In this document: piece after piece, positions 1 through 64,000 of the stretch | How the letters are laid out: every line of letters starts with the position of its first letter | How positions within the stretch are numbered: the stretch's first letter is position 1 | IMG/VR virus record: IMGVR_UViG_3300006033_000017 | From: a virus | Taxonomy: Duplodnaviria > Heunggongvirae > Uroviricota > Caudoviricetes | Strand: one strand, 5' to 3' | Length of the DNA: 64,000 bases | Program-made: the position numbers and the translations under genes | Notes under the pieces: generated by a model | The model's input: only the letters and a program-made list of their open reading frames with translations | Databases searched by the model: none | Told to the model about the DNA's origin: nothing

Positions 1-73
1 TTGCTTGTCCTCGCCAAAGACATGAACAACGACATCGACACAGATCGTCTTTTCATTAAGCTGCATCACTACC

Positions 74-457
74 TCACTTGTAGTAATTCTCGGGCGTATC
101 TAGGTCGATGTCCATAATGACGATATAGCGATAAGCTTCAATATCTTCCGGGGCTAGAGCATGGATGGACCAGTCATCCCCCTCAAGTTCGTCGGGGTAT
201 TCTATCCCGTCCTCTAGGGTACTTTTGATAGTCCATCCAGTACCGCCCATAATACTCTCATAAAGAGCATCTAGGTCAATGTTAGGATTATCGCAGACCC
301 AACACCTTGCGGTATCAAAGTCATGAACGGGGAGATCCTGACGATAGATAAGTCCCTGCTCTTGAAGAACAGCAAGCTCTTTGGCAAGGGTTGCGAAGGA
401 AGGATCACCCTGCTCAGTGGAGCAGAAATGGATTTCGGCTACTCTGATGGTACACAT
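74..457 (-). CDS. hypothetical protein (127 aa)
   Basis: ORF in dense minus-strand gene array; acidic; no recognisable motif. Confidence 0.4.
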   Translation of the reverse strand: MCTIRVAEIHFCSTEQGDPSFATLAKELAVLQEQGLIYRQDLPVHDFDTARCWVCDNPNIDLDALYESIMGGTGWTIKSTLEDGIEYPDELEGDDWSIHALAPEDIEAYRYIVIMDIDLDTPENYYK

Positions 458-990
458 GTTTCTTGTTCCTTTACGAATGCTTTAGCAATTCTAATTGGCT
501 CAGCCGAAGCTCGGATCAACGCCTCTATTCCGCTAATGGTCATCAAGGCAAAAACGATCACGTTTTCCTTTAGGGATGAGTCATATTGTCTTAGATATTT
601 GATTGTAGCTCTTTTACGTAACCATAGTTCCACCTTATACTGCCAGCGCTCAAACCAATTTCGTGGCGTTTCCGGCAGATGGATATGGAACAGTATATAG
701 GGATTATCAAAATACAACATCCTCAGAGAAAAGGAGTATGCATTCCTCAAATCACGATCTTGTTCATCCATGAAACGAGCAATTGCTTGGGGTTGTTTTG
801 CATACACCTCTTCTGATAAAATATATGGATGAACTATTTCATCTATATGATCTTCCATATATTGCTTAGCTTCTTGTTTTGTCATTTTAGGCTTCTTCAT
901 TGACTGCGGGGCCGAAAAGATATTCAAGGATTGCCACAGCCTCATCAATGAGCTTAAGAGGTTCATTATCGACGCTAGGATTGAACCCAT
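439..990 (-). CDS. hypothetical protein; true start probably near 885-900 (MKKPKM/MTKQ), which removes the overlap
   Basis: ORF overlaps the upstream gene by ~100 nt; an internal Met lies just after the upstream stop. Confidence 0.4.
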   Translation of the reverse strand: MGSILASIMNLLSSLMRLWQSLNIFSAPQSMKKPKMTKQEAKQYMEDHIDEIVHPYILSEEVYAKQPQAIARFMDEQDRDLRNAYSFSLRMLYFDNPYILFHIHLPETPRNWFERWQYKVELWLRKRATIKYLRQYDSSLKENVIVFALMTISGIEALIRASAEPIRIAKAFVKEQETCVPSE

Positions 991-1348
991 AAATGGGGCA
1001 GATCCCCAGGACTTCCTTTACGGAGTCCCACTCGTCACAGCACTTGGAGATTTCTAGATCAAATGCGTCCTCGGCGTCCCCGACCCGACTTGGCTTCATA
1101 TCATAGAACAGTTCCGTGATAGCCTTACCATACTCGTTATTATCATCTTCTAGTTGGTAATATACCGTACAGTAATCATCATCAATCCAAGAAAATACGC
1201 AGGTAATGTTACCTTTATAGTCGTCAACTTGAATTGGGATTACCAAATAGCGATCTTCCTGGAGCCTGTTAAACTCCGCGCGCAAATTGACAATGCGGCG
1301 CTCTAGTTCATTGCGGGGCGGGTTCAAACTGGTAATCTCTGTACTCAT
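887..1348 (-). CDS. hypothetical protein (153 aa)
   Basis: ORF packed tightly with neighbours; no motif. Confidence 0.45.
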   Translation of the reverse strand: MSTEITSLNPPRNELERRIVNLRAEFNRLQEDRYLVIPIQVDDYKGNITCVFSWIDDDYCTVYYQLEDDNNEYGKAITELFYDMKPSRVGDAEDAFDLEISKCCDEWDSVKEVLGICPIYGFNPSVDNEPLKLIDEAVAILEYLFGPAVNEEA

Positions 1349-1359
1349 CTCTTGACTCC

Positions 1360-1881
1360 TTATAGAAAGACAGACTTCACATAGTCCATTACGGTAGTCG
1401 GCAACGCTACTTCTAGGTATTCAATTTCTTCCGCATTCGGGTTGGGGCGTTTCACTAGTTGGCGGATCTTTGTGGAAGAATAGCTGAACCGTGAGGGCAA
1501 CAGAATAGTAGGCAACCCACATCGTGCCCTATTGAAATCGGCAATCTTACGTTCGTATTCATAATCTTCGCTATTACGAACGCCGCGCACCAAAGCATTG
1601 ACGCCGCATTGTACCGCGACATCAACGGTGTATCCCTCATAGGAGAAGACATCATAAATCGAGTCTGATGGGCAATCCGCGAGAATATCCCACCACAGAT
1701 TAATCGTGGTTTCAAAACTCAGTAGTCGTTGCGGCTTCTCTGCATTGACGCCAATACCAACAATGACTTCGGCACCCATTTGCAAACATTGATTCACAAG
1801 GTCAAGATGCCCCTTATGAGGGGGATCGAAAGTGCCAGCATAAAACAGTTTCATTTCAACTCTTCCAGGGATTGTTGTCAA
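1360..1881 (-). CDS. phosphopantetheine adenylyltransferase-like cytidylyltransferase (CoaD-like)
   Basis: N-terminal GTFDPPHKGH (T/HxGH nucleotidyltransferase motif). RGVRNSEDYEYE matches the CoaD RGLRxxxDFEYE signature. C-terminal YSSTKIRQ matches the ISSTxVRE motif. Confidence 0.6.
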   Translation of the reverse strand: MTTIPGRVEMKLFYAGTFDPPHKGHLDLVNQCLQMGAEVIVGIGVNAEKPQRLLSFETTINLWWDILADCPSDSIYDVFSYEGYTVDVAVQCGVNALVRGVRNSEDYEYERKIADFNRARCGLPTILLPSRFSYSSTKIRQLVKRPNPNAEEIEYLEVALPTTVMDYVKSVFL

Positions 1882-2461
1882 ACAATGACGTAAGGGTATC
1901 TACCAAGAGATTAAACTGACTCAACTGATTCTCCAAGTCATCCAAGACAAAACAAGGCATACGGAATCGCTTTAAGCCTTCCTTACTTAGCCCATAGATT
2001 GTCTTGTGGCTTTCAAACTGCATCCCTAGAATCTTCTGTTGGAAAGGGATTGTGCCATCATTGGGGTTAGCGTGCTTTTCTACCTTCAGGCGACCCAATT
2101 CTGCGCTAAGAGGGGCCATCGCGCGGTTACATTGATCACAAATAGATTCAAGGTCTCGAATCAACCCCTCATGTTCTGCCATCAGATGCTCCCGGCGAGC
2201 AACCAGGGGCTTCTGCTGTTTCTTGGCTAACTTACGCTCCTGTTGGAATTGATCAATGTAAGACCATGGGATTACGAAAGGCTCCGAACATACCTCATGA
2301 ACACCATAAGACTTAATGTAATTCGCGCCATCAACAGTAAATCCAACAAATCGATAAGAAACGTTCGAGTCCGAAAGTTGATACGCCCTCCGTACTTCAT
2401 CCATATCCAATTTGTCGTGCAGTTGTTCAATTCTAGCCTGTAGTTTCGTTACTCGCATCAT
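1856..2461 (-). CDS. hypothetical protein (201 aa)
   Basis: ORF; start overlaps upstream stop; no motif. Confidence 0.45.
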   Translation of the reverse strand: MMRVTKLQARIEQLHDKLDMDEVRRAYQLSDSNVSYRFVGFTVDGANYIKSYGVHEVCSEPFVIPWSYIDQFQQERKLAKKQQKPLVARREHLMAEHEGLIRDLESICDQCNRAMAPLSAELGRLKVEKHANPNDGTIPFQQKILGMQFESHKTIYGLSKEGLKRFRMPCFVLDDLENQLSQFNLLVDTLTSLFDNNPWKS

Positions 2462-2857
2462 TTACCTTCTTCCCGCAGCGGGCTTCATCGTTTGGAACTT
2501 AAATCCGATAACGTCTTTCTGACGATCAACTAAAACGAGTACAATACGGGGAACCTTAATGTCCAACAATGGCCCCCGAAGAAGATTCTCGATATTGATG
2601 TTAACACCAGACATCAATAGCCTAAAGACTACATCGTTAATCTTCTGCCCTGGTGGCGTAGCTTCTTCAAGGAGCCAGGGCCACATCTTAATGTAGTTGG
2701 CTATCTCATTAATGACGTGTAGAACATTAGACTCGTGACGGACGTATCCTGTGTCAACTCTTTCGGCACACGCAATGAGCGCCAACATATCTTCACGGTC
2801 TTTAGGGTCCTGAAGTCGCCAAATTCTCCTGATATCAAATTCCATGATTATCCCCAA
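2462..2857 (-). CDS. hypothetical protein (131 aa)
   Basis: ORF abutting neighbours. Confidence 0.45.
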   Translation of the reverse strand: MGIIMEFDIRRIWRLQDPKDREDMLALIACAERVDTGYVRHESNVLHVINEIANYIKMWPWLLEEATPPGQKINDVVFRLLMSGVNINIENLLRGPLLDIKVPRIVLVLVDRQKDVIGFKFQTMKPAAGRR

Positions 2858-3553
2858 TTACTCATCCCACTCAGTTAGTAGGTCGGGCAAGCCAATCGCC
2901 TTCAAATCGTTAGCTGTCCACTCTTTTGTTGGAAGGATAACAGTTGCGGTTCTCCAGATATTTGAGCCCAACAGGGTACCATTGCCAGAGCCAAATAGCT
3001 TCATGGCTTCTTGATCATTCGTGGCCCTAACTGCTTCTACTCGCAGTTCGACGGAAATCTCACCAATAAACATTTCGCCTCGTTCAGCGACATCTACAGG
3101 TTCACCTACCTCATACATGAGATAACGAAGAGCATTGAGTTGCGGATCTTCGGCGTGAAAGAATGTTGGATCAAAACCTTCCCCGATAGAGTAGGGCACT
3201 TCCTCAAGATTGCCATCTATAAGCTGATACACCTTGACTTGCTTGTAGTCAATCGCTGCACCAGGGTTATATCCTAGAAGATTAGGATCGTATTTCCCCC
3301 TAAAATCATGAAGGAGACACCGAAGATTCAACTCCCTTATAGGCTCAATCTGATTAACGACAATAAACGAACCCTTTTCAAAAACACCAAACATCGGGTT
3401 GTTCAAATAACACTGCATAGCCCTGGTTTGACTAGAAGGCACTAAATTCGAATGAAAAAAGCCTCTAGATGCAGGCCACTGATCGGTTGGTAGATGTGTT
3501 GCATCTGTTAACACGATAATATATTTCACAGGAGTTGTCATCGTTGCTTCCAA
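2858..3553 (-). CDS. hypothetical protein (231 aa)
   Basis: ORF; no motif recognised. Confidence 0.45.
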   Translation of the reverse strand: MEATMTTPVKYIIVLTDATHLPTDQWPASRGFFHSNLVPSSQTRAMQCYLNNPMFGVFEKGSFIVVNQIEPIRELNLRCLLHDFRGKYDPNLLGYNPGAAIDYKQVKVYQLIDGNLEEVPYSIGEGFDPTFFHAEDPQLNALRYLMYEVGEPVDVAERGEMFIGEISVELRVEAVRATNDQEAMKLFGSGNGTLLGSNIWRTATVILPTKEWTANDLKAIGLPDLLTEWDE

Positions 3554-3969
3554 TCATCTGAAATCTTCTGGTACTTTTCCATCAAAGCAGGATACTTCTC
3601 AATGACGGGTTTATCCAAAAACTCAATTACTTGTTCGGGCGTTAGTAGATTAACTGCCCAGTCCAGAACATCCTGAGTTGCTTCGCCATGACACAAAATC
3701 TGCAAAGCATAATGCAGTTGCCTACAAGCAACCTGTTCCTGAAGAACTTCTAGCTTAACAGGGAGCTTACTAATTACAGCAGCATCCACCTGAAGTGCAT
3801 GGTAATTAGAATGCGAAAGATCGGCTCCGGTATCAAGTCCACAACGAGCAATTTCTGTTCGTTCAGCATCCGACAAACCGCACCAATCCTTATAAGTAAA
3901 ATTCCAAGGCTCAACAATTGGACACATCATAGTCTTCCTAACCTTGAAGTTGTCGTTCCCAATCTTCAT
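3538..3969 (-). CDS. hypothetical protein (143 aa)
   Basis: ORF. Confidence 0.4.
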   Translation of the reverse strand: MKIGNDNFKVRKTMMCPIVEPWNFTYKDWCGLSDAERTEIARCGLDTGADLSHSNYHALQVDAAVISKLPVKLEVLQEQVACRQLHYALQILCHGEATQDVLDWAVNLLTPEQVIEFLDKPVIEKYPALMEKYQKISDDWKQR

Positions 3970-4153
3970 CAGTCATAGGCTTGGGGTTGATCACATCTTC
4001 TATGATCTGATCCCCTTCTTTGAGTTGCTCGGGCGTTAATTCAGCAGCCAAAGCATCTACAGCAGAAACCTTTTCCGTGCCTCTAGAGGCAACAATATCC
4101 ATAATACGCCGAATACTTGACTGAGGCATTACTTTGTCTCCGGCTTGTAACAC
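3938..4153 (-). CDS. hypothetical small protein (71 aa)
   Basis: short ORF bridging two genes on the same strand. Confidence 0.3.
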   Translation of the reverse strand: MLQAGDKVMPQSSIRRIMDIVASRGTEKVSAVDALAAELTPEQLKEGDQIIEDVINPKPMTDEDWERQLQG

Positions 4154-4683
4154 AACTCATACGGTTGATTCGACGTTTCAGGGATGAGCTTAACAAGCTC
4201 GGTCATAAAGGATTGCTCTTGCCGCAGAGTCTCTTGCAACGCTTTACCAAAAGCGTCATAGTAAAACATCACATCCAGCTCAGAATAAGCTCGCGTTGTA
4301 ACATCGGCGTATGCCAACTCCATTTTCCGCTTGGCTTCCTCAGTCTTAACATAAAAATCGCAATACCGCCAAACAGTACGCATCAATTCACTTACAAGAT
4401 CCTCTAGGCGCTCCCAGTTGCTGCACTTCTTGTCAACCACTGCCGACAATAGCTTGCTGGTGTTGTCGGCCCATTGGTTTTGAAGTTGGCGAAGGGTCGC
4501 CAGTTTACTAGCTAGATTATTCCATCGAAGCTTATTCTCGTCAGTGCTCTTACTGACAAAAAGAGCACCAGCCTCTGACAGATCGGTCTTAGCATCGTCA
4601 ATTCGCAGTCGGATCCCCGCCAAATACTTCATGTTACCAATGATACCGCAAATACAACCATATTGCATTCCAGTCTCCCTCAT
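4129..4683 (-). CDS. hypothetical protein (184 aa)
   Basis: ORF preceded on the minus strand by a TTGACA-N18-TACAAT promoter (plus coordinates 4689..4718). Confidence 0.5.
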   Translation of the reverse strand: MRETGMQYGCICGIIGNMKYLAGIRLRIDDAKTDLSEAGALFVSKSTDENKLRWNNLASKLATLRQLQNQWADNTSKLLSAVVDKKCSNWERLEDLVSELMRTVWRYCDFYVKTEEAKRKMELAYADVTTRAYSELDVMFYYDAFGKALQETLRQEQSFMTELVKLIPETSNQPYELCYKPETK

Positions 4684-4688
4684 CTCTT

Positions 4689-4718
4689 ATTGTATCATAG
4701 GTGGCAGGCGGATGTCAA
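4689..4718 (-). promoter_or_regulatory. sigma70-like promoter (TTGACA-N18-TACAAT) inside a GTCAAGC motif
   Basis: minus-strand reading gcTTGACAtccgcctgccacctatgaTACAAT, ~25 nt upstream of the ATG of the 4129..4683 gene. Confidence 0.5.
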
Positions 4719-4733
4719 GCTATACAATTGGCG

Positions 4734-4997
4734 CTATTGATCCCTATCGGGTAAAGGTTGGAATGTAAATGATGTTTGCACGGTTACTTTCACAATCTGA
4801 AAATTACCTAGAGTTTCCTCATATTCTAGTTTCAAATCACGAAGCTGCTGAGGATCGTATACCTTGTATGCCTCATCAACATCTTCTACTAGTTCACCAC
4901 TACTAACATTTTCTCGACTCGCATATCCAACACAAACACAAGAATCGCTCAAAACGTAAAAACATTCACGCGGCATCTTCTGTCTCCTTAATCTCAT
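4734..4997 (-). CDS. hypothetical protein (87 aa)
   Basis: ORF. Confidence 0.35.
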   Translation of the reverse strand: MRLRRQKMPRECFYVLSDSCVCVGYASRENVSSGELVEDVDEAYKVYDPQQLRDLKLEYEETLGNFQIVKVTVQTSFTFQPLPDRDQ

Positions 4998-5346
4998 ACT
5001 CAGCTAGACTATCAATGAACTTACAAGCATCTTCTATTATTGGGCCATACTTAACTACCCCAGAAACTTTCGACATAGCAATAGACTCTAGGAAACCTAC
5101 ATGAGTTAAGTATTCATCTTTATTCATGGCGGGGGTCTTAAGGATTACTGTGAGTACGGCACCATTCTCATTCAGATCATGGGTAATGGCCTCAACAATA
5201 TGGCTTCTATCGCGAATGATGATGGTATTACCAACTTCAGGCATTACATGATCATTGTCGAGATCCACAAACCAGCTAAGTAAAAGGGGAATAGAGTAGC
5301 CATTAATACGTACCCGTCCCGTGATACGCACAATTCTATTGCTCAT
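4966..5346 (-). CDS. hypothetical protein (126 aa)
   Basis: ORF. Confidence 0.4.
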   Translation of the reverse strand: MSNRIVRITGRVRINGYSIPLLLSWFVDLDNDHVMPEVGNTIIIRDRSHIVEAITHDLNENGAVLTVILKTPAMNKDEYLTHVGFLESIAMSKVSGVVKYGPIIEDACKFIDSLAEYEIKETEDAA

Positions 5347-5690
5347 TATAGTGCCCTCAATTTGCTCGTTAGTGTCATAATAATGGTTATCATAACTTCT
5401 TCTAGCGAGAAGTTTGCATCAGGGTAGTCACTTTCGGCCCACTGCCAACCCGGCCCAAATGTTTCATTTCCCAGATTAAACTCCCAATAATATTCCCATA
5501 GAGGTGGACCATCCTTATGTAGAATACCAAGATAGGTGGAATTATAACTTGCAGTTTTCACTACGAGTACTAAGTCGTGCTTTTGGATTAGTGGGCTACA
5601 TACAGACCCCACAATAAGACTAGTAAGTTGATTGGCTAGGAATTCTCCTGGCCCAATGGCTGCCATACTCTGAATTTGTCCTACTGTCAT
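5346..5690 (-). CDS. hypothetical protein (114 aa)
   Basis: ORF; stop/start overlap with neighbours. Confidence 0.4.
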   Translation of the reverse strand: MTVGQIQSMAAIGPGEFLANQLTSLIVGSVCSPLIQKHDLVLVVKTASYNSTYLGILHKDGPPLWEYYWEFNLGNETFGPGWQWAESDYPDANFSLEEVMITIIMTLTSKLRAL

Positions 5691-6094
5691 TACAGTCCCC
5701 TAAACTCACTATTCTTGTAAACCGATTTACCATCCACAAAAATCTCTAGTTGTTTAACATCCATGAAATAATCATCATTCGTTATCGTACATACTTGACC
5801 AATGCTATACTTATCGAACTTAGCCTTAGTCACATAAATGCGTCTTTTACCTATAGACGAATACATGGCTCTCGCGACTAAAACATAGTCCTTATCATCC
5901 TTGTATTTCCAGACCTCAGGTTGTTTGGTTTTTGGATTGCGCCTACCCACAGTAAAGGCTTCGGGCGGCTCTACAACCTTAGAAATAACCCTCCAAGCAG
6001 TCGGATACGCCGCGCATCCACCTACTAGGTAGACGGGAATGAATAACAAGCCCGCAGCGGCGAGTAACAGGAGTAGTCGAGATAAGAACTTCAT
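5690..6094 (-). CDS. membrane-anchored hypothetical protein (N-terminal TM helix)
   Basis: N-terminus LLLLLAAAGLLFIPVYLVGG is hydrophobic. Confidence 0.45.
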   Translation of the reverse strand: MKFLSRLLLLLAAAGLLFIPVYLVGGCAAYPTAWRVISKVVEPPEAFTVGRRNPKTKQPEVWKYKDDKDYVLVARAMYSSIGKRRIYVTKAKFDKYSIGQVCTITNDDYFMDVKQLEIFVDGKSVYKNSEFRGL

Positions 6095-6774
6095 GCGAAA
6101 ATGTTATACCCTTTAGAGGCTTTTACAATCCTCCTATAATCAGGCATGTTGACTTTTTGCCCATAAACATAATAGTCCTTTGTGCATCTCCTAAAGAGAC
6201 CGAAGATGCCCTTAGAGTGATAGGTAATCACAGCGGGGCCATTCAGGCGGTGCAACTTGTCTTGGTAATACCACATTTCGACGTTGCCACGCTGATAAGC
6301 GGGGCCACGATCATAATCAAAATCACCATTAGGGGTATGGATTGTTTGGGTATGCCTCCCGGCGGGATCGATATCGGTTACCACATAGTGCTGAGTATCG
6401 AACATGATATAGCGAACATAGTACGGTTTCAAAGAGTTATAGCTGGAGTTGTGAACAATATGCCACCATTCAGGGTCTTGAGGCGTAATGAACTTTGAAA
6501 AGGTTGCCTTCCTAACTTTCATATGTCCATTAGGTGTGCCGTCCTTATGTACGCCCCAAGAAACAATATCCATGTCATCGACATGAAGCAAAACCAACAG
6601 TCTTCCACTAAGTGCAAGAATGGGATTGATCGCGAGCCGATCATAGATGTGTGCGTTAAGGTTAATCACCGAGAACGTATCTTCAAATGGCACAACCGGA
6701 CTATTAGGGTCGCATACGAACCTTTTGATGTCCACGCCGCCTAAGTTCTTGGTTACAAACTTTGCAACATACAT
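6091..6774 (-). CDS. hypothetical protein (227 aa) with a MORN-like variant repeat
   Basis: C-terminal HRLNGPAVITYHSKG...YYVYGQKV resembles phage MORN-type repeats. Confidence 0.4.
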   Translation of the reverse strand: MYVAKFVTKNLGGVDIKRFVCDPNSPVVPFEDTFSVINLNAHIYDRLAINPILALSGRLLVLLHVDDMDIVSWGVHKDGTPNGHMKVRKATFSKFITPQDPEWWHIVHNSSYNSLKPYYVRYIMFDTQHYVVTDIDPAGRHTQTIHTPNGDFDYDRGPAYQRGNVEMWYYQDKLHRLNGPAVITYHSKGIFGLFRRCTKDYYVYGQKVNMPDYRRIVKASKGYNIFA

Positions 6775-6784
6775 AGCTCTATCC

Positions 6785-7270
6785 TTAATCGAAACGTGGT
6801 TTATGCTGCAATAGTTGTAGCCGTTCTTTTTCGTATAGGCTGACGATACTATTTGCCCTACGGCGTTCTACTTCTTCAGCCCATAATTTTGACAGTTCTG
6901 CATACCACCAACCCGACTCATGCATAACATCGAACAAACCATATTGTTGCATAAACTCAAGTTCTGTAAGAGTAGTGGCATCTTCTCTAACAGAATTACT
7001 ACACAAGCCCTCACGATCAATCGGTGCTGCGGTTAAAATTAGACGCTTCATTACATAATGATTAACGTCTTCGTGCTTATTGAGTACCAAGAAACAGTTC
7101 TTAGAGAGAAAAACGAGTGTCCCCCAAACAGTGAATTCAACTTCCGTATCTGTAACCACAGTTGGTCGGAACTGATAGACTAAGTGAATACGGCGTTCGT
7201 GTTCTGTTGTGGCAAGCCAATCGATTTCGTCTTGCCGGGAATCCGGTTGATATTCTTTGTTAGTTGACAT
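6785..7270 (-). CDS. hypothetical protein (161 aa)
   Basis: ORF. Confidence 0.4.
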   Translation of the reverse strand: MSTNKEYQPDSRQDEIDWLATTEHERRIHLVYQFRPTVVTDTEVEFTVWGTLVFLSKNCFLVLNKHEDVNHYVMKRLILTAAPIDREGLCSNSVREDATTLTELEFMQQYGLFDVMHESGWWYAELSKLWAEEVERRRANSIVSLYEKERLQLLQHKPRFD

Positions 7271-7274
7271 CGTG

Positions 7275-7592
7275 TTATCCTGGGAGTATTGAGGTAGGAC
7301 GTACAGACATGATCCCTATCTCACGCTTCGTAAGCCATTTCTCAACGTATAGAAGGGTCCATAGTTCACTACGCTCATAATTGGGAACCTCCCATGGACC
7401 ATTAGAAAGCATCGGAACCATCTCTTCGATTAGCTCCTCAGGGGTTGCACAAATCACTTTGCTTTCTGTAATAATGCTAACGTCATCATCAGACATTAAT
7501 CCAATGCGCTCAGAGATTTGCTTGAAAACATCGTTATCATGGCAATCAGCATGAATAACGAAGAGATAGAGTCTCACACGGATATTGTTCAT
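7275..7592 (-). CDS. hypothetical protein (105 aa)
   Basis: ORF. Confidence 0.4.
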   Translation of the reverse strand: MNNIRVRLYLFVIHADCHDNDVFKQISERIGLMSDDDVSIITESKVICATPEELIEEMVPMLSNGPWEVPNYERSELWTLLYVEKWLTKREIGIMSVRPTSILPG

Positions 7593-8398
7593 TAGTCTTT
7601 TCTCCCCACCAATAGCTTAATTGTGGGCCAATGGAACTTCTTAGACTTCTTGTGTTTTTCTTGATCCTTTGTAATCGCATCAGTAAAACGATGATACCCG
7701 TCAATCAGCCAGTACTGTCCACGGCGCGTCAAAGCCACGCCAACGACATCAGGAGCATAAGGATATTTGCCTTGAATCTTCTTCTGATACCCGTCATTAA
7801 AGGTCACTTGATTAACGGGGATATCCTGTATCTCCCATTGACGATCCCTTATGTCATCAAGAAGATAACCATACTCAAGACAAAGGATATGTTCTACCTG
7901 AGCAGCGGGATAGGGAAGACTGAGGAGTTTATCAATTTGCTCAATTGGCTTCTCAGCATCAACTAGGTAAATGCCCTCTAGCTCTTCACCATAATAGCCA
8001 CCCCTAATATGATGGCACCAATACTGGGGATCAAATAGATTATTGATAGTTAGGATGCGATTAATGCAATATCGTTCCAATGGGGTTACCCATGTCCAAA
8101 GATTCGCAATATCATTAAGGTTAATTGACTTTATATCCACATCCTCGATTCGACGACAGCGACAAATGTAGTCGAATCTGTCCTCACATTCACAGGGTGA
8201 ATATTCGTAATCATAATTCATGTAATGAGAAAGATTCTGACCAAGAAAGCTCCTGGCGTTCTTGTATTTCAACGGAGCTATGCCTTGGGGATAATGTAGA
8301 AGGCAATAAGCATCACCCGAAAGATCAGTATAACGCCCCTTATTTCTACAGGGCTTGCCTTGTTTAGTATGAGCTTGGCAATTAGGGATTTGTTTCAT
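7592..8398 (-). CDS. ParB-like nuclease-domain protein
   Basis: C-terminal WLIDGYHRF matches the ParB N-terminal/sulfiredoxin DGxHR motif; Cys/His-rich N-terminus. Confidence 0.45.
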   Translation of the reverse strand: MKQIPNCQAHTKQGKPCRNKGRYTDLSGDAYCLLHYPQGIAPLKYKNARSFLGQNLSHYMNYDYEYSPCECEDRFDYICRCRRIEDVDIKSINLNDIANLWTWVTPLERYCINRILTINNLFDPQYWCHHIRGGYYGEELEGIYLVDAEKPIEQIDKLLSLPYPAAQVEHILCLEYGYLLDDIRDRQWEIQDIPVNQVTFNDGYQKKIQGKYPYAPDVVGVALTRRGQYWLIDGYHRFTDAITKDQEKHKKSKKFHWPTIKLLVGRKD

Positions 8399-8409
8399 GA
8401 GTGTTTTCT

Positions 8410-8730
8410 TTACTGCGCAATAATATCATTTACTCTTGTTAACGCCTCATGGACTTGAGTAATCAACAGTTTAGACACTTTGTGGGAGATTTGATCGTTT
8501 TCCCCAATGAAAGTTCTGCCACCCATAAGGGTGCCAATCAAGATAAAGAAATCAAAAGGCAGAGTCCTCTGAAGCAAAGGAGATTCTCTAACCAACATAT
8601 TGAGTGCGCAGAGTTTATCAAGTGCTTTTAAGGCAGTCTTGGCAGGTTCGTGTTCCGCTTCAAAAAGGAATTGATTGAGATCAAATATGTCTAGCATGGC
8701 GGGCTCTCCAATAGGGATTATAGCGCCCAA
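8410..8730 (-). CDS. hypothetical protein (106 aa)
   Basis: ORF. Confidence 0.35.
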   Translation of the reverse strand: MGAIIPIGEPAMLDIFDLNQFLFEAEHEPAKTALKALDKLCALNMLVRESPLLQRTLPFDFFILIGTLMGGRTFIGENDQISHKVSKLLITQVHEALTRVNDIIAQ

Positions 8731-8739
8731 GGGGCGGAC

Positions 8740-9159
8740 CTACAAGGGGCGTTCGTCAACATCTTGCCAAACCGGCAACACTGATGCACCGAAGGGAATT
8801 TGATACAAAGAGGTCAGGACACGGATATCTACAGCCACATTCCGCTCTCTTTTATCGGCATTGCGCAAACACGCTTCGGGATTGTTTTCGAAACAGATCC
8901 ACTCTACCTCAATGTTTGCTTCGCTAAATATCTTCTTGGCGTATTCTTGTGCGCCGGGCACACAAAGCTGCGGATCTGTGATAACACAAACCTGATGTTC
9001 CAAGAATTGGGGAATCAAACACTTAATATCAGGGTGATGTTTACTAACATCATCATACAGAGGAGCACCGCGAGAAGCGGCAAGACCCTTTGCGTAATGA
9101 GTCTTGCCGCTCCCCGGAAGTCCTACGACAAGGAAGACCTTAGCCATCTTTATTTCCAA
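8740..9159 (-). CDS. P-loop nucleotide/polynucleotide kinase-like protein
   Basis: Walker A VVGLPGSGKTHYAKGL near the N-terminus of a small (139 aa) protein. Confidence 0.5.
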   Translation of the reverse strand: MEIKMAKVFLVVGLPGSGKTHYAKGLAASRGAPLYDDVSKHHPDIKCLIPQFLEHQVCVITDPQLCVPGAQEYAKKIFSEANIEVEWICFENNPEACLRNADKRERNVAVDIRVLTSLYQIPFGASVLPVWQDVDERPL

Positions 9160-9973
9160 CCAAATGCTGACATCTTGCGACAGCCACTTCTAGAGGTAGA
9201 TCGTAGACAATGATACCCAAGACTACCTCCTTCAATACTGCCAATGAGTAGTTTTCTGTATGCTTGGCGATTTCAGTCGCTAGTTGAACACAATTGGGAA
9301 TCATACCACTAATGTTGGCTAGTAGATGTGATACATAAAGCAGTCGCACATCATACCCAGGAGCCACCACCTCAAAAAGAGCATCAACTCTTGATGGTCT
9401 ATGCTTGATCCTATCAGGAATAGCATCGAGGTTATTGGTGGTCATGAGATATACGATACCATCTTTAGTTGCTTTAGCACCATCCAACAAAGCTACAATA
9501 TCTTCTTCATTACTTGAGATATACGAGTCTACATCTTCAATGAAGCCAACCATCGGTCGATTAGGTTCCGTTTGACGAATTACTTCGATACCATCTATGA
9601 AGTCGTCGAAGTCTTCGCAGATCAAGAAGAGACCGTCCTGCTCAATGATTTGCTGACCAACGATTTGTGCAATAGCAGTTTTCCCCATACCGGGCTCACC
9701 ATGCAGCAAAATACCCCGTTGGTGTCGTAGCCCCATCTTACTGTAAATAATAGCATTATCCCAGAATGTAGTGATTGCCCGCACGATATCGTGAGATACA
9801 CTATTGGGGAAGAGATACTTGTTTTCTGTCTGCAATTCTCGCACACAAAGTTGTACCTTATCCTCACGAGAATAATACTCGCTGGCGTAGGCTTGTGCGG
9901 GGAGCTTTGCTGTCGCGCTTTCACAAGTCACATACCCCCCTTGGGACGTAACATACCAAACCTGATTACTCAT
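9140..9973 (-). CDS. AAA+ ATPase
   Basis: Walker A GEPGMGKTAIAQ, Walker B LFLICEDFDD, sensor-1 MTTNN. Confidence 0.65.
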   Translation of the reverse strand: MSNQVWYVTSQGGYVTCESATAKLPAQAYASEYYSREDKVQLCVRELQTENKYLFPNSVSHDIVRAITTFWDNAIIYSKMGLRHQRGILLHGEPGMGKTAIAQIVGQQIIEQDGLFLICEDFDDFIDGIEVIRQTEPNRPMVGFIEDVDSYISSNEEDIVALLDGAKATKDGIVYLMTTNNLDAIPDRIKHRPSRVDALFEVVAPGYDVRLLYVSHLLANISGMIPNCVQLATEIAKHTENYSLAVLKEVVLGIIVYDLPLEVAVARCQHLVGNKDG

Positions 9974-9976
9974 CTC

Positions 9977-10477
9977 TTACAATTCCTTTGCTAAAGCGTC
10001 ATATAGTGTTGTCAACTTAATGTGTAGAACCGATACGCTTTCAAAGTTACCATAGTAGCCATCAGTTGTGTAATCATCTTCTTTGAGAAGAAGTTGGAGA
10101 TCACGGAACTTACTATATGGCATCTGTGGACAAAGATCCAACAAGATAGCATCTAGTAGTTTATGCTCGGGTTGCCCATCAGGCACACAGTAATGACTAG
10201 CTTCGCCGCCCCAACAGTTTCCACCCTCTGCACCACCAGTGATCCAGGTCAACACTAGATCAGAGTAGGATACTTCTTCAGGGTGTAAGATCGCCTCATA
10301 ATAGGTTCGGAACCCATTATCTCGCTTTCGGCCCAAGTAGCTATTCTCAGTCTGGTGAATTTGGTGAAGATCCCATACTTTAAGGTAGAAGTCGCGCCAA
10401 GTCATCAGGAAGCTCCTTTTCTTCGGTATGATTTGCCCAAATTGCTGCCATATAGGGGTTCTCAACAATAGGTTCAT
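9977..10477 (-). CDS. hypothetical protein (start probably at internal Met ~10405)
   Basis: ORF overlaps the upstream gene by 98 nt unless the internal start is used. Confidence 0.4.
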   Translation of the reverse strand: MNLLLRTPIWQQFGQIIPKKRSFLMTWRDFYLKVWDLHQIHQTENSYLGRKRDNGFRTYYEAILHPEEVSYSDLVLTWITGGAEGGNCWGGEASHYCVPDGQPEHKLLDAILLDLCPQMPYSKFRDLQLLLKEDDYTTDGYYGNFESVSVLHIKLTTLYDALAKEL

Positions 10478-11498
10478 CTATTGGGTAAAGATTCAGGAAT
10501 CTCGAATTATAGTACCAATACACAAAATTATCTTCATATGTGGTCTTCTGTGACAATTTTCGGAAAGCAATCCGCTGCGCTTTATTCCTAAGTAGTTCTG
10601 CAAGATTTTCCGGCAAATCAACCGTACCGACTTGCATCACAAAACTCGAAGAAGACTTAAACTCGAAACCATGGATCCAATCAGAGTCGGATTCAGAGTC
10701 GGATTCGGAAACCTGCTCCATAAGAAGATTGAACCATTCCTCGGGCTTCTTGGCCTTCCAGTAATAGTCGGTAATCTCAAAGAACATAGCTAGCTTATTG
10801 TTCTCGACTCTTTTGTGATCTGTGTAAACGTACCCCCGAGTATAACCCTGATGGTGACCTTCTCGACTATATACGACATTATGGAAGTAGCCACAGAAGA
10901 TAAAGCGTTTACCAGCCTTTGTCTCATACACACCACCGGGCACGAGTTTACCCATGGCAATCTTGCTATAAGTGCCACGAGTAGTGGCTTGCATCAATCG
11001 CTTATGGAGTTCAGAGCCAGCGCGGATGATCTTCATCTGCGAACCAACTTTAGCCCATAGATACTCACCTTCAAGGATACCGCCGGGTGAAGTGCCGCAC
11101 ATACGCAAAGACTCTAGCAACACATCTTCACGCATGTCAAAGTAGTAACCGTCATCAGTCACGACTTTCCAGGCACGACCGCCTTCTGCGCGGTGTTCTA
11201 GGTTAATGACACGAAGGCCCTTAAAGGGGAGATTGTTGACAGTTACTTCTGTAACATCTCCCACCTTAATATATTCTCTCGTCGCGTAATCGTATACTCG
11301 ACCATCGCCTGCCCAATTTCGACCCGTTTCTAGGGTCTTAGCATTTGTTGCGTCGGAAACAAACGCGGGACGAACATGCCAAGTCATCTGTTCATCTTCG
11401 GGCTGATCGCTAATATCATCAAATCGCCACTTAACATCTTGTGCAGGTTTTGCAATGATGGTAATTTGCTGCGGGATATTTCCTGAGAAGTTCGCCAT
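10380..11498 (-). CDS. hypothetical protein (372 aa) with a SESDSESDSD low-complexity segment
   Basis: long ORF; 12-nt tandem repeat at 10680-10715. Confidence 0.5.
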   Translation of the reverse strand: MANFSGNIPQQITIIAKPAQDVKWRFDDISDQPEDEQMTWHVRPAFVSDATNAKTLETGRNWAGDGRVYDYATREYIKVGDVTEVTVNNLPFKGLRVINLEHRAEGGRAWKVVTDDGYYFDMREDVLLESLRMCGTSPGGILEGEYLWAKVGSQMKIIRAGSELHKRLMQATTRGTYSKIAMGKLVPGGVYETKAGKRFIFCGYFHNVVYSREGHHQGYTRGYVYTDHKRVENNKLAMFFEITDYYWKAKKPEEWFNLLMEQVSESDSESDSDWIHGFEFKSSSSFVMQVGTVDLPENLAELLRNKAQRIAFRKLSQKTTYEDNFVYWYYNSRFLNLYPIDEPIVENPYMAAIWANHTEEKELPDDLARLLP

Positions 11499-11767
11499 TA
11501 CTTCGCTCCTACCAATGCCTTTGCGACAGAATCGAATACCATTTTCTCGATCTTCTTAACCATAGTGCCGTAATAATCGACAACTTCATCATTACGCATA
11601 ATGAAGACATCAAATCGATAACCCGTTCCCGCATAACCATCGAACACCTGTTGAAGCAGCTTTTCATCCACTTCATAGTATTCATTAGTCCGAACAGATT
11701 GCATGTAGATTTTGTCCCCTACTTGGTAATTAGGAAGACGGCATTTCAATTGTCTACTTAGCATCAT
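11498..11767 (-). CDS. hypothetical protein (start at the MMLSRQ Met; upstream part of the ORF is promoter)
   Basis: the first 20 codons of the track ORF contain TTGACA-N17-TATCAT and an AAGGAG RBS before the ATGATG. Confidence 0.45.
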   Translation of the reverse strand: MMLSRQLKCRLPNYQVGDKIYMQSVRTNEYYEVDEKLLQQVFDGYAGTGYRFDVFIMRNDEVVDYYGTMVKKIEKMVFDSVAKALVGAK

Positions 11768-11792
11768 GGTCTCCTTGCCATCATCCTTTATG

Positions 11793-11827
11793 ATAGCACA
11801 CTCGGAGTGCCATGTCAAGCTTGACAT
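11793..11827 (-). promoter_or_regulatory. divergent promoter region built around the 16-bp perfect palindrome ATGTCAAGCTTGACAT
   Basis: palindrome at 11812..11827 gives TTGACA on both strands; minus-strand -10 TATCAT lies 17 nt downstream. Confidence 0.45.
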
Positions 11828-11936
11828 CGAACAAGCAATATGCTACGCTGAATATAGGTCCAACTAAAATATTGAGGCCAATTCTAGCTTGTAGAGTCGG
11901 CGCGGGGGCGCTATAACGATCCTAAAGGACCACGCC

Positions 11937-12686
11937 ATGCTACCTCGTTACCAGTCACCGAACTACCGCCTAATACACGGTGATTGCCATGACACGCTCA
12001 ATGATTTGAAGGGGTTGGAAGCTCGCCTTGTCCTTACTGACCCCCCATATGGTAAGGTCCTCAAAGATGACTGGGATCAAAGCGGACATATTACCGATCA
12101 ATGGTGTAAGCAAATCAAAGCAGCCTGTACACCTGATGCATCTATATATGTTTGGTGTGGCATGGGGGAGAAATCTCGTTCATTAGTTGAATTTATCCAG
12201 GTGCTCGATAAACATTTTACATTCAAAGATCTAATTACTTGGCAAAAACGACGCGGCATTGGTATGCGTCGAGGATGGCTATATACTCGCGAAGAATTGC
12301 TTTGGTATGTTGTAAACCCTAAAGACTTCGTGTGGAACAAAGAAGCCCAATACTCTGATGAGCCCAACGCATTCAAAAAGGGTATGAGTGGTACGCAAGT
12401 TAATGAGAAGAAGCGTATCACGAATGTTTGGACTGATGTTCCTGAGCAACTAAAGAAGCCTCTTGGTACTCACCCTGCCGATAAACCGATACAAGCACTA
12501 AAACGAGTCATTGCAGCGCACACTGATCCGGGCGATCTCATTCTAGACCCATTCTGTGGGGGCGGCTCTACACTTATTGCTGCTATGCAAATGGGTCGAA
12601 TGGGGTTTGGTATTGAAAAAGATGACCATTGGGCCGAATACACAAAGACTAGGCTAGAGGCAGAATGGGAAAAATCGAATGATTAA
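11937..12686 (+). CDS. DNA amino-methyltransferase (N6-adenine or N4-cytosine, beta class)
   Basis: DPPY catalytic motif near the N-terminus and LILDPFCGGGST (AdoMet motif I) near the C-terminus. Confidence 0.8.
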   Translation: MLPRYQSPNYRLIHGDCHDTLNDLKGLEARLVLTDPPYGKVLKDDWDQSGHITDQWCKQIKAACTPDASIYVWCGMGEKSRSLVEFIQVLDKHFTFKDLITWQKRRGIGMRRGWLYTREELLWYVVNPKDFVWNKEAQYSDEPNAFKKGMSGTQVNEKKRITNVWTDVPEQLKKPLGTHPADKPIQALKRVIAAHTDPGDLILDPFCGGGSTLIAAMQMGRMGFGIEKDDHWAEYTKTRLEAEWEKSND

Positions 12687-13695
12687 TTGCCATACTCACA
12701 CCTTCAGCATTAACAATGTCCCAGATGATTTTCTCCCCCTCAAACTCAGCAAGTTGAGCAGGAACCCTTTACTCCGAAAAGTCATCATCCGACTTCTCCA
12801 AATGAATGACCCCTTAACTGCGCGCGATATCGCTGAACGTTTAGCAACGTTCATAACGCTAATGAATCAAGAATCACAAGCTGATATCTTTGATAATCTT
12901 GCCAGTAACTACCCCAAGGGTACTAAGTTTGTAGTGCTCCCGATGGATTTTGAATTCTCGGGCTATCATCCTCCACATACATCTACTGAAACCCAACTTG
13001 GCATACTGAAGTCGCTTGCCGAAACTCGCCCCATTATCCCATTCTGCCCTGTCGATCCCCGCCGCCCAGACATCATGGGTTTTGTAAAGAAATGGATCGA
13101 AGATAAAGGGTTCGCGGGATTGAAGCTATATCCCGCTCTTGGCTATGAAGTCAATGATTCCCGTCTTGATCCTGTATATGAATATGCCTGCGAGAACAAG
13201 ACACCTATCATTACTCATTGTGGAGGTACCTCAGTTAGAGGAAAACATACCTCAGAAGCTGACGCATACGCCAAGAGCTTACCATATAAATACATTTCGG
13301 TATTAGCAAGGTATAATGAGCTTCATCTATGTTTCGCTCATTACGGTGGAGTAAAAGCTTGGCAAGCAAAGTTGGGTTTAATCGACTCCTGTGAAGATTC
13401 CTGGGTTGATTCAATCTCTAACCTTATGAAACAACACCCTAATGTTTATGCAGATATTGCCTACACTATCTTTACACACCCGTCATTCTATAATTACCTC
13501 AAAGTCTTGATGACAGATGCGACACTAAGCAAAAAGATTCTGTTTGGAACAGACTTCCCACTAGCCAATCTAGAAGAGCGAACGGAGAAACAAGTATCGA
13601 TTGATCTCCGCGCGGTACTTGGCGAGGATTCATGGAATATGATTAGCGAGTTAAATCCAAGACAATTCCTTGGTGTGAAAAACACCTGCGTTTAA
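12679..13695 (+). CDS. metal-dependent amidohydrolase (amidohydrolase-2 / TIM-barrel hydrolase family)
   Basis: N-terminal INCHTHTF (HxH metal ligands) and C-terminal LFGTDFPL (family signature); ATGA overlap with the methyltransferase stop. Confidence 0.5.
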   Translation: MINCHTHTFSINNVPDDFLPLKLSKLSRNPLLRKVIIRLLQMNDPLTARDIAERLATFITLMNQESQADIFDNLASNYPKGTKFVVLPMDFEFSGYHPPHTSTETQLGILKSLAETRPIIPFCPVDPRRPDIMGFVKKWIEDKGFAGLKLYPALGYEVNDSRLDPVYEYACENKTPIITHCGGTSVRGKHTSEADAYAKSLPYKYISVLARYNELHLCFAHYGGVKAWQAKLGLIDSCEDSWVDSISNLMKQHPNVYADIAYTIFTHPSFYNYLKVLMTDATLSKKILFGTDFPLANLEERTEKQVSIDLRAVLGEDSWNMISELNPRQFLGVKNTCV

Positions 13696-13705
13696 GGATA
13701 AGACA

Positions 13706-14062
13706 ATGAAAAACGTAGAATACTATCTTGTTCATGATGGTCGCTTTTTAAGCGAGTACAAGAATTCACTAGATGATTCTCCGGTCGCGGGTGTATTGGT
13801 AGTAGATGGTAAAGTAGCTATCAATACCTCTTATCAGGAGAATTTCTCAGAGCAAGCATCTGCGTACCTCAAAGCCCTTACAGATAATGACATAGAATAC
13901 CGATTAACTCGTAAGCGAGTTGCAATCAATTCTAAGTATCATGGTTGGAAGGCTCAGGACGGAAATATGTATCAGCACATTCATTGGATGGTTACTCCAA
14001 TCGATTCCGAATATCCACCAAAGACCCATGGTGACGTGTTGCCGTATGTCATAAATGGCTAA
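13706..14062 (+). CDS. hypothetical protein (118 aa)
   Basis: ORF. Confidence 0.4.
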   Translation: MKNVEYYLVHDGRFLSEYKNSLDDSPVAGVLVVDGKVAINTSYQENFSEQASAYLKALTDNDIEYRLTRKRVAINSKYHGWKAQDGNMYQHIHWMVTPIDSEYPPKTHGDVLPYVING

Positions 14063-14354
14063 GGAGACTTCAATGTGTCAACATCGTGAAACACTCGTAC
14101 TTTCACCGGAAGATGCTAGATGCGCCATCTTCGGCGATTATCCCGATATGGATGTTGTACTTAATGAGATAATTGATCAAGGTCGTTGGTCAACGTATCA
14201 CCGCGTAGTAGTTAAATACATGGATAAATTCTATTCGGTCAAATATTCACAAGGGAGTACTGAGTCCCAAGAGGAAGCCCCCTTTGAATACGATACTGAG
14301 GTTAAGTTCGATCAAGTCTTCCCTGTCGAGAAGACCATCATAGTTTACCAATAG
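14055..14354 (+). CDS. hypothetical protein (99 aa)
   Basis: ORF with AAGGAG RBS. Confidence 0.4.
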   Translation: MAKETSMCQHRETLVLSPEDARCAIFGDYPDMDVVLNEIIDQGRWSTYHRVVVKYMDKFYSVKYSQGSTESQEEAPFEYDTEVKFDQVFPVEKTIIVYQ

Positions 14355-14365
14355 AGGAGAGATAT

Positions 14366-15145
14366 ATGTTTCCACTAGATGAAGAGCTTATGGAGACGTG
14401 CGCAGATCTTTGCGACGAATTAGAGGAAGATGGAAGTCCGTTCGCTACCGACTTTAGGGAATTACTGGATGCGATCTGGTTGACTGAAGAGTTTGGTCAT
14501 CAGTATAGAAATGGTGAACTAGATATAAACCACCCATTACGCGATGGCGAATATAGGGCAACACAACTGGCGTGTTTCAATGCTTGTGCAAAGGAATGTG
14601 ACGAGTTGGATGAGTGGGGCGCTGACGAGATGGAGCAGTTATGCGAAATTCTCGGTATAGCTTATCGTGCCATTGAGAGTATCTTCCCCACTAAGAAGCC
14701 CGAGCCAATTGTAGAACCTGTAGTAGAAACCCCTGTTCCCGTAGCAACCCCAGAACCGCCACCTATTCCCAAAGAACCCCTCAAAGTAGTCATTACCCCT
14801 GAGTCTAAACTTGCTAGATATACTGTTTATGGCTATGAGGATGAAGACGGTGAAGATGGTGAGGGCAACGAAGAAATCTATGCTAGGTGTATTGGTGGTG
14901 ACGGTTCTATCGATGTTCTTACAGTTGATGGTGTAATTGCATTAATCGGTGACTACTATCATAACAAGATTGAGGCTCAGATAGAAGGCTATCTTCAAGC
15001 ATTAGAAGATTTGTGGGGATATGAACCTAAAGTGGAATGCTATGATGTGGTAGATGGCATCTATGGTTCAACAACTTGGGGCTACCCAGATAAATCCGAG
15101 CTATATCCGCCCGCCATCAAGCCACTCTACATAAAGGCACTCTAA
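14366..15145 (+). CDS. hypothetical acidic protein with a Pro-rich linker
   Basis: GAGG RBS; PEPIVEPVVETPVPVATPEPPPIP linker. Confidence 0.45.
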   Translation: MFPLDEELMETCADLCDELEEDGSPFATDFRELLDAIWLTEEFGHQYRNGELDINHPLRDGEYRATQLACFNACAKECDELDEWGADEMEQLCEILGIAYRAIESIFPTKKPEPIVEPVVETPVPVATPEPPPIPKEPLKVVITPESKLARYTVYGYEDEDGEDGEGNEEIYARCIGGDGSIDVLTVDGVIALIGDYYHNKIEAQIEGYLQALEDLWGYEPKVECYDVVDGIYGSTTWGYPDKSELYPPAIKPLYIKAL

Positions 15146-15501
15146 TGACTAAACTCCCTACATATAAAGTATACACCGTATATCTTCACGACAGCAACAA
15201 CAAGATTACCGCCCATGAAGCGCTAAATCATGAATTCGCAGCAAAGATCATTACGGTAAATGGCACCATTGAAGTATGTAATAATGAATTAGATCGAGGT
15301 CGATATGATCTTGAAGATACCTTCTTCAAGGGTGTCGAAAGTGTTATTAGAGACAAGTTTACATATGAACGTATTGACCTAATTATTCACCATGACAAAG
15401 TTGAGGAATGGTTGGAGTTTGACATTGGGGAGCTTTTCCCACCCCGAAGACGACCGCTACTAACATTAAAGGAAATCGTAGAATGCCAATATATCAGATA
15501 G
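15145..15501 (+). CDS. hypothetical protein (118 aa)
   Basis: ORF. Confidence 0.4.
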   Translation: MTKLPTYKVYTVYLHDSNNKITAHEALNHEFAAKIITVNGTIEVCNNELDRGRYDLEDTFFKGVESVIRDKFTYERIDLIIHHDKVEEWLEFDIGELFPPRRRPLLTLKEIVECQYIR

Positions 15502-15668
15502 AATGCCGTAGCTGCAAACACCAGTGGGAGATCCGGCTCAAGTACAAAGAAGATTTACCACCCTGTCCCGAGTGTAACCACAAAGAGGTCAGAAAGGTAA
15601 TGACACCTCCTGCCCTTTGCTTCAAAGGCTCGGGATGGCACGTTACAGACTATGGAAAGAGTCGATAA
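15483..15668 (+). CDS. FmdB-family zinc-ribbon protein
   Basis: MPIYQIECRSCKHQWE...CPECN...FKGSGWHVTDY matches the FmdB putative regulatory zinc ribbon. Confidence 0.65.
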   Translation: MPIYQIECRSCKHQWEIRLKYKEDLPPCPECNHKEVRKVMTPPALCFKGSGWHVTDYGKSR

Positions 15669-16222
15669 GGAAGTGTAAGTTGGCAAACACCTTGGTTGTG
15701 AACTTGTTTGGCGGGCCGGGCGTTGCAAAATCCACAACGGCTGCGGGCTTGTTCTATCACTTGAAAACACAAGGAATATCCTGTGAACTCATCACAGAGT
15801 ATGCCAAAGATAGAACATGGCTAAAAGACTACGAAACATTAGCATGTCAACCATACGTTACAGCTAAACAGCTATGGCGTATGGAACGGGTCGTGGGTCA
15901 GGTAGATGTAATGATCACCGACTCGCCGTTGTTGTTTGGCATCATCTATGCGGGCAAATGGGGGTCTGAAAACTTCGATGCCATAGTCAATGAGTGGTTT
16001 GATAGATTCAACAACCTTAACTTCCTGCTCACACGGGATTTGGATTACCATCCCTATAGACAAGCCGGTAGAACTCAAACCGTAGATGAAGCGATTGTTG
16101 TAGATGGGAAGATAGAAGCACTCCTTAATGATTTCTCGATCTCACATGAACGCATCAAATGTGGTAAAGGCTCTACTGAGAAGATCCTGCAAACTGTACT
16201 AGAACGACTAAGGACAGCCTAA
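15635..16222 (+). CDS. P-loop kinase (uridine/nicotinamide-riboside kinase-like, AAA_28-like)
   Basis: Walker A LFGGPGVAKSTTA; Walker B-like VMITDSPLLF; Arg-rich lid LTRDLDYHPYRQAGR. Confidence 0.45.
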   Translation: MARYRLWKESIRKCKLANTLVVNLFGGPGVAKSTTAAGLFYHLKTQGISCELITEYAKDRTWLKDYETLACQPYVTAKQLWRMERVVGQVDVMITDSPLLFGIIYAGKWGSENFDAIVNEWFDRFNNLNFLLTRDLDYHPYRQAGRTQTVDEAIVVDGKIEALLNDFSISHERIKCGKGSTEKILQTVLERLRTA

Positions 16223-16893
16223 TGTGCCCTGTATGTGGTGAGACGAAAAACATATTCCCCCTTGATACTCCAGCGTGGTACGAATGCCGCGACTGCAATA
16301 GCACTTTTGGTTCTCCTGCAAGGATGCATTGCAATCAAACCTGCATCGCTTGTGGTAGTGATGATGTATCCACAGTGGATGGGAAAAACTATTGTCGCTC
16401 TTGTTCAAGTATCTACAATCTCCCCTCTGCCCCTATAGAGTTCCTTGACAATCCATTCCGTAAACTACTAAATGATATAGAGAATTGGCGGAACGAAGGC
16501 TGTTCAGCTAAAGAGATTCGCAAAAAGGTAGAAGAAACAAAGTGGCGCACAGGTAAAAGGTTCTTTGACGAAAAGACCATTAATGCCGCCATTAAAGTAA
16601 TTGACAACTATAGGCTGAGAACCGCTAAAGCGGCAAAGAGTAAAGCCAAAGACCCCGATAAACAAGAAATTGTAAAAGCCAAAGACCCCGATAAACAAGA
16701 AATTGTAAAAGCCAAAGAAAAAGGGGCCGAGCTAAGACTTGTCGCGAAGGCAATTGAAGTAGCAGTAATCGAAGAAGATGAGCTAGAACAGATTACAAGA
16801 GAGAACGATATCCGAGAGGCGCTAATTGAACTAGAAGAGATGTTAAAGCCATCTATTATACAGCGTGCCAGGAATATCTTGAGAAGAAGATAG
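16222..16893 (+). CDS. zinc-ribbon protein with tandem AKDPDKQEIVK repeats and an acidic coiled-coil tail
   Basis: N-terminal CPVCG...CRDC...CIACG...CRSC; 33-bp perfect tandem duplication at 16642..16707. Confidence 0.5.
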   Translation: MCPVCGETKNIFPLDTPAWYECRDCNSTFGSPARMHCNQTCIACGSDDVSTVDGKNYCRSCSSIYNLPSAPIEFLDNPFRKLLNDIENWRNEGCSAKEIRKKVEETKWRTGKRFFDEKTINAAIKVIDNYRLRTAKAAKSKAKDPDKQEIVKAKDPDKQEIVKAKEKGAELRLVAKAIEVAVIEEDELEQITRENDIREALIELEEMLKPSIIQRARNILRRR

Positions 16894-16907
16894 TCAAGAG
16901 GTGAAAG

Positions 16908-17366
16908 TTGAACAAATACTTTGTCTTCGTGGAAGAACACCGTGCCCATAGCAATGATACCAGAGTCATAAGCTCGCCTCTCTGGGGTACGTGGATTGCT
17001 CAGATAGGCGATAAGACTGTATATGAACTCGATGAACTTCTATTGCTCTACTCTTTACCCGAAGGCATTAAGCAAAGAATTGAACAACTAGAAATCGGAC
17101 AAGCTGTTGATGTGGCTCCGGTCGCGCTCAAAACTACCCAACAAGTCCTGAGGATTTCCACGGAACAAGCAGCAAAATGGCTAGAATATGAAGTCTTGGA
17201 AAGCAACGTACAATATAGCATAGACTTCAAAACTAAGCTACAAGAACACGATCCTGACAATGCACATCTTTATCGAGACTACATCAAAGATGCTACCGTA
17301 GCTCTTGAAGAACTCAGGAACGAGAAAGAAGTATTCAGGTGTCAATTAGCGAAGTACATAACATGA
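16908..17366 (+). CDS. hypothetical protein (152 aa)
   Basis: ORF. Confidence 0.4.
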   Translation: MNKYFVFVEEHRAHSNDTRVISSPLWGTWIAQIGDKTVYELDELLLLYSLPEGIKQRIEQLEIGQAVDVAPVALKTTQQVLRISTEQAAKWLEYEVLESNVQYSIDFKTKLQEHDPDNAHLYRDYIKDATVALEELRNEKEVFRCQLAKYIT

Positions 17367-17650
17367 ATATCTCGCAACAATTTGTTGAATACGCCAACTC
17401 AGCACCTGGGTACTTAAAGCCATATTATGATATTGATGGAGCAAGGGATCTAGCCTGGGACACGGAAACTCTTTCACGGGCTTTAGGCTTCTTAGTCCAA
17501 CGATTGAAGGAGGATTTTACTGTAGAAACAGTGACACCAATCCTCAATCAAGTGGATCATTATCGCGAACTTCTTATGACGAGTCATGGTGCATTTTCGT
17601 TACAACATATAGTGTCAGCAATGCGATACGCATACAATCTAGGAGACTAA
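17339..17650 (+). CDS. hypothetical protein (103 aa)
   Basis: ORF. Confidence 0.4.
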   Translation: MSISEVHNMNISQQFVEYANSAPGYLKPYYDIDGARDLAWDTETLSRALGFLVQRLKEDFTVETVTPILNQVDHYRELLMTSHGAFSLQHIVSAMRYAYNLGD

Positions 17651-17651
17651 T

Positions 17652-18131
17652 ATGTGGGCTTATAGAGATAATGATCTGATCATAGATGACATCCCCAGTA
17701 GTGTTAAGAAACAGGTTTATGAACGTGACAACCACCGTTGTCAATTCACAGGCATCACAGATAACCTCTCCATCCACCACATACTCAAAAAGAGTGACGG
17801 TGGACCTAACGTAGCTGACAACCTTATCCTGGTAAACCGGATAGTCCATAACTGGCTACACAACAATCATGTGCCCTCTGAGCTATATAAACCTGAGGCA
17901 TTATATCTGTTGGCTAGAGTTCATTTGTGTCGCGATTTTATGCTAGTGAAAAAGCCACCAAGCAACTTCAAGTCATCCTATGAGTACCTAAGAGCAATGT
18001 TCGATGGGGTCGATGCGAATGATCCTAAACCACCCAACCCTAAGTTCCTAGATATGACTTGGGTGGCTTGCATGGAAGTCAATGGGCCGGGCTTTGAATA
18101 TTTCAAAGATGGTGCGTGGAAGAGGCTCTAG
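17652..18131 (+). CDS. HNH endonuclease
   Basis: CQFTG...HHILKKSDGGPNVADNLILVNRIVHNWLH (HNH beta-beta-alpha-Me motif). Confidence 0.7.
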   Translation: MWAYRDNDLIIDDIPSSVKKQVYERDNHRCQFTGITDNLSIHHILKKSDGGPNVADNLILVNRIVHNWLHNNHVPSELYKPEALYLLARVHLCRDFMLVKKPPSNFKSSYEYLRAMFDGVDANDPKPPNPKFLDMTWVACMEVNGPGFEYFKDGAWKRL

Positions 18132-18137
18132 ACTACT

Positions 18138-18311
18138 ATGTTAAAACGCTATTGTGAAATCTGTGGTTCTAAAGTAGAAGATAAGGTACCTGAGGATGAA
18201 ACGCTTTGCCTAAGCTGTTTGCGGGCAGTTAATGCCTCATCTACTCAAGTAGTTGTCACCAATGAATCAAAAACACCCGCTCCTAAGGAGAGTAGGCCAC
18301 CATGGACATAA
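18138..18311 (+). CDS. small zinc-ribbon protein (57 aa)
   Basis: MLKRYCEICGSK...CLSCL; below the 60-aa track cutoff; read by eye. Confidence 0.3.
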   Translation: MLKRYCEICGSKVEDKVPEDETLCLSCLRAVNASSTQVVVTNESKTPAPKESRPPWT

Positions 18312-18637
18312 TTGTCACGACGCCAAAGGCCGAAAGCCTCAATTCCGCATTAGAAGCAAAAAGTGATGCCAAGTATTGGTTTAGAAAGCTCCCCACAAAG
18401 CCCAAGAACCTACAAATTGGCGATAGAATCTACTACGTGGAACATAACAACGTTGTTGGTTACGCCATCGTCGTCGGCATTCAAGAGAAGCAAGAGATGT
18501 TATGTTCTACCACAGGAAGAGATTGGGGGAGCGGAACTTACTTAATCATTGATGCTAACAGTTGGACGCCTATTCCGCCAGTTGCCTACAAAGGATTTCG
18601 TGGATTTCGTTACTATAATAGCACAGGAACCATATAG
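18302..18637 (+). CDS. hypothetical protein (111 aa)
   Basis: AGGAG RBS. Confidence 0.4.
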   Translation: MDIIVTTPKAESLNSALEAKSDAKYWFRKLPTKPKNLQIGDRIYYVEHNNVVGYAIVVGIQEKQEMLCSTTGRDWGSGTYLIIDANSWTPIPPVAYKGFRGFRYYNSTGTI

Positions 18638-18642
18638 CCGTA

Positions 18643-19050
18643 ATGGGAACAAAGACTCGAAGAGGAATCAAAATGCCAAGGCAACAGATTATTCCTGAGT
18701 ATGACGAAGTATTTGATGCCATTATGTTCGTTGCTGATCTAGATGACGATGGCAACTATATTCTCCGAGCCGATCAAAACATCGACAGTGTGTTGGGAAA
18801 ATGTGAACAATGGCCCCCAATTGCCGCCTTAGGCTTAGCCGACTTCTTGCTCTCAAAAGATGTAGACCTTAGCCAACATCGCCAATGTCTACTAGATCTA
18901 GTAACAAAGGCATTGGACAGCATTCACTCCTCAAGTGTAAACTCCTTAATTATGACGCTGCCATGTAGAAAAAGAATAGAAGAGCACCGACTCGAACTGA
19001 AAGCTGCCATTCTGATCCTGGGGAAAGAAATTGAAGCTATTACCGCGTAA
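18643..19050 (+). CDS. hypothetical protein (135 aa)
   Basis: ORF. Confidence 0.4.
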   Translation: MGTKTRRGIKMPRQQIIPEYDEVFDAIMFVADLDDDGNYILRADQNIDSVLGKCEQWPPIAALGLADFLLSKDVDLSQHRQCLLDLVTKALDSIHSSSVNSLIMTLPCRKRIEEHRLELKAAILILGKEIEAITA

Positions 19051-19213
19051 GTGTGATCATTGTCATAAATGGCGTTGGGTAAAATCAGTAAAGTCCGTCG
19101 TCCCGTTCTATGAGAAGAATTTCGTGTATCATTTCTGTAAACGATGTGCTAGGGACTATGTGGACTTCTGGACAGCGCAACATGAGGAATGTGGAATCCC
19201 AATGGGTGGTTAG
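19031..19213 (+). CDS. small Cys/His-rich protein (60 aa)
   Basis: CDHCHKWRW...CKRCARDY. Confidence 0.35.
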   Translation: MKLLPRKCDHCHKWRWVKSVKSVVPFYEKNFVYHFCKRCARDYVDFWTAQHEECGIPMGG

Positions 19214-19216
19214 ATT

Positions 19217-19579
19217 ATGCTCGAAGAAGCCAAGACCTGTATCTTCCTAAGTATCATTCTAGTGCTGAGTGTCATAGCTCTATGCGTCAGCATGAAGAAG
19301 GTCTGGTATCCTGGGATTCTATTCGCAACGCTACTAACAATTGGTCCCGCAGGTTTTCTAATTAACGCCTACGCCTCCACCACCTACGGCGAGTCGCTTG
19401 CCGCCCAAGGCATCGCCACCGTGGCGCTCACAGGGCTTCTAGCGGCTTGCGCTGTCGGGATGGGGCTAGGTGCCCTGCTCAACCTGGGGTTCCTCACAGG
19501 GGCCTTTAGCTCCCTGGTGGCGGTGCTCCTGGCGAGCTTGAACCGGGTCCGCCAACAAAAACCGCCAAGTGATCTATAG
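19217..19579 (+). CDS. polytopic small membrane protein (3 predicted TM helices; holin-like topology)
   Basis: three hydrophobic segments; the C-terminal half is encoded by a markedly GC-rich segment. Confidence 0.45.
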   Translation: MLEEAKTCIFLSIILVLSVIALCVSMKKVWYPGILFATLLTIGPAGFLINAYASTTYGESLAAQGIATVALTGLLAACAVGMGLGALLNLGFLTGAFSSLVAVLLASLNRVRQQKPPSDL

Positions 19580-20119
19580 GATTTGCATGTTATTGAGCAC
19601 TGCCAATAACAAGGTAGCCCCCTTGTAATTCATTCTCTCCATTACAACGTCTAATGACAATGTTGTGCCATCTTGTAGTTGAGTGCTCACGTCTTTTATT
19701 TCACGCCTATCCCCGTCATTTGCCGCATCATATACTAAGCGAGCTACCCTGCAATTAAGAACACAATGCAACTCCAATCCACACCTACCCGATATAAAGT
19801 CTTGTTGTTGATCATGAATACATCCGACTATATTCCCAAAACGCTGTGATATCAATTCGTTAATATTCTCTAGGTTCATCGCTGTCAAGAATGCTTTGTT
19901 TACTACTAGTAATTGTCCGTGAGCATTCAATATCGCGATTGGTTGATTGTATTTACTGAGTAGTGTACATATGTAAGGATCGCCAGCAAGCTCATTAGTT
20001 ATCACTTTCAACTGTTCAGGAGTATTGCGTCCCGCAAACAAATCAAGATCAAAATTGGCAGCCTTAATCATATTTTCTACTTCTTGACTTAACTGCGCTA
20101 CGTGTGCTTTAGGAATCAT
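19574..20119 (-). CDS. hypothetical protein (181 aa)
   Basis: isolated minus-strand ORF convergent with the preceding gene. Confidence 0.45.
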   Translation of the reverse strand: MIPKAHVAQLSQEVENMIKAANFDLDLFAGRNTPEQLKVITNELAGDPYICTLLSKYNQPIAILNAHGQLLVVNKAFLTAMNLENINELISQRFGNIVGCIHDQQQDFISGRCGLELHCVLNCRVARLVYDAANDGDRREIKDVSTQLQDGTTLSLDVVMERMNYKGATLLLAVLNNMQIL

Positions 20120-20215
20120 AATGAATCATAATTCGTATCTCTTAGGGTGGCCCCCTACTATCCGGCAGGACATTATTGCAAATCCTATGAATTGGTAGAT
20201 TACCAGGAGATTACA

Positions 20216-20800
20216 ATGAACAAGACAGCCTCTTTCCCCGATAACACCCCATTACCAAGAGAACACATGCAAGCCTTAAATAAATCACATGGGCAAAGCC
20301 AATGGGTGCAAAGCGAAGCCCCGTTATGGGAAGTAGAGGCGCTGCCGGATGATGATCGTCATATCTTCCTAGAGCTACTTATGAAACAAATTGGTAAATG
20401 GACAGGAATGAAGCCTAGCGAATTGGATGCTACCGAGTTGTCTCTATTGGTCAATATGGATCTTCATGGAATGAATAAGTTGTATCTTCAATATATTACT
20501 ACTAAGCAGCATATTAAGGCTCAAAATGCACAACGCCTTATGAGTGCCATGGTAGATACTTTTAGAGAATTAGAAGCAAGTGGGTGGGGGTTCGGCGAAC
20601 CGATAGAGGAAGCCCCTGAATATAGCGAGCATGAGGAAACACCACAGGCGGCTTACCAGCAAGAGTTGCCGTTTGAGGACGAAGAGATAGTTGCGTCTAC
20701 CAAAGTTGAGCAATTACTAAGGGCCGCGACCTTAGCGGATCGTGAAGGTCTTTTCAAGGAAGCAGATATCATCCTACTAGCTGCTAACAGACTAATATAG
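20216..20800 (+). CDS. hypothetical protein (start at MNKTASF with AGGAG RBS)
   Basis: ORF; acidic. Confidence 0.45.
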   Translation: MNKTASFPDNTPLPREHMQALNKSHGQSQWVQSEAPLWEVEALPDDDRHIFLELLMKQIGKWTGMKPSELDATELSLLVNMDLHGMNKLYLQYITTKQHIKAQNAQRLMSAMVDTFRELEASGWGFGEPIEEAPEYSEHEETPQAAYQQELPFEDEEIVASTKVEQLLRAATLADREGLFKEADIILLAANRLI

Positions 20801-20820
20801 TTACTAGGATCCAAATATAG

Positions 20821-20858
20821 CAAAGCCCCCTTGTGCTGTCCAAGGGGGCTTTGCCATT
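20821..20858. terminator. bidirectional rho-independent terminator
   Basis: AAAGCCCCCTTG-tgctgtc-CAAGGGGGCTTT perfect 12-bp stem between convergent genes. Confidence 0.7.
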
Positions 20859-20871
20859 AACGAATGATGTC

Positions 20872-21132
20872 TTACAACTCGCCGGGATAGACGGCACAAA
20901 CACAATCCGCAAGAATGCGTCGAGGAATGATGATTTGTGCATCGTCAACCTGATGCAAGGTCAAACTTGCGATCTGATCATTTTCTACCGCAGTCATAAT
21001 CTTATCATAGGTTTCGACATATTGATCGAACGTAAACAGTTCCGTTTCATCATTATCAGGATCGCGATTAGTGGGAACTTCACGACACTGAAAGGAACAA
21101 CCCGTAGGGATGTGAGTAATTACGACGTACAT
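20872..21132 (-). CDS. hypothetical protein (86 aa)
   Basis: ORF. Confidence 0.35.
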   Translation of the reverse strand: MYVVITHIPTGCSFQCREVPTNRDPDNDETELFTFDQYVETYDKIMTAVENDQIASLTLHQVDDAQIIIPRRILADCVCAVYPGEL

Positions 21133-21144
21133 AACAGTTTCCTA

Positions 21145-21172
21145 TCTGGGTAGGGCGTTGCCGCCCTACCCT
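21145..21172 (-). terminator. stem-loop (GGGTAGGGCG-ttgc-CGCCCTACCC) after the pilin-like gene
   Basis: perfect 10-bp GC-rich inverted repeat; weak U-tract. Confidence 0.4.
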
Positions 21173-21182
21173 ATCGCCAACA

Positions 21183-22022
21183 TTAGCGGCGCGAGCTACT
21201 AGACGAACTAGAACTGGATCGACTACTAGAGCTACTAAAGCTACTAGAGCTACCGAAACTTCCTGAAGAAGATCGCCCACTAGAGCTAAAGCCACTCGAT
21301 CCACCGAAACTACCACTACTGCGGCTAGGACTTGAGCCGCCAAAGCTACCACTACTCCGACTAGAGCTTGAGCCACTCCAACTACTACTTGGACGACTAG
21401 AGCTTGAGCCAAAAGACCCCTTGGAACTCGCTGCCGAACTTCCGCTATTGAAAGAGCCTCTCGACTTACTAAAAGATCCACCTGAAGTGGGCCTTGAGCC
21501 TGAGAAGCTACTACCAGTTCGTGCCTCGGGTACAGAAGGAACAGTCGTACTCTTTGATCCAAAAGAACCACTAGATGTACTAGGCGTACCGAAACTGCCC
21601 TTTGCCGGTGGGCGAGTGGTCCTTACTTCAGCAGCAGTAGCAGTACGAACAGCAGGCCGACTAGTTACCGCAACATATGGCTTACTATATCCCGGTGGGT
21701 TAGCATGATAGTAATACGAGTAATGCGACGTAGTATAGTAACGACCACGATAAGCACCACCGTAAGGATTAGCCATCCACCAAGAATAGGTCGGGAAGTA
21801 ATCATCATCGATAATCACAACCGGGGCCGGAGCAGCCGCCATGTATTCAGGTCCGACAGGTTGAACCGCCATTCCATTATGGCGACTGTGGATATCCCCC
21901 GCCACACCAACAACAATCGTACCAACAATTGCCAGCATCGCAATGACAACCAGCATCTCAATCAGGGTAAAGCCCTTCTTACGCATCTTCTGTTTCCTTT
22001 TCTTTGATTTCACCAAGTACAT
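21183..22022 (-). CDS. type IV prepilin-like protein with a Tyr-rich region and a long Ser/Gly/Arg-rich repetitive tail
   Basis: KKGFTLIEMLVVIAMLAIVGTIVVG matches the class III prepilin cleavage/methylation signal (G|FTLIE); then (SGSFGSSS)n low-complexity repeats. Confidence 0.6.
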   Translation of the reverse strand: MYLVKSKKRKQKMRKKGFTLIEMLVVIAMLAIVGTIVVGVAGDIHSRHNGMAVQPVGPEYMAAAPAPVVIIDDDYFPTYSWWMANPYGGAYRGRYYTTSHYSYYYHANPPGYSKPYVAVTSRPAVRTATAAEVRTTRPPAKGSFGTPSTSSGSFGSKSTTVPSVPEARTGSSFSGSRPTSGGSFSKSRGSFNSGSSAASSKGSFGSSSSRPSSSWSGSSSSRSSGSFGGSSPSRSSGSFGGSSGFSSSGRSSSGSFGSSSSFSSSSSRSSSSSSSSSRR

Positions 22023-22653
22023 CTTTGACGGCTTGGCTTAGTTTAGCAAATGTATCATCGCCCTTCGCGAGAAAGGCAGCATTAGTCTCTCGTAATTTGG
22101 CCCAACCATCTACAGAAAAACTAGCCGCGAAGGCTATACGCTGAAAGCCATGAGTACCACAAAGGACACTAATAACATCCGCGTAGATATCTGAAAAGTT
22201 AGGGTTCCATCCAATCTCTAATTCTTCTTCTGCTCTCTTTGTCTGTCGTTCGCGATAATCAGGATAACCTGGATCATCAGATTTGACACGCTGTTCAATC
22301 CACCTAATGTCTTGTTCGTAGTTTTCCCGAACTTTTTGGGTTTCTGCCTCTAGTCTATATTTTACAACCTCAGCAGCAACTTCATTAATCAAATCAGCGA
22401 ATTGTTCATCAGTGTATCGCTGTTTGCTAATTAGCTGGAAAGAGCCCGAATCCTCAAAACTGTGATATCCGACATCGTAGAAATAGATATCGAATTCCGA
22501 GGTTTTATCTGGCTCTAGTTTTAGGCGGCGAGCTAAGCGCTCGGGCGTCCCTGCTAGTATAGCACAGATAGTACTTGGTGTAATGGCGGGTGTTTTAAGT
22601 TCTTCCATTGGGATCAACCTTAAGCTCGAAGTGATCACACACACCGCTAGCAT
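21979..22653 (-). CDS. hypothetical acidic protein (224 aa)
   Basis: ORF. Confidence 0.45.
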   Translation of the reverse strand: MLAVCVITSSLRLIPMEELKTPAITPSTICAILAGTPERLARRLKLEPDKTSEFDIYFYDVGYHSFEDSGSFQLISKQRYTDEQFADLINEVAAEVVKYRLEAETQKVRENYEQDIRWIEQRVKSDDPGYPDYRERQTKRAEEELEIGWNPNFSDIYADVISVLCGTHGFQRIAFAASFSVDGWAKLRETNAAFLAKGDDTFAKLSQAVKDVLGEIKEKETEDA

Positions 22654-22873
22654 TCACTTCAAATAATCCCAAGGTCTCTTCGAATAGAGTGCAGGCACAC
22701 ACATCTCTAAAATCCCTGTCGAGATAAATGTTTTCAACTGTATCTTGTCGGCAGTTGAAGCACTTCGAACATGAGTTTGTAAATGGATCTTTGTAGTTAA
22801 GTCGCGCCAGAATAGCTTGTCTAAGTTCTACAGGTGCTGTATTGAGTTTCTTGGGATCAATCTTGTCGCTCAT
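22595..22873 (-). CDS. Cys-rich small protein (92 aa)
   Basis: CSKCFNCRQD...CAC. Confidence 0.35.
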   Translation of the reverse strand: MSDKIDPKKLNTAPVELRQAILARLNYKDPFTNSCSKCFNCRQDTVENIYLDRDFRDVCACTLFEETLGLFEVNASGVCDHFELKVDPNGRT

Positions 22874-22875
22874 CG

Positions 22876-23262
22876 CTATCTCCCGACTACAATTTGGGCG
22901 GGAGCATATGGTCCCACCAAAGCGACCTTAAAATCATATGCTTCAACGGGGAGAATACCATATGCCTTTTCAACAAGCTCTACTACTCGATCAACAAACT
23001 GGCAATCATCAACCAGCAGAATCCCGCCGCGAATCGTCATTGTTAGACAATAAGGAATAACCGTCATCGCTACATCCTTATCGTATTCAGGTATCTGAGT
23101 AGCATTGAGGATAAGCGTATTGGTCTCATCTAGCCGCCGTGCAGAATCTTGAATTGTATGCAAAAGCTGTTGCAGCTTCATTACGGCCCTTGTATCAAGC
23201 TTACCACTATGGCTATGGAAATTCATCAACTTAACTTTGGCGTCGAAGAAATAGGTTTGCAT
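22876..23262 (-). CDS. hypothetical protein (128 aa)
   Basis: ORF. Confidence 0.4.
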   Translation of the reverse strand: MQTYFFDAKVKLMNFHSHSGKLDTRAVMKLQQLLHTIQDSARRLDETNTLILNATQIPEYDKDVAMTVIPYCLTMTIRGGILLVDDCQFVDRVVELVEKAYGILPVEAYDFKVALVGPYAPAQIVVGR

Positions 23263-23529
23263 CTATACTTCCAGAATCTTTCCATCAACCCAGTATGTAG
23301 TACCGTGAGCAAGGCCCTTACCGTCAAGTACGTTGTCATTATCATCCTTGACAAGCTGCATTGCTCCATCATCGACACGTTTAGTCATCATGTATCTGTT
23401 AATAGCTTCAGGGGAAGCCCATGCACCACATAAGCTCGTAAGCATACGCCATGCATCCTCAAACGAATACGGACCTTCATAGCTGCGTGCATCGCGTGCA
23501 TCGCCGCCCAAGATATAGAACTCAATCAT
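23263..23529 (-). CDS. hypothetical protein (88 aa)
   Basis: ORF. Confidence 0.35.
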   Translation of the reverse strand: MIEFYILGGDARDARSYEGPYSFEDAWRMLTSLCGAWASPEAINRYMMTKRVDDGAMQLVKDDNDNVLDGKGLAHGTTYWVDGKILEV

Positions 23530-23732
23530 TATCCTGTCTCCTCAAGTAACTTGTATGAAACCAAATTGGACACTGAAACCATGTTCTTGTATTGAGCCAA
23601 ACTGTTTAGTTGATCAACAAGTACTTGTGCGGTTGGCTCATCTGCGGCGTAGATAGTTTCCAAGCTTGTACTAACACTCCCGTCGGGAAGCGTAATAGCT
23701 TTTTCTACTTTCCATTGGCCTGTTTGCATCAT
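23529..23732 (-). CDS. hypothetical protein (67 aa)
   Basis: ORF. Confidence 0.3.
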   Translation of the reverse strand: MMQTGQWKVEKAITLPDGSVSTSLETIYAADEPTAQVLVDQLNSLAQYKNMVSVSNLVSYKLLEETG

Positions 23733-23741
23733 GTTCTCTTC

Positions 23742-24551
23742 TTATCCATGACACAGATTCCACAAACCAAGTTCGCGTGCGCGCCGCAAAGCTACAGCAG
23801 CGATATCGATTTGATTAATGTAGATATATTCAGCCGTTTCGTTGGCGGTCACAACAACGATTCGAGCTTCTTCCTTGTCCAACCAAAGATCAGTGTGCCT
23901 CTCATCTTGATTGTATGTTCCCAACCAATCATATTGTCGCGTAGTAGTTAGATCGTACTGAGGAACACACCCCCCAAACGTACCATAAACTGCCCTAAGG
24001 TTACGTGCTTCTCCATTAGTAAGAGTCTGAGATCGATACATAATCTCCCCATTACATTCAAGAGAATACCAAGCATCACCAAATAGGTCTGTGGCTCGAC
24101 GAATAGCCGCATCAAAAGTAACAATTGGAGCACCATACTCATCACAAAGAAGGTGACCGAAAATGTTGCCATTCCTATAGGCTCGGACCTGTTCCCGAAC
24201 CGACTTCGGGGTCGAGGACATATTAACCTCAAAAGCCTGCTCACTCAGTTGTCGTTGAACACTCTGCTCTCGAAGTTGAGTCATACTCGCAAACAGTTTC
24301 TTTCCGCATTCTTTTAGGCTTTCACCCCTAACTCGGATTGTATTCATTTGGACAATATACGCAGGAGGATAAGCACCACCATGGTCGATTTGAGGCTCAC
24401 AAGTAACCTGCAACTCCACCTTCAATTCTTGTTCATTAACCTTCTTAGTACCAGTACAAAGGGCCACGTTTTGTTGCATCCAATCAACAGTCCAGTCCCA
24501 ATCAGGCTTAAGTTCGCGGATCCACTTAGTGACGGTCTTCAATCGCAACAT
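23742..24551 (-). CDS. hypothetical protein (~269 aa from the MLRLK Met)
   Basis: the track ORF starts with TTG inside a promoter; GGTGGAG RBS precedes the first ATG. Confidence 0.45.
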   Translation of the reverse strand: MLRLKTVTKWIRELKPDWDWTVDWMQQNVALCTGTKKVNEQELKVELQVTCEPQIDHGGAYPPAYIVQMNTIRVRGESLKECGKKLFASMTQLREQSVQRQLSEQAFEVNMSSTPKSVREQVRAYRNGNIFGHLLCDEYGAPIVTFDAAIRRATDLFGDAWYSLECNGEIMYRSQTLTNGEARNLRAVYGTFGGCVPQYDLTTTRQYDWLGTYNQDERHTDLWLDKEEARIVVVTANETAEYIYINQIDIAAVALRRARELGLWNLCHG

Positions 24552-24573
24552 AGTCAATTCTCCACCTGTCTCT

Positions 24574-24602
24574 ATTGTACCACGTCGTGACGCAGGTGTC
24601 AA
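24574..24602 (-). promoter_or_regulatory. sigma70-like promoter TTGACA-N17-TACAAT
   Basis: minus-strand gcTTGACAcctgcgtcacgacgtggTACAAT. Confidence 0.55.
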
Positions 24603-24605
24603 GCC

Positions 24606-25091
24606 TCAATCGTAGAGCCTAGATAGGCTTTGATCACAGGAGGAACAATGCTCTCGACGCACAAGAGCATCGATGTTGTATTCCTCTAAGCGCAAATACT
24701 CATAACCTATCTTGGTCGAGTAATAGATACGCTTAATACCACAATTCCATAGGACCCGAATACAATTCTTACAAGGCATAGCAATAATCGGATTACCTGC
24801 CTTTGAAATACCCGATACATATATCTTGGTACGACTATCGAGTTGCGCATTCAGCCCCGGCAAAACACCTAGAATTGCATCAATTTCAGCATGAAGAATC
24901 CCTAGAAGGGAAGATTTTCGATGGGTATTGAAGATATCTGGCGGGATATTACCGCAAGATCGATTATACCCTGTCGATATAATTTGGCTTTTTTGAACAA
25001 GAATTGCACCCATTCTATAGCCGCAAGCCCCCTTGCTTTCCGCAAGTTTTCTCGCCATATCTAGAAAATGTTCATGCGTATTCATATTCAC
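24606..25091 (-). CDS. dCMP/cytidine deaminase
   Basis: zinc-binding HAEIDAIL ... PCKNCIRVL (H-x-E and PCxxC motifs). Confidence 0.7.
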   Translation of the reverse strand: MNMNTHEHFLDMARKLAESKGACGYRMGAILVQKSQIISTGYNRSCGNIPPDIFNTHRKSSLLGILHAEIDAILGVLPGLNAQLDSRTKIYVSGISKAGNPIIAMPCKNCIRVLWNCGIKRIYYSTKIGYEYLRLEEYNIDALVRREHCSSCDQSLSRLYD

Positions 25092-25183
25092 CTTTATTGT
25101 TTGAAACTAACAACATATTACAATGTACGTTCTACTAAGGTTATGAGATAGTGACCTAGAACTCATATAGCAGGGAGATCAAT

Positions 25184-25501
25184 ATGACAAGCATACAACA
25201 GATTATGAGTACAGCCAAAGAGCTTCGCGATATGCTTAATGATTTTGAAATGGAAGAGCCAATCGGCTATACACAACAAACTATCGATAGCGACGAGAAG
25301 TTAATGAGTTTCTGTCACTTTGTTTGCGACGAGATTGTCAACCTATCTGATAGCAACTTTGAGAATGATGCTAGTAGATGGTTAGGTGTGGTACTAGGCG
25401 TACTTTGGATGAAGGGTATTTGCACCCTCGAAGAGATATCCGAAGCAAAACTAGCACCAAGCACCTTACCATCAATCATAGCAGCGGCCTTTACTCACTA
25501 A
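25184..25501 (+). CDS. hypothetical protein (105 aa)
   Basis: ORF with upstream TTGTTT-N16-TACAAT. Confidence 0.4.
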   Translation: MTSIQQIMSTAKELRDMLNDFEMEEPIGYTQQTIDSDEKLMSFCHFVCDEIVNLSDSNFENDASRWLGVVLGVLWMKGICTLEEISEAKLAPSTLPSIIAAAFTH

Positions 25502-25926
25502 TCTTCAGCGAGGATTTCCGCACCCTCAATCAGCTTTTTGCGATGTGTTACGGCTCGCAATGCTTGCTGAATAATGTTGCTTAGTGACTCACCCATCTCT
25601 GTGCGTACATCAAGAATATCAACCGAGAACAAAGTTTCTGTGGTGTAGAACTTCTTTACATTGAACTCAGTATAGGCGTCCATAACTTCTCGGGAAGCAC
25701 CATAACAACAAATGGTCGGAGGTGTATCACCCATAGGCTTGAATACCCATGTCCAATCAGGAAACATCTCTGTAACTACCTGTTGGACATGGGCCAAGAA
25801 TTTCTCCTTGCTCATTTCTTGCCTACTCATTGACGATAGCCTTCCGTGGCAGTAGTCTGAGACATGGCCTTGATATGCAGGTCGTAAATCTCGGACAGAT
25901 CCTCTAGGTGAACATATACTTCCCAC
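25498..25926 (-). CDS. hypothetical protein (142 aa)
   Basis: ORF. Confidence 0.4.
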   Translation of the reverse strand: MGSICSPRGSVRDLRPAYQGHVSDYCHGRLSSMSRQEMSKEKFLAHVQQVVTEMFPDWTWVFKPMGDTPPTICCYGASREVMDAYTEFNVKKFYTTETLFSVDILDVRTEMGESLSNIIQQALRAVTHRKKLIEGAEILAED

Positions 25927-26294
25927 AGACCATTAGCGTGACCGTCTGACCAAGCCTTATCCCAGAGTTTCTGAGCCAACTCAGACTCTGGATCCATACT
26001 GAAGTATTCAAAGCAATCCTGCTTAAAGAGCGCAATACCTTCATTCTCTTCTTGACGATATGCAGCCCGCGCGGCGGCTACAATCTCAACTTCCAGGCAA
26101 TGCTGAGCCAACACATCGGGAAGCAAAAGAGATTCTTCAGGCGTCATCTCATAAGGCTTCTTGCGAAGAAGGGGAGGTTTCGCAGGCGTTGCCATATAGG
26201 CAGTCTTAGGGCTATACTTACCTGCTTCAATTGCGAGATAGATTTCGTGATTCATAACTATACTCCACACGTCACTTGAATTTGAATAGGACAC
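25827..26294 (-). CDS. hypothetical protein (155 aa)
   Basis: ORF. Confidence 0.4.
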   Translation of the reverse strand: MSYSNSSDVWSIVMNHEIYLAIEAGKYSPKTAYMATPAKPPLLRKKPYEMTPEESLLLPDVLAQHCLEVEIVAAARAAYRQEENEGIALFKQDCFEYFSMDPESELAQKLWDKAWSDGHANGLWEVYVHLEDLSEIYDLHIKAMSQTTATEGYRQ

Positions 26295-26473
26295 TTAGGA
26301 TTACCACACACATACCCCATACACTGAGACAGATCTAGTTGGCACTTCGGGCAACGTGCAGGTTGCTTCTCAGTAAGATCGTCTGTAGGGAAGGAAGGAG
26401 GTGGCGTCAAAGGCCGGCGCTGACCTGCGCCCTTTGGGAATACCTCTCTTGCTGTCAATCGAAACTCTGCCAT
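26258..26473 (-). CDS. zinc-ribbon small protein (71 aa)
   Basis: CPKCQ...CGNPKCP; TTGACT-N17-TgcTATCAT promoter upstream. Confidence 0.4.
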   Translation of the reverse strand: MAEFRLTAREVFPKGAGQRRPLTPPPSFPTDDLTEKQPARCPKCQLDLSQCMGYVCGNPKCPIQIQVTCGV

Positions 26474-26568
26474 TTGTCTCTGCTCTCCAACCTAATGATA
26501 GCAGGAACCGTGTCGCAAGTCAAGCCCATTCCAGTTGGCGATATAATGAAATACGAAGGGAGCATATA

Positions 26569-27411
26569 ATGCCTGAACCAGAAGAAATGATGAGTGTTGC
26601 TGATGACTCTACCTCTCTAATCAGCCCCGAGCCCACCCCTATTCCTGTAGGAGCCACTGTTGTCGATATTGGTGCAATGGCAAACAAAGCACCTTCCGTG
26701 ATGTCTCTTGGTACCTATGATGACATTGGATTATCATTCACCAAAAGCACTATTGGAGCCTATATCACAAAAACCCCATTATCAAGGAAAGTGTGGATGA
26801 CTGTGTTGCATAACTCAGCTACTCCCGCCATGTATGATAAGGGCCTAGAAACCGTCAAGTCATTCAATAGCTACCATATCAACACTAACGGTTGGAAATG
26901 TATCGGCTATCATTGGGTGATTTCAACAGATGGAACCATTTATGCGGGCCGAAAGATGGAACTAACAGGAGCACATGCCGGAACTTATGGAAACCCAGGT
27001 TCTATTGGTGTTTGTCTCGTTGGTAATATCGAAGGTTCCGATAAAGTGACGCAGGCTCAGAAGGAATCGCTCGCTGCCCTACACTATGCTTTACACAAGA
27101 CATATTACGATGGGGCTGCGCCGAACATTAAGTTCCACAACGACAAAGATTTCCATATGAATACCGGCTGCCCTGGTAAAATCACTGTACCAGAAGTCAT
27201 GGACTGGGTTAACAAGTATGGAAGTCCTGGTATGGATAAGGGGACCGCGACAGAACCTTTAGTATATGTCAATGGGACAAAGATTGGCAAAGGCAAAATC
27301 TTTGAGGACTCGACATATATGAAAGTCAGGGACTTTGAGAAGGCGAACTTCGCCGTTATCTACAAAGGCGCACCCGACTTCACCGTCAACATCGTTGGCC
27401 CCAAAGTATAA
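26569..27411 (+). CDS. endolysin: N-acetylmuramoyl-L-alanine amidase (Amidase_2/PGRP domain) with a C-terminal wall-binding region
   Basis: GAAGGGAG RBS; GYHWVIS...GAHAG...NTGCPG zinc-amidase motifs. Confidence 0.75.
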   Translation: MPEPEEMMSVADDSTSLISPEPTPIPVGATVVDIGAMANKAPSVMSLGTYDDIGLSFTKSTIGAYITKTPLSRKVWMTVLHNSATPAMYDKGLETVKSFNSYHINTNGWKCIGYHWVISTDGTIYAGRKMELTGAHAGTYGNPGSIGVCLVGNIEGSDKVTQAQKESLAALHYALHKTYYDGAAPNIKFHNDKDFHMNTGCPGKITVPEVMDWVNKYGSPGMDKGTATEPLVYVNGTKIGKGKIFEDSTYMKVRDFEKANFAVIYKGAPDFTVNIVGPKV

Positions 27412-27488
27412 GCTGAGTATCAAGGGCGCGGGCTATTCTGCGCCCTTGAACCTCGGGATCAGCCTTTGGCATCGCTGCCTCAAATGGA

Positions 27489-27707
27489 TTACCACTCATC
27501 ACGGTGCTCCTGTAATACCTTGATTGCTAACTTGCATCTCTGAATTGCTTCGGTAATAACCTCATCGGTCGCTTCTTCACGATACTTGTGTAGGACTGAG
27601 GCAACACAACCCTTTAACTCGGCTTCACCTATCTTGTAGAGGGAACGAGTTCCCATCGGTGCTAATTCTTGCATCATATAATACGCAAGCTTCATTGATG
27701 TCATCAT
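27489..27707 (-). CDS. hypothetical protein (72 aa)
   Basis: ORF overlapping the Thg1-like gene stop. Confidence 0.35.
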   Translation of the reverse strand: MMTSMKLAYYMMQELAPMGTRSLYKIGEAELKGCVASVLHKYREEATDEVITEAIQRCKLAIKVLQEHRDEW

Positions 27708-28471
27708 ACTTCTGCCTTCAGAATTGGCTCCGCGCCACGGAATACAACATCTTCCCTATTCGCGATGCGAGTCATAATAGGAATTGATAGTTGATGATAT
27801 TCTGAGCGTTGATATGTTTCACCAGTATCAGCTTTAGTGTGAAAAACTGGTACCTTCCTGAAATACGCACCACGCTTCAAGTGATCCGCATAATCATTCC
27901 AGTTAATGCCCTTCTGAAAGATCATCTCCTGAAGAGCATCGCATTTCTTGCCCTGCAACGCAGAGTGACTATAGAGACTCTGCGCAACCATCAAGATACT
28001 GTTGCGAACCGCATCGACTTCACGCCAGATCAAGGCGTTAGTGGCTTCATATTCAGTTGGGACGCTCCATACACGGCAATCAAACAAAGGGTTCAAATGC
28101 GCTTTCTTGGGAAGATAGGTCGGCAGTTGCTTGTTAAAGAAAACCGACGCCATACTTGCTAACAAAGAAGTCATCTTGGCAACACGACCATCAAAGAAGA
28201 TCTTGCGCTCAAAATCATCCTGTTGCCAAATTAGCGTAATTTCATCAGATTGTGTGTAAGAAATAACAGCATGAGTTTCTTTCACAAGATACTTAGCCGT
28301 TTCATGCATCAATTGCCGCAAATCATCATCAAATGGGCGCGCAAGGCCGCGACAAAATGAGTGAAATGCCTTACCATCTAGACGTGCCATGGCGGGCGCG
28401 AGCGGCATGAGTCGCGCTTGCGGGCCACAGTACAGGTTCTCATAGTATTTCATTCTATCCGACAGATCCAT
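27704..28471 (-). CDS. Thg1-like protein (tRNA-His guanylyltransferase family; 3'-5' nucleotidyltransferase)
   Basis: MARLDGKAFHSF ... ISYTQSDEITLIW aligns to the Thg1 catalytic core RLDGRNFHRF / AYGQSDEYSF; colinear similarity over the whole length. Confidence 0.8.
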   Translation of the reverse strand: MDLSDRMKYYENLYCGPQARLMPLAPAMARLDGKAFHSFCRGLARPFDDDLRQLMHETAKYLVKETHAVISYTQSDEITLIWQQDDFERKIFFDGRVAKMTSLLASMASVFFNKQLPTYLPKKAHLNPLFDCRVWSVPTEYEATNALIWREVDAVRNSILMVAQSLYSHSALQGKKCDALQEMIFQKGINWNDYADHLKRGAYFRKVPVFHTKADTGETYQRSEYHQLSIPIMTRIANREDVVFRGAEPILKAEV

Positions 28472-28491
28472 GACAATTCCTCACTATTATC

Positions 28492-28521
28492 ATCATAGCA
28501 TACTGAAGCTGCTGGCGTCAA
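28492..28521 (-). promoter_or_regulatory. sigma70-like promoter TTGACG-N18-TgcTATGAT for the Thg1-like gene
   Basis: minus-strand read of the region. Confidence 0.5.
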
Positions 28522-28534
28522 GCCCCAATTCACC

Positions 28535-28563
28535 TTGTAGTTCCCGACCGGGGATGCTATACT
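28535..28563 (+). promoter_or_regulatory. sigma70-like promoter TTGTAG-N17-TgcTATACT
   Basis: upstream of the 28582 gene; extended -10. Confidence 0.45.
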
Positions 28564-28581
28564 TGCTTATAGGAGCACCCC

Positions 28582-29034
28582 ATGCACGAAAGCGTCCCAC
28601 ACTATAAGCCGAAAGAGGATGTTGAATGGCAAACATCCGTTTCTCTACCCCAAGATGTTTACAATTGGATGAAAGAACAAGAAGAACATTGGTTTAACAA
28701 AGAATGCCCGCCGCAAGACTATTGTATATTCTTGGAAGACAATAGCTTCATTTACGCCCAACATGCCAAGATTTGCGATCATGGTGATTGTCGCGAGATT
28801 GTTGTAATGACAGAGCATTTTGGTACGCTATTCTTAGAAAGACTAGGTATTAAAGCCATCATTGAAGGTGGCGTTTTTGCTCCTGATTTTAGGGTCTTCT
28901 TCGCCAACGAATGCCATGACTATGATATAATGAGTCATATCGCGGGCCGGGGTGATATGTATACCACAGCAGGGGACGGATTCGATCCCGACTGGGACAT
29001 GGATGAGGATCCTGTAGGGCCAAGCAACGTTTAA
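28582..29034 (+). CDS. hypothetical protein (150 aa)
   Basis: GGAG RBS. Confidence 0.45.
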   Translation: MHESVPHYKPKEDVEWQTSVSLPQDVYNWMKEQEEHWFNKECPPQDYCIFLEDNSFIYAQHAKICDHGDCREIVVMTEHFGTLFLERLGIKAIIEGGVFAPDFRVFFANECHDYDIMSHIAGRGDMYTTAGDGFDPDWDMDEDPVGPSNV

Positions 29035-29044
29035 GGAGCAGGAC

Positions 29045-29521
29045 ATGGACTTCAACGATAAGTTTATACGAGCACTAGAACGAAACGAATGCAAACAAGA
29101 GCATTTGAATGGCGGTGACATTCATCTTTCCAGATGTCGAGCCAACTTCTCCCACAAGAACAAAACCTACAAATGGGAATTAGTAACGGAACACCAACTT
29201 AGCATTCCCGCTGACGAAAAGAGGGGGTATGTATTTGATGATGTGAAGTCCCGAATGTATCTAGTTGTTAGTCACTCTTCAAGTGCAGCAACCATATATG
29301 AGTGGGATGCTTTAGTAGAACGTTATGAGAATTTTGGCTTTGACCCCGAATATGGTCTAGGTGAAGACTTTCCTGAGGATTTCGATCCAACAACGACACC
29401 CCTGGCGCTATTCATGGGATGCGCAAAAATCTTCGGTGAATTCACGCGAGAAGAACTTTTTGAAGCAACTCTTCGTCGCCGCGATGCTATGACTGTATAT
29501 AGAAAAGGATTTTTGGAATGA
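29045..29521 (+). CDS. hypothetical protein (158 aa)
   Basis: AAGGAG RBS. Confidence 0.45.
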   Translation: MDFNDKFIRALERNECKQEHLNGGDIHLSRCRANFSHKNKTYKWELVTEHQLSIPADEKRGYVFDDVKSRMYLVVSHSSSAATIYEWDALVERYENFGFDPEYGLGEDFPEDFDPTTTPLALFMGCAKIFGEFTREELFEATLRRRDAMTVYRKGFLE

Positions 29522-30147
29522 AAGCTAACGAAACCATAGAATACAAAGGTCATACTATTACCTGCAAGTTAAATGAACAAGACAACAAGTGCTATCAAAC
29601 CGATCTAGATGAACAATACCATAAAACGATAGGCAAAGCAAAAGAGAAAATCGATACAAAGCTAAATCTTGCCATGAATGACGCTATATTAGGATGGTGG
29701 CAAGCTCTCGATTATCCTAGCAAAACACGACTTACTAATTACCTCGCTTTTATGCACATTGAAGGGGATTTTGCCCCCGCAGAAGAGTATTACCCCGAGC
29801 AAATACTCCCATATATTCGCGGCATAGGTCACGAGTTATGCACATATGTCAACGCCATCAATTCGCGTCTTTTCACCTATTCCTTAGAGGAACTTAAACG
29901 AATTTCACAACTCAAAAGGCTTGGTATTGCGCAAGTTAGTTGGTTGAATAGAGACGGTGATCATGAATGTGAGATTTGCTATATTGATAATGGTAACAGA
30001 GAGACGATTAGAGACTTCTTAATGAAAAACTTTCGACCATTTGACGCTGTTGTCGAAAATGGCGATATCGCATGGAGCTATGATCTAGAAAATCTCTCTC
30101 ATGAGCAATATCTCATTCGAGTAGAGACTATTATCTCGGTTCATTAG
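29518..30147 (+). CDS. hypothetical protein (209 aa)
   Basis: ATGA overlap with upstream gene. Confidence 0.45.
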   Translation: MKANETIEYKGHTITCKLNEQDNKCYQTDLDEQYHKTIGKAKEKIDTKLNLAMNDAILGWWQALDYPSKTRLTNYLAFMHIEGDFAPAEEYYPEQILPYIRGIGHELCTYVNAINSRLFTYSLEELKRISQLKRLGIAQVSWLNRDGDHECEICYIDNGNRETIRDFLMKNFRPFDAVVENGDIAWSYDLENLSHEQYLIRVETIISVH

Positions 30148-30178
30148 ATTTAACAATAACGCAAGAAAAGTACCTCAT

Positions 30179-30766
30179 GTGATGCGGAATAATCGAGATA
30201 TGAAAAAGCTATGCCTACTCGTGTTATTGACCCTTGCCACCTTCTGTGCTACGATACATAAGGCAGAAGCGCAGTCCACGACCACTATTACATGGGAAGC
30301 TGAAAAAGGGACACTAGAGTCCCCTATCATCAAGAAAACAGGAACTAAGACTGATAAGAAACCTAGCAAACCCAGTAAGAACAGTGGTGATGGTTGGATT
30401 GAAATTCCTAATAAAGCTAACGGCGGAAATCACGATGGTCCTCTACCCGGTAAGGCTATATATAAAGTCAACATCCCCGTAGGTGGTCAATATACGTTCT
30501 GGGCAAGGACACTATGGCCCAATGGTTGTGGTAATAGCTTTTGGATCCGTTTAGCTGAACGTCCTAATCAACTCTTAGGGGAAGACGGCACCTATGATGT
30601 TTGGAAATGGCGCAAAATAGCGTCGAAGCTAACGCTAGTTACTGGCAACAATGTTATCATCGTTGCTAATCGTGAAGATGGCGTACTAATGGATGAATGT
30701 CAAATAACAACAAGCTCTACAGAACCTGTTGGGATTGTTACCCCAACACCTAATGCTCTACAATAA
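30179..30766 (+). CDS. secreted protein with signal peptide; possible carbohydrate-binding beta-sandwich
   Basis: MKKLCLLVLLTLATFCATIHKAEA signal peptide. Confidence 0.45.
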   Translation: MMRNNRDMKKLCLLVLLTLATFCATIHKAEAQSTTTITWEAEKGTLESPIIKKTGTKTDKKPSKPSKNSGDGWIEIPNKANGGNHDGPLPGKAIYKVNIPVGGQYTFWARTLWPNGCGNSFWIRLAERPNQLLGEDGTYDVWKWRKIASKLTLVTGNNVIIVANREDGVLMDECQITTSSTEPVGIVTPTPNALQ

Positions 30767-30777
30767 AAGGAAAAGTC

Positions 30778-31215
30778 ATGATGAAGGCCGGTAAGTACTG
30801 GGTTGGCGATTTATGCTATGTCATGCATGAACGCTGGGATGAATTTTGTCGTAATCTTGAATATCCAGGTGAAATGACCATAGGCGAGACAGAAATCGCC
30901 TTTTACTACACAGCATATGGTGATGGCTGTTACTTTGATCAGTTCAATAATGAATATGGTGTAGATGCTGGACTGATTGGTTGTATCCGAGTAGAAGATA
31001 TCGCTTCTGATCCCGAAAATCATATAGATGGTGGGCATATCTTTGAATTCGCAGAAGACTTCGGCACCAGTGATTGTGGCGGTAAGCTCTTATTTGGGCA
31101 CGTTCTCATTGACACTGTTCAAGAAGATGAAGAAGAAGACGATGACTACTGGGATGATGAAGCGGACGTAGATGATGACGAAGAAGAGGACGACGGCGAA
31201 AACGAATATGACTAA
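30778..31215 (+). CDS. hypothetical protein with poly-acidic C-terminal tail
   Basis: AAGGAAAAG RBS; D/E-rich tail. Confidence 0.45.
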   Translation: MMKAGKYWVGDLCYVMHERWDEFCRNLEYPGEMTIGETEIAFYYTAYGDGCYFDQFNNEYGVDAGLIGCIRVEDIASDPENHIDGGHIFEFAEDFGTSDCGGKLLFGHVLIDTVQEDEEEDDDYWDDEADVDDDEEEDDGENEYD

Positions 31216-31396
31216 CAACTCTGACCTCGCCCTCGCGAAAGCAATGAGGCCCAACATCCCTTCGCTAGAAGAATCCATTAGGGATTCCGCGCGGCGGTCT
31301 GATGAACTCTATATTGCCCTCAACAACAAATACCCCAACTGCTTCAAGAAGTCGTTTATCGATGAGTGTCAGCAAAGGATTGCAAAGAATGAATAA
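31208..31396 (+). CDS. hypothetical small protein (62 aa)
   Basis: ATGACTAA overlap with upstream stop. Confidence 0.35.
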   Translation: MTNNSDLALAKAMRPNIPSLEESIRDSARRSDELYIALNNKYPNCFKKSFIDECQQRIAKNE

Positions 31397-31889
31397 AATC
31401 GACCAAGCACAAGCCATCATAGATGATAGAGGCTATGATCCTTTTGCCACCCCCTTTTATGTCTACACGGTTGATGGACAAGGGGCATACCAAAGACAGC
31501 GCCTTGATACTTATGAGGGTGTCTCCTATAAAGTAGCCCAATGTAGGTATCTACTAATCATCAGTGAACGTTACAAGAAAAACCCAAAACGCCTCGTGAT
31601 TTTCTGCGAAACGCCTACATGTGTCAAAAAGCAATTCCAAGATTTTGGTGAAGGTTTCTATCTCGATGATCTTTTCATCTTTAGGAATAACGAATGGAGT
31701 TATCTTGATGAAAGCAATAAGACACTAGCACAAGACATTCTCGAAGACGAATTCCAAGCAAAATTCAAGGCGGACGACTCCCTTCTTGAGATGAGGAAGA
31801 CAATCTTCCGGTTACAAAACAAGATGTACGACCTAATCGAACAAGATACACAACGTGCATTGGATCAAATGTTTGAGGGCGCACTATGA
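31389..31889 (+). CDS. hypothetical protein (166 aa from MNKIDQ)
   Basis: ATGAATAA overlap with upstream stop. Confidence 0.4.
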   Translation: MNKIDQAQAIIDDRGYDPFATPFYVYTVDGQGAYQRQRLDTYEGVSYKVAQCRYLLIISERYKKNPKRLVIFCETPTCVKKQFQDFGEGFYLDDLFIFRNNEWSYLDESNKTLAQDILEDEFQAKFKADDSLLEMRKTIFRLQNKMYDLIEQDTQRALDQMFEGAL

Positions 31890-32326
31890 GAATCGTAGAA
31901 CATGAAGGGTCAATCCCTATGGAGCGCTGGTGGAAAGACCATCCTTCCCTACTAGCCTACCTAGACACTTGTGCAGTAGATAATCACGGGCTGATTGATA
32001 TTCGCAGAATGGGATGTAACGTTAACACCCACCCCCTATGCGCACATATGTCAACATGGAATGATCAATATGGCACAAGGGCAAAGGATGTCGATAACCC
32101 TGACGAGATTGTTATAATCAAGGGGCATGACGACTGGGACGTAGCCGAGGAACTTGCCGAGCATGGCTTCTTAGAATTCACCATGGGCGCTCCTGCTGTG
32201 TTCTTCACTGAGCGCGGCGCGCTGATAGCGGGTCGATTACGAGCCCATAAAGCCATGGGCGGCAATTACTGTGAATTTGACTGGTTTGGCAATCTCAGCT
32301 TAGTCAACAAGGAACTGGAAGGCTAA
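31886..32326 (+). CDS. hypothetical protein (146 aa)
   Basis: ATGA overlap. Confidence 0.4.
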   Translation: MRIVEHEGSIPMERWWKDHPSLLAYLDTCAVDNHGLIDIRRMGCNVNTHPLCAHMSTWNDQYGTRAKDVDNPDEIVIIKGHDDWDVAEELAEHGFLEFTMGAPAVFFTERGALIAGRLRAHKAMGGNYCEFDWFGNLSLVNKELEG

Positions 32327-32328
32327 GG

Positions 32329-32535
32329 ATGTTATTCTGTTTCGATGTTGAGAGCAATGGATTACTAGGTGACGCTTTTGCCTTCGGGGCTGTCATCTTA
32401 GATCCTGGTTTTCAGGTCATTGATACCAAAATCGCTGTAGCACCGTTCCCTGACAAGCCTGACCCTTGGGTTCTAGAGAACATTATTGAGACGAATGTTC
32501 TACCGAAGCCTAGTGTTGAGACACTTCCACAATAA
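32329..32535 (+). CDS. hypothetical protein (68 aa)
   Basis: ORF. Confidence 0.35.
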   Translation: MLFCFDVESNGLLGDAFAFGAVILDPGFQVIDTKIAVAPFPDKPDPWVLENIIETNVLPKPSVETLPQ

Positions 32536-32556
32536 TCTCTTCTAGAGTCAGAGTAA

Positions 32557-32596
32557 GCCGTTAATTAGGTATCAAGCCTAATTAGCGGCTTTTCTG
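32557..32596 (+). terminator. rho-independent terminator
   Basis: AGCCGTTAATTAGG-tatcaag-CCTAATTAGCGGCT followed by TTTTCT. Confidence 0.65.
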
Positions 32597-32641
32597 TAGG
32601 TCTTCATTAAGCGAATCTATAAACTATACTAAGAGGAGCAT

Positions 32642-32782
32642 ATGGCGACTTTTGCATCAAATGGTTCAGGTTTATGGTCAGTGGGTGCCACTTGGGTTGG
32701 TGGAGTTGTACCCGCATCTGGTGATGTAATCACAATCGCGGCAGGCCATACTGTTACATTTGATGTTGATCAATCATTTTAA
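32642..32782 (+). CDS. 46-aa ORF resembling the N-terminus of beta-helix fibre/adhesin-like proteins (probable truncated remnant)
   Basis: AAGAGGAG RBS; [43 protein letters not shown]. Confidence 0.3.
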
Positions 32783-32818
32783 TGATGATATTGATCTCAT
32801 CTTAAAGAGGAGATAACA

Positions 32819-32962
32819 ATGGCTAATGACAGGATGATATTGTCGGAGGAATTGTTAATACTTGACGATATCGACGAAATCGTTCTTATAGACATGGACG
32901 ATGACCTCGATGATCGGATAGGATTCTATATGACAATCGAAGAAGAAAGAATCGAAGGATAA
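32819..32962 (+). CDS. 47-aa highly acidic small protein
   Basis: AAGAGGAG RBS; MANDRMILSEELLILDDIDEIVLIDMDDDLDD. Confidence 0.3.
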   Translation: MANDRMILSEELLILDDIDEIVLIDMDDDLDDRIGFYMTIEEERIEG

Positions 32963-32965
32963 CTT

Positions 32966-33289
32966 ATGGTCTCGGCAAGTTACTTAGAGGGTAATACGAT
33001 TAGGATCAAAATGGTCTTCCAAGACGATCTGGGAGAACCAGTAAATCCTGACGAGATTACGCTTAGGGTCAAAGTTGTACCAACGAATATAGACATTCCA
33101 CCGACAACAACCAATTATACCTATGGATTGGATGAATACGATGAGATAACAAGACAATCTAGTGGATACTACTATTTAGATCTATATCTGGATGAACCGG
33201 GTAATTGGACCTATATCGTTCAAGCATCCACCATTGGCGTTCAATCTAGTAAGCAAAGAAGGATCAAGGTTACACCGCAAGCATTTTAG
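32966..33289 (+). CDS. hypothetical protein (107 aa)
   Basis: ORF. Confidence 0.4.
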   Translation: MVSASYLEGNTIRIKMVFQDDLGEPVNPDEITLRVKVVPTNIDIPPTTTNYTYGLDEYDEITRQSSGYYYLDLYLDEPGNWTYIVQASTIGVQSSKQRRIKVTPQAF

Positions 33290-33313
33290 AGCAGTGAATG
33301 AGGAGGCAATCAA

Positions 33314-33712
33314 GTGGCTGGTTTATCAACGTATGCAAAGAATAAGATTCTAGATCACACCTTAGGCATGACCGCATGGGTAATGCCTACGCAGCTATAT
33401 GCAGCATTATACACTGTCGTCCCTACCGACGATGGTGGCGGTACTCAGGTGCCTATAGCTACAGGTTATTCTAGACAGGCTGCTGAATTTGACGCGGCGG
33501 TCGCGGGCGCTACAGCCAACTCCAATACAATCACCTTTACTGCCAATGGTGGTGACTGGGGTGAAATTGTAGCTGTAGGCTATTTTGACGAAAGCACAGG
33601 TGGTAACCTAATCCTGTGGGATGATCTGGGCGCGGATTCTAGAGAAATCAAAAACAGAGATAGCTACCAAATCTCCATCGGTGCCACAACCGTCACGTTA
33701 ACAAACGCTTAA
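33314..33712 (+). CDS. hypothetical protein (132 aa)
   Basis: GAGGAGG RBS. Confidence 0.45.
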   Translation: MAGLSTYAKNKILDHTLGMTAWVMPTQLYAALYTVVPTDDGGGTQVPIATGYSRQAAEFDAAVAGATANSNTITFTANGGDWGEIVAVGYFDESTGGNLILWDDLGADSREIKNRDSYQISIGATTVTLTNA

Positions 33713-33722
33713 AAGGATCAAT

Positions 33723-34196
33723 ATGGGGCCACGTAAGGGAGACGATAAGTTTGTGCTCGTTCCTGTGAGACGGAATGAAGTAAATAAGACTAATACGCCT
33801 CGTGTCTCTACAGACAAGGCCCTTAGAGTTAAATTAACCGAACTTGTCACGAAGATTGTTAGTAACTATACACCATATGCACAAACTTCCGCCAATCATC
33901 CCGATACTTTTAAGGGGACAATATTGGCGGAAGTTCAGTTGGTTGCTATGGTAATGGCCTGGGATGACTTCGTAACTTTATTGGCGCGCGGAATTCGGCA
34001 ACTGTCTGAGCTTGATGCCCTCAAAGATATGAAGCGAGAAATAGCATCTGTCCTCCAGCTCATTAAGAACCGAAGAGACATGATCTTTGAAGATCTCGCT
34101 CCTCAAGATCAGGCTACTTGCAAGAAGGCATTTGCTGAAGTCCACATGAAGCCAATTAATGGAGCAGAAATCCTAGCCCAGCTTTTTGGTACTTAA
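33723..34196 (+). CDS. hypothetical protein (157 aa)
   Basis: ORF. Confidence 0.4.
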   Translation: MGPRKGDDKFVLVPVRRNEVNKTNTPRVSTDKALRVKLTELVTKIVSNYTPYAQTSANHPDTFKGTILAEVQLVAMVMAWDDFVTLLARGIRQLSELDALKDMKREIASVLQLIKNRRDMIFEDLAPQDQATCKKAFAEVHMKPINGAEILAQLFGT

Positions 34197-34543
34197 GCTG
34201 CCTTAAGCGCCTTCGTTTCTACTGGCGCGGGTGCATCAATAAGAGCAGTCAGTCTCTTGATTTCATCCTGCACCAGCTTATGATGAAAGCACTTACGCGC
34301 CAACTCAAGCTGTTCATAAGCAATGGCAAGTGAGCCGAAACTTGTTGCCGCCACAGCTTCTCCCCATACAGGATTTTCATCTGACGGGGAATGAAGATAC
34401 TGTTGAGGGATAAAACCGCCCTTAGCTCCTCGGATACCCTTCACAATCTGCCACCAATCTCCATGTGGCATAATAGCATAAAGCTCAGTACCCTCACCAT
34501 ACACTACTTCAATGTGAGACAAAGTGGGTTGCTTCTCAACCAT
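34193..34543 (-). CDS. hypothetical protein (116 aa)
   Basis: ORF immediately downstream of the TnpB 3' flank. Confidence 0.4.
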   Translation of the reverse strand: MVEKQPTLSHIEVVYGEGTELYAIMPHGDWWQIVKGIRGAKGGFIPQQYLHSPSDENPVWGEAVAATSFGSLAIAYEQLELARKCFHHKLVQDEIKRLTALIDAPAPVETKALKAA

Positions 34544-34645
34544 GTTTTATACCTTCCTTTAGTCGATTCTCACTCGGGTCACAATCGTCTGCTTCGTAGC
34601 AGTACCGTTACGATCAATATACCGTTCCTTAAAATCTGCGGAAAT

Positions 34646-35845
34646 CTAAGCATTTTGCAATGTCTCGAATATCCGCGAATCTATAGGTTTGAAACCGGCA
34701 CCGTAAGGTCCGGTAAGGAATCGATTCAAAATATTCTTACTCGCGTTTGTATCCGCATTGTCTCCATGACCACAACTGAGACACAAGAACACCTCTCCGT
34801 TTCGATTCCTCTTATCGACATGACCACATAGCGGACAGGTGATACTGGTATTATAACACGAAACGGTTCTGAAGGAAACACGGTTTTCTTCACACCCCAT
34901 TTGTACCCGGTCTAACCAATATCGCCATACCCAACTGCCGATAACTCGACGCATACTTTTAGAGAGGCGTCGTCTCTCCTTTGCCTTATGGTTCAGATTA
35001 GATAACTTCTCCACAACCACAAGATCAATACTTTTATTAGTTACGATCTGCCTCGTAACTTCGTCTATTCGTTGTTTCAAGGCCCTACGAGCTTTCTTTT
35101 GGCCTTTCGATCCCTGATTACAACGATTGACTCTGTTCACACAATCTTTAATATCTCTACCTAATTGCTCTCCAGTAGAGAATGAAGCCAAAGCATTAAT
35201 CCCAGAGTCTATACCGATAGCATTGAGCCCCGTTTTCTTTGGACCAGTTTCAATCTCGAAACAGAACTGAACACTATCTCTGGTGATAATGTAGCTATTC
35301 AGTCTTGTTCCCAATTGATTCCATTTGTTGAAATGCTTGTGTTTTTTAATCGGAAGATCCATCACAATCTTATTGCCAATTGAAGCTAGATGCAACCAAG
35401 AATCAAATTCTGATGCTGCCTTTGAAGCCACTAACTTAGCAATGTTACAATTGGCGCAAATTCTATCTCCTTTGTGTGTCGGCTTAACGGGCTTGATTGT
35501 TTCTGCTTTTTGTCTTAATTGATTGGCCTTAACTTCGTATTTAGCTCTTTCTGCTTTGGCTAATAATCGTTTTTTCTCATTTTTGGCTTTCTCTTGAGAA
35601 GAATTAATCAGATCAATAGCTTCTCTTGCACAGACCTTTCTCATTCTATGAGAAAACCAAGAATCAGGGAGGTTGATTATATCTTTGAGCAAGTCTGCTT
35701 TTGTCGGGCATTTATCTAGTGCCCAGAAAGAATCAATGAAGATATTGCAGAGTCTTCCGTATTCGATCAACACAATGCTAAGCTCCTCTCTCTTTTTTAA
35801 GGTCGAGAATTTAAGGGTACATTGTGTTGACCGAATGATTTTCAC
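34646..35845 (-). CDS. tnpB: TnpB (IS605 OrfB-family RuvC-like, putative RNA-guided nuclease)
   Basis: RuvC-I GIDSGINALA, RuvC-II VVVEKLSN, zinc finger CPLCGH...CLSCGH, RuvC-III DNADTNASKNI; N-terminus MKIIRSTQCTLKF is typical. Confidence 0.8.
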   Translation of the reverse strand: MKIIRSTQCTLKFSTLKKREELSIVLIEYGRLCNIFIDSFWALDKCPTKADLLKDIINLPDSWFSHRMRKVCAREAIDLINSSQEKAKNEKKRLLAKAERAKYEVKANQLRQKAETIKPVKPTHKGDRICANCNIAKLVASKAASEFDSWLHLASIGNKIVMDLPIKKHKHFNKWNQLGTRLNSYIITRDSVQFCFEIETGPKKTGLNAIGIDSGINALASFSTGEQLGRDIKDCVNRVNRCNQGSKGQKKARRALKQRIDEVTRQIVTNKSIDLVVVEKLSNLNHKAKERRRLSKSMRRVIGSWVWRYWLDRVQMGCEENRVSFRTVSCYNTSITCPLCGHVDKRNRNGEVFLCLSCGHGDNADTNASKNILNRFLTGPYGAGFKPIDSRIFETLQNA

Positions 35846-36033
35846 TTACTGCCTTCTTTCAAAAATCGATCAATATCAGATAGCTTGTATAACCTTCGAT
35901 TACCTGGTGTGCGAATAGCCGTCAGACTTCCTTTTTCATCCCACTCTCTTAGGGTTTCTCGACGCACACCAATCATTTTGGCAGCCTCACCTATCTTAAT
36001 CATTTTATCATTTTCCATATCACTACCTTCCAC
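35842..36033 (-). CDS. MerR-like HTH DNA-binding protein (resembles the N-terminal domain of IS607 TnpA serine recombinase)
   Basis: IKIGEAAKMIGVRRETLREWDEKG helix-turn-helix; ATGA overlap with the tnpB start. Confidence 0.5.
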   Translation of the reverse strand: MEGSDMENDKMIKIGEAAKMIGVRRETLREWDEKGSLTAIRTPGNRRLYKLSDIDRFLKEGSK

Positions 36034-36095
36034 AACTAAACACTATATTCCTCTATATTATGAGGAATTAGAAATAAGCCTACCCTGCCAGAATT

Positions 36096-37385
36096 TTATG
36101 AACACCCACCCTCGCGCAAGCGAGTGATAATCGTTTGCTTAGTTGTCATACTAGTGCGATGATCAGTATACTCCTTGTGGTCCTTTACCATCGCGGTCAC
36201 GTTATAGAACTTGTGCATCTCCATATCAGGCTGAGTTGCAGAATACCAGATAGCGACATTACTATTACGATCCATCAACTTGTAGCAAACAGCCCCATAT
36301 CGACTGTAAGTATTGAATTGTCCAACCAGCTTCAGTTCGAAGTTGCCGCGTGCGCCGACTTCACCGAAGTAGTCACTATTTTCCGAAGCCTCTTGGGCGG
36401 AACGGACACGATCCATATACGGAAGGATGTACGCAGCAAGGCCAAGATGCTTATAGAGTACCCATTCCTGCTGGACGATAACCCACATATTGTAATCAAA
36501 GGTACTCATCTGAGCAGGATCCTTGTCCTTCAGATAGTCCCTGATCCAACTAAGGCCGTCCTTAGCCCGCTCCGTATCTTCAGCGGTAGGCGAGAGCTTG
36601 CCCCGACCCTTATCAGTCAACATGGTAGTTGCCATGTCAGAAGTAGAACAAGTGTAATTCAATTCTGCTTGCCGACGGGTAATGTAGCCTACCTTGCGGA
36701 TCGCCATGGAACAATACTCAAGATACCGCTCCATAGAGAAGCCATAAGTACCATGGTCACGTCCGCCAAACTCTTCATCACTCTCGGAAATTGTGCTGCA
36801 AGAGTCAAGGGTATCGAAGTAAGTCTGATACCAATCCGCGATACTCTGCACATCCTGAGCAGGGAAGAAGAAACTCAAGCAATTGCGACCAATCTGCTTG
36901 TACTCACCAGTTTCCTTGTTGTACAGAAGGAACGTCTCTTTGCGAGAACGAGACGTATGGCAGTAATCACACTGATGTTGAGTACGATACAGAACAGGAA
37001 CTTCAGCTTCCCAATAAGGAGCAACACGTACCATCGTTGGGTCAGTAGTATGGTCTAGGGTTGCCACTAGAATCCAATGAGAACAAAACTCAGGAACAGG
37101 CCCTTCACCAACAATCTCGATGTTATAGTACAGGATGTACTTATCGAGACCGTCAGAATCAGTAACCTTAGTAGTGTCCTGACTAATGATCTCACAGGTA
37201 ATTTCGGGAAGATCGAGCGTATTGCGTGCGCGCCAAGTACGAATCTTCTTGTTGGCCCTCTCGATGACTTTCGCGAGGTGATTGTAATTCGCCGCAGGTA
37301 CTCGGTACTGCTTGGGGTCCGCCGCCTTGACAGGTAGCGACTCAATCCGGGCCTCTCCGTAGCCGTTAGTATCAAAGGTGCTCAT
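36096..37385 (-). CDS. hypothetical protein (429 aa)
   Basis: long ORF; promoter TTGACA-N17-TggTACCAT at 37407..37435. Confidence 0.5.
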   Translation of the reverse strand: MSTFDTNGYGEARIESLPVKAADPKQYRVPAANYNHLAKVIERANKKIRTWRARNTLDLPEITCEIISQDTTKVTDSDGLDKYILYYNIEIVGEGPVPEFCSHWILVATLDHTTDPTMVRVAPYWEAEVPVLYRTQHQCDYCHTSRSRKETFLLYNKETGEYKQIGRNCLSFFFPAQDVQSIADWYQTYFDTLDSCSTISESDEEFGGRDHGTYGFSMERYLEYCSMAIRKVGYITRRQAELNYTCSTSDMATTMLTDKGRGKLSPTAEDTERAKDGLSWIRDYLKDKDPAQMSTFDYNMWVIVQQEWVLYKHLGLAAYILPYMDRVRSAQEASENSDYFGEVGARGNFELKLVGQFNTYSRYGAVCYKLMDRNSNVAIWYSATQPDMEMHKFYNVTAMVKDHKEYTDHRTSMTTKQTIITRLREGGCS

Positions 37386-37406
37386 GGTGGTGGTTCCTCT
37401 ACCCTT

Positions 37407-37435
37407 ATGGTACCACGCGCGCAGGCGCGTGTCAA
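37407..37435 (-). promoter_or_regulatory. sigma70-like promoter TTGACA-N17-TACCAT followed by AAGGGTAG
   Basis: minus-strand read. Confidence 0.5.
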
Positions 37436-37489
37436 GGGACTAGGATTCCTCAACAAAATGCAGTATTAATGGAATGAGGAGACACGGTT

Positions 37490-37849
37490 ATGGACAAGAC
37501 AAGTAAAACACTCACTAACACTGGTAGAAAGCATATTGCTCCCCACAATTTTGCTGTTGGCCCCGAGCATCCTAAGAATAAAGGAGATAAAGGGCATTTC
37601 CCAGTTCATGACAGAAGCCACGCAGAGAATGCAGTTGCTAGAGTAGAAGGTCTATCTAAAGCGCCCAGTTGGTGGTCGGGCACCTTATCTGAACTCAAAA
37701 CATTGGTTCGCAACAAGGCACATGGTCACTTCAAGCCAAAAACCGCATCTCTATCCGAAGCAATGAGTAGCATCCATAGATATGCCTATGGACAAGAAGA
37801 TCAAGAAGGTAAGGACTTACTCGACAAGATCATCGCTGGCTTGCTTTAA
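37490..37849 (+). CDS. hypothetical basic protein (119 aa)
   Basis: GGAG RBS. Confidence 0.4.
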   Translation: MDKTSKTLTNTGRKHIAPHNFAVGPEHPKNKGDKGHFPVHDRSHAENAVARVEGLSKAPSWWSGTLSELKTLVRNKAHGHFKPKTASLSEAMSSIHRYAYGQEDQEGKDLLDKIIAGLL

Positions 37850-38207
37850 GTCTTCGCTTCAAGTTCCTTGCAGTACCACTATCTTCATAACCTGGGCGAA
37901 CCCAGGCTATATCAGCATCTGATGCCTCTGTCATTGCAGCATCTTTCTTTGTCTGAGAAGTGAATCCACCGCAAGTCGGGAAATTACCCATGTTGTTACG
38001 TGGATTCTCATAAGCATGATATACAGTCACAGCCTCTTTAGATACCTGTTGAGCTAAATAGGCTTGAGCAATTTTATCTACCCCTGAACAATCACCCACA
38101 ACGAACTTAGCTTGAGGATCTTTCAGAGCATCCTCAATTATTGGCTCATAAAGAGCTATAAACTCTTCTGGTGTAATGTCTCTATGTCCACTGATGAAGT
38201 ATACCAT
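37830..38207 (-). CDS. SLOG/DprA-like Rossmann-fold small protein (DUF2493-like)
   Basis: ISGHRD ... VVGDCSGVDKIAQAYL resembles the SLOG/DprA GxGxDxxAxxxAL motif. Confidence 0.35.
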   Translation of the reverse strand: MVYFISGHRDITPEEFIALYEPIIEDALKDPQAKFVVGDCSGVDKIAQAYLAQQVSKEAVTVYHAYENPRNNMGNFPTCGGFTSQTKKDAAMTEASDADIAWVRPGYEDSGTARNLKRRLKASQR

Positions 38208-38238
38208 ATGAAGCCCTTTCGCTCATTTTAAGGTGAAG

Positions 38239-38742
38239 CTACCTGAAGAGTTTCTTAATCTTTCGAAGAAACTTCTTGGCCTCTTTTTGTACATTTGGTT
38301 CTGCCAAAGACAATAGAATTGACGAATTTGGGTCTCGTGTATATGTCTTATTTAATCTATTGTCTACAACATAACTCAAACAAATGTGATCCAATTTATT
38401 CAACGCAAAAATAGAATTAAGAACAGATATAGCAAAAGCATCAGCTTCATATTCATTTTGATAAAAAACTTCATCTCGATCAACATAACTGTGTCGAAAT
38501 AGAACATGCGCTATTTCATGAAGCAGAACATAGTAGTAGAGTAATGAGAATTTTGGCTTAACATAAATAGCAATATTCATGCCAAGACATGATCCCCAAT
38601 GTGCTGGCGAATCACCCTCATTGTGCTTAACGAGACGAATGTATCTCGCGGCACGAAGAAAAATACTATAGTAACGCGGCAATAGGATTCTTAAACTTAG
38701 ATACATCTTTGCTAGTTTGAATTTGTGTTTCAGAGACATCAA
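38239..38742 (-). CDS. ImmA/IrrE-family zinc metallopeptidase (M78)
   Basis: LHEIAHVLFRH (HExxH) plus downstream EYEADAFAISVL matches the M78 E-x-EA-x-FA-x-LL signature. Confidence 0.6.
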   Translation of the reverse strand: MMSLKHKFKLAKMYLSLRILLPRYYSIFLRAARYIRLVKHNEGDSPAHWGSCLGMNIAIYVKPKFSLLYYYVLLHEIAHVLFRHSYVDRDEVFYQNEYEADAFAISVLNSIFALNKLDHICLSYVVDNRLNKTYTRDPNSSILLSLAEPNVQKEAKKFLRKIKKLFR

Positions 38743-38753
38743 TTTGACCTTTA

Positions 38754-39350
38754 TTGAGAGTAATGATTGACCTCGCTGCCCTTACAACGATAAACCATCA
38801 GACTAACCCCATTATAGCACGACCGCAGCCGTTTGTTAAATCGCTTGACAACCCAATCACCCCATGGTATAATGATGATATGAAACCCATAAATCCAGTA
38901 TATGCGGCTCGTTTCGATGAAGCCAAATACTTACTAGAAAAACATCACGACCTATTTAGCGCTATTGTCTCTATTTCTGATAGAGAAGATGAGTTAATGC
39001 CACAAGCATTAACCCAAGACACCTATTGTCTGCGTCTAATCTTCACTGATACTGATGGTCGTCAACCTGACATAGCTATGTCTCTAGAACAAGCACAAGC
39101 TCTATATGATGCACTACCGACTATCACACAAGGAACAGGCACAATCCTGGTTCATTGCTCCGCAGGCTTGTGTCGCTCACCTGCGATTGCATATGTGATT
39201 ATGGCGTACCAATTCGGCCCCGGCAATGAAGCTCAAGCATACGCAGAGCTTTCTAAATTGAATCCTGTGATGCTACCTAACCAATGGGTGCTTAGTCAGT
39301 GCGAGAAGGTGATGCCGGGTTTTAAGTTACTACCAATTCTTAACAAATAA
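38754..39350 (+). CDS. Cys-based protein phosphatase (tyrosine/dual-specificity type)
   Basis: HCSAGLCRS = CX5R(S/T) P-loop. Confidence 0.6.
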   Translation: MRVMIDLAALTTINHQTNPIIARPQPFVKSLDNPITPWYNDDMKPINPVYAARFDEAKYLLEKHHDLFSAIVSISDREDELMPQALTQDTYCLRLIFTDTDGRQPDIAMSLEQAQALYDALPTITQGTGTILVHCSAGLCRSPAIAYVIMAYQFGPGNEAQAYAELSKLNPVMLPNQWVLSQCEKVMPGFKLLPILNK

Positions 39351-39776
39351 GTTGGGGGCTTCGCCCCCATCAACTATGCTATTCCAAAAGCCACTAGCCG
39401 TACTATTCCAACCACTTCCCACTAAACGCTTCGGAGTCGTCTCCAAGATCATATGTGCTAATCTCTTGCCAATCCCCTGTCGGCGATAATAAGGTGTAAC
39501 AAACGCAAAGATTTTATCTGCTACATTTAGATAAAGCGCAGGAGCACGCAAACACCAACCTATAATAAGACCGTTGGCATTAGTAGCAATTGCGAACTTA
39601 GAATCTATCCATTTGGGGTGCGTGGCAAGATCCGACTCATTCCTCTGCGCCGCGTTAATCATACCACGCATGATACTATGAGTAGGGATTGTTAGCTGCT
39701 TAATGCGTTCCTTCTCTTGCTCACTTAGGTTGTTAAATGTGGTTAATGTGTAATGTATATCGCTTATAGATCGCAT
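39330..39776 (-). CDS. GNAT-family N-acetyltransferase
   Basis: YYRRQGIGKRLAHMILE acetyl-CoA-binding motif (R/Q-x-x-G-x-G/A). Confidence 0.6.
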   Translation of the reverse strand: MRSISDIHYTLTTFNNLSEQEKERIKQLTIPTHSIMRGMINAAQRNESDLATHPKWIDSKFAIATNANGLIIGWCLRAPALYLNVADKIFAFVTPYYRRQGIGKRLAHMILETTPKRLVGSGWNSTASGFWNSIVDGGEAPNLFVKNW

Positions 39777-40522
39777 AATCTTCCATCGACATCATAGTTT
39801 AGCTCTAATTCGTTCTCGATGAGATGACAGAGAGATACATATCGCCTTCGATCATAATCCATGATAGCCTCATATGAAGGTAAGCGATTAGGATCAAACC
39901 AAAAGCTAACAATGGTGGAAATCAGACTCACCGTTGTTTCTGCGTCCTTAGGTACACTATTAAGTGACAACTCCATAAAGACGATATATTCATCAAGATT
40001 TCGACTATATACATCAGCGCCCGAGTACGAATCCGGCACACTGACTTCATTCAACAGCAGCAGTATCCTGTCTTCACACCCTAAAATTGCAGTCGGGATA
40101 TCGTCATATATGGGGTAAATGTATATGGCATCACTGGTCTGATTAAAAAGCGGTTCTACAGCAAATGGTATAGCGACACATGATTTAGAATTCGACGCAC
40201 AAACTCCAACACTAGGAAGTATACTGAGTAAACTCTTCAGTTGCTTAATGGTTGTGAGGGCATTCTCTAGGCGATAATCCATCACTATGTCATCGCAAAG
40301 GAATTCAACCGCATCATTACGAGAGATTGACTTAAGCACTTTCTCTAGGGTGTGAATGTGTGACCGCATCCATCGCTCATCATCATCTAATCTAGCGCAC
40401 CCCTCTTCGGGATCAATTTCCAGTACCTTACTCTGAAAGAAAGAGCCATCCTTAACACTAGTAAATCCACTAAATGGTAATTTGCGTAATTGTTTGGAAA
40501 TGTTGCGGCTGACCCTTTTCAT
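39764..40522 (-). CDS. GDDI-motif family protein, paralog 1 (252 aa)
   Basis: IYPIYDDIPTAILGCE core shared with four neighbouring genes. Confidence 0.5.
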   Translation of the reverse strand: MKRVSRNISKQLRKLPFSGFTSVKDGSFFQSKVLEIDPEEGCARLDDDERWMRSHIHTLEKVLKSISRNDAVEFLCDDIVMDYRLENALTTIKQLKSLLSILPSVGVCASNSKSCVAIPFAVEPLFNQTSDAIYIYPIYDDIPTAILGCEDRILLLLNEVSVPDSYSGADVYSRNLDEYIVFMELSLNSVPKDAETTVSLISTIVSFWFDPNRLPSYEAIMDYDRRRYVSLCHLIENELELNYDVDGRLCDL

Positions 40523-40718
40523 TGACTAGGCTCTCCTCTCGAATCATCCCAATGTAGTCATACTCATCCGCCAACAAAACAGTGATGTCTTCGTGCAAAC
40601 GATCTAGACAATGCCAAGTGTCTTCATCTAAGCAACTTTCCATTCTTTCCCCGAATAGTTCAGTGAAAGCCCTATAGCACCTATCTAGTGTTGCTTTGTA
40701 GACATCTAACTGTTTCAT
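40470..40718 (-). CDS. hypothetical protein (82 aa)
   Basis: ORF. Confidence 0.35.
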   Translation of the reverse strand: MKQLDVYKATLDRCYRAFTELFGERMESCLDEDTWHCLDRLHEDITVLLADEYDYIGMIREESLVNEKGQPQHFQTITQITI

Positions 40719-41278
40719 GGTACATCCCCTGTCAGAATATACCTTGTAGCCAAAGCCATCGCATGTGGTAACGCATCCGTATTAGTCACAGTTTGTACAG
40801 ACAAAGATAGATTTTGCCTACAAGGATACCTATGGCATGTTTCTTTCTCCCAGTATTCAATCTCCTCTGTCCATATGCGATATGTAACAAATCTATCTAT
40901 ATCATCTCCAAGCGAAAACCATATAATCTGACCATCAGAGAATTTTCGAGACACTATTACTGCATTGTTGTAAACCTTCCAGCCCCCCAAATTCAATATA
41001 CCATAGAGTCTTCGATGAGCCACTAATTCATCAAATATTCTATTAACTGTATCTTGGACAACTAACGAAGTGTGGCATTGGTTGTGAGCTACAAAATCAA
41101 AGATCCTATTCTTACACTGTTCCATTTCTTGAATTTGATCCTTAAACCAACGTAGTATCGGGGAGAAAGATATCAACTCTATAAGTTGCTTATTGGTGTA
41201 ACCAAAGTCATAAAGGGTATTATTCTTATTCGCCATATTTGTTGGGCGCGGGATAATATGCGCACTACATTGACTCAT
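40715..41278 (-). CDS. GDDI-motif family protein, paralog 2
   Basis: IWFSLGDDIDRFVTYR. Confidence 0.5.
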   Translation of the reverse strand: MSQCSAHIIPRPTNMANKNNTLYDFGYTNKQLIELISFSPILRWFKDQIQEMEQCKNRIFDFVAHNQCHTSLVVQDTVNRIFDELVAHRRLYGILNLGGWKVYNNAVIVSRKFSDGQIIWFSLGDDIDRFVTYRIWTEEIEYWEKETCHRYPCRQNLSLSVQTVTNTDALPHAMALATRYILTGDVP

Positions 41279-41810
41279 AAATCACCTTTTCACCAAGTGA
41301 AACATAGTTTCTGGCAACCCTATGTGCGGCGCGCATATCACTAACACATATGGGTTCTGGATCCCCATGCAGATCTCTACTCTCTCCCTGTTTCTCGAAG
41401 AGCTTCGCATACCAACGAAGCTCTTCATTAGGTCCCGATATATTGCCTGCCAATGCAAGTCTAGGGATATCGTCACCTATAGGGAAGAATAGTCGCAAAT
41501 TCCCACTCTCACCTAAAAGGCACAATTGGCCCAGCCACACCCCATGAATCAATTCAACATTGGCGCTATACGTATGCAACCGGCGCACCTGATCCAAATG
41601 CTTATAGACAATTGCCATCGCATCAGCTACAACATCACCAAAGTAATTGAACATGCTATGCATTCTACGCTCGCACTCATAAAGCTCAATATGCTTGCTT
41701 CTCAAATAGGATCTGCCGGGAATATTGCCATCTAGTAATGATGAAAATTCAGTGTTAGTAATACCAAAGTCTGCTAAATGACTTTCGAGTTGGTTCCTAT
41801 AGATTTCCAT
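41265..41810 (-). CDS. GDDI-motif family protein, paralog 3
   Basis: LFFPIGDDIPRLALAG. Confidence 0.5.
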   Translation of the reverse strand: MEIYRNQLESHLADFGITNTEFSSLLDGNIPGRSYLRSKHIELYECERRMHSMFNYFGDVVADAMAIVYKHLDQVRRLHTYSANVELIHGVWLGQLCLLGESGNLRLFFPIGDDIPRLALAGNISGPNEELRWYAKLFEKQGESRDLHGDPEPICVSDMRAAHRVARNYVSLGEKVIYESM

Positions 41811-41821
41811 GTTATCTCCAG

Positions 41822-42520
41822 CTACACATTATAGAATGGCGGATGAAGTCCATCTGAATCATACTGATCCGAAGTATGTTGGTCCGCATTCCATACCTTA
41901 ACACCCGCGATGATATATCGAATAATGCGTTCCTGCCATATATGATCAGAAATTGGCATAGAGCTAACCAGTAAATTCTCTTTGCAGGGGTACTTTTTGC
42001 TACTTTGCTGTCGCCAGAATTGAAGCTCTTTAGGGGCGCGGACAGCAAAACGGCCTATGTCATCACCTAAGGCATAGTATAAACCTGAACCATCAATCCA
42101 ATCTACCTTGTCACGGTCATAGATATCAAATACTGGCTTGCAATTAACAATAACTACCGCATTATAATTCTCTACGGCAAAGTTGGTGCAAATGTAGTAA
42201 ATCCGTTTTAGTAGGGTGATTTGTGCCGCAATTCTATTCTGCGCATTCAGTAACTTAACTCTCGCGTTAGTGTCGCTTGGCATAACCTTTGACATAATCT
42301 TGATCATGCGAGATTGTATAGTGGTCGCCTCTATCAACAACGCCCTAGCCCTCTCGGGATTTTCGACATCCCCGAGACAATAGAACTCGAAGATTCTATT
42401 GGCTAGATTGTTGGTAATCTCTAGATTCTCAAAGTAAACTATCGGTGTAATTGCTCGCCCCATATTGGTTTCGCTATTATAGGTTGGAACACTCATTTCG
42501 ACTCCTTCAGGAACAGGCAA
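41822..42520 (-). CDS. GDDI-motif family protein, paralog 4
   Basis: LYYALGDDIGRFAVRA. Confidence 0.5.
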   Translation of the reverse strand: MPVPEGVEMSVPTYNSETNMGRAITPIVYFENLEITNNLANRIFEFYCLGDVENPERARALLIEATTIQSRMIKIMSKVMPSDTNARVKLLNAQNRIAAQITLLKRIYYICTNFAVENYNAVVIVNCKPVFDIYDRDKVDWIDGSGLYYALGDDIGRFAVRAPKELQFWRQQSSKKYPCKENLLVSSMPISDHIWQERIIRYIIAGVKVWNADQHTSDQYDSDGLHPPFYNV

Positions 42521-43239
42521 TACTTCTTCTGAATGGTCTTTATCTCAAGATCCTTGATTACACCTTTTTGGATATAGTTCACAATACACGAAAATGCACC
42601 CTTGTCGCTAGAATAGTGATGCTCGATCATTCTTAAAGCATCGTTTAGCGCAATACCCGGATTATCCTTGGCAGCGGCTTTCAGTAGCTCCACAGTGTTT
42701 CTAAATTTCGAGAATCGCGCACCACCTGATGAGCCTGCATCCTTAAAGGTCTTCTGCCCCTCAAGCAGCGATTGTTTTATCCTCTTGCTATTTACACGCC
42801 TATGCAGAGCAGGCAGCGGAAGCTGCGTTACTGTCCCATCTAAGCATTCTTCATCATAGCTGCTTTTAGCGGTGGGCCGCACAGAAAAACAACCTATACC
42901 TTTGCTGCTTAAGACCGAGTTGATGAAGCTAATCTCACGATAATCCTTCTTGGGAGTTGGTATTGCTATAGATACCCTATGAGCATAAGGTAGCCATTGA
43001 TTAGCCTGAGCAAGTAATTGAAAGCTGAGTGTCCTTTTGCATTCAATTACCCAGATCACCCCATCCCTAACCGCAACGATATCAGCTACGACTTCGGAAC
43101 CAAGATGCGGCAAGAAGACAGGAACTTCCTGATATACATCCCAGTTCTCATTAGTGAGTTCATCCACAACAGGTCTAGCGACGTGGCGCTCACTACTAGG
43201 CCAAGATGATTTAGGTAGTTTCTCCCGTGTCTTTCTCAT
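42493..43239 (-). CDS. PD-(D/E)xK restriction-endonuclease-fold protein
   Basis: VADIVAVRDGVIWVIECK fits a D...(D/E)xK nuclease core. Confidence 0.4.
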   Translation of the reverse strand: MRKTREKLPKSSWPSSERHVARPVVDELTNENWDVYQEVPVFLPHLGSEVVADIVAVRDGVIWVIECKRTLSFQLLAQANQWLPYAHRVSIAIPTPKKDYREISFINSVLSSKGIGCFSVRPTAKSSYDEECLDGTVTQLPLPALHRRVNSKRIKQSLLEGQKTFKDAGSSGGARFSKFRNTVELLKAAAKDNPGIALNDALRMIEHHYSSDKGAFSCIVNYIQKGVIKDLEIKTIQKKYCLFLKESK

Positions 43240-43663
43240 AAGCTGCTAGTTTAGCTCTGAGTTCCTCTATTTGAGCCTCTAGGTCTTTCCTAATCTCAGT
43301 AGGTGTTTTACCATTCGGGCGCAAGATGATCACAGAGATCCTTTCGTCAGTGTTAGCTATGTTATACGTAACTTCTAGGAAATTGATGGCATTATGCGCA
43401 TCCAATAACTCCATAAAAGACTTCGTTGTCACCATAAGCAACCATTGCGGCCCGTCGATACAAATCTTAAGGGTATCCTCATCCATACTATTGATGTAAA
43501 TATCCTTGAATGTAGCCAAATCACCAGTTTCTAGGAGTTTTACTTGGTCAATAGCATATTGTTGACAACCAGCCGCATATTGTTTTAATTCTTCAGGTGA
43601 CAACTCATCAAGATTAACTTGAAGATTAAGAAGTTGCCCCTTACTATTCACTACCTCATTCAT
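43211..43663 (-). CDS. hypothetical protein (150 aa), coiled-coil C-terminus
   Basis: ORF. Confidence 0.4.
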   Translation of the reverse strand: MNEVVNSKGQLLNLQVNLDELSPEELKQYAAGCQQYAIDQVKLLETGDLATFKDIYINSMDEDTLKICIDGPQWLLMVTTKSFMELLDAHNAINFLEVTYNIANTDERISVIILRPNGKTPTEIRKDLEAQIEELRAKLAAYEKDTGETT

Positions 43664-43904
43664 TACAGACTCCTTTTGCTATCCATTCTTCCACTAGACA
43701 GATGAAATCCCAAGTTAGCAGTGTCTTTCCACATCGACGCCCTAAGGCTAATAGTTCATCCGCATGAGCAAGCAGTTTAGGTTCACAAAGGGCTTCATCA
43801 TAGACTGGCCCCATCCATCCTGAATGACTCAGGATATCTATTTGATGCGAAGATCGTGCCATATGCGCGTCTCCTGATCTTGCCACATCCCCATAGCGAC
43901 CCAA
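43656..43904 (-). CDS. hypothetical protein (82 aa)
   Basis: ORF. Confidence 0.3.
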   Translation of the reverse strand: MGRYGDVARSGDAHMARSSHQIDILSHSGWMGPVYDEALCEPKLLAHADELLALGRRCGKTLLTWDFICLVEEWIAKGVCNE

Positions 43905-44377
43905 TGCCGCGCAATGGCCCGCGCGGCATCGATATCTGCTACTTTAGAAGCACCAATAGCAGAAAGCCCTTTGGGCGATTTTGTAACATAATCAACTGGT
44001 AACTGATAAAACTCGACATTGAGTTTTTGTTTATCGTATACTGCTATCCGATGAATATCATCTCTAGCAGACAAAAATATCACGTCATTACGAAAACTAT
44101 CAACCTCATACTCTCCTACCGGAATACCGTCCAATATTAACACATGCTGACAACGCGCCCACCAGTGAGCCATCGCCAATATTTGTAAAGATTGATCGCG
44201 AAAATCATTGAAATCATCAGGGGGCAGAATATTCAGATCTCGAATCTTGATATAGTAGCCATAAATGCTATTGTAATAATCCGCAGTCTCTAAATGAGTT
44301 AATTCACTATCTTCAAAATGGTTCACACACCCTGTCCGATACAATGGGGAGAGCAACCATATTGGTATACTAGACAT
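43838..44377 (-). CDS. GDDI-motif family protein, paralog 5
   Basis: IFLSARDDIHRIAVYD. Confidence 0.45.
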   Translation of the reverse strand: MSSIPIWLLSPLYRTGCVNHFEDSELTHLETADYYNSIYGYYIKIRDLNILPPDDFNDFRDQSLQILAMAHWWARCQHVLILDGIPVGEYEVDSFRNDVIFLSARDDIHRIAVYDKQKLNVEFYQLPVDYVTKSPKGLSAIGASKVADIDAARAIARHWVAMGMWQDQETRIWHDLRIK

Positions 44378-44699
44378 TGCGCTCTCGCTTTCTCGACTTG
44401 CGCTTCTTCTTTATCTCAAAGATGAACTCACCCTCATCTGTAATCTTCACTCGCATTGGGACGACATGCCCCGCTGTAAGTCGCCAATGAGCTTCTTGGA
44501 GCTTAGCCTCCATCTCATCCGTAACCCATGGCGCACTTACTATCTTGCTCGGCACACCATTTTCATCCTTAGAGTATACGTTGCAATGTTCGTGTCCGCA
44601 AATTGCCATATTAATCTTGGGTCGCGCATCTTCAACATAGATACGGGGTAGAGATATATGTACATCCCCTAGATCATAGGTTGCGACGATCTCACTCAT
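44370..44699 (-). CDS. hypothetical protein with basic C-terminal tail (109 aa)
   Basis: ORF. Confidence 0.4.
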   Translation of the reverse strand: MSEIVATYDLGDVHISLPRIYVEDARPKINMAICGHEHCNVYSKDENGVPSKIVSAPWVTDEMEAKLQEAHWRLTAGHVVPMRVKITDEGEFIFEIKKKRKSRKRERNV

Positions 44700-44708
44700 G
44701 GCTGTTTC

Positions 44709-44981
44709 CTATTCTTGGATAGCAAGCCTACCGGCTTCTGTCAAACTACCATAAAGTGCTGTGTATTGTGAATCGCCACCCTCAGTAACACTCATCCAAC
44801 CTTCGCGAATGGCAGCATTCCAAGCTTCGATAATATCGGGGGCCAATCTACGCATTTCATGCCCATCCATCATCCAGCTATTATCGGGGTTCTTGAATGC
44901 TCGCCTTAAAACTTCAAGGGTAGATTCAGTCTCTTTGATGGCGAAGGCTTCTTGTACGGTTTTCGCAATGTTCTTTTTCAT
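44709..44981 (-). CDS. hypothetical protein (90 aa)
   Basis: ORF. Confidence 0.35.
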   Translation of the reverse strand: MKKNIAKTVQEAFAIKETESTLEVLRRAFKNPDNSWMMDGHEMRRLAPDIIEAWNAAIREGWMSVTEGGDSQYTALYGSLTEAGRLAIQE

Positions 44982-45406
44982 TATGCTACTCTACTTAGTT
45001 GTTGCGCTGGAGATAAAAAATCCTTGACCGCACGCATAGCAAACTCACGGTTCATAAGATTAATGATCTCACTACGGATTTGATGTGACCCTTCGTATTC
45101 ATTAATTGGGAATACGGTGGCTGCGGGAATATTGGGGTAAGCTGAAAGTAAAGAAACAAGTAATTCAAAAGGGTGAATCTCAATTAATACACAAGCTTCT
45201 TCAACCAATCCAACGAGATAATAGTACTTTTGTCCCAAAGCTTCTTCTCTATGAAAATCAAAAGCCAATACAACCCATTTATTGTCTGACGTGAGCACCC
45301 ATTGACTACCAAGGGCCGAGCCCTTCATAGGAGCCAATAAGTTATTTTCATAGCGGTTTTTAACCTCATGATCTAATCTTTGCTTTAGGGCGTCATTGCT
45401 TATCAT
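44981..45406 (-). CDS. hypothetical protein (141 aa)
   Basis: ORF. Confidence 0.4.
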   Translation of the reverse strand: MISNDALKQRLDHEVKNRYENNLLAPMKGSALGSQWVLTSDNKWVVLAFDFHREEALGQKYYYLVGLVEEACVLIEIHPFELLVSLLSAYPNIPAATVFPINEYEGSHQIRSEIINLMNREFAMRAVKDFLSPAQQLSRVA

Positions 45407-45722
45407 TGATTAGTTCAGCCATTTCCTTTATTGTATCTCTATACGCATCAGCAAGAATGATTTCCCTACAATATCTTAGTTCTTCACAATCAGGGTCGGC
45501 TAACTCGAAGTAGACGTATTCCTCAACGATACCTGGAACATTAACAGCCATTATTGAGGAATTTTGAGGCATAACCCATACAGAAAATGGGCACACGAAT
45601 GTATAAATTGCCGGCCCTTCTAGTCGATTAGTGAAATGCCCACCGACACGATACTCACCTGCCATAATGTGATTATAGATGTAAGTTATGACTTTGACCC
45701 TATTATCACTATATGTATTCAT
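45393..45722 (-). CDS. hypothetical protein (109 aa)
   Basis: ORF. Confidence 0.4.
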   Translation of the reverse strand: MNTYSDNRVKVITYIYNHIMAGEYRVGGHFTNRLEGPAIYTFVCPFSVWVMPQNSSIMAVNVPGIVEEYVYFELADPDCEELRYCREIILADAYRDTIKEMAELINDKQ

Positions 45723-45728
45723 ATCGAT

Positions 45729-46493
45729 TTACACCTCAACGTGCAATAGCTCAGATATAGCAAGGCCGCGCCACTTGGTCTTACCAGTTTCGCCGCTGCA
45801 AACCCTATGCATATCTGCAAACCACCAATGCGCAGGCTCCAATACCATCAACAATGTATTGAGCCAACCACGACTTGGTTGTTCCTTAGGATCCAAGGGT
45901 GTAATACCGGGAATCTCGAATCTAGCAGGAGGCTGATGGGATAGAACAATGTCAACCCCACCCACTGCTTCGACATTAGCAATGGCTTTATTGATTTGCT
46001 CCTCGCTAATAGTCTCCTCTTGGAACCATGTATGAACTGCCTTCTTGGGGAAATACCTCATGGCTTCCTGGAACTTCTTGTTCCTATGTTGCTTGTCCCA
46101 AGGCACAGAATCCCCACCGCCCATAAAGAGTATTTTCGCGCCGTCAATTTCAAGAACAGTACCACGAGGCACATACGTAACAATGCCACCCTCGCTTGTG
46201 TCGCAGGGGCAAGGTGTGGTACCATGATAGATACCGTCTTTGATCATTTGGTATTGATCTTCATGATTACCATCTATCCACAGAAAGTTGACGTGCTCGG
46301 GCACGGTGACCTCTGGGGGCCACACAGGAACCTTATGCTGCCCGGAGGTGAGGTGACGGGGCCAGTAGCCCATTTCGCCCAGGCAGACCAACGTAGCGCC
46401 GTTAGGAGCCGCCTGGGCCACCGTGGTAACGGCGTTCTGGGCCGCAGGCCAGTCCGCGTGGATGTCGCCAATGAGGTATAAAGACATGAGCAT
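45729..46493 (-). CDS. calcineurin-like metallophosphoesterase
   Basis: LIGDIHAD (motif I) and WIDGNHED (GNHE motif III). Confidence 0.7.
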   Translation of the reverse strand: MLMSLYLIGDIHADWPAAQNAVTTVAQAAPNGATLVCLGEMGYWPRHLTSGQHKVPVWPPEVTVPEHVNFLWIDGNHEDQYQMIKDGIYHGTTPCPCDTSEGGIVTYVPRGTVLEIDGAKILFMGGGDSVPWDKQHRNKKFQEAMRYFPKKAVHTWFQEETISEEQINKAIANVEAVGGVDIVLSHQPPARFEIPGITPLDPKEQPSRGWLNTLLMVLEPAHWWFADMHRVCSGETGKTKWRGLAISELLHVEV

Positions 46494-46504
46494 TCTCTAC
46501 TAGG

Positions 46505-46533
46505 ATTATAGCACACCGGACGCGAATCGTCAA
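46505..46533 (-). promoter_or_regulatory. sigma70-like promoter TTGACG-N17-TgcTATAAT
   Basis: minus-strand read upstream of the metallophosphoesterase gene. Confidence 0.5.
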
Positions 46534-46549
46534 CCAGGAGTCCTTCGTA

Positions 46550-47746
46550 ATGAGCAATATTGAAGAGCTATTAGCACAGCAAAGAAAACTAGATCGCCAA
46601 GGTCGTTTTGAAGAAGCGGATCAACTATTCAAGACCTGTGGTGCATTTGATAGTTTTTCCAATGCCGGACTCGGAGCAATAGAAAGTCACGGTCAAGAGG
46701 GCGACGGTAAAAGTGAAATTCGGCTGGAATTGGGTGAAAGCAAATTAAGACCATCAAGTTGGTTTCGACAGCTAAAGAGTGTTGTGGTTCCTATGCCTGT
46801 TCAATATGTACAAAGATACCACGCAATGCCCAATCTTGTCATTCCTATGAAAGTTGCTGTTCAGATACCATCTTTGAAGGCAATACTAAGAAGTCCTAGT
46901 ACCTACTCAGCAGAAGGTAACACTGACGAAGATCAACATCGTCTCAATATACTCCGTAATCGGGACACGATTACTGCGTATATAACCGCGAATATCCCCG
47001 AAGCTGCAAGACAAGCACTCAAGAAAAGCCTTCTGCTTCAACCATTGACACCACAAGAAGAAGCGGCGATAGGCACTATTACACCGCAACAGTTATCAAG
47101 AATTGGTGAGCTTGTACAAGGATTACAAACCCCTCTTACGCCAATGAGACGTGGTGATTCTATCACCAATGAAGGAGCAGTAATTAGGCGAAACCGCATA
47201 GGTGGAATGGCGAAGGAAATAAGCCTACCCTATGAGTTATGTGCCAGCAACTCGGATAAAAGAAAAGGCAACCTAAGCGCTATTTACGACAAAGCGGCAG
47301 GTGGCGGACAAGTTGTTGAGTTGATGCTACACACATTACACTCAGCCACTGGTATAACACCAGAGGATGAAACCAATAGCAACGTTATTGGTGATACGGC
47401 TTTTGAGCAAAATCAACCGGCATCTACTGCTATTCCTGCCGCAGCGCCGCAGAAACAATCCTGGATTGAGCGCATAACCCAAAGACTCAATAATGCGACA
47501 AGAGAGAATATACTCTCTGATCTTCCCAATCTAACTCCCGAGCAACAAGCGCGCATACAAGAACTATCACGAGCGCTCAATAATGCTCATAGGAATCTTA
47601 CAGATAAAGAAAACAAGTTAGCAACGGGACGCACCAATGGTACGATTACGACTGAACGCGAAGCTAATCTCTTAGAACAAATTGGTTACTATCAGAACCT
47701 GATAGCACAAATCACTCATGACATCCGAATGGTACAATATAGCTAG
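46550..47746 (+). CDS. hypothetical protein (398 aa) with the N-terminal 'LDRQGRFEEAD' leader shared by two downstream genes
   Basis: N-terminus LLAQQRKLDRQGRFEEADQLF. Confidence 0.5.
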   Translation: MSNIEELLAQQRKLDRQGRFEEADQLFKTCGAFDSFSNAGLGAIESHGQEGDGKSEIRLELGESKLRPSSWFRQLKSVVVPMPVQYVQRYHAMPNLVIPMKVAVQIPSLKAILRSPSTYSAEGNTDEDQHRLNILRNRDTITAYITANIPEAARQALKKSLLLQPLTPQEEAAIGTITPQQLSRIGELVQGLQTPLTPMRRGDSITNEGAVIRRNRIGGMAKEISLPYELCASNSDKRKGNLSAIYDKAAGGGQVVELMLHTLHSATGITPEDETNSNVIGDTAFEQNQPASTAIPAAAPQKQSWIERITQRLNNATRENILSDLPNLTPEQQARIQELSRALNNAHRNLTDKENKLATGRTNGTITTEREANLLEQIGYYQNLIAQITHDIRMVQYS

Positions 47747-48069
47747 TCTACTAGCTCACCAACATCAAAACCACACTTTTGCCAAATTCGATGTAAACGC
47801 TGCCAAGTGAATCTCTTGTCACCTACTGACAAGCGCAAGCGATCCGCCGATTCGGGGATCTTCTTAACAATCTTGTAGAGAGAACCTTTTTGGGCCTTCG
47901 CTATCTCTAGAACCATCTCAATTAGGCGTTCATCTGTCTTAGGTGGCTCTTTCCCATCCAATGGCAAATAGATGGTTTGGTCTGTATCAACGTCTACCAC
48001 CCTTAGTAGGTATTCCTGTTTATTAGGATTCCGAGTATCAACACAAAATAGGGGATCTATGTATACCAT
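47743..48069 (-). CDS. hypothetical protein (108 aa)
   Basis: ORF. Confidence 0.4.
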   Translation of the reverse strand: MVYIDPLFCVDTRNPNKQEYLLRVVDVDTDQTIYLPLDGKEPPKTDERLIEMVLEIAKAQKGSLYKIVKKIPESADRLRLSVGDKRFTWQRLHRIWQKCGFDVGELVD

Positions 48070-48091
48070 AATAGCTAGAGGCTCCTTCGAC

Positions 48092-48364
48092 CTATTGCGA
48101 ATGCTTAAGGATTAAGATGTGGAGTGTTACACTCATAACGAAGAAACACCACCAAGGCAACGGTGGTAATCCTAACGTTGTAGATAGTAGGTTCCATAGA
48201 TAGCTAAGAATAAAAGCAACTAAGACATGAAGCAGCAATACGATCCCCCAATAAGCAAGTTCCTCTTCTGGGGAACGACTTACTGTAATACCGTAGTCAT
48301 CAGTTAAATCATGCGAACTATCCATCACAAATAGTTCAAGCATCTGGTCCATGGGTGTCCTCAC
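48092..48364 (-). CDS. small membrane protein (90 aa, 2 TM)
   Basis: hydrophobic segments; upstream TTGTTG-N17-TATAAT. Confidence 0.4.
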   Translation of the reverse strand: MRTPMDQMLELFVMDSSHDLTDDYGITVSRSPEEELAYWGIVLLLHVLVAFILSYLWNLLSTTLGLPPLPWWCFFVMSVTLHILILKHSQ

Positions 48365-48403
48365 TACTTATTATAGCGCCTTGCTCACGTTTCAACAAGG
48401 TGA

Positions 48404-49207
48404 CTAGACCGATTCCTCGGGGTTAGGGACGGCGGATAATTGCGACTTCAAGCCTTCTAGTTTCTTTTGCACCTGATCCTTGATGCCTTTTTCGGGGGTG
48501 CTAAGCCAGGGGCCTATTTCATCAGGAATCTGCTCAGGAGTATATCCACTAGCCAACATATCTTGCTTCCACTCACCTAGATATTGGTTAGCTAGTGCCT
48601 GAGGGATCATATCGGCAGTTTGTTGCTCCCCCTCACTATACCAAGATTGCGCCAACTTATTCCTATCTTCTGGGGATAGATTTTGATTAACTAGGTTAAC
48701 CATTTCCTGACGCAATTGGTCTTCCGAAACTGGGGGTTTGTTGTGGGCGGCTTCATGCTCGGCAGATGCCCTATCTTTGTAAATATCTCTTGTCCACTCG
48801 GGTTTCTGTAGTAATTCATAAATTTGATCAGCAGAAAGGTTTTGGCCCTTATGTTGATCAACTACATATTTTGTATATGTTACTAAGTGTTGAAGCTGAT
48901 ATGCTAAGGCGGACATTAACCTAGATTCGTCGGCACCTAACATCACTGCTTGTATGATATTTAAGGGATTAAGGCTCGGGCTGACTTCATCGATGGGTTT
49001 CCATTGAACGGTATAATGAAGCCCTTCGACATTAGAGGGATTGGCTTCGCCAAGGTTCTTAGCAACCTCTTGGACTTCGCTACCGGATAATTGCTCAGAG
49101 ACATCTTGTGCAAGTCTCAAAAAGACCCTATCAGCAGCCTCAAAGTCGCCAATTCGATCATAATGTCGTGCTTGTGCGAATAGATCTCTCACGTTTCCTA
49201 CCCCCAT
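48404..49207 (-). CDS. hypothetical protein (267 aa) with the shared N-terminal leader (HYDRIGDFEAADRVF)
   Basis: paralogous N-terminus. Confidence 0.5.
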   Translation of the reverse strand: MGVGNVRDLFAQARHYDRIGDFEAADRVFLRLAQDVSEQLSGSEVQEVAKNLGEANPSNVEGLHYTVQWKPIDEVSPSLNPLNIIQAVMLGADESRLMSALAYQLQHLVTYTKYVVDQHKGQNLSADQIYELLQKPEWTRDIYKDRASAEHEAAHNKPPVSEDQLRQEMVNLVNQNLSPEDRNKLAQSWYSEGEQQTADMIPQALANQYLGEWKQDMLASGYTPEQIPDEIGPWLSTPEKGIKDQVQKKLEGLKSQLSAVPNPEESV

Positions 49208-49833
49208 CGACCTTCTTGTACACCATTCTGTATGTCTTGTGCGGTTGCTACTAATTGCTGAGCCACTTCATCTCTATTGAGGCGAACTAGAATGTGTAGC
49301 ACTGCCTTCAATAGATGAATGTCCGCGACATGATATGGGGCAGTTCTGCCAAATAGAACATCGGACAATTTATCCAAGAGTTCTTGGTCGTCTTGATCGT
49401 GCCCTAATTCAGTTTTAATAGGGATCGAAACACCATCACTAGCGACAGCCCCCACTTCTTCATGAAGAGTGTTGGCTATATCACCTACTGATCCACCCCA
49501 ACTCTTGGCGATATGTTCAGCAGCGCGTCTAATAATGCGAAGACCACTAAGAATGACCTTACCGTCTTCCAAAACCAAGTATTTCTGAGCCAGATTGAAT
49601 GCTTCAGGATTTTCATCACAATACTCAAAATACTCATCCAGGAAAGAATCTTTAGCGGGCTCTTCGACTACTTCGTCCTCGTGCTCCGAAGGATCATAGT
49701 TAAAAGGATGATCAAATGGCTTAGAAAGGGGGCGAGGTTCATAGGCTTCTTGCGCAGCTAAGACAAAAAGCTTATCGGCTTCCTCAAATCGACCCTGTTG
49801 ATCCAAATACTGTGCTTGCTCTATCTTGTCCAT
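49198..49833 (-). CDS. hypothetical protein (211 aa) with the shared N-terminal leader (LDQQGRFEEADKLF)
   Basis: paralogous N-terminus. Confidence 0.5.
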   Translation of the reverse strand: MDKIEQAQYLDQQGRFEEADKLFVLAAQEAYEPRPLSKPFDHPFNYDPSEHEDEVVEEPAKDSFLDEYFEYCDENPEAFNLAQKYLVLEDGKVILSGLRIIRRAAEHIAKSWGGSVGDIANTLHEEVGAVASDGVSIPIKTELGHDQDDQELLDKLSDVLFGRTAPYHVADIHLLKAVLHILVRLNRDEVAQQLVATAQDIQNGVQEGRWG

Positions 49834-49898
49834 AAGAACACAATTCGGAATATCATTCGAGGTTCCCTACATGTGACACCCATTAAGTTACGTAATGG

Positions 49899-49945
49899 TC
49901 TATACAATACAAGCACGGCGATCTACCTCTCGTAGATCGCCGTGC
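49899..49945 (-). terminator. rho-independent terminator (minus strand)
   Basis: GCACGGCGATCTAC-gagag-GTAGATCGCCGTGC perfect 14-bp stem, followed on the minus strand by TTGTATTGTAT. Confidence 0.6.
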
Positions 49946-49962
49946 TCTGCGATGAGTGCTTA

Positions 49963-50169
49963 TTACCCTGGGGTATGACACTTCACAGTGACATCTTCAC
50001 CATCAATGGTCTTCCATCCAGGTTCTCTAACATTGGTCATGGGCGATTTAACACCATCATCCTGACAACTAGCCCACTCATAAAGACACTGTTCCCCATG
50101 ACCTTCAAACCAATCCGCAAACATTTCAGCTTGCGCCAAGGTCAAATTATCGAAAATTACTCGTGCCAT
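49963..50169 (-). CDS. hypothetical protein (68 aa)
   Basis: ORF. Confidence 0.35.
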   Translation of the reverse strand: MARVIFDNLTLAQAEMFADWFEGHGEQCLYEWASCQDDGVKSPMTNVREPGWKTIDGEDVTVKCHTPG

Positions 50170-50523
50170 CTACTTCTCCTTACGAAGAGCGCCATAGATA
50201 CTGATGTACTCTTCGGCTGTTAGCTCTAGAGTTAGATCATCATTATCTCTAGCAATGTAAGCTACACACACGACCCCATTTTCAATCGTCTGAAAACCAG
50301 GGAAGCAGACATCGAGAACCAACTCTACTTGGGTTGAAAGTAGCTCATCAGTAATCTCTTGGTCATAAACCATCCTATCTTCAGGTTCGTAATGCCAAAG
50401 ATAATCCTGAGGGGAAACTCTATTCAAAACCCCATACACATCACCAAGTGTACAAAGGACTGAAAAGAGAGGAGTACTATCCTCCGATTCACCTTCATGT
50501 AGAACGTAGCGCAACTTTCCCAT
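50170..50523 (-). CDS. hypothetical protein (117 aa)
   Basis: ORF. Confidence 0.4.
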   Translation of the reverse strand: MGKLRYVLHEGESEDSTPLFSVLCTLGDVYGVLNRVSPQDYLWHYEPEDRMVYDQEITDELLSTQVELVLDVCFPGFQTIENGVVCVAYIARDNDDLTLELTAEEYISIYGALRKEK

Positions 50524-50538
50524 GAGGTACCTACAATT

Positions 50539-51222
50539 CTAAATCGCCCAGGAGGGGGCTTGTTCCCCATCCATGACCACAGCGAGCTTACACTCATACA
50601 GGGTAATCTTAGGCTCATCCTTCTTAGGCGCACCGCGAGACACGAGATGATCCTTAACAACAGTCCAACCACCCTCGGGGTGATTAAGCCACTTAGATAC
50701 ATAGGCCATGACACTCATGTCGCTATGAATACCAGTGTATACGGCTACTTCTTCCTGAAGACCAGCAAGAGTAATGCCAGGATTTGCGGCAAGAATACCG
50801 AAAACCATATCCTGCTTAGTGCCCTCATTGAAGCCCGAACCAAAAGCAATAGGATAACCAGCAAAGACCAAGCGCTTCTTGTGCTTTTCGGCTTCCTTTT
50901 CCTTAGGAACGTCTACACTGATTACTTCAATGGTGGCATCCTCAGTAACCGGCAGTTCTTCCTTAACAGGTCGAGCAGGTAGCCCCTGAGCAATACGCCG
51001 CGCTTCAATGGCGCGGGTTACATGCTCAATATGAGCAATACTACCCTCACAGGCGTAGCTACAGTAACCATCAATGAGAACGCCAAAATGATTACCCTTG
51101 GGCTTCTCAAGACAGAAACGACAGAATCCACCCGATTGCCAATTTGTAGTCTTCGCTTCAATAGCAGAAACGGGCACCCATTCGATGATCTTACCAGTTG
51201 GCTCATGAATAAAGGTCGGCAT
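50539..51222 (-). CDS. hypothetical protein (~227 aa from MPTFIHEP)
   Basis: the track ORF's first 17 codons are the promoter TTGACA...TATAAT read from a TTG; Cys/His-rich segment. Confidence 0.45.
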   Translation of the reverse strand: MPTFIHEPTGKIIEWVPVSAIEAKTTNWQSGGFCRFCLEKPKGNHFGVLIDGYCSYACEGSIAHIEHVTRAIEARRIAQGLPARPVKEELPVTEDATIEVISVDVPKEKEAEKHKKRLVFAGYPIAFGSGFNEGTKQDMVFGILAANPGITLAGLQEEVAVYTGIHSDMSVMAYVSKWLNHPEGGWTVVKDHLVSRGAPKKDEPKITLYECKLAVVMDGEQAPSWAI

Positions 51223-51244
51223 GGTTTGGTCCCTCACTACCCTT

Positions 51245-51273
51245 ATTATAGCACGTCGTGAGCCGCTTGTCAA
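51245..51273 (-). promoter_or_regulatory. sigma70-like promoter TTGACA-N17-TgcTATAAT + AAGGGTAG
   Basis: minus-strand cgagTTGACAagcggctcacgacgtgcTATAATaagggtag. Confidence 0.55.
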
Positions 51274-51689
51274 CTCGTAATTGGCCCACCACGCATGGGT
51301 TTATTGAATAAATCAAGTAGCCATGAGCATTTATAGGTATTGTTAGCTTGGCAAATGACTCGTTCCGCAAAATACCAAGACCATAGCTCTAGGTCGTAAT
51401 ATGCCGTTCCGCCATTAGGATGAAGGCAAATACCGATATCTGGCTGCGTAAATATCTTGCATTTGATACAATTTACGGTATCATCTTCATTCACTTTTAA
51501 CTCAACATCCACACAACAGTACCGTTCTTGAAGTAGCAGGCCACCATCTTTAATGCCCTGATTGATTTCGAATAGAATTTTGCAATTCGACCCAAAGTGA
51601 GCGTTACCATTAAGAAAGGTAGCCACTTCAGCGGCGATAACTCTTGCCTTCTTTAATCTTGCTTCATAATCTACCATATCAGTCACCAT
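51270..51689 (-). CDS. hypothetical Cys-rich protein (139 aa)
   Basis: ORF. Confidence 0.4.
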   Translation of the reverse strand: MVTDMVDYEARLKKARVIAAEVATFLNGNAHFGSNCKILFEINQGIKDGGLLLQERYCCVDVELKVNEDDTVNCIKCKIFTQPDIGICLHPNGGTAYYDLELWSWYFAERVICQANNTYKCSWLLDLFNKPMRGGPITS

Positions 51690-52248
51690 ATAGATTGTTA
51701 TCTAAAATATAGTGCATAAGCTCAGGACATTCATGATACATCAAGGCTGCCTTGAGTCTATCATTCTCTAGGGGTGGAATCTCAGTCTTAAACTGTTCTC
51801 TAATCCATGTACTATGCTCACCAATATCGGGCACGGAGAAGATATTCACGGAAGCACACAATCGCTCCGCACGAAACCAGTGTTGTAGATTAAACAATGT
51901 ATCAGAACCAATAATTAGAACTAGATTATCCCTACTAAGATTCTCATGGATGTGATAGTGTTGCACCAAGTCATAGGTGTTCTGAATATCAAAATCCCTC
52001 TCCACACTATTAACAAAAGCCCGAGCATGACAACATTTGTGTAAGAGATTAGTCATATGAAATCGGTGTTCATATGACACATTAGAGGTTTTCAATGGTT
52101 GCCTATTTGTTGGCGTAATACCAATCGAAAAATCACTGGAACGCTTACCATAGCCATTAAATGCAGCAGCAGCAGTATGTAATGCTCTAAGATGACCAAG
52201 ATGTGGTGGGTCAAACATTCCGCCATAAAGCCCAAAACTAACCATCAC
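51679..52248 (-). CDS. nicotinate/nicotinamide mononucleotide adenylyltransferase-like (NadD/NMNAT family)
   Basis: GGMFDPPHLGH (GxFxPxHxGH) and C-terminal HSTWIRE (SxTxxR) motifs. Confidence 0.6.
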   Translation of the reverse strand: MMVSFGLYGGMFDPPHLGHLRALHTAAAAFNGYGKRSSDFSIGITPTNRQPLKTSNVSYEHRFHMTNLLHKCCHARAFVNSVERDFDIQNTYDLVQHYHIHENLSRDNLVLIIGSDTLFNLQHWFRAERLCASVNIFSVPDIGEHSTWIREQFKTEIPPLENDRLKAALMYHECPELMHYILDNNLYGD

Positions 52249-52310
52249 TAAACCCTTTCAAATATAGCAAGGCCGGGGACTTGCCCCGGCCCTACTACTC
52301 GCTATGAAGA

Positions 52311-53213
52311 CTACTGCGTAGGTGCCGGCATCTGAATCATAGGTGTTGCACCACCTACGACCATTGGTTGCTTGCCGTCCCACTTCTCAATAGCAGCCTT
52401 CTGATTCTGAATGCGCTGCCAGTCCACCATGATAGAAGTCAGGCTATTAGTCAACAGAGCGTTAGCCTTCGCCTGACCCTCAGCTTTAACGCGCGCAGAT
52501 TCCGCCTCACCGCGAGCCGACTCAATTTGCTGAGTTGCTACAGCCTTAGTCTCACGGATCTTATTCTCTGCGGCAACAGCCTTGTTGGTCGCGGTAATTG
52601 CGGCAACAATTGACTCCGAAACCTGAGAATCTAGGCGCAGGTCAGAAACAAAACTCACCATGTTAACCTGGAAGCCATCCGCACCTAGACGAGTACTTAG
52701 ATCGTCAGTTACCTGCTTCAGTAGCTCGGCTTTACCTTCACCATAGATCTTTACAATCGGCATCTTCGATGCATGACGACTCAGAGAATCGCGAACCTGA
52801 GAACGCAGATAAACATTCGAGATACCAGTGATATCCTGACGGAACTTCTTGAGGATCGACGGCACCTTGGCTGAATCCAAAGTAAAGGCCAGGGAAACAT
52901 CAACACGGACCAATGCACCCTCAACAGAGTTGAAAGCCATACTCTCATCAACGGGCGCACCTTCATGGGCACTTGCGGTCCAGTTGATCGTCTTCATAAA
53001 GGTCGGGTAACGATAAAGAATGGTAGTCAAAGGATTGTAGAATACGCGACCAGTAACAACTGGCATGTTATTCACACCCTTATTCCCGCCATACATATTG
53101 ACCTTAACGCCAACCCACCCCGGCTCAATCACCGAGGAGCAGAAAAGCAACACACCCAGAGGCATCAACAGAATCACCACTAGTGCGGCGATGATACCAA
53201 TTCGCTTTGTCAT
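52311..53213 (-). CDS. SPFH/band-7 (stomatin/prohibitin/HflKC-like) membrane protein
   Basis: N-terminal TM helix; SPFH-like core; Ala/Glu/Gln-rich coiled coil (AESARVKAEGQAKA). Confidence 0.65.
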   Translation of the reverse strand: MTKRIGIIAALVVILLMPLGVLLFCSSVIEPGWVGVKVNMYGGNKGVNNMPVVTGRVFYNPLTTILYRYPTFMKTINWTASAHEGAPVDESMAFNSVEGALVRVDVSLAFTLDSAKVPSILKKFRQDITGISNVYLRSQVRDSLSRHASKMPIVKIYGEGKAELLKQVTDDLSTRLGADGFQVNMVSFVSDLRLDSQVSESIVAAITATNKAVAAENKIRETKAVATQQIESARGEAESARVKAEGQAKANALLTNSLTSIMVDWQRIQNQKAAIEKWDGKQPMVVGGATPMIQMPAPTQ

Positions 53214-53426
53214 TTACTTCTCACCTTCTTGTTTATTGACATTCCTTAGGAAGAAATGCCAAATCTCTGTAACTATGACTGAAACTGTTAAAATGACTAG
53301 CCCAATACCTTTGATTACACCAAGGTCCGACGGCTCGCTCAACATCTCTGCGGCTTTAGTCCACACAAAGCACAACGAGAACAGGGCGGTCAAAAGGATG
53401 ATACTTAGACCGAATATCCTTTTCAT
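53214..53426 (-). CDS. small 2-TM membrane protein adjacent to the SPFH gene (NfeD-like partner?)
   Basis: two hydrophobic helices; directly follows the SPFH gene. Confidence 0.4.
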   Translation of the reverse strand: MKRIFGLSIILLTALFSLCFVWTKAAEMLSEPSDLGVIKGIGLVILTVSVIVTEIWHFFLRNVNKQEGEK

Positions 53427-53435
53427 TACCTACTC

Positions 53436-53645
53436 CTATTCTGTATAGTTAAAATGACCAAGCTCATTCAAATCCTTCAAGGCTTGACGAATGAGATCGG
53501 TATATTCGTTCTCAATTTGCTCAGTAAAAGCATGAGCGGCTGCCCATACACAACGCATAGAGGGCAACATCTCGCTTTTACCTATCAATGCGTATGTGGC
53601 CTCAGATAGAGACGCCTCAGTATACTTCATGAAATTTCCTCCCAC
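53436..53645 (-). CDS. hypothetical protein (69 aa)
   Basis: ORF. Confidence 0.3.
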   Translation of the reverse strand: MGGNFMKYTEASLSEATYALIGKSEMLPSMRCVWAAAHAFTEQIENEYTDLIRQALKDLNELGHFNYTE

Positions 53646-53812
53646 TCAACTGAAATGCCATAAGGACACTTCATTTCCTTGACTTTACCTGCGGAAAATC
53701 TGAATATTCGGAGCCATTTATCTCGAACATCTTTTTTGGCTTCCTCAAGTTGAGTGCCAACTAATTGATCTACTTTACGGATCTGCCCTGAGCGTTCAAC
53801 CAGCAAATACAT
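53627..53812 (-). CDS. hypothetical protein (61 aa)
   Basis: ORF. Confidence 0.3.
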   Translation of the reverse strand: MYLLVERSGQIRKVDQLVGTQLEEAKKDVRDKWLRIFRFSAGKVKEMKCPYGISVEWEEIS

Positions 53813-53952
53813 TCAATGACTCCTAAGAAGAAAAGATCAGGCTGGGTAGCCTCGGTCAGCCAACGCTCATGGCGGTTATCGGCTTCCTACTTGCTATTTC
53901 TCCCAGCCTTTTCTTTTCCCAGAAGAAGAAGGCGACAAAGACCTTCTGAGCG

Positions 53953-54231
53953 CTAATTCATTTCATCTCGCAAGGTAGAAGCACCAAATTCCCGCAACGC
54001 GGCTTCGAATTCTTCTGCATCTTCTTGCGTAATCGCACCAAACTTTACACGGTCCTTAACCGACGCTGCCATATCAAGGATTTCATCAGGATCACTATAG
54101 ACCTTTGGTACCGGCAAATTGCACTTGGGGCACACAAAGATGATAGCAATATCGGGACCATCATTCTGAACAACTTGCGAAGCGTGTTCAGCATACAATG
54201 GCTCACCACAGGAACAATTGATTTCAGACAT
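53953..54231 (-). CDS. zinc-ribbon protein (92 aa)
   Basis: CSCGE...CPKCN; start overlaps the ATPase stop (TGATG). Confidence 0.45.
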   Translation of the reverse strand: MSEINCSCGEPLYAEHASQVVQNDGPDIAIIFVCPKCNLPVPKVYSDPDEILDMAASVKDRVKFGAITQEDAEEFEAALREFGASTLRDEMN

Positions 54232-55103
54232 TATCTCGTACCTCTAAGTTGATCGATCTTATCCCGCGCGGCATCGACGGTTTTCTTGGCTTCTTCCATT
54301 AGACTAATAGCATCTGCCATGTAATTATAGAAAGCACAGCGTGCCTCTTTAGCATATCCTGCATGGATGTCAATGATGTTAAAAGCCAGATTGCCAGCCA
54401 ACAAAGGCAGAACTGAGTGCGTAGATACAATCACTTGACATTGTTCTGCCAATGTCGGAATGAAGTTCTGCCAGAACTTCGTTTGTAGCGGCACCTCAAA
54501 CCAATTATCAGGCTCATCCAATAGTACCGTAACTTTACCAGTAGAGTTGAGACTCTTGATGTAGTCAACCTGATCTTGAATTTTGTGTTGACCAACAGGC
54601 TCTTTATACTTGGCTAGCATATCTTCCCAAACGATGGGTTTCTCAATAGCAGCATTCAACCTCGCGAGTCGATATAGGTTGATTTGACCCTCACTCATTT
54701 GATTGGCGTTAACCTGATCCACCATACCGGAAACGCCATCAAGAGAGCCATTGTCGCTATCCATGAAGTAGCCAACATGCTTGATGTTGATTGTTCCATC
54801 ATAGAAGAAGGTAGGCGTACCGTCCCAATCAATTTCAGCAATACAACCATGAGATGCCTTTCGCTCAAGCATTTCGGCGACTGTATTACCACGATGAGGA
54901 GTCAAAGAGCCCCAGCCTGCCTCATTCACAGAAACATCAATGAAGCATCGAGCAGCCATCATCTTTAGGAGGGTCGTTTTACCACAACCATTAGGTCCCC
55001 ATAGGATATTAGGCATTGAAGTAGAGAACTCAATCACCCGACCATCTTTCAGATCAGGTAGCTCGGCGGCGTATCCAGAAATTGTCTTAACAGATCGAAT
55101 CAT
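54231..55103 (-). CDS. compact ABC-type ATPase (AAA_21/RecF-like)
   Basis: Walker A GPNGCGKTTLL, signature-like MSEGQ, Walker B VLLDEPD, H-loop STHS. Confidence 0.7.
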   Translation of the reverse strand: MIRSVKTISGYAAELPDLKDGRVIEFSTSMPNILWGPNGCGKTTLLKMMAARCFIDVSVNEAGWGSLTPHRGNTVAEMLERKASHGCIAEIDWDGTPTFFYDGTINIKHVGYFMDSDNGSLDGVSGMVDQVNANQMSEGQINLYRLARLNAAIEKPIVWEDMLAKYKEPVGQHKIQDQVDYIKSLNSTGKVTVLLDEPDNWFEVPLQTKFWQNFIPTLAEQCQVIVSTHSVLPLLAGNLAFNIIDIHAGYAKEARCAFYNYMADAISLMEEAKKTVDAARDKIDQLRGTR

Positions 55104-55555
55104 TAGTCAATTCCTAGCGCATCAACAGCATGAAACATGGAAGCAATAGAGTCGTGTTCTATACCAGCTATCTGTAAGGCTCGGCTAACACCTAATCGGT
55201 AGCTTGCCATTAAGCTCCCGACGACAGGAGCCCCGGCACCATTAACCGCTCGCAAGAACTTGTAATGCTCTAGATGTGCATTTGCTAAGTCGGCAATCAA
55301 ATCTTCGGACAACTCTTTTGATGCTCCGTTCTCAGCAATGCTTAATGCCTCTTTGAGTGAACAATCATCTTTATGCCCCGTATGATGTCGCCAGCAGTCC
55401 CAGCCCTTTGATGCAAGCAACTTGTATTGCTCAGGCATAGCGCCCTGGCAAACGGGGCAGCAAGGAATGTTCGTGCCAAAATCTTCTTCGGGCGACCAAA
55501 CGTCGCCACTACCAGACCATTCTAGTTCATGTAGAATAGCAGCTAAAGGTGTCAT
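55103..55555 (-). CDS. hypothetical Cys/His-rich protein (150 aa) translationally coupled to the ATPase (possible degenerate HNH/zinc-finger)
   Basis: CCPVCQG ... WDCWRHHTGHKDDC; ATGA overlap. Confidence 0.4.
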   Translation of the reverse strand: MTPLAAILHELEWSGSGDVWSPEEDFGTNIPCCPVCQGAMPEQYKLLASKGWDCWRHHTGHKDDCSLKEALSIAENGASKELSEDLIADLANAHLEHYKFLRAVNGAGAPVVGSLMASYRLGVSRALQIAGIEHDSIASMFHAVDALGID

Positions 55556-55785
55556 ACTGATTTCCCTGCTAGGAAAGCATCAATGCCCCGTTCAACAGCA
55601 TCCATATCATCTTTATGTACAGACAAAATAGAGAGTGTGTGATTCATACTGATGCGATGGGCAGCCATCAATTTATCGCGAAGCTCAAGATCACTCTTAC
55701 ATTCGAAGCTACACTCTTTGTACCACATCATGTAATTCTGAACGAGCTTTTCCATCTCAAGTTGAGTCAGGCGCGTCATAGTCAT
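55552..55785 (-). CDS. hypothetical protein (77 aa), first gene of the ATPase operon
   Basis: ATGA overlap with the next gene. Confidence 0.35.
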   Translation of the reverse strand: MTMTRLTQLEMEKLVQNYMMWYKECSFECKSDLELRDKLMAAHRISMNHTLSILSVHKDDMDAVERGIDAFLAGKSV

Positions 55786-55979
55786 TCCTTATCTATCCAA
55801 ATATCGGTTAGCTAGGCATGGATATCACTAGAGCCATTATAGGCTTTGGCAGCAATAGCATAGCCTCACTACTTCTTTAGTCATGAAGCGCAGATGTGCT
55901 AGCATCACTTCTATGGGCGCGCTTATACTAAAGAAATGCCCTCAGGTAAAAGAGCACTCGCACCTAGCCAACCAAACTT

Positions 55980-56291
55980 TTACTCACCAATATCCCTATA
56001 ATGGCAACAGAAGGATTTGGGTTCAGCAACTTTAACGAACAACTCGGGGTGGAGCACCACCATATGATCAAGGAACTCGGACGGATGTTGATATATGCCT
56101 TTATTGGCTTTCCAAGTAGCATATAGCGGCTTAAACATCCTCCCCAACTCTTCGTCGGAGATATCCGTCAGCACTTCAAGATACCCTAAGCTTTGCGGCG
56201 CACGCATAGCTTGAGCAATGTGAAGATTAATGATCCTCATTAGCAATACTCCTCGATCCAGGCATAGCCTTCGCGAGTGATAATGATCCAC
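55980..56291 (-). CDS. hypothetical protein (103 aa)
   Basis: ORF. Confidence 0.4.
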   Translation of the reverse strand: MDHYHSRRLCLDRGVLLMRIINLHIAQAMRAPQSLGYLEVLTDISDEELGRMFKPLYATWKANKGIYQHPSEFLDHMVVLHPELFVKVAEPKSFCCHYRDIGE

Positions 56292-56737
56292 ATAATGGCA
56301 TCATCACTAACAAATTCAACCAGCCCGTAATCTTCTAGAACTTCAAGCGCACCATGTACCAAGTATTCGGGGCCATCACAATGACAGATCAAATCACCCT
56401 CAGTAAGATCGCCACCAAAAGCCTTTAGGGTCCGCATTGTATCGCGAGCAATCCCGTTGAGTAGCTTGCCCATAAAGGCATTAACATCGAAAGCAAGCTC
56501 CCGAGGACCAAGTTCCCAAGGGCCAACTTTCTTCGTACTAGTGTCTTTGAGTTCTTCTTCTTCAAGCCCTTCCTCTTCAAGCGCTTTTTCACCACGTACT
56601 ATTGCTTCGTCAATGATGATGCGCGCATTCTTATCCAGAGATTCCCAGGGGACATTCTCTTGAATAGTGTCGATGAGCTTAGCTAGACTTTCGGTAACTA
56701 ATCTACCCATGATACTCTCCGCTCTACTAACATTCAC
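56240..56737 (-). CDS. hypothetical acidic protein (165 aa)
   Basis: ORF. Confidence 0.4.
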   Translation of the reverse strand: MNVSRAESIMGRLVTESLAKLIDTIQENVPWESLDKNARIIIDEAIVRGEKALEEEGLEEEELKDTSTKKVGPWELGPRELAFDVNAFMGKLLNGIARDTMRTLKAFGGDLTEGDLICHCDGPEYLVHGALEVLEDYGLVEFVSDDAIMWIIITREGYAWIEEYC

Positions 56738-56958
56738 CGATCATAACTACTTTGATGAAGGAATAGATTGTAATCTTGAACAGATTCGTGGACTGTCCCT
56801 CTGTAAAGTGAGCCATAGTCCCGGTGGTGGAGACTATTAGAATCTTCGCATTCTGGATCAATGGTATAACCCGCTCGATTACGGCGGGGTTCTTCGCGGC
56901 GAAAAGATGTGTCATCTATCCAATTACTCATCATAGTTCCTTGACTACTATCCACCAT
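56734..56958 (-). CDS. hypothetical protein (74 aa)
   Basis: ATGA overlap with downstream gene. Confidence 0.3.
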   Translation of the reverse strand: MVDSSQGTMMSNWIDDTSFRREEPRRNRAGYTIDPECEDSNSLHHRDYGSLYRGTVHESVQDYNLFLHQSSYDR

Positions 56959-57154
56959 TGCGAAGTTTATACTCTACTGACTCAATTTCTCTTCGCAGGC
57001 GAGAGACTTCATTCTGATCAACACGCATCGGACTATGCCGTCGATACCTACCAACTTCTTCTCCGTGGTAGTAACTGGGATATTCACCATTATCAGTGTG
57101 TCGGGCCAACTCTTGCTTGAGTTGATATAGTTCTGCACGCAATTGTTCTGACAT
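56948..57154 (-). CDS. hypothetical coiled-coil protein (68 aa)
   Basis: ORF just downstream of the tRNA cluster. Confidence 0.35.
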   Translation of the reverse strand: MSEQLRAELYQLKQELARHTDNGEYPSYYHGEEVGRYRRHSPMRVDQNEVSRLRREIESVEYKLRNGG

Positions 57155-57185
57155 TCCAATTGTCCTTCCTGGTTTTTCTCAACTA

Positions 57186-57341
57186 AACGAGAGGGGAGAT
57201 TCGAACTCCCACCGGCGAATGGGCATTCGCCTTTTGCTGTTAATTACGTAGGGGCTTAGCTCAGCATTAGCCCTTCACAGCATTATTCTTCCTTGTATTT
57301 GCAACTACTCGGAAGAAGCTCTATCCAATAAGCTACTCTCG
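57186..57341 (-). tRNA. atypical tRNA-like gene, 156 nt between perfectly complementary acceptor strands (type II-like arm; discriminator U)
   Basis: 5' ACGAGAG-UA-GCUU-AUUGGAUA-GAGC (acceptor, U8, D-arm) and 3' GGGAG-UUCGAAU-CUCCC-CUCUCGU (T-arm, acceptor); GGCGAAUgcccAUUCGCC hairpin in the variable position; no canonical anticodon arm found. Confidence 0.45.
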
Positions 57342-57399
57342 TCCTTTTGAAAGAGCGGGCTCCAATAGTGAGCCTTCTATCTTTCAAACTTGCTCTAGA

Positions 57400-57698
57400 T
57401 GCCCCTGTCTGGAGTTGAACCAGCGTCACCCGGTTATGCTTACCACTATAGTTTTCACTACCAAACAAGTTGTTTGTGGTCTGGACTCTCTCTTCACCAT
57501 AGATTATTATCTTTAGGTGTTCCGTGTTGAGTCTCTACACCTTGCAACTTTCGTTGCCTTGGCTCGGGATTGCCATTTCACAGGGTTCCCCGAATTTACG
57601 GAATAATCACAGCAATAGTTTCCTATTGCCGCGCCCTCTTTTGTGCTTCTAAAGCACGTTAGCGAAGCCGGACGCTCTAACCATTGAGCTACAGGGGC
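57400..57698 (-). tRNA. tRNA with anticodon CAU (Met or Ile-lysidine type) interrupted by a 227-nt group I intron in the anticodon loop
   Basis: 5' exon GCCCCUG-UA-GCUC-AAUGGUUA-GAGC-G-UCCGG-CU (57666..57698) and 3' exon CAUAA-CCGGG-UGAC-GCUGG-UUCAACU-CCAGA-CAGGGGC-A (57400..57438); all stems pair; intron ends in G. Confidence 0.7.
57439..57665 (-). ncRNA. group I self-splicing intron (IC3-like, Azoarcus / cyanobacterial tRNA-intron type)
   Basis: AAAUUCGGGGAACCCUG ... GGCAAUCCCGAGCCAAGG ... GGUGUAGAGACUCAACACGGAACACCUAAAG ... CUAUGG ... GAGAGUCC closely match the conserved P3-P8 core of the Azoarcus tRNA-Ile and Anabaena tRNA-Leu introns. Confidence 0.65.
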
Positions 57699-57777
57699 CT
57701 AATGTATCACATTTTCTATTTTGTTATCTAGGAACCAGAGGGAAGGAACCATCGCCCTTCCCTCACCTCATACCCTT

Positions 57778-57806
57778 ATTATAGCATGGCGGGCCGCGCA
57801 TGTCAA
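57778..57806 (-). promoter_or_regulatory. sigma70-like promoter TTGACA-N17-TgcTATAAT + AAGGGTATG driving the tRNA cluster
   Basis: minus-strand gcTTGACAtgcgcggcccgccatgcTATAATaagggta; leader hairpin GGGAAGG-n9-CCTTCCC at 57741..57763. Confidence 0.55.
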
Positions 57807-57824
57807 GCCCTAAAACGAGCCATG

Positions 57825-58703
57825 TTATCCCGCCATAAAAGCCTTAAGCTCCTCAATAACCGCCGCCAATTCATTCTTGAGTCTAGCCATTGGGACCTTA
57901 TGCATCGTTACCTTCGGTGCGAGACGATATGGCGAAGAATACAGGCTCTGGCGATCTTCACACTTGCAATATGACAGAACAGCAGTACGTTTATCGCGGC
58001 TCGATCTATAGAGCGTTTCTTTTTCCACATCAAGAGATATATGCAGGCTGTTGCTTTGAGCCTCAATATGCTTATCGCTCTTTCGGATAGTATAGCCCTG
58101 GCGACTCAAGCCTAGCCTCACCATAATTTCCATCAAGAACAATTGCCCCTCCTTGTGGAAGAACGTATCGAAATTACGTCCGAAATAGAGATCACTACCG
58201 ATTCTATTAAGAAAAGAGCTAATCTCATCATCCTTCATAGCAACAACGCATTCTTGCACAGGAATGTCATGTGCCTCAAAGAATTCCAGATAAGTCTCCA
58301 TACGCATATTCGAGTGATAGAAGTTATTAGAACTGCTCGAAGAGTAAGCCCCCATAGTAATGTGAGCTTGTTCACCTACTGAAGTGGTGAATTCAAAACT
58401 AATCCCTGAAAGCTCTCCTTTACCCTTAGGAAAGAGATACTTAACCACGTTCTTAGCTGAGAGAATTTCCTGAAGATGCCGTTCTTTCTTTACTGCTGCG
58501 TCTTCTTGTTCTCTTTGACGACGAGCCAAAACGCCTTCGTCAATGCATTCGAGACTTTGATGATAGACATCCAAGGGAGCCATATCAGGGAACTTAACTA
58601 GGCTACATCTATCATTACTTCCTGGACCAATAGTAACACCTTCCGTACCAGCAACAAGCCCGGTACGATACGCGGTTAGATCAGTAGTTAGGCGTACCTT
58701 CAC
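57825..58703 (-). CDS. hypothetical protein (292 aa)
   Basis: ORF; upstream TTGACT-N18-TATGAT. Confidence 0.45.
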   Translation of the reverse strand: MKVRLTTDLTAYRTGLVAGTEGVTIGPGSNDRCSLVKFPDMAPLDVYHQSLECIDEGVLARRQREQEDAAVKKERHLQEILSAKNVVKYLFPKGKGELSGISFEFTTSVGEQAHITMGAYSSSSSNNFYHSNMRMETYLEFFEAHDIPVQECVVAMKDDEISSFLNRIGSDLYFGRNFDTFFHKEGQLFLMEIMVRLGLSRQGYTIRKSDKHIEAQSNSLHISLDVEKETLYRSSRDKRTAVLSYCKCEDRQSLYSSPYRLAPKVTMHKVPMARLKNELAAVIEELKAFMAG

Positions 58704-58749
58704 AATTCGTCTCCACTTTATAGATCATATCACAAGTGGAGGCGGCGAG

Positions 58750-59193
58750 TCAAGCCTCAGATTCCGGTATCGCCAATTCACATAATTCTTTATGCTGCTT
58801 ACGGGTCATTTTGTGGGTAAGCGCAAACTCACACCAAACCTGCATAGCTGAAATCAGATTTGGTGTTGGATTTGCCACGAAACGCCTCATAAGCTCTTTC
58901 CTATCAGGGGTTTCGATCATTTCGTGAACATCTCGGGGCTCGAAATCTAGACGAAGACTCCCACCATCATAGGGATCAAATGTCCCATATGCAGGCTCAC
59001 AATACTTATAGGACTTATGGAACTTAGCGGGGCCTCGATAGTTACTGTAATCGATCCAGTACCATTTGCCCTTTTCTAGTGTTACACCTTTATGATTAGT
59101 CATTATACTATCTTTCTTGTTTAGTACAATACCACTTACCGTCGGAAGCAGCATATGCACCGGGCTCCATACCACCTTCGGCTCGAAATTCAC
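58750..59193 (-). CDS. hypothetical protein (147 aa)
   Basis: ORF. Confidence 0.4.
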   Translation of the reverse strand: MNFEPKVVWSPVHMLLPTVSGIVLNKKDSIMTNHKGVTLEKGKWYWIDYSNYRGPAKFHKSYKYCEPAYGTFDPYDGGSLRLDFEPRDVHEMIETPDRKELMRRFVANPTPNLISAMQVWCEFALTHKMTRKQHKELCELAIPESEA

Positions 59194-59545
59194 CTGCTGT
59201 TACATGGCAACAGCATTCTTGCCAAAGAGGACATGATTCAATAGGTATATTGCAGCATAGACCTTCATAGTCAGTAGTAGGCTCCCCCCAAGTGGGGATT
59301 GCTTCACCTATTTCTAAAGCGACCCGAAGCCCCCGATTATTCTGTTGTTGATCTGCTAGATCGTTAAAGATCTTAGCTATATTCCTCAAATGATTCGGCA
59401 TACACCCCTTGATATTTATCGAATGACCAAGGGACCGAAAGAACATCACAAGCTGATCTTGATGTGTGTCTTCACTATGCTCAACAAAGACACGAACAAC
59501 CTCATCACCTATTTGAATCTGTTCCACTATTTTAGGCGTCTTCAT
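59108..59545 (-). CDS. hypothetical Cys-rich protein (145 aa)
   Basis: ORF. Confidence 0.4.
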   Translation of the reverse strand: MKTPKIVEQIQIGDEVVRVFVEHSEDTHQDQLVMFFRSLGHSINIKGCMPNHLRNIAKIFNDLADQQQNNRGLRVALEIGEAIPTWGEPTTDYEGLCCNIPIESCPLWQECCCHVTAGEFRAEGGMEPGAYAASDGKWYCTKQER

Positions 59546-59547
59546 CT

Positions 59548-59898
59548 TTACTCCACAGTCAATAGGTTAGCGGGAAGCCGATCTACTTTTCGGGCGCGCG
59601 GTGGCTTACAACACATGCGAGACGCCTCAGTATAAAGCAATCGCCGAGCGCACACCTGAGTCAAATAATAGTCCAAAGAATAGCCTAAATCTGGGTTATA
59701 AGTTCCCAGTCCACGCTGTACCGCAAGCTTGGCTAGCGTCATTTTCTCATCTATTGTATAAGATGGAACTGTGGTCTTTCTACACAATGCTTCTAGCGCA
59801 TCATTAAATACAGGTAGAATTTCAGAGAATGTCATCATTAACTCCTTAACGTTATCTAACACCATATTTGCGCATCTTAAGTTGATGCTCGTATTCAT
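59548..59898 (-). CDS. hypothetical protein (116 aa)
   Basis: ORF. Confidence 0.4.
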   Translation of the reverse strand: MNTSINLRCANMVLDNVKELMMTFSEILPVFNDALEALCRKTTVPSYTIDEKMTLAKLAVQRGLGTYNPDLGYSLDYYLTQVCARRLLYTEASRMCCKPPRARKVDRLPANLLTVE

Positions 59899-60024
59899 TG
59901 AAAGCCTTCGTACATTGCTGACTAGCTAGTCGTTCATTGGGGGAGCAGACTTCGATCCGCTTCCCATCCCATGCCGTCAACACACAAACTGTTTGTTTCA
60001 CGCCATCTCTTGTCGTTTGGTAGG

Positions 60025-60249
60025 TTAGCATTTCACTATATCCAGGTACTCATATGGATACCAAGTTTGCTTATCACCGAGGCATCTCACGAAGACACAA
60101 AGATCATCGTCTTCATCATAGCAATCCTCTTGAATTGCCACGACTTCTGTAACATTATCTGCACACAATAGCATTGCTTTACCGGGCAGCATTTGGTTGA
60201 CTTTAACTTTTGAAGCTACTGATAACGTCTTTGCTTCTTCCAATGTCAT
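60025..60249 (-). CDS. hypothetical protein (74 aa)
   Basis: ORF. Confidence 0.3.
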   Translation of the reverse strand: MTLEEAKTLSVASKVKVNQMLPGKAMLLCADNVTEVVAIQEDCYDEDDDLCVFVRCLGDKQTWYPYEYLDIVKC

Positions 60250-60503
60250 TATTCGTCCCCGCGTTTAATGACTTTGAGATCCCCCAAGCTACTAAGCCAT
60301 ACATCTATGTCGTGCAACACCTTGTACTCGACATCACTGTACTTGCAAAGAATCGTACCGACATTAGCAGGAAAAACCTCGATTACTTCGACAGTTATAG
60401 TCTTACCTTTAACGTATCTTCCCTCAGTTCCCTCAATGATATCGCCCGCTACAGGATCAGTTAGTGGGTTTCTTTGCTCGTTCAGTTCCATTATGATACC
60501 CAA
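60249..60503 (-). CDS. hypothetical protein (84 aa)
   Basis: ORF. Confidence 0.3.
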   Translation of the reverse strand: MGIIMELNEQRNPLTDPVAGDIIEGTEGRYVKGKTITVEVIEVFPANVGTILCKYSDVEYKVLHDIDVWLSSLGDLKVIKRGDE

Positions 60504-60745
60504 CCTACCTCAAGTAGAGCCATTTGATCTTTTACGCGAGAAGCCCAATCATTTTCCAAAGCTGCAATTACCTGTTCAGGCTTACCACCCAATACCTCCT
60601 TACATCCTCGGGCTCTCCCTCGCCAACCACCACTCTGATATACTAAGCCATCAATTTCGTTGCAAGAATAGTAATAGTTATGCCAATCGTCTTCTTCGCT
60701 ATTGTCGCCCTCCCGCCAAAGGAAGCGTCCCTGGATATCAGCCAT
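60491..60745 (-). CDS. hypothetical protein (84 aa)
   Basis: ORF. Confidence 0.3.
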   Translation of the reverse strand: MADIQGRFLWREGDNSEEDDWHNYYYSCNEIDGLVYQSGGWRGRARGCKEVLGGKPEQVIAALENDWASRVKDQMALLEVGWVS

Positions 60746-61076
60746 TTTGTAATACCTCTAACTCATTCTGTAACCTGCGAACCTTCGCAATGAGTTCGGG
60801 CATAGCTACTTTAGCGGTAGCGATGAATTCTGCATTGCGACGACGACGTTCATTACTAGCTCGAACTATAGTTTCGTCATTGAGTTCATGAAGATCTTCG
60901 GGATGACAAATATAGTGAGGAGCAACGCCGAGATGATCCCAGAATTCTGCTAGTCTAGATTCGTCAGCCCTGCTTTGGACGCAAACAGTGCCTGACTGAT
61001 AAATCTCTACCACCCAGGGACCGGGTGTTGTGTCATTGCAAATAGTCTCTAGTTCTTCTAGTCGTTTAGCTTCCAT
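60738..61076 (-). CDS. hypothetical protein, 'TPGPW...PELI..RRLQ' family (paralog A)
   Basis: LEELETICNDTTPGPW ... AMPELIAKVRRLQ. Confidence 0.4.
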   Translation of the reverse strand: MEAKRLEELETICNDTTPGPWVVEIYQSGTVCVQSRADESRLAEFWDHLGVAPHYICHPEDLHELNDETIVRASNERRRRNAEFIATAKVAMPELIAKVRRLQNELEVLQNG

Positions 61077-61461
61077 GTAACAACTTATCCGTTTCTACAA
61101 TCATAGCTTGCCCAAGATAGAGCTTCTGAAGACGACGTATCTCTTTGATTAGCTCAGGGACAGCAGTTCTGGCTGCCGAGATGAATTTAGCATCGTTCTC
61201 GGCTTGGAGTGTCGCCGCTCCTTGTTGTTGCTCGAATCTCTCCCACTCATCGTCATCATAAGAAGTTAGATAATCAGCATTGTTGAAGCTTGGACCAATA
61301 GAAGCGACACACATTGAATCGCCTAATTCGCCCCAGCCAACTGTAGCAGGCGCACCGCCTTCACCCCATCTATCAAGAACCCAAGGATCAGGTGTAGCCT
61401 TATTGCATAACTCTTCTAGTTCAGCTAATCTATCAGCTAATATCATAGCTTCTCCAATCAA
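61066..61461 (-). CDS. hypothetical protein, same family (paralog B)
   Basis: LAELEELCNKATPDPW ... AVPELIKEIRRLQ. Confidence 0.4.
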   Translation of the reverse strand: MIGEAMILADRLAELEELCNKATPDPWVLDRWGEGGAPATVGWGELGDSMCVASIGPSFNNADYLTSYDDDEWERFEQQQGAATLQAENDAKFISAARTAVPELIKEIRRLQKLYLGQAMIVETDKLLHGS

Positions 61462-61880
61462 GGATATATGATAATGTCCCTAACGATGTCTTGTTCGTCT
61501 AGCATTATGGTGGCGGCATTATAACGCCCATCGCACCAATGCCCCTGCATAGGTTTGTAGATCCTAATATTGGTGACACCGATACCTCCTACCAATACGC
61601 CCCACAACGCCGTCGATAATGGCTTACCTAAGTGTTCTTTTGCGCTAAAACTCATGCAACCGCGTACTGTCAACTTAATTCGCTCATGATTATTGCCCAT
61701 GAACCGTTCCCACTGAGGATTAGCTATGGTTGTCTCGTATTCCTCAAAAGCCAAACGAGTTTCTTCGGGCATACCTTCCTTGCCACCATAAATCGCCCAA
61801 CCTAACTTGAGATCTTTAGGGTCGTCAGCAGGTAGTGTAGTCGTAGTGATTTCCATTATGGTTTCTCGAATCTTTCCCAT
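61458..61880 (-). CDS. hypothetical protein (140 aa)
   Basis: ORF. Confidence 0.4.
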   Translation of the reverse strand: MGKIRETIMEITTTTLPADDPKDLKLGWAIYGGKEGMPEETRLAFEEYETTIANPQWERFMGNNHERIKLTVRGCMSFSAKEHLGKPLSTALWGVLVGGIGVTNIRIYKPMQGHWCDGRYNAATIMLDEQDIVRDIIIYP

Positions 61881-62050
61881 TGCGGATAGCCAAAATCGCG
61901 GGGCTCAGTTACGGCCCGCTCCTCGAAACAGACGCCACAAATTCCTTGATGAAAAGTGCATACTAGTCTAGAAAAAGTACGGCCTTCTTTTTCTAATTGA
62001 TCTGTAGCGCATTCAATACAGCACCAGATAGGATATGGTCGGAGTTCCAT
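61856..62050 (-). CDS. zinc-finger small protein (64 aa)
   Basis: CCIEC...CGVCF; TTGAGG-N17-TgcTATAAT upstream. Confidence 0.35.
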   Translation of the reverse strand: MELRPYPIWCCIECATDQLEKEGRTFSRLVCTFHQGICGVCFEERAVTEPRDFGYPQWERFEKP

Positions 62051-62247
62051 TAGGAAGAGCCTCTAAGGGGATTATAGCACCTGTCGCCCATACCCTCAAG
62101 CCGCCTACGCTCACCATAGGGGATAGAAATCTTCAAGGGAGTAGTCACTGCCACCAATCCCCGATACATCGGTGAATTCCTCTCCAATATCGTGTCATGG
62201 CTCGATATAAACTCATTCCAGTATTGTTGCGCTTGTTGATCAGGCAT
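62050..62247 (-). CDS. hypothetical protein (65 aa)
   Basis: ORF. Confidence 0.3.
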   Translation of the reverse strand: MPDQQAQQYWNEFISSHDTILERNSPMYRGLVAVTTPLKISIPYGERRRLEGMGDRCYNPLRGSS

Positions 62248-62250
62248 CTC

Positions 62251-62664
62251 TTATGCTCCTAGTGATTTGTTGAGTCTCTCTATTGCCCATTTGGCGTATT
62301 TTACAACATCATCAGGTCGAGCATTGCGCCACGCTGGATTAAAATTGATGCGGGGCAAATAGTAAAGGAATTCCGCCTTCACTTTAGCGTTAGACTCTTC
62401 AGGGGATAAACCATCGATGACATCTGCCCATCTCGGTACAAAGGCTAAAGGATGTTCCCAAACATCTTCTCCATCGCCATATAGGTGCATCCCTATATAC
62501 CAATCATTACGACGAAAATGCCTATCTTGTGGCCTTTCCATCCATCGACAATTATAGATGTCTATATATCGGTCAGCGACCGGATCGTAAATCTCCCACG
62601 ACTCATAAGCCGAACCATAATCACACATGACAAGTTGCAAGGTTCTGATTGGTTGCCCATTCAT
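62251..62664 (-). CDS. hypothetical protein (137 aa)
   Basis: ORF. Confidence 0.4.
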   Translation of the reverse strand: MNGQPIRTLQLVMCDYGSAYESWEIYDPVADRYIDIYNCRWMERPQDRHFRRNDWYIGMHLYGDGEDVWEHPLAFVPRWADVIDGLSPEESNAKVKAEFLYYLPRINFNPAWRNARPDDVVKYAKWAIERLNKSLGA

Positions 62665-62667
62665 CTC

Positions 62668-63477
62668 TTATTCCCCCAAGATATACTCTAGCATTGGCTT
62701 GTATTGGTCAAACGTCTCTTGCCCCCAGTTAGTAACCAATTCATGACGGCGATTCTGCCACGTAGCCAAAACCGACTGATAGTGAATGATCGCTGCTTCA
62801 TCATTATAGCCCTGCGCAGGTCGCCAATTATAAGAATCGGGCAAATGAGCCAAGTCATTACTAAAGACATCTGTTAAAGTAGCTTCTTCAAGCAGACCCA
62901 ATAGTCTAGAGTCGTTAAACCAATCTCTATGACTCATCACATTAGTAACATATTGAAACTCAGCACGAAGGTAATCGATTAATGCGAACCTCTTCTTGTA
63001 CATTAAGCGAGTATCTAAAACGAACACACCCGCATTAATCCCGCGCCCCTTTGTACCAAACTGCCCCGTAAAACTAGCACCAAAGGGTAAAAGATTCCTG
63101 AGATCGCGCCACTGAAACTTAGGCGTAAAGATGGTATCAACATCACAAAATAGAATTTCCTGATTAGGAAAGATATCGTGTAATTCCATCTTCAAATATA
63201 TCGAAGGAATCTTTAAGAAATATGCAACGTATTGATTCTCAATTGACTTATTGAGGATGAAGTCAATAATGCCTGAGAAATCAAATTCAGCATTAAGCTG
63301 TGAGTAGATCTGGCTGGGATGGTGAATACACTCCACACCCTCGACTACTAAAGGCTCCGTACTGACCACGGTAATATCATCAATATCGACGGCACGAGCG
63401 CTTATGATAGAGTGAGTTAAGGCTTTGAGGTACAAAGGTGCTTTATCCGTACCACTAATGACATATACTAGTTTCAT
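62668..63477 (-). CDS. GT8-like nucleotide-sugar glycosyltransferase
   Basis: DxD motif LFCDVDTIF; GINAGVFVLD; IIHYQSV region. Confidence 0.5.
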   Translation of the reverse strand: MKLVYVISGTDKAPLYLKALTHSIISARAVDIDDITVVSTEPLVVEGVECIHHPSQIYSQLNAEFDFSGIIDFILNKSIENQYVAYFLKIPSIYLKMELHDIFPNQEILFCDVDTIFTPKFQWRDLRNLLPFGASFTGQFGTKGRGINAGVFVLDTRLMYKKRFALIDYLRAEFQYVTNVMSHRDWFNDSRLLGLLEEATLTDVFSNDLAHLPDSYNWRPAQGYNDEAAIIHYQSVLATWQNRRHELVTNWGQETFDQYKPMLEYILGE

Positions 63478-63484
63478 GTGGATC

Positions 63485-64000
63485 CTACATTCTCATCTTA
63501 ATGAGGTGGCTTTTTCTTGTTTTTCGTGGAGTTACACACAAAATATCATCAAAAATTGGTTCGTAATAACTAAAGACTTCTTTTCCCCATTCTTTTCTGA
63601 GCTTTTCTCTCGAATCAAGGCACCCCCAACTAGATATAACTGACTGATAGTGTATAATTGCTGCCTTGGGATTTATACCAAAAGAAGGTCGCCACATATA
63701 TGTATCTGGTAGCTGTCCCATATTGGTACGAAAAACAGTACTTAAGGGTTTTTCTTCCAATAAATCCAACATGTGTTGTTCTTCTGGTAAAGAATTACCA
63801 TCCAGTATACTTTGAACATAGTCAAAAGCTTTCAATACAATAGTTTTGATTTCATGATATTTTCCGGCTAGAGCCTTGGTCTCTAATACAAAATTCCCAG
63901 CACTAAGAATATAGCTAATCTTATGACGGTAATCAGTAAAAGTCCCAAGAAACGGCTGAGGATTTGCAAGATCATTCCAATCGAAATTAGATGTAAATAT
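63485..64000 (-). CDS. second GT8-like glycosyltransferase paralog, 5'-partial (runs off the window end)
   Basis: the reading frame is open upstream of the track's Met to the window edge; ILSAGNFVLETKAL and PDTYMWRP...AAIIHYQSV parallel the previous gene. Confidence 0.45.
   Translation of the reverse strand: MFTSNFDWNDLANPQPFLGTFTDYRHKISYILSAGNFVLETKALAGKYHEIKTIVLKAFDYVQSILDGNSLPEEQHMLDLLEEKPLSTVFRTNMGQLPDTYMWRPSFGINPKAAIIHYQSVISSWGCLDSREKLRKEWGKEVFSYYEPIFDDILCVTPRKTRKSHLIKMRM

Follow-up and report, generated by a model that had tools for sequence, protein, structure and literature searches.

Why do otherwise unrelated proteins of a single phage carry the same short sequence at one end of the chain, and is this stretch a signal, a binding surface, a part of the fold, or an element of the DNA? 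The question is raised by a 64-kb stretch of DNA (hereafter the window) from an uncultivated ~157-kb phage. The original prediction described three proteins that begin with a common leader and continue with unrelated sequence, and it proposed an N-terminal targeting or packaging signal or a shared partner-binding module, possibly with a processing site. All three ORFs (A, B, and C below) were found, with N-terminal peptides exactly as quoted. A fourth carrier, D, had not been reported; its copy forms the C-terminus of the protein, which reads ...STKVEQLLRAATLADREGLFKEADIILLAANRLI*. The N-terminal position thus holds for three proteins, but the carriers are four. All of them are function-unknown ORFan proteins that are otherwise unrelated to each other.

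Carriers of the shared sequence

The four genes and the predicted hairpin encoded by each of them are as follows.

46550..47746, + strand: gene A, 398 aa, pI 6.7
46550..46648, + strand: predicted hairpin of A (residues 1-33), core DRQGRFEEAD at 46592-46621
48404..49207, - strand: gene B, 267 aa, pI 4.7
49103..49201, - strand: predicted hairpin of B (residues 3-35), core DRIGDFEAAD at 49130-49159
49198..49833, - strand: gene C, 211 aa, pI 4.5
49747..49833, - strand: predicted hairpin of C (residues 1-29), core DQQGRFEEAD at 49774-49803, followed by a Pro/acidic linker
20216..20800, + strand: gene D, 194 aa from ATG 20216 (217 aa from GTG 20147), pI 4.7
20696..20797, + strand: predicted hairpin of D (extreme C-terminus), core DREGLFKEAD at 20738-20767, preceded by an acidic, Pro-containing linker

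A common TPR-like helix-turn-helix of ~30 residues is present once in each protein, at the N-terminus in A, B, and C and at the extreme C-terminus in D. The core pattern D-x2-G-x-F-x2-A-D (D..G.F..AD) occurs four times in the 64 kb, ~240-fold above chance (mean of 0.017 in 300 shuffles; 0.012 expected from amino-acid composition). A profile of the four copies scored 54-69 bits on the four six-frame segments that contain them, whereas none of the other 1358 exceeded 4.8 bits; each carrier protein has exactly one significant stretch. In pairwise BLASTP, similarity between A and B (E=3.6e-5), A and C (E=1.8e-5), and B and C (E=4.5e-5) was limited to the first ~20-31 residues, and the bodies beyond this stretch showed no significant similarity to each other, which bears out the earlier view that the remainders of these three proteins are unrelated. 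Searches of the bodies of A to D against Pfam, PHROGs, and NCBIfam revealed no significant domain; an LTXXQ match in A (E=0.62) and an ECF-sigma match (E=0.07) were disregarded as weak. Protein A continues after its hairpin with a linker rich in Gly and Ser and then with a body whose middle part (residues ~106-200) varies between strains; its C-terminus is helical and conserved.

TPR-like register and predicted fold

When the copies are placed, ungapped, in TPR register, G15, F17, A20, and a hydrophobic residue at position 24 (F/L) are present in 4/4. Positions 8 and 27 are small in three of the four copies, and positions 4/5 and 11 are hydrophobic in three or four. Misfits are position 7, which is Q/Q/Q/A and not Leu, and position 32, where Pro is absent. 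Asp is invariant at positions 12 and 21 (D12 and D21). TPR_7 and TPR_2 are the only Pfam families that match the motif, at sub-threshold E-values of 0.0014-0.12. The best scores were 19.0 bits for B with TPR_7, 14.3 bits for C with TPR_2, and 13.0 bits for A with TPR_7 (further E-values: 0.013 for B with TPR_7, 0.045 for C with TPR_2); D matched no family, and the gathering threshold for TPR families (27-27.9 bits) was not reached by any copy. A tandem TPR array is absent, each protein having a single unit and no further TPR match in its body. Judged from its residue pattern, the shared sequence appears to be a solitary, TPR-like antiparallel helical hairpin of ~30-34 residues. It resembles the TPR families (PF13176 TPR_7, PF07719 TPR_2, TPR_10/12) in length, in the order helix A-turn-helix B, and in part of its register, but differs from them in being single and sub-threshold (best 19 vs 27.9 bits), in its invariant Asp 12/21, and in its place at a chain terminus, on a linker read as flexible. 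A text search of the literature for the motif returned one relevant match, a plant TPR paper, and a search for precedents of a "single TPR" gave nothing informative.

When 1.84 billion proteins were searched exhaustively with an HMM of the motif, the four phage proteins, D with 60.5 bits, and 14 others were recovered; the 10 of these 14 that were examined are all canonical multi-repeat TPR_10/TPR_12 arrays. The sequence G-x-F-E-E-A is a very common TPR turn, and the profile matches these unrelated arrays as well as a bacterial SGNH/TPR protein, as one would expect if four independent TPR-like or amphipathic helices had come to resemble each other by chance or convergence. Such a coincidence is very improbable, and the statistics effectively refute it: the 64 kb contain four copies where ~0.02 are expected, the profile falls from 54-69 bits to 4.8 bits for the next segment, D12 and D21 lie outside the TPR consensus, and no other single-copy carrier was seen among the 1.84e9 proteins (10/14 non-phage matches examined).

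AF2 models were computed from single sequences, without alignments. For C, they predict a helix at residues 3-12, a turn, and a helix at 16-30 with pLDDT of 74-83, the rest of the protein being below 50. For D, helices at 158-176 and 180-193 are separated by a turn, at a low confidence (pLDDT ~50-56), and residues 122-157 are unstructured. Both models have the antiparallel topology of a two-helix TPR hairpin, D weakly so. Between hairpin and body, all four proteins contain a stretch of 28-36 residues, of which 5-12 are acidic and 7-13 are Pro, Gly, Ser, or Asn. Their composition suggests that these stretches are flexible linkers, and in the models of C and D they are without regular secondary structure.

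A single TPR unit is as a rule unstable in isolation and usually needs neighbours to fold, and therefore the hairpin might pack on its own protein body. More generally, it could be a structural element that has no shared partner: a stable helical cap, or an element of intramolecular contacts or homo-oligomerisation, copied by illegitimate recombination and kept for the folding or self-association of each protein. Packing on the body or a four-helix bundle in a homo-dimer would be plausible for a single unit, predictions give all four bodies a largely helical structure, and the presence of tandem paralogues at other places in the window shows how readily this genome duplicates sequence. However, hairpin and body are separated by the acidic, Pro/Gly/Ser/Asn-rich stretch in every carrier, and its lack of regular structure in the models of C and D argues against tight intramolecular packing. 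Moreover, the invariant acidic residues D12 and D21 occupy sites on which the TPR structure does not depend, and they point to a shared surface function. In a TPR, position 21 usually holds a hydrophobic residue that packs against the following repeat; an invariant Asp at this site fits a repeat that has no neighbour and an exposed functional face. A purely structural role is considered unlikely.

Selection and distribution

Identity at third codon positions between the hairpin copies is only 0.24-0.45, and identical amino acids in different copies are often encoded by different codons. A strain with 88% DNA identity (L003) keeps the motif in A and B. Compared with this strain, the B hairpin has four synonymous and no non-synonymous changes (62 synonymous vs 10 non-synonymous codon changes in the whole of gene B), and the A hairpin has the single change Q25R. 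Because third positions vary freely between copies and the 88%-identical strain retains the motif, selection acts on the protein. The conservation in related genomes that the original prediction called for is thus seen, for A and B, in one close strain, which was the only one available for comparison.

Three of the copies lie exactly at the 5' ends of genes, and the first 32 codons of A have zero synonymous changes between the strains. Both features would suit an element that acts at the level of the nucleotides (for example, a translational operator, a structure at the 5' end of the mRNA, or a recombination sequence), with the likeness of the peptides as a by-product. This explanation is extremely improbable, since third codon positions are near random between copies, one copy (D) lies at the 3' end of its gene, and the B hairpin gathers synonymous changes between strains. 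No upstream element common to A, C, and D was found; a ribosome-binding site (AGGAG upstream of the ATG in gene A) is all that A and D have in common. A DNA-level repeat or regulatory element was rejected on the basis of the codon-position statistics.

Beyond the two closely related strains, searches for homologues and for further carriers were negative. The DNA had no match in 50,697 phage records, tblastn with A found none, and no relatives of A or B were present in IMG/VR. Protein C had no homologue except itself among 5.8e9 proteins, and clusters of proteins at 90% contained only strain variants of B. A word-indexed search for more carriers of the motif returned nothing, neither IMG/VR nor 185,579 species genomes yielded a confirmed match, and the only match of the motif profile to PDB sequences was irrelevant (E=0.89). 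A metagenome-contig match with AQRLDRQGRFEAA proved to be the bacterial SGNH/TPR protein and was rejected as a generic TPR resemblance. Homologues of the SPFH gene of the phage occur in Armatimonadetes chromosomal contigs and in four distant phage fragments (L010-L013, ~54 kb), the closest being in contigs of Armatimonadetes MAGs; the motif was found neither in these SPFH-linked contigs nor in the four fragments, even at E<=5. Conservation is therefore shallow, and with no homologues outside the phage lineage the function of the hairpin can only be inferred. As a sequence observation, the shared hairpin is well supported and confined to one phage lineage.

Docking, packaging, and gene neighbourhood

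The preferred reading is that the hairpin acts as a position-independent docking module, which would join the four proteins to a common partner or to one another; the chances of this are judged to be about even. Intragenomic domain shuffling may have placed the hairpin on a terminus of four unrelated ORFans. Its exposed face, consisting of the invariant D12, G15, F17, A20, and D21 (TPR numbering) and an acidic patch, would then bind one common partner from the phage or the host. Alternatively, the hairpins might stack with each other. In both cases, four different proteins would come together in the same complex or place. We infer that the hairpin binds something and that its partner is shared. 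Because the copy in D is C-terminal, the function cannot hinge on an N-terminal position. From the original prediction, the docking model retains the conserved module with a shared interaction, for which the terminal location, the divergent bodies, the protein-level selection, and the predicted hairpin on a linker speak; the more specific form of a cleavable N-terminal leader is weakened.

If the hairpin is indeed a shared docking tag, four ORFans of a poorly sampled large phage would form one functional group, and the hairpin would offer an experimental handle on what these proteins act on. It would also be a case in which one TPR unit, outside an array, serves as a portable tag independent of the terminus; this would have some interest for protein design and for loading cargo into phage-based particles. 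A more far-reaching version, which we regard as doubtful, is a TPR-derived "address tag" that would work from either terminus and sort fast-evolving ORFan effectors to the procapsid interior, a phage compartment, or a host hub, or a TPR solenoid split in trans that might nucleate a hetero-tetramer.

A virion-packaging tag is formally contained in the docking model, as the case where the procapsid is the partner. The hairpin would dock A to D to the scaffold or the inner capsid, so that the proteins are encapsidated and perhaps ejected, with possible proteolysis of the tag. Conserved tags on diverse cargo have precedents in the internal proteins of T4, which share nothing but their capsid targeting sequence (PMC3012670), and the P22 scaffolding protein, which binds coat via a ~30-residue C-terminal helix-turn-helix (residues 271-300), demonstrates that a terminal helical hairpin can dock to a capsid (PMC9965877). 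The prohead protease motif of giant phages, [A/S/G]-x-E (PMC10052503), is found just past the hairpin in A (AIE), B (GSE), and C (AQE, AYE), and the strain-variable middle of A would be expected of an arms-race effector. However, such tripeptides are expected by chance in Glu-rich linkers, and neither [A/S/G]-x-E nor [L/I]-x-E is commoner than that near the hairpins. In addition, the strongly acidic character of B, C, and D (pI 4.5-4.7) is ill suited to packaging together with DNA. No genes for capsid, scaffold, portal, or prohead protease were identified in the 64-kb window, and the neighbouring genes are non-structural (methyltransferase, kinase-like, HNH, NadD-like, SPFH, and phosphoesterase). 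Packaging into the virion is thus considered unlikely, and the proposed cleavable N-terminal leader or targeting signal is at odds both with the C-terminal copy in D and with a ~30-residue TPR-like fold, which is no short peptide.

The docking module can also be compared with known tag systems. The T4 capsid targeting sequence has ~10 residues, is strictly N-terminal, and is removed by the prohead protease (see also reference 30 of PMC10052503). In both cases, a conserved terminal tag is the sole commonality of diverse, fast-evolving phage proteins. The phage module is three times as long (~30 residues), TPR-like, and predicted to be folded, and its location at the C-terminus of D sets it apart from T4-type leaders, which sit at the extreme N-terminus in all their carriers. 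The hairpin of P22 uses basic residues to bind coat, whereas the phage hairpin is net neutral with conserved acidic residues. Both are U-shaped terminal docking hairpins of ~30 residues, if the phage module docks at all, and that of P22 works when fused to foreign cargo (PMC9965877; see also PMC9962691). No sequence similarity between them was detected in the PDB search with the motif profile. Unlike the C-terminal hairpin of a scaffolding protein encoded beside the coat gene, the phage hairpins are N-terminal in three of four cases and occur on four different carriers, none of them scaffold-like, in non-structural neighbourhoods without capsid genes nearby. Encapsulin cargo-loading peptides, finally, are extended, comprise ~10 residues, lie N- or C-terminally behind a flexible linker, and direct cargo into an HK97-fold shell. 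They share with the phage module the conserved tag on diverse cargo, at either terminus and behind a linker, but are extended ~10-mers and not a predicted helical hairpin; no encapsulin or capsid partner for the hairpin was identified in the window.

The arrangement of the genes is consistent with the docking model. Gene B starts 10 nt before gene C ends, an overlap that would be expected of partners produced together, and gene A is convergent to C/B at a distance of 0.7 kb. Three further features belong to this region.

49911..49947, - strand: stem-loop with a perfect 16-bp stem, within the 129-nt gap that precedes gene C
48092..48364, - strand: orf86/90, downstream of B in the C-B unit, with two hydrophobic segments and apparently membrane-spanning
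47743..48069, - strand: orf108, downstream of B in the C-B unit, its stop overlapping the stop of the convergent gene A by 4 nt

The stem-loop is terminator-like, without a T-run, and probably marks the start of a transcription unit C-B-orf86-orf108. Both orf86/90 and orf108 are nearly invariant between the strains.

Four carriers of one terminal module

All three ORFs of the original prediction, in which otherwise unrelated proteins share an N-terminal leader, are present exactly as described (genes A, B, and C). The count is four, however, because a six-frame regular-expression scan revealed an overlooked copy at the other end of a further ORF (gene D).

Carriers of the module
Gene A: 46550-47746, + strand, 398 aa, module at the N-terminus
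Gene B: 48404-49207, - strand, 267 aa, module at the N-terminus
Gene C: 49198-49833, - strand, 211 aa, module at the N-terminus
Gene D: 20147/20216-20800, + strand, module at the extreme C-terminus (...STKVEQLLRAATLADREGLFKEADIILLAANRLI-stop)

The public gene call for D concurs and starts the protein at the ATG at 20216, for a length of 194 aa. In pairwise BLASTP, A, B, and C resemble one another only over their initial ~20-31 residues (E roughly 2e-5 to 5e-5) and no significant similarity extends across the other 180-370 residues, in agreement with the claimed unrelatedness of the remainders. A profile of the four copies gives 54-69 bits for the carrier segments, whereas none of the other 1358 six-frame segments in the window exceeds 4.8 bits. 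The skeleton D-x2-G-x-F-x2-A-D occurs four times, compared to a mean of 0.017 in 300 shuffles and 0.012 predicted from residue composition, which effectively excludes chance resemblance. The D copy, the profile scores, and the skeleton counts thus confirm the observation and extend it to termini of both kinds; the term "N-terminal" holds for A, B, and C but not for D.

A TPR-like hairpin and its tether

The four copies align without gaps over 29-33 residues, and their pattern fits one tetratricopeptide (TPR) unit. In TPR numbering, positions 4/5, 11, and 24 are hydrophobic, positions 8 and 27 are small in three of the four copies, and G15, F17, and A20 are invariant. Pfam matches of the whole proteins and isolated peptides were to TPR families only, each below the gathering score (TPR_7 with E=0.0014 for B and 0.12 for A, TPR_2 with E=0.045 for C); D had no Pfam match in either form. 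For C, AlphaFold2 without an alignment predicts two helices (residues 3-12 and 16-30) with a turn between them at pLDDT 74-83, and pLDDT <50 outside this hairpin. For D, an unstructured stretch (122-157) is followed by a helix (158-176), a turn, and a second helix (180-193), at a pLDDT of only ~50-56.

Unlike canonical TPRs, the module is solitary, has Gln/Ala at position 7, lacks Pro at position 32, and contains invariant Asp at positions 12 and 21. Canonical position 21 is usually hydrophobic and packs against the next repeat. These shared departures show descent of the four copies from a common origin and rule out independent TPR look-alikes. As the module neither reaches the gathering score nor forms a tandem array, it was not classed as a genuine TPR repeat; it behaves as a TPR unit does, and the term TPR-like suits it best. 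In every carrier, a stretch of 28-36 residues with 5-12 acidic and 7-13 Pro/Gly/Ser/Asn residues lies between hairpin and body, and in C and D this stretch is predicted to lack regular structure.

Distribution and selection

When 1.84 billion representative proteins were searched exhaustively with the motif profile (HMMER, E<=0.001), there were 18 matches, namely the phage's own four proteins and 14 others with 3-10 matched stretches apiece. Ten of these 14 were scanned, and all are canonical TPR_10/TPR_12/TPR_1 arrays with NB-ARC, CHAT, HET, and similar domains; two more (P0007 and P0014) are, by sequence, short peptide-repeat proteins and not TPR arrays. In metagenome contigs, the single tblastn-confirmed match is a TPR-like segment (AQRLDRQGRFEAA) of a 613-residue bacterial protein that carries additional TPR-like repeats. 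Neither carrier relatives nor other single-copy motif carriers were found in INPHARED phage records, IMG/VR, a 5.8-billion-protein index, JGI metagenome contigs, 185,579 species (one genome per species), or four distantly related phage fragments reached via the SPFH gene. By its coordinates, the window corresponds to the first 64 kb of a 157,149-bp metagenomic contig, read as the reverse complement. Since the proteins of this contig were included in the exhaustively searched library, its other 93 kb probably hold no further copy above ~35 bits.

Third-codon-position identity between the copies is 0.24-0.45 and the same residues are often differently encoded, which effectively excludes a nucleotide-level element and means that the copies are old and constrained as protein rather than at the DNA or RNA level. 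The module is retained in A and B of one close relative, a second strain (L003, from JGI 3300014204, and L004) with 88% DNA identity across this locus. B and its orthologue differ by 62 synonymous versus only 10 non-synonymous codons (four and zero, respectively, in the hairpin), and the A hairpin contains a single change, Q25R. This pattern identifies these ORFs as real genes under purifying selection. Residues ~106-200 of A (window 46865-47150) are almost unalignable to L003 1875-3071, whereas the strains are otherwise 88-94% identical in DNA and the flanks of this region (100 residues on the N-terminal and ~200 on the C-terminal side) are conserved. The middle of A is thus hypervariable or mosaic, which suggests recombination or an arms-race target-binding region.

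Gene neighbourhood and possible roles

Genes C and B share a 10-nt overlap. Downstream of them come a small ORF with two hydrophobic segments that apparently span the membrane and a 108-residue ORF, whose stop overlaps that of the convergent gene A. Gene D is 26 kb distant. The 129-nt gap upstream of C, which separates it from ORF 49963-50169, contains a stem-loop that might serve in RNA processing or termination:

49911-49947, - strand, perfect 16-bp stem, 5-nt loop, no T-run

An inverted-repeat scan, which did not list this hairpin, found no similar one elsewhere in the window. A near-consensus extended -10 sigma-70-type promoter (46505-46533, - strand; TTGACG-17-TG-TATAAT, 11/12) lies directly upstream of the metallophosphoesterase gene, within the 56-62-nt gap to the divergent gene A. 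The window further encodes a DNA methyltransferase, an amidohydrolase, a thymidylate-kinase-like protein, an HNH endonuclease, an amidase endolysin, a TnpB-like transposase, a NadD-like nucleotidyltransferase, an SPFH protein, and AAA ATPases. Within its 64 kb no gene for a capsid, portal, scaffold, or protease was recognised, and the window has the appearance of a large phage's non-structural region.

The analysis demonstrates the module itself, the class of its fold, how it is tethered, and that it is under selection. The best-supported reading, whose chances we judge to be about even, is a position-independent docking hairpin. As an autonomous, tethered two-helix module, it would bind through its conserved face some common partner, which might be a further protein of the phage, one of the host, or fellow hairpins. 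A purely structural or self-association role with no shared partner seems unlikely. Quite improbable is a special case of docking, the originally proposed leader that sends its carriers into the virion and is perhaps cleaved. Real precedents exist: a capsid targeting sequence (CTS) is the sole shared feature of the T4 internal proteins (PMC3012670), and the P22 scaffolding protein docks to coat by a ~30-residue terminal helix-turn-helix (PMC9965877). However, a strictly N-terminal leader is incompatible with the C-terminal copy in D, strong acidity marks three carriers (B, C, and D, pI 4.5-4.7; A is close to neutral), the gene neighbourhood is non-structural, and x-E tripeptides (a motif from PMC10052503) beside the hairpins are at the chance level for Glu-rich linkers. 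The T4 CTS, the P22 hairpin, and encapsulin loading peptides are the terminal cargo tags conceptually nearest to the module but have no sequence in common with it, and the module, unlike the T4 CTS, is not confined to the N-terminus. As far as our searches show, no description exists of a phage in which four unrelated ORFans each carry a single TPR-like unit as terminal tag. The pattern is clear-cut and statistically sound, and confined to one uncultivated lineage; its function we infer.

The SPFH/Band-7 protein (52311-53213, - strand) has its closest homologues (56-58% identical) on two Armatimonadetes MAG contigs (L006 and L007), in an ordinary chromosomal setting beside CbiMQ/ABC and cytochrome bc genes, which hints at the host phylum or the gene source. 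The adjoining NadD-like cytidylyltransferase-family gene (51679-52248, - strand) forms with it a small conserved gene pair that recurs in L010 (4590-5105), a phage-like fragment of only distant relationship.

Other features of the window
21183-22022, - strand, adjoining gene D: 279-aa protein whose prepilin N-terminus (KGFTLIEMLVVIAMLAIVG) is type IV pilin-like and whose low-complexity tail is very long and rich in Ser/Gly
34646-35845, - strand: TnpB/Cas12f1-like (OrfB_IS605) transposon-associated nuclease gene (Pfam Cas12f1-like_TNB, E=3e-12; phrog_506 transposase)
38239-38742, - strand: 166-aa ORF with a weak Peptidase_U49 (Lit-like protease) match in public precomputed annotation
38754-39350, + strand: neighbouring ORF with a weak dual-specificity phosphatase match
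60741-61479, 62671-64000, and 40718-42544, all - strand: three adjacent or near-adjacent paralogous ORF pairs (25-38% identity, E 1e-11 to 1e-33)

As these three pairs show, genes are commonly duplicated locally in the phage genome.

Follow-up and report, generated by a model that had tools for sequence, protein, structure and literature searches.

Introduction

Many bacterial defences end infections through the destruction of NAD, and this has made NAD synthesis encoded by phages a topic of current interest. Reconstitution pathways of three kinds (NARP1–3) have been described, plus the NAD clusters of jumbo phages. The locus treated here, from the IMG/VR virus record IMGVR_UViG_3300006033_000017 (Caudoviricetes), raises the question of whether a gene that resembles nadD belongs to the NAD-synthesis family and, if so, whether its product would act alone or in a pathway with other genes of the same phage. 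The window, i.e., the whole stretch of 64,000 nucleotides that was analysed, also contains a CoaD-like gene and a small kinase gene, and a preliminary description of the sequence had joined the three into one NAD pathway. The region examined comprises 74 kb (the window plus a 10 kb flank) of a contig of about 157 kb. Its phage context is established: there are PHROG matches to Thg1 (3e-76), SPFH (1.5e-60), a head protein (9e-24) and phrog_2319, a gene of the T4 gp30.3 family lies in the flank, and about 130 short ORFs (at least 45 aa) are arranged mostly in long co-directional runs, largely without family matches. The host could not be read from a TnpB-like gene, whose best genome match (38% identical, in an Anaerolineae MAG) is uninformative.

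A Divergent NadD-Family Gene

Proteins of the NadD family belong to the (H/T)xGH nucleotidyltransferases and couple ATP with nicotinate or nicotinamide mononucleotide. The candidate gene is the following:

51679..52245, minus strand: NadD-like nucleotidyltransferase gene, 188 aa, with family motifs, NadD fold matches and a dN/dS of 0.067

The ATG at 52245 is the preferred start, with a ribosome binding site (AAAGGG) 7 nt upstream; the public gene call is likewise of 188 aa, and a GTG at 52248 would add one codon. The reading of 51679-52248 as a gene of NadD/NMNAT type, first proposed from its motifs, holds: the motifs are found (GGMFDPPHLGH at residues 9-19 and HSTWIR at residues 145-150), and the Pfam, NCBIfam, PDB and fold matches agree, well in excess of what chance would give. 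Two superfamily models pass their cut-offs, namely Pfam CTP_transf_like (PF01467; 42.3 bits, cut-off 21) and TIGR00125 (35.4 bits, cut-off 27.7). Among the 14 NCBIfam matches, NadD models take the first seven places and number 12 in all, but the equivalog TIGR00482 scores 62.4 bits, below its cut-off of 112.45, and the remaining NadD models are also far under their own. All 12 PDB sequence matches are NadD; a full-length hhalign comparison of E. coli NadD with the profile of the phage protein gives 99.9% probability (E 2e-35); and HMMER recovers 1090 relatives at E ≤ 1e-3, the best 40 of which all fit NadD NCBIfam models. The AF2 model (pLDDT 87.9) finds only NadD/NMNAT structures among its best 50 Foldseek matches in the PDB, with E-values down to 1e-8 and best TM scores of 0.70-0.74. 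These comparisons of sequence and predicted fold confirm ORF 51679-52245 (minus strand) as a genuine gene of the NadD (nicotinate/nicotinamide-mononucleotide adenylyltransferase) family.

The protein is nonetheless very isolated within its family. The closest relative among 1.84 billion representative proteins is at most 35% identical, the best viral relative in IMG/VR is 32% identical, and identity to solved NadDs is 20-24%. The best match (P0003) sits in a bacterial nadD-rsfS operon, whereas the phage gene does not. Close relatives were also sought in 50,697 phage records by megablast (5 kb), blastn (7.5 kb), and tblastn with the NadD-like protein and an 854-aa flank protein, and nothing useful was found there. 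The gene is under purifying selection, with a dN/dS of 0.067 (pS 0.70, pN 0.13; 140 codons) against a fragment of a related phage (L154) of 80% DNA identity. Synonymous divergence between the two is saturated, the frame is intact in both of these diverged phages, and the motifs are conserved between them.

Catalytic Core and Substrate Pockets

The catalytic core is intact. The motif series runs GGxFDPPHxGH, P46...K53, E60-H-R62..M65, E83, T91, G114xD116...W124, T147..R150 and a C-terminal YI..NxLY. Of 23 alignable columns with at least 70% conservation among 137 relatives, the phage protein retains 22, including G9, G10, F12, P14, H16, H19, P46, R62, M65, E83, T91, G114, D116, and W124; the first six of these correspond to columns conserved in 98-100% of the relatives. 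The position that MAFFT gave to the short SST.IR motif differed from alignment to alignment. T147 and R150 of this motif are retained, EHSTWIR (144-150) keeps S146 too, and in the AF2 model a predicted helix begins with it. In the related phage the Ser of HSTWIR is Gly (HGTWIR).

The substrate pockets, on the contrary, have changed. The roles of the pyridine-pocket residues of E. coli NadD (H45, Y84, T85, W117, and Y118) have been described (PMC8035330). According to the hhalign mapping, three of them are replaced in the phage protein (H45 by L52, Y84 by N90, and Y118 by F125) and two are kept (T85 as T91 and W117 as W124). On the adenine side, E. coli R133/R134, which are involved in adenine stacking or ATP binding (PMC8745210), correspond to P140/D141, in a column that is Arg in 96% of the 137 relatives. 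Moreover, a segment of about 40 residues (137-175 of E. coli NadD) is missing, as it is from other short NadD-family proteins. With the pocket-defining residues replaced and this segment absent, the substrate specificity cannot be deduced from the family.

The Transcriptional Neighborhood

The elements that surround the gene, all on the same strand, are listed below:

51270..51677, minus strand: Cys-rich orphan ORF of 135 aa, with its ATG 1 nt past the NadD-like stop codon
52271..52291, minus strand: GC-rich hairpin GGCCGGGG-caagt-CCCCGGCC, then TTGCTATATTT, read from the sequence
51245..51273, minus strand: sigma-70 consensus, TTGACA-17-TATAAT with extended TG, 12/12 matches
52311..53213, minus strand: SPFH/Band-7 membrane protein gene (Pfam Band_7 E 1.8e-18; phrog_200 E 1.5e-60)

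With 1 nt between the stop codon of the NadD-like gene and the start of the 135-aa ORF, both genes are probably co-transcribed and translationally coupled. The counterpart of this ORF in L154 has 86% amino acid identity, the identical 1-nt spacing and a dN/dS of 0.13. The NadD-like gene and this conserved Cys-rich ORF probably form a two-gene expression unit. The 135-aa protein has no match in Pfam, PHROG, PADLOC or PDB, and only one homologue among 5.8 billion proteins. The hairpin lies between the SPFH stop codon and the NadD-like start and does not appear in the terminator-scan list; it is possibly a terminator or attenuator and would set the 5′ limit of the unit. At the other end, the sigma-70 consensus overlaps the 3′ end of the 135-aa ORF and probably starts the next unit (50539-51222) as a putative promoter, although a consensus match alone is no proof of function.

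The SPFH gene lies directly upstream of the NadD-like gene, and the gene order SPFH-nadR-pnuC is present in a T5-like phage. A synteny between SPFH and NAD genes was considered and rejected: the two SPFH proteins share 23% identity, no NAD gene adjoins SPFH in two phages whose SPFH proteins are closer relatives, and no SPFH gene occurs within 6 kb of NadD in any of 53 viral loci. Since the adjacency is not recurrent, it is treated as a coincidence. None of the four proteins (NadD-like, CoaD-like, kinase, and SPFH) has a PADLOC match.

The CoaD-Like and Kinase Genes

The two genes that had been linked to NAD synthesis are the following:

1360..1854, minus strand: CoaD-like (phosphopantetheine adenylyltransferase-like) gene, 164 aa from the called start
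15680..16222, plus strand: AAA_28-family small P-loop kinase gene, 180 aa as called, 36 kb from the NadD-like gene and on the other strand

The CoaD-like nature of the second (H/T)xGH enzyme is borne out, with the called start at 1854 instead of 1881. The protein scores 91.1 bits against TIGR01510, just below the equivalog cut-off of 103.3, and 34 of its 36 PDB matches are PPAT. It shares with CoaD/PPAT the T/HxGH motif, the RGxRxxxD(F/Y)EYE...N block and SST.(I/V)R, here as RGxRxxxDYEYE...N and SSTKIR, but it is phage-borne; its PHROG match is phrog_29208, and 61 phage records contain relatives of about 30% identity, with Lak, Caulobacter, Brevundimonas, and Listeria phages among them. The function of CoaD lies in CoA metabolism, and it plays no part in NAD synthesis. 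This gene, 50 kb from the NadD-like gene, is a separate auxiliary gene with no evident NAD link.

The kinase gene is likewise real, but its product is more difficult to place. Its gene most likely starts at 15680 and not at 15635. Profile searches, suggested beforehand for each enzyme, matched NadD and CoaD models in the respective cases and are mixed for the kinase, where Pfam AAA_28 passes (36 bits, cut-off 27) and the PHROG family is labeled thymidylate kinase. Its profile aligns by hhalign with the whole RNK domain of E. coli NadR (residues 232-392; 84%, E 8e-6), against 6.5% for E. coli Tmk, where the match is to the P-loop only; the T5-like NadR, however, gives only 2.6%. In a PDB fold search TMPK and NadR tie, while in BFVD phage NadR are the nearest named structural neighbors, ranked above TMPKs (one 351-aa protein has a TMq of 0.79). 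Some relatives carry the JGI annotation "nicotinamide riboside kinase", and the contig of the closest relative also encodes a true Tmk, so that the kinase is not simply a Tmk. From these comparisons, the predicted fold is NadR-RNK-like or TMPK-like, and the protein is somewhat closer to the ribosylnicotinamide-kinase domain of NadR than to thymidylate kinases. Of its initial classification as a uridine or NR kinase, the likeness to the NadR RNK domain is retained, and the likeness to uridine kinases and Nrk1 is not.

An NAD context for the kinase, as formerly suggested, is not sustained by its surroundings. Guilt by association had to be abandoned: in 3 long contigs and 80 IMG/VR loci, the neighbors of its relatives vary, most of them being replication or nucleotide genes (ThyX/RNR/Nudix, DnaB/PolIII/RNase H, FEN, QueE, and DNA methyltransferases). 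Of the 53 viral NadD loci, one has an A2-type kinase within 6 kb; of the 80 kinase loci, one has a true NadD within 8 kb; both genes are found within 6-8 kb in two jumbo-phage contigs (L016 and L075). The NR-site residues of Bas30_86 (K163, R167, K168, E230, and D275), mapped on the same-numbered orthologue, are unusable for this protein because the K/R patch is N-terminal to the kinase start and E230 is unconserved even in E. coli NadR. The AAA_28 kinase is described here as a separate auxiliary gene, not in one pathway with the NadD-like gene. The proposal of a single three-gene NAD pathway is not supported by the arrangement of the genes, which are 14-50 kb apart and on different strands or in different units, nor by the place of CoaD outside NAD synthesis.

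Comparison with Known NAD Systems

Other genes of NAD metabolism were searched for in the region. None were found in the 74 kb for PnuC, Nampt, PncA, PncB, NadE or Nudix proteins, nor for the NAPRTase family or PRPS-like proteins; the lack of a Nampt-like gene had already been noticed. In the case of PnuC, the window has no multi-TM ORF of its size, phmmer with phage PnuC gave nothing in the window or flanks, and the called genes have no PnuC Pfam match. NadR has no match in the window, and no NAPRTase or nicotinamidase gene stands beside the NadD-like gene in the window plus the 10 kb flank.

With bacterial NadD (TIGR00482/PRK00071; 1KAM/1KAQ of B. subtilis, 3E27 of B. anthracis, and 1K4K of E. 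coli), the phage protein shares the fold and the motif order GGxFDPxHxGH, PxxxPxK, EHRxxM, GxD...W, (S)STxIR, and C-terminal YI..N.LY; it differs in its divergence, its score below the equivalog cut-off, the replaced pocket residues and the absent segment of about 40 residues. Phage nadD, nadR, and pnuC were reported in jumbo phages in 2024, including a lone nadD in a 735-kb phage (PMC11662467). NadD-like genes occur on 53 IMG/VR viral contigs, and beside them stand NAPRTase/PncB (19/53), PncA-like isochorismatase (15/53), Nudix/NrtR (11/53), and NADAR (5/53) genes; these frequent neighbors tie the viral family to NAD salvage. Like the jumbo-phage and IMG/VR genes (PMC11662467; L012-L064), the present one is a virus-encoded member of the NadD family with a presumed boost of NAD synthesis, but those neighbors are absent from the 74 kb, and the contig, of about 157 kb, is not above the 200 kb of the "NAD-jumbo phages".

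The route from NR through NMN to NAD, which the preliminary description regarded as distinct from the known Nampt/Nmnat pair, was published in 2026 as NARP3 (PMC13464706), and phage nadD, nadR, and pnuC were on record before it (PMC11662467). NARP3 combines a PnuC-like transporter with a bifunctional NadR-like RNK/NMNAT (Bas30_86/87), and neither gene alone rescued infection (PMC13464706). The net route would be the same here if the kinase were an NR kinase; the AAA_28 kinase and the RNK domain are distant relatives, and SPFH also precedes the NAD gene in the T5-like phage. The differences are that no PnuC is found, that the adenylyltransferase is of NadD and not of NadR type, and that the kinase is a separate protein encoded 36 kb away, with relatives that are found in replication/nucleotide surroundings. 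NARP2 (Nampt plus Nmnat, e.g., NadV/NatV of KVP40) and NARP1 (Adps plus Namat) likewise place a phage enzyme at the final or penultimate step of NAD synthesis and share a possible counter to NAD-depleting defences, whereas Nampt, NAPRTase-family, PRPS-like, and Nudix genes were not found in the 74 kb. In addition, the Nmnat of NARP2 is of NadM/NadR type and often fused to Nudix, while the present enzyme is of NadD type.

Proposed Role and Alternatives

It is reasonably probable that gene 51679-52245 (minus strand) encodes a functional, highly divergent NadD-family enzyme acting as a stand-alone auxiliary in the adenylation of NaMN/NMN. Such an enzyme, probably expressed as a two-gene unit with the 135-aa Cys-rich protein, would add capacity at the step from NaMN/NMN to NaAD/NAD in the infected cell; NAD synthesis would thereby continue or recover during infection, and the host would supply the remaining steps (nicotinamidase, phosphoribosyltransferase, and NAD synthetase). 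Should the enzyme be specific for NaMN, its product would still depend on host NadE. The substrates, the effect on the NAD pool and any benefit against NAD-depleting defences are inferred, and a counter-defence role is possible.

Three other explanations have to be weighed against this stand-alone auxiliary. If the gene were a bacterial nadD that was captured and is now in decay or without function, this could explain the score under the curated cut-off and the loss of a 96%-conserved Arg, yet the low dN/dS at saturated synonymous divergence, the intact frame and conserved motifs in two diverged phages, and the confident AF2 model make such a remnant extremely improbable. The NadD chemistry might instead be applied to another mononucleotide or NTP, or might require the 135-aa protein, the product being a non-canonical dinucleotide or a protein or RNA modification and not bulk NAD. 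The replaced pocket residues beside a kept core, the lost adenine-stacking Arg and the deleted segment point in this direction, as do the isolation of the sequence, the tightly coupled and conserved orphan ORF downstream and the absence of the usual PncA/PncB/Nudix neighbors of viral NadD. However, W124, T91, K53, and the entire ATP-phosphate machinery are present, and the segment is absent from other short members of the family too. Furthermore, an engineered change of NTP specificity in E. coli NadD required specific bulky substitutions (PMC8035330) that are not seen here, and no positive evidence favors any alternative substrate; this change of specificity is therefore considered unlikely.

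The remaining alternative is a NARP3-like salvage split over the contig, with the AAA_28 kinase converting NR to NMN, the NadD-like enzyme converting NMN to NAD, and an importer supplied by the host. In its favor, AAA_28 is the Pfam family of the NadR RNK domain, and the hhalign contrast between NadR and Tmk, the BFVD ranking, the JGI label and the Tmk coexisting with the closest relative agree with an NR kinase. The two genes also lie within 6-8 kb in L016 and L075, and the changes of Y84 to N and Y118 to F fall at positions where mutations of E. coli NadD shift specificity towards NMN (PMC8035330). Against it stand the 36 kb and opposite strands that separate the genes, the lack of PnuC in the window and flanks together with the failure of single NARP3 genes to rescue (PMC13464706), the replication/nucleotide surroundings of the kinase relatives, the rarity of co-location, the PHROG label of thymidylate kinase, the tie of TMPK with NadR in the PDB fold search and the poor alignment with T5-like NadR. 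A split salvage of this kind is quite unlikely.

Phage nadD being already known, the present gene is an annotation-level extension and no new mechanism. What it contributes is a stand-alone enzyme of NadD type, very divergent, from a phage that measures about 157 kb or more and has no known relatives; if the enzyme is active, a single step complementing the host may repay its carriage. It is very doubtful that the remodeled pocket and the Cys-rich partner make something other than bulk NaAD, whether NAD directly from NMN (stand-alone or in a split kinase-plus-NadD salvage without a phage transporter) or a non-canonical dinucleotide (NADase-resistant or an RNA 5′ cap); were this true, the product would represent a new phage strategy around NAD. 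The changes in the pocket could, in addition, be informative on NaMN/NMN or NTP specificity within the NadD family, which serves as a drug target and as an engineering scaffold.

Identity and conservation of the NadD-like gene

The NadD/NMNAT-like gene of the preliminary description is real: an open reading frame is present at 51679-52248 (minus strand), with an ATG at 52245 and an AAAGGG ribosome-binding site 7 nt ahead, and the public gene call likewise starts at 52245 and yields a product of 188 amino acids. The predicted protein is placed in the NadD family by every line of evidence, whether sequence, profile or modelled fold. Pfam CTP_transf_like matches it at 42.3 bits (cut-off 21), and among the NCBIfam matches NadD models take the top seven places and 12 of all 14 (best TIGR00482, 5.6e-17), at a score that falls short of the curated equivalog threshold (62 bits vs 112). 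All 12 PDB sequence matches are NadD (best B. subtilis 1KAM, 1.7e-8), and the profile aligns with E. coli NadD over the full length (99.9% probability, E 2e-35). With the AlphaFold2 model (pLDDT 87.9, pTM 0.84), the top 50 Foldseek PDB matches are all NadD or NMNAT (best E 1e-8, TM 0.70-0.74). HMMER found 1090 matches among 1.84 billion representatives, the best non-self one at only 35% identity (E 8e-14), and all 40 top relatives match NadD models. The arrangement of nadD beside rsfS is the canonical bacterial nadD operon. The nearest relative, the protein P0003, is encoded next to rsfS, which indicates that the phage took its gene from a cellular nadD, either long ago or with fast evolution since.

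The predicted catalytic core is intact. Of the columns whose conservation in 137 relatives reaches 70% or more, the protein retains G9, G10, F12, P14, P15, H16, G18, H19, P46, P51, R62, M65, E83, T91, G114, D116 and W124, along with Y180, I181, L186 and Y187 at the C terminus; in the SST.IR motif, T147 and R150 also appear to be kept. Mapping of the protein onto E. coli NadD, with residue roles taken from the literature, suggests that both base-binding pockets are remodelled. In the E. coli enzyme, H45 and W117 hold the pyridine ring by stacking, Y118 makes a hydrogen bond to the carboxyl or amide group, and the Y84V/Y118D double mutation moves the preference towards NMN (PMC8035330), while Arg133/134 contact adenine or ATP (PMC8035330, PMC8745210). 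Because of this remodelling, the preference for NaMN or NMN, and strictly even that for ATP, is unreadable from family membership.

Positions of E. coli NadD and their counterparts in the phage protein
W117: W124, kept
T85: T91, kept
R46: K53, conservative
H45: L52, replaced
Y84: N90, replaced
Y118: F125, replaced
R133/R134: P140/D141, replaced (column Arg in 96% of relatives)
Residues 137-175: absent in the phage protein, deleted

Local organisation and selection

The surroundings of the gene contain the following features:

52311-53213, minus strand: SPFH "lipoprotein"/Band-7 gene (PHROG match 1.5e-60)
52271-52291, minus strand: GC-rich hairpin, then a T-rich stretch, between the SPFH/Band-7 gene and the NadD-like gene
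51270-51677, minus strand: Cys-rich orphan ORF of 135 amino acids, its ATG 1 nt past the NadD-like stop codon

The best reading is that the NadD-like gene and the orphan ORF form a two-gene unit. The orphan has a single homologue in 5.8 billion proteins and no match in Pfam, PHROG, PADLOC or PDB. Over its 3' end lies a perfect sigma-70 consensus (51245-51273, minus strand; 12/12, extended TG, 17-nt spacer), the only such site in 7 kb, and this predicted promoter probably starts the next transcription unit. Upstream, a gene for a 70-amino-acid two-TM protein precedes the SPFH/Band-7 gene (whole stretch 52311-53426, minus strand), directly upstream of the NadD-like gene.

A second, diverged copy of the NadD-like gene is carried by L154, a related-phage contig of 868 nt from a sister sample, which is 80% identical in DNA, gap-free, and spans the last 141 codons of the gene and the entire orphan ORF. 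The dN/dS (Nei-Gojobori) is 0.067 for the NadD-like part (pS 0.70, pN 0.13) and 0.13 for the orphan; both genes are therefore under strong purifying selection.

The CoaD-like and kinase genes

Two other genes had been proposed to take part in an NAD route:

1360-1854, minus strand: CoaD-like gene (TIGR01510 91 bits vs cut-off 103; PPAT structure matches)
15680-16222, plus strand: P-loop kinase of 180 amino acids (Pfam AAA_28), 15680 being the most likely start

The former is convincingly CoaD-like by sequence: the protein carries the RGVRNSEDYEYERKIADFN block and SSTKIR and matches 34 PPAT structures. Its relatives, about 30% identical, come from 61 phage records, among them those of Lak, Caulobacter, Brevundimonas and Listeria phages. 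The CoaD signatures claimed for this second (H/T)xGH gene thus stand; its role in NAD does not, since CoaD is an enzyme of CoA metabolism and the gene is 50 kb away from the NadD-like one. About 2 kb from it, a metallophosphoesterase gene and then a T4 gp30.3-family gene are found in the flank (10589-11664 of the flank-bearing record L005, ~0.2-1.3 kb beyond window position 1), followed by a gene for an 854-amino-acid protein without family match. The gp30.3 family (PF08010) is weakly related to NADAR, a viral NADAR profile matches the flank gene at E 0.0017, and the pair may be ADP-ribose-related.

The predicted kinase may be related to the ribosylnicotinamide-kinase domain of NadR, with evidence both ways. 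For the relationship count the AAA_28 assignment, the hhalign match to E. coli NadR residues 232-392 (84% probability, E 8e-6, vs 6.5% and the P-loop only for E. coli Tmk), the presence of a separate, bona fide Tmk on the contig of its closest relative, and BFVD, in which the model (pLDDT 96.6) matches NadR-type phage proteins above thymidylate kinases (TMq 0.79 for a 351-amino-acid protein vs ~0.65). Against it or neutral are a PDB fold search in which thymidylate kinases and NadR tie at E ~1e-5, the PHROG label of thymidylate kinase, and the hhalign value of 2.6% for T5-like NadR. The family is large on viral contigs (396 word-index matches, at least 478 IMG/VR contigs), and its members adjoin ThyX/RNR/Nudix, DnaB/Toprim/RNase H/PolIII, flap endonuclease, QueE, a PRTase and DNA methyltransferases, which also counts on this side, as does rare linkage: of 53 viral NadD loci, 1 has an A2-type kinase no more than 6 kb from NadD, and of 80 kinase loci, 1 has a true NadD no more than 8 kb from the kinase. 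The earlier reading as a nicotinamide-riboside-like kinase therefore holds only in part.

Around the kinase, a 61-amino-acid FmdB-like zinc-ribbon ORF lies ahead (15483-15668), and a zinc-ribbon-rich protein with an exact tandem duplication (KAKDPDKQEIV x2) just past it (16222-16893, plus strand). Five viral contigs with kinase relatives (L073, L081, L084, L089, L095) form one clade with an (H/T)xGH nucleotidyltransferase of ~175-180 amino acids ~6 kb downstream, on the opposite strand; its scores, 33-42 bits, are the same whether the CoaD-like query or the NadD profile is used.

Comparison with known phage NAD systems

Precomputed Pfam annotation of all called genes in the window plus a 10-kb flank (74 kb) contains no NAPRTase/Nampt, isochorismatase, NAD synthase, PnuC, Nudix, PRPS or NadR. 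Profile searches seeded from viral NAD clusters found no partner NAD gene in the same 74 kb, where the lack of a Nampt-like gene is thus borne out by both approaches, and the window has no multi-TM ORF of PnuC size. Among 53 IMG/VR contigs with NadD-like genes, the neighbours include NAPRTase (19), PncA-like isochorismatase (15), NrtR-type Nudix (11), another Nudix (6) and NADAR (5), and constitute a viral Preiss-Handler-type salvage cluster. Whereas NadD often has salvage neighbours in such clusters, the NadD-like gene of this phage stands alone within the 74 kb. Thg1-like genes lie within 6 kb of NadD in 6 of the 53 contigs and RtcB in 4, a hint that tRNA-repair and NAD genes repeatedly occur together in large phages.

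Of the three established phage NAD reconstitution pathways, NARP1 comprises Adps and Namat, and NARP2 Nampt and Nmnat. NARP3 joins a PnuC-like transporter to a bifunctional NadR-like enzyme, leading from NR to NMN to NAD (PMC13464706). NadR-like genes were found in 770 phage records. A 2024 survey described nadD, nadR, nadM, pnuC, pncB and nadE in jumbo phages, with a lone nadD in a 735-kb phage (PMC11662467). The proposed route, claimed to be distinct from those known, is therefore not new as a route; that the three genes make up one is not supported, and the features that define NARP3 (transporter, fused NadR-type enzyme, linkage) are missing from the 74 kb. What remains is a very divergent addition to the known class of phage-encoded NadD: the original observation is confirmed and its NAD-route interpretation only partly supported.

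In the T5-like phage PSa2 (L065, 360-3310), an SPFH gene lies directly upstream of nadR-pnuC (NARP3). SPFH-NAD adjacency was considered as a functional link and rejected as probably coincidence, because the arrangement is absent from further phages and from viral NadD loci.

Possible role

It is rather probable that the NadD-like enzyme would adenylate NaMN and/or NMN and so supplement the host NadD step, with NAD synthesis kept up or recovered during infection. By analogy, we infer that it might counter NAD-depleting defences. Starting from ADP-ribose and nicotinamide, a lone NadD would need either host PncA, PncB and NadE or a supply of NMN to restore NAD. An enzyme of changed substrate specificity, perhaps with the coupled orphan protein taking part, is unlikely. 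NR salvage split between the kinase and NadD is slightly less likely still: the kinase may resemble NadR, but no PnuC-type transporter was found in the 74 kb and the kinase-NadD neighbourhood is rare (1/53 and 1/80 loci). That the gene is a dead remnant is very improbable because of its dN/dS. What makes the gene of modest interest is its remodelled pocket, the orphan that accompanies it and how extremely it has diverged.

The phage and other genes of the window

The window is the reverse complement of approximately the first 64 kb of ENA ERZ27247451 k141_1195142, a metagenomic contig of 157,149 bp, and the same phage is present in a Logan assembly. It has a GC content of 44%, no tRNA genes, and ~130 short ORFs of at least 45 amino acids (greedy non-overlapping set) in long, mostly co-directional runs, largely without family matches. 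Its phage origin is indicated by the gp30.3-family gene in the flank and by strong PHROG matches, which besides SPFH/Band-7 include a head-protein family (9e-24), phrog_2319 (3.6e-47) and the following:

27704-28471, minus strand: Thg1-like tRNA-His guanylyltransferase (phrog_4717, E 3e-76)

For the genes tried, no close relatives were found among 50,697 deposited phage genomes at the DNA or protein level.

A TnpB/Cas12f1-like gene lies inside the phage at 34646-35845 (minus strand; Pfam Cas12f1-like_TNB E 3e-12, OrfB_IS605 weak), its best genome relative, from an Anaerolineae MAG, being only 38% identical; a small HTH_17/MerR gene is called just upstream (~35.9-36.1 kb), and no TnpA was seen. 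An ABC/AAA_21-type ATPase of 290 amino acids (54231-55103, minus strand), which PADLOC matches weakly and over short stretches to AriA and PtuA (best E 1.5e-10), is flanked by two small ORFs without assigned family (55103-55555 and 53953-54231) and may belong to a defence or anti-defence module carried by the phage. Nucleotide or DNA modification chemistry may be signalled by an N6/N4 DNA methyltransferase gene overlapping an Amidohydro_2-family gene (E 2e-21; 11937-13695, plus strand), together with a dCMP deaminase (24606-25091, minus strand) and a nucleoside 2-deoxyribosyltransferase-like gene in the flank (L005 16429-17205). RNA-repair or end-healing functions may be represented by a small AAA_33/polynucleotide-kinase-like P-loop protein (8740-9147, minus strand) adjoining an AAA+ ATPase (9140-9973, minus strand), and by weak DSPc-phosphatase and metallophosphatase genes elsewhere (38754-39350, plus strand; 45729-46493, minus strand). 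Finally, a protein of 267-279 amino acids (21183-22022, minus strand) bears a prokaryotic N-terminal methylation (type IV pilin-like) motif (PF07963), uncommon for a phage protein and perhaps a pointer to a Gram-negative host.

Follow-up and report, generated by a model that had tools for sequence, protein, structure and literature searches.

What would a tailed phage gain from a membrane protein of the SPFH family, and what is the small membrane protein encoded at its side? Many phage genome papers mention SPFH/prohibitin genes as curiosities without a role, and the role of the phage proteins is called 'poorly understood' or 'unclear' (PMC7760394, PMC13239085). Our literature search for functional studies of phage SPFH proteins returned remarks in genome descriptions only, and no paper was found that treats the phage SPFH protein and its small neighbour as a pair, or that gives a function for the phage copies. 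The locus considered here lies in a stretch of 64,000 nucleotides from a caudoviricete record of IMG/VR, referred to below as the window. The reading that we favour, with a probability of roughly 0.42, is that the two genes form a coupled membrane cassette of a two-helix hairpin and an SPFH protein, the latter building an outward-facing ring or cage that would enclose the hairpin and control access to membrane proteins in the manner of FtsH regulators.

Both open reading frames reported by the initial annotation, which was made from the letters of the window alone, were recovered on the minus strand at exactly the same coordinates (Table 1), and separate gene calls on the source contig, a metagenome contig of 157 kb in ENA, gave the identical two genes. 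Their order had been misread: the small gene was said to follow the SPFH gene, but it lies upstream and is transcribed first, its TAA standing directly before the SPFH ATG. The resulting TAAATG joins stop to start and, with a Shine-Dalgarno-like site inside the end of the hairpin gene, has the layout that would be expected of translational coupling. Abutting or overlapping hairpin-SPFH junctions are the rule among related loci. Each of these loci has one SPFH gene, and no second SPFH ORF was found in the window. A lone SPFH gene runs against the parallel with the heteromers HflK+HflC and PHB1+PHB2. A Pfam search of ten neighbouring ORFs gave zero matches, and a megablast search with the surrounding 4 kb found no match in 50,697 phage records, so that the locus has no close cultured relative. 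Synteny of a neighbouring NMNAT-like gene with another locus (L007) was considered and rejected, the HxGH nucleotidyltransferase motif being all that the two have in common.

Table 1. Positions of the hairpin-SPFH pair, its parts and the endolysin-like gene in the window
Feature	Position	Strand	Basis or remark
Gene 1, two-TM hairpin protein, 70 aa	53214..53426	-	ORF, gene call, TM segments, family HMM
Gene 2, SPFH/Band-7 protein, 300 aa, prohibitin/HflK type	52311..53213	-	PF01145, phrog_200, PDB profile, Foldseek
Shine-Dalgarno-like AGGAG, 6 nt before hairpin ATG	53433..53437	-	Sequence reading
Gene junction	53211..53228	-	SD-like GAAGGTGAG within the end of gene 1; TAA 53216-53214 abuts ATG 53213-53211
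Hairpin loop motif M28-L-S-E-P-S-D34	53325..53345	-	Alignment; family consensus
N-terminal membrane anchor, SPFH residues 2-24, up to Cys25	53142..53210	-	AF2 helix; non-canonical lipobox LLF/C
SPFH core, residues 28-218, begins PGWVGVKVN	52560..53132	-	Pfam match; alignment conservation
Long C-terminal helices 196-257 (62 residues) and 260-277, putative coiled-coil 'wall'	52383..52628	-	AF2; contain AEGQAKANALL
Endolysin-like gene (amidase), the only one found in the window	26401..27411	+	25 kb from the pair

The product of the second gene is an SPFH/Band-7 protein which, by profile and by fold, is nearest to prohibitin and HflK and not to stomatin or flotillin. The initial annotation had made its reading hinge on an SPFH profile match, and PF01145 (Band_7/SPFH) does match residues 28-218 with 67.7 bits (cutoff 23.6, E=1.8e-18); phrog_200, the SPFH 'lipoprotein' family, matches at E=1.5e-60. 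Single-sequence phmmer against the PDB gave nothing, and a profile search succeeded, with prohibitin 1 (E=1.8e-10), prohibitin 2 (9e-8), HflK (8e-7) and QmcA (1.1e-3). Foldseek concurs with the HflK/C-prohibitin type proposed at the outset. The top match of the AF2 model is 7wi3_A; HflK/C of the FtsH-HflKC cage lead (E about 3e-10), and prohibitin, erlin and stomatin are further full-length matches. The model (pLDDT 76) consists of a helix at 2-24, strands and helices at 27-188, and helices at 196-257 and 260-277; the block-mean pLDDT of this C-terminal part is mostly 83-94 at 196-250 and 65-72 at 251-280. Hydropathy, PF01145 and AF2 thus bear out the N-terminal TM helix, the SPFH core and the AEGQAKANALL helix of the first description. 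In alignments, PGWVGVKVN is the best-conserved stretch of the family, and a conserved KWDGKxP motif, with W278 and G280 invariant, sits after the long helices. The highest identity of the protein to any deposited phage protein is 40%. NCBIfam matched neither this protein nor the hairpin.

Two stretches of the 70-residue product of the first gene are hydrophobic, residues 3-26 and residues 34-60. The protein is recognised with 29.9 bits (E=1.7e-7) by a profile HMM for which 29 hairpins from elsewhere were used, and it is the sole match among 510 six-frame ORFs of the window. None of 1000 shuffles that preserved its hydropathy segments reached this score, the maximum being 20.8 bits; together with the significance of the SPFH match, this places the two assignments far beyond chance. 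The window hairpin matches no Pfam family above cutoff and no PHROG, and phrog_1130 ('membrane protein') matches 8 of 25 aligned hairpins (best 1.4e-26). Since phmmer against 1.84 billion representative proteins recovered the query only, the family is visible solely through profiles and gene context. Its members have 51-95 residues, with two TM helices filling most of the length, and share the loop consensus [LF][ILVM][NST]x[PKAH][SDN][DST], after which comes a Gly that hardly varies (G40 in the window protein). Taken over all members, the loop is acidic (D+E 25, K+R 3) and the N-tail basic (K+R 28, D+E 4), and the topology is predicted to be N-in, loop-out and C-in.

The initial annotation had likened the two genes to an SPFH-NfeD pair, and this comparison stands in one respect and fails in another. 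The small protein is a dedicated membrane partner in one operon with the SPFH gene, given the TAAATG junction and the conserved adjacency, but homology to NfeD did not hold up. Were the small gene a short NfeD homolog in a stomatin-NfeD operon of the canonical type, this would explain a co-operonic, small, membrane-embedded partner such as that of SPFH-NfeD pairs (PMC2636767, PMC13086221), where this partner is thought to aid assembly. PF01957, however, matches neither the window hairpin nor 24 of its relatives at E<=0.01, and an OB fold would not fit into 51-95 residues that already contain two TM helices. QmcA, of the QmcA-YbbJ pair, is also a far weaker match to the SPFH protein than prohibitin or HflK. 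The SPFH-NfeD operons known (QmcA-YbbJ, 8z5g; PH1511-PH1510; FloA/FloT-NfeD) resemble the locus in having a co-transcribed small membrane partner, and differ in its OB fold, in gene order and in complexes that face the cytoplasm. The SPFH4/SPFH3 (prohibitin/HflK) group, in contrast, has been described as being without an NfeD partner and proposed to face the periplasm (PMC2636767). We regard an NfeD operon as a very remote prospect, and the likeness of the hairpin to NfeD as at most functional.

The breadth of the pairing is what establishes the hairpin as a true, dedicated partner of the SPFH protein. Of the first 600 candidates from IMG/VR, 458 proved to be relatives. In viruses, the hairpin HMM finds a match in 71 of 80 IMG/VR loci, and in 38 of 44 lineages, where the hairpin gene immediately precedes the SPFH gene. 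In bacteria it matches 43 of 80 loci, a lower bound given the additional weak hairpins visible by eye; 42 of these hairpins either immediately precede the SPFH protein or are fused with it, and the remaining one is encoded on the same strand 875 nt before it. No hairpin was found in six of the 44 lineages of viruses or in about a third of the loci from bacteria, which counts against the reading that we favour. At least 12 in-frame hairpin-SPFH fusions were found with the HMM (P0005, P0020, L049, L067, L072, L096, L098, L103, L116, L117, L132 and L135), and in the AF2 model of the first of them the SPFH domain comes after three TM helices. No third gene recurs beside the pair among the 44 lineages. 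On the autonomy of the cassette, this absence can be set beside the pair of phage K, which is flanked by annotated terminators.

Among deposited genomes, the same two families (phrog_200/phrog_1130) occur in the same order and with the tight junction in Shigella phage Moo19 (homologs of gp19/gp20 of coliphage N4), Burkholderia phage phi1026b (gp49/gp48), Klebsiella phage KNP2 (gp103/gp105) and a Stx2a prophage; the window proteins are very divergent from all of these. The hairpin HMM matches ProddE gp009, KNP2 gp103 and the N4 gp19-like gp30 protein of Moo19, as well as unannotated ORFs in a Stx2a phage and a crAss-like phage. The pair stands between the DNA polymerase and exonuclease genes in ProddE, between the cI region and xis/int in the Stx phage, and within a series of small genes on one strand right after RNA polymerase 2 in Moo19; it thus occupies early, middle or moron-type regions of phage genomes. 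SPFH proteins had been called uncommon in phages, which is contradicted by homologs in 700 of 50,697 phage records, across many phage groups, and by the existence of phrog_200. The window pair is an ordinary member of a cassette common in phages, prophages and bacteria.

The side of the membrane on which the SPFH domain lies has to be read from sequence features. The N-terminus of the window protein is basic (MTKR) ahead of its TM helix, and a lipobox-like xx[GAS]C precedes the conserved PGxVG in 34 of 44 viral lineages, with the window Cys25 aligning to the lipobox Cys of its homologs. Among the fusions a three-TM topology is found throughout. The SPFH domain is accordingly predicted to be on the non-cytoplasmic side. 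How the window protein is anchored is uncertain, because its lipobox, LLFC, is non-canonical. Most of the lipobox-bearing relatives lack an Asp at +2, and a candidate relative, the Pasteurella prophage SPFH protein PM0222, has been reported in outer-membrane vesicles (PMC9872710). Some members may therefore be outer-membrane proteins, which would be a misfit with an inner-membrane cage.

A two-helix hairpin with predicted N-in/C-in topology also invites comparison with holins. The suggestion that the pair might modulate lysis timing can be phrased as a class II holin- or antiholin-like hairpin that the SPFH protein organises or restrains; the size of the hairpin, its two TM helices, its predicted topology and its charged C-tail fit class II holins. 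The SPFH pair of Kayvirus, phages of Gram-positive hosts (MbpS/MbpV; phage K gp197/gp196), adjoins endolysin and holin genes, and MbpV has been called holin-like (PMC7150955). This pair resembles the window locus in combining an SPFH protein with a small upstream membrane protein, between terminators (PMC7150955). It differs in its place beside lysis genes, in MbpV, which has one TM helix and a charged coil, does not match the hairpin profile and is outside the hairpin family, and in MbpS, which is 24% identical to the window SPFH protein. That MbpV is no member of the family also counts against the reading that we favour. The remaining evidence is against a lysis function: none of 25 hairpins matches a holin PHROG, whereas eight match phrog_1130; the endolysin-like gene of the window is 25 kb away on the opposite strand; no lysis gene recurs beside the pair in 44 lineages; and the pair turns up both in housekeeping surroundings in bacteria and beside the immunity and integration genes of prophages. 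A holin covalently fused to a large exported scaffold would also be odd. A role in lysis, as first proposed, is thus not borne out, and we consider it improbable.

The closest parallels are with HflK/C and the prohibitins. HflK/C of Escherichia coli have an N-terminal TM helix and periplasmic SPFH domains with coiled coils that form a cage round FtsH (PMC12005517). They (PDB 7wi3, 7vhq, 9cz2) share with the window protein the anchor, the non-cytoplasmic SPFH domain, predicted in our case, the long helix and a C-terminal cap, and are linked to phage biology through the turnover of lambda CII (PMC12005517). They differ in being encoded by two SPFH genes against one, in having no hairpin partner, in their low identity (about 20% in structural alignment) and in being TM-anchored, whereas most relatives of the window protein are predicted from their lipobox to be lipoproteins. 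Prohibitins PHB1/PHB2 provide the best PDB profile match, through prohibitin 1, and the depositors of ProddE place its homolog in CDD SPFH_prohibitin. The window protein would be homo-oligomeric and is borne by a mobile element, in contrast to the PHB1/PHB2 heteromer. For the bacterial p-prohibitins (SPFH4, Hinderhofer et al. 2009) no operon partner has been described, whereas the family studied here has a hairpin, sometimes fused.

In the reading that we prefer, the hairpin would sit in the cytoplasmic membrane with both ends in the cytoplasm and its short acidic loop in the periplasm. The SPFH protein would be held in the same membrane by its N-terminal helix, most of its relatives being probably lipid-anchored instead, with its SPFH domain and long helices outside the cytoplasm. 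On the model of HflK/C and prohibitin, it would probably oligomerise with itself through the long helices and the KWDGKxP tail; the resulting ring or cage would lie on the inner membrane, on its outer face, and fence off the membrane patch holding the hairpin. The hairpin would then be a stoichiometric partner, probably in direct contact with the SPFH protein, and the counterpart of NfeD in the inward-facing stomatin and flotillin types. For the phage, the cassette would supply an accessory function in the host membrane, expressed from a non-structural region. This function may be control over which inner-membrane proteins come within reach of an FtsH-type quality-control protease, as is exerted by HflK/C, the link of the pair to FtsH being an analogy drawn solely from HflK/C and prohibitin. 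More generally, the cassette may stabilise the membrane of the infected cell.

An outward-facing layer could also serve as a barrier. In this alternative, a periplasmic SPFH layer and the hairpin would keep other phages, or membrane effectors of host abortive infection, from bringing in DNA or damaging the envelope, the pair being made early or from a prophage, as with T4 Imm/Sp. The predicted periplasmic location of the SPFH protein agrees with such a role, and so do the accessory, early or moron-type positions of the pair and its presence in prophages beside immunity or integration genes; the gene two places upstream of it in Moo19 carries the annotation superinfection exclusion. A version of the pair is carried by 536 of 5,426 complete E. 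coli genomes (about 10%), on chromosomes and plasmids, which is typical of accessory cargo of mobile elements. The candidate relative PM0222, moreover, is produced and exported by a prophage-carrying Pasteurella strain (PMC9872710). The closest relatives of the window SPFH protein (56-58% identity), however, are encoded on a bacterial chromosome among respiratory-chain and cobalt-transport genes, and no phage-like genes were seen on their available flanks. The membrane-associated defence that had been suggested for the pair finds no echo in PADLOC, none of whose families matches either protein. We know of no experimental precedent for an SPFH protein that acts in exclusion. Exclusion or envelope protection thus appears unlikely, though better placed than lysis.

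The same bacterial relatives raise the question of whether the phage copies need a specific task at all. The pair could be a cellular module for membrane stress or microdomains, with no specific client, that mobile elements have acquired repeatedly and that adds modestly to the robustness of the membrane during infection. The 113 confirmed relatives found in contigs taken as one genome per species, on bacterial chromosomes of many phyla, are in line with this. The module and its flanks differ in GC content, in the window (0.48 vs 0.44) as well as in an Armatimonadetes MAG (0.64 vs 0.68), consistent with repeated transfer. Deletion of SPFH genes in bacteria usually has a mild phenotype (PMC13086221, PMC12005517). 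The pair is, on the other hand, kept in compact lytic phages, such as the T7-like ProddE (42.6 kb) and Bruynoghevirus (45 kb), and its retention in diverse genomes of this kind argues for a function selected during infection. Likewise, the loop motif, which is specific and conserved, and the fusions speak for a defined complex over a generic scaffold. Housekeeping cargo without a client is for these reasons an explanation to which we give little credence, on a level with exclusion. The Armatimonadetes MAG was also considered as a clue to the host of the phage and rejected, its GC of 0.68 being set against 0.44 for the window.

The main gain from this analysis is that the SPFH gene is nearly always in a fixed pair with a specific and often unannotated hairpin, which makes a curiosity of genome descriptions into a defined complex open to testing. 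Tractable versions exist in E. coli, namely N4 gp19/gp20 and the prophage or plasmid copy of about 10% of complete genomes. If the pair does cage FtsH or shield the inner membrane, it would represent a new class of phage function in host takeover or exclusion, and the bacterial p-prohibitins would gain their missing partner; if it is mere membrane housekeeping cargo, the finding is an ordinary one. A wider proposal, which we advance tentatively and consider doubtful, is that bacteria, plasmids and a very wide range of phages share the pair as a two-component module, ancient and so far unrecognised, which would be the periplasmic-side counterpart of SPFH-NfeD. In phages, its cage might capture a client of the host, for which FtsH is the most plausible candidate, or close the membrane to superinfection or to effectors of abortive infection, as a general device of host takeover or counter-defence. 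The phages that this proposal would embrace include large uncultivated ones such as the present phage, Vequintavirinae, and N4-like, Stx, crAss-like and T7-like phages.

The only SPFH gene in the window is the second gene of a two-gene unit, transcribed after a small gene whose product contains two hydrophobic segments (the hairpin). Independent gene calls on the 157,149-bp ENA metagenome contig containing the window recovered both genes identically, and the ORFs lie exactly where the initial annotation had placed them; the small gene, described there as immediately following the SPFH gene, is actually 5' of it in the direction of transcription. As read from the sequence, the TAA stop of the hairpin gene (53216-53214) directly abuts the ATG of the SPFH gene, an SD-like GAAGGTGAG lies within the 3' end of the hairpin gene ahead of the SPFH start, and a separate AGGAG precedes the ATG of the hairpin gene by 6 nt. 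The pair is embedded in a long run of small same-strand genes, most of them without a database match. Other genes in the window encode a DNA methyltransferase, a metallophosphoesterase, an amidase/endolysin, a transposase and a Thg1-like tRNA-His guanylyltransferase, the last though no tRNA genes were found in the window. No close DNA relative of the locus was found among 50,697 deposited phage genomes, and the region looks like an accessory part of a large uncultivated phage.

Features of the window and of two related phage loci, with the evidence for each
Feature	Sequence	Coordinates	Strand	Evidence
Hairpin gene, 70 aa	window	53426..53214	-	ORF and independent gene call
SPFH gene, 300 aa	window	53213..52311	-	ORF and independent gene call
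NMNAT/NadD-like nucleotidyltransferase	window	51679-52248	-	CTP_transf_like, 1.1e-10
Perfect sigma-70 consensus promoter	window	51245-51273	-	TTGACA, 17 nt, TATAAT, TG upstream; 12/12 matches
AAA_21 ATPase, 290 aa	window	54231-55103	-	PADLOC AriA, 1.5e-10
Transposase-like ORF	window	34646-35845	-	phrog_506, E=5e-22
Thg1-like gene	window	27704-28471	-	phrog_4717, E=3e-76
Unannotated hairpin ORF	L176, phage Stx2_EH1910 (LC567834.1)	2283-2471		hairpin HMM, E=3e-8
Unannotated hairpin ORF	L179, phage cr106_1 (NC_055871.1)	1774-1959		hairpin HMM, E=1.3e-5

The 300-aa protein matches Pfam Band_7/SPFH over residues 28-218 (E=1.8e-18; 67.7 bits, the cutoff being 23.6) and phrog_200 (E=1.5e-60). In its AlphaFold2 model (mean pLDDT 76) an N-terminal helix spans residues 2-24 and the SPFH core follows; behind it come a helix of 62 residues (196-257), which includes AEGQAKANALL, and a second one (260-277). 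Foldseek against the PDB ranked HflK/HflC of the FtsH-HflKC cage first, followed by human prohibitin, erlin and stomatin, all over the full length, and the family sequence profile matched prohibitin 1 (1.8e-10), prohibitin 2 and HflK, with a weak match to QmcA. Given this ranking and these profile matches, the protein is a prohibitin/HflK-type SPFH protein, and both the SPFH/Band-7 identity and the HflK/C or prohibitin type proposed initially are borne out; the outcome that would have refuted the proposal, absence of any SPFH profile match, did not occur.

The suggestion that such proteins are uncommon in phages was wrong, because tblastn detected homologs in 700 of the 50,697 phage records (with at least 80% of the protein covered in 691), of the first 600 IMG/VR pattern candidates 458 were confirmed as relatives, and phage SPFH genes have been noted before, in papers that either call their role unknown or speculate about it (PMC1524935, PMC7760394, PMC13239085, PMC7150955, PMC10269572, PMC4936722). 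Homologs occur in Vequintavirinae, Bruynoghevirus, N4-like Schitoviridae, Stx-converting and Burkholderia temperate phages, phiCbK-like and crAss-like phages, Lak megaphages, Kayvirus and large Bacillus phages. No deposited phage protein exceeds 40% identity to the window protein, and the best tblastn match, at 40%, is in the T7-like Desulfovibrio phage ProddE. In GenBank phage records the homologs are often mislabelled as 'serine protease', 'transposase', 'RIIB lysis inhibitor' or 'DNA polymerase I'; the first label may, we presume, stem from HflK/C having formerly been thought a protease.

For the hairpin protein no Pfam family scored above cutoff, and PHROG, NCBIfam and PADLOC gave no match; compared pairwise with 1.84 billion representative proteins, it found only itself. 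The closest SPFH relatives (56-58% identical), which come from an Armatimonadetes MAG and have Rieske/cytochrome b and CbiMQO genes as neighbours, carry directly 5' a two-TM ORF of 60-80 aa with a common loop motif (VWTKAAEMLSEPSD in the window, VWSRCAELINAPSD in the MAG), as do phages ProddE, RpAliso, phi1026b and KNP2. A hairpin HMM was built, leaving the window out, from 29 non-identical hairpins lying upstream of the SPFH gene in IMG/VR loci, and run against 5,200 six-frame ORFs. It matched the window hairpin (E=1.7e-7) and no other of the 510 window ORFs, and every match among the 5,200 lay just 5' of an SPFH gene or within an SPFH ORF. The score of 29.9 bits compares with a mean of 2.4 and a maximum of 20.8 in 1000 shuffles that kept the TM and loop segments. 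The profile recognised 71 of 80 IMG/VR loci, or 38 of 44 lineages (defined at ~80% identity), and 43 of 80 loci in bacterial genomes, where 42 hairpins are immediately 5' or fused and one lies 875 nt 5' on the same strand; further weak bacterial cases can be recognised by eye. It also found the homolog of N4 gp19 in Shigella phage Moo19, located 5' of the N4 gp20-like SPFH gene, and 12 natural in-frame fusions in the order hairpin-SPFH, one of which, P0005, has three TM helices ahead of the SPFH domain in its model. Two hairpin ORFs previously unannotated, in an Stx2a-converting and a crAss-like phage, overlap the SPFH start codon.

The initial annotation had compared this arrangement to an NfeD pairing. 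A small, conserved membrane partner is indeed present, but descent from NfeD is rejected: of 25 aligned hairpins 8 match phrog_1130 ('membrane protein') and none matches PF01957 or a holin family, and two TM helices fill their 51-95 aa, so that there is no space for the NfeD OB fold. A true NfeD operon is thus very improbable.

When all neighbouring ORFs were clustered across the 44 lineages, no third gene recurred beside the pair, which behaves as an autonomous two-gene cassette. It lies between annotated terminators in phage K, between DNA polymerase and exonuclease in ProddE, between the cI region and xis/int in the Stx2a phage, and with ParB and integrase on another element (P0020). The proposed control of lysis timing is disfavoured by context and family tests, given that the sole endolysin-like gene found in the window lies on the opposite strand at a distance of 25 kb and no aligned hairpin matches a holin family; we regard it as quite unlikely. 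In Moo19 the pair is two genes 3' of a gene annotated superinfection exclusion, and a function in such exclusion or in envelope protection is somewhat less remote, at odds similar to those of generic membrane housekeeping cargo. Of 5,426 complete E. coli genomes, 536 carry the pair in its Stx-phage form, at 419 chromosomal and 199 plasmid places (618 altogether); the plasmids may be phage-plasmids, and PGAP labels the pair 'SPFH domain-containing protein' and 'hypothetical protein'. Module GC departs from its surroundings in opposite directions (0.64 in a 0.68 genome for the Armatimonadetes MAG loci L003/L006, 0.48 in the 0.44 phage), consistent with horizontal acquisition at both. In two deltaproteobacterial MAGs (L100, L104) the pair is directly 3' of a multi-pass protein with 9 TM segments that looked, by eye, RodA/FtsW (SEDS)-like; if so, the context would be chromosomal and cell-envelope related, not prophage.

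A lipobox-like xx[GAS]C is found in 34 of 44 viral lineages immediately ahead of PGxVG[IV]KV, the most conserved stretch of the SPFH family, hence the database name 'lipoprotein' and the predicted non-cytoplasmic placement of the SPFH domain. In the window protein the aligned Cys is retained, though in a non-canonical LLF|C, and the protein is more probably anchored by an uncleaved helix, like HflK/C. Hairpin N-tails are basic (K+R 28, D+E 4), loops acidic (3, 25) and C-tails again richer in basic residues (63 vs 46), from which an N-in, loop-out, C-in topology is predicted; the fusions agree, with hairpin, cytoplasmic linker, third TM helix and exported SPFH domain. Conservation within the pair is highest in the hairpin loop and where the SPFH core begins, and since both would sit on the outer face of the inner membrane, it is reasonable to suppose that they are in contact there.

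Prohibitins play with the mitochondrial m-AAA protease a role equivalent to that of HflK/C with FtsH. HflK/C, with an N-terminal TM helix, periplasmic SPFH domains and coiled coils, form a cage around FtsH and are thought to regulate substrate access to it (PMC12005517). Bacterial 'p-prohibitins' (SPFH4) lack an NfeD partner and have been proposed to face the periplasm (PMC2636767). The best-supported reading is therefore an assembly, which we consider likely, in which the SPFH protein would form a homo-oligomeric ring or cage that faces outward from the inner membrane, and the hairpin would be the membrane partner dedicated to it. As the favoured role in infection, we infer that it might modulate FtsH-type membrane-protein quality control; assembly and role together are given a probability of about 0.42. 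Several points count against this model. The pair here has a single SPFH gene; the lipobox of the window protein is non-canonical, and Asp at +2 is missing in most lipobox-bearing relatives. Moreover, the Pasteurella prophage SPFH protein PM0222, a candidate relative only, was reported in outer-membrane vesicles (PMC9872710), and in Kayvirus the SPFH partner differs, having one TM segment instead of two.

Both families already have catalogue entries (phrog_200 and phrog_1130) and have had members in GenBank for years, such as N4 gp19/gp20, which the Moo19 record cites, and the window pair is, judged by its sequence, a divergent member of them. No description of the fixed hairpin-SPFH partnership or of the fusions was found in the literature searched. 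The partnership offers a modest lead, yet a useful one, since it delimits a complex open to testing and tractable versions of it exist in E. coli.

Other genes of the window deserve mention. The NMNAT-like gene, 62 nt 3' of the SPFH gene, scores 62 bits with TIGR00482, far under the 112-bit cutoff, and might be a phage NAD-salvage gene; it has the HxGH motif alone in common with a CTP_transf_like gene near the homologous pair in L007. The AAA_21 ATPase resembles AriA and PtuA and lies inside the phage gene run, with no recognisable nuclease or effector partner beside it. The transposase-like ORF, which adjoins a 429-aa phrog_2319 protein, may be an insertion sequence in the phage genome. The sigma-70 promoter is located inside the same-strand run that holds the pair, 3' of the NMNAT-like gene and a 139-aa gene and shortly ahead of the gene at 50539..~51222.
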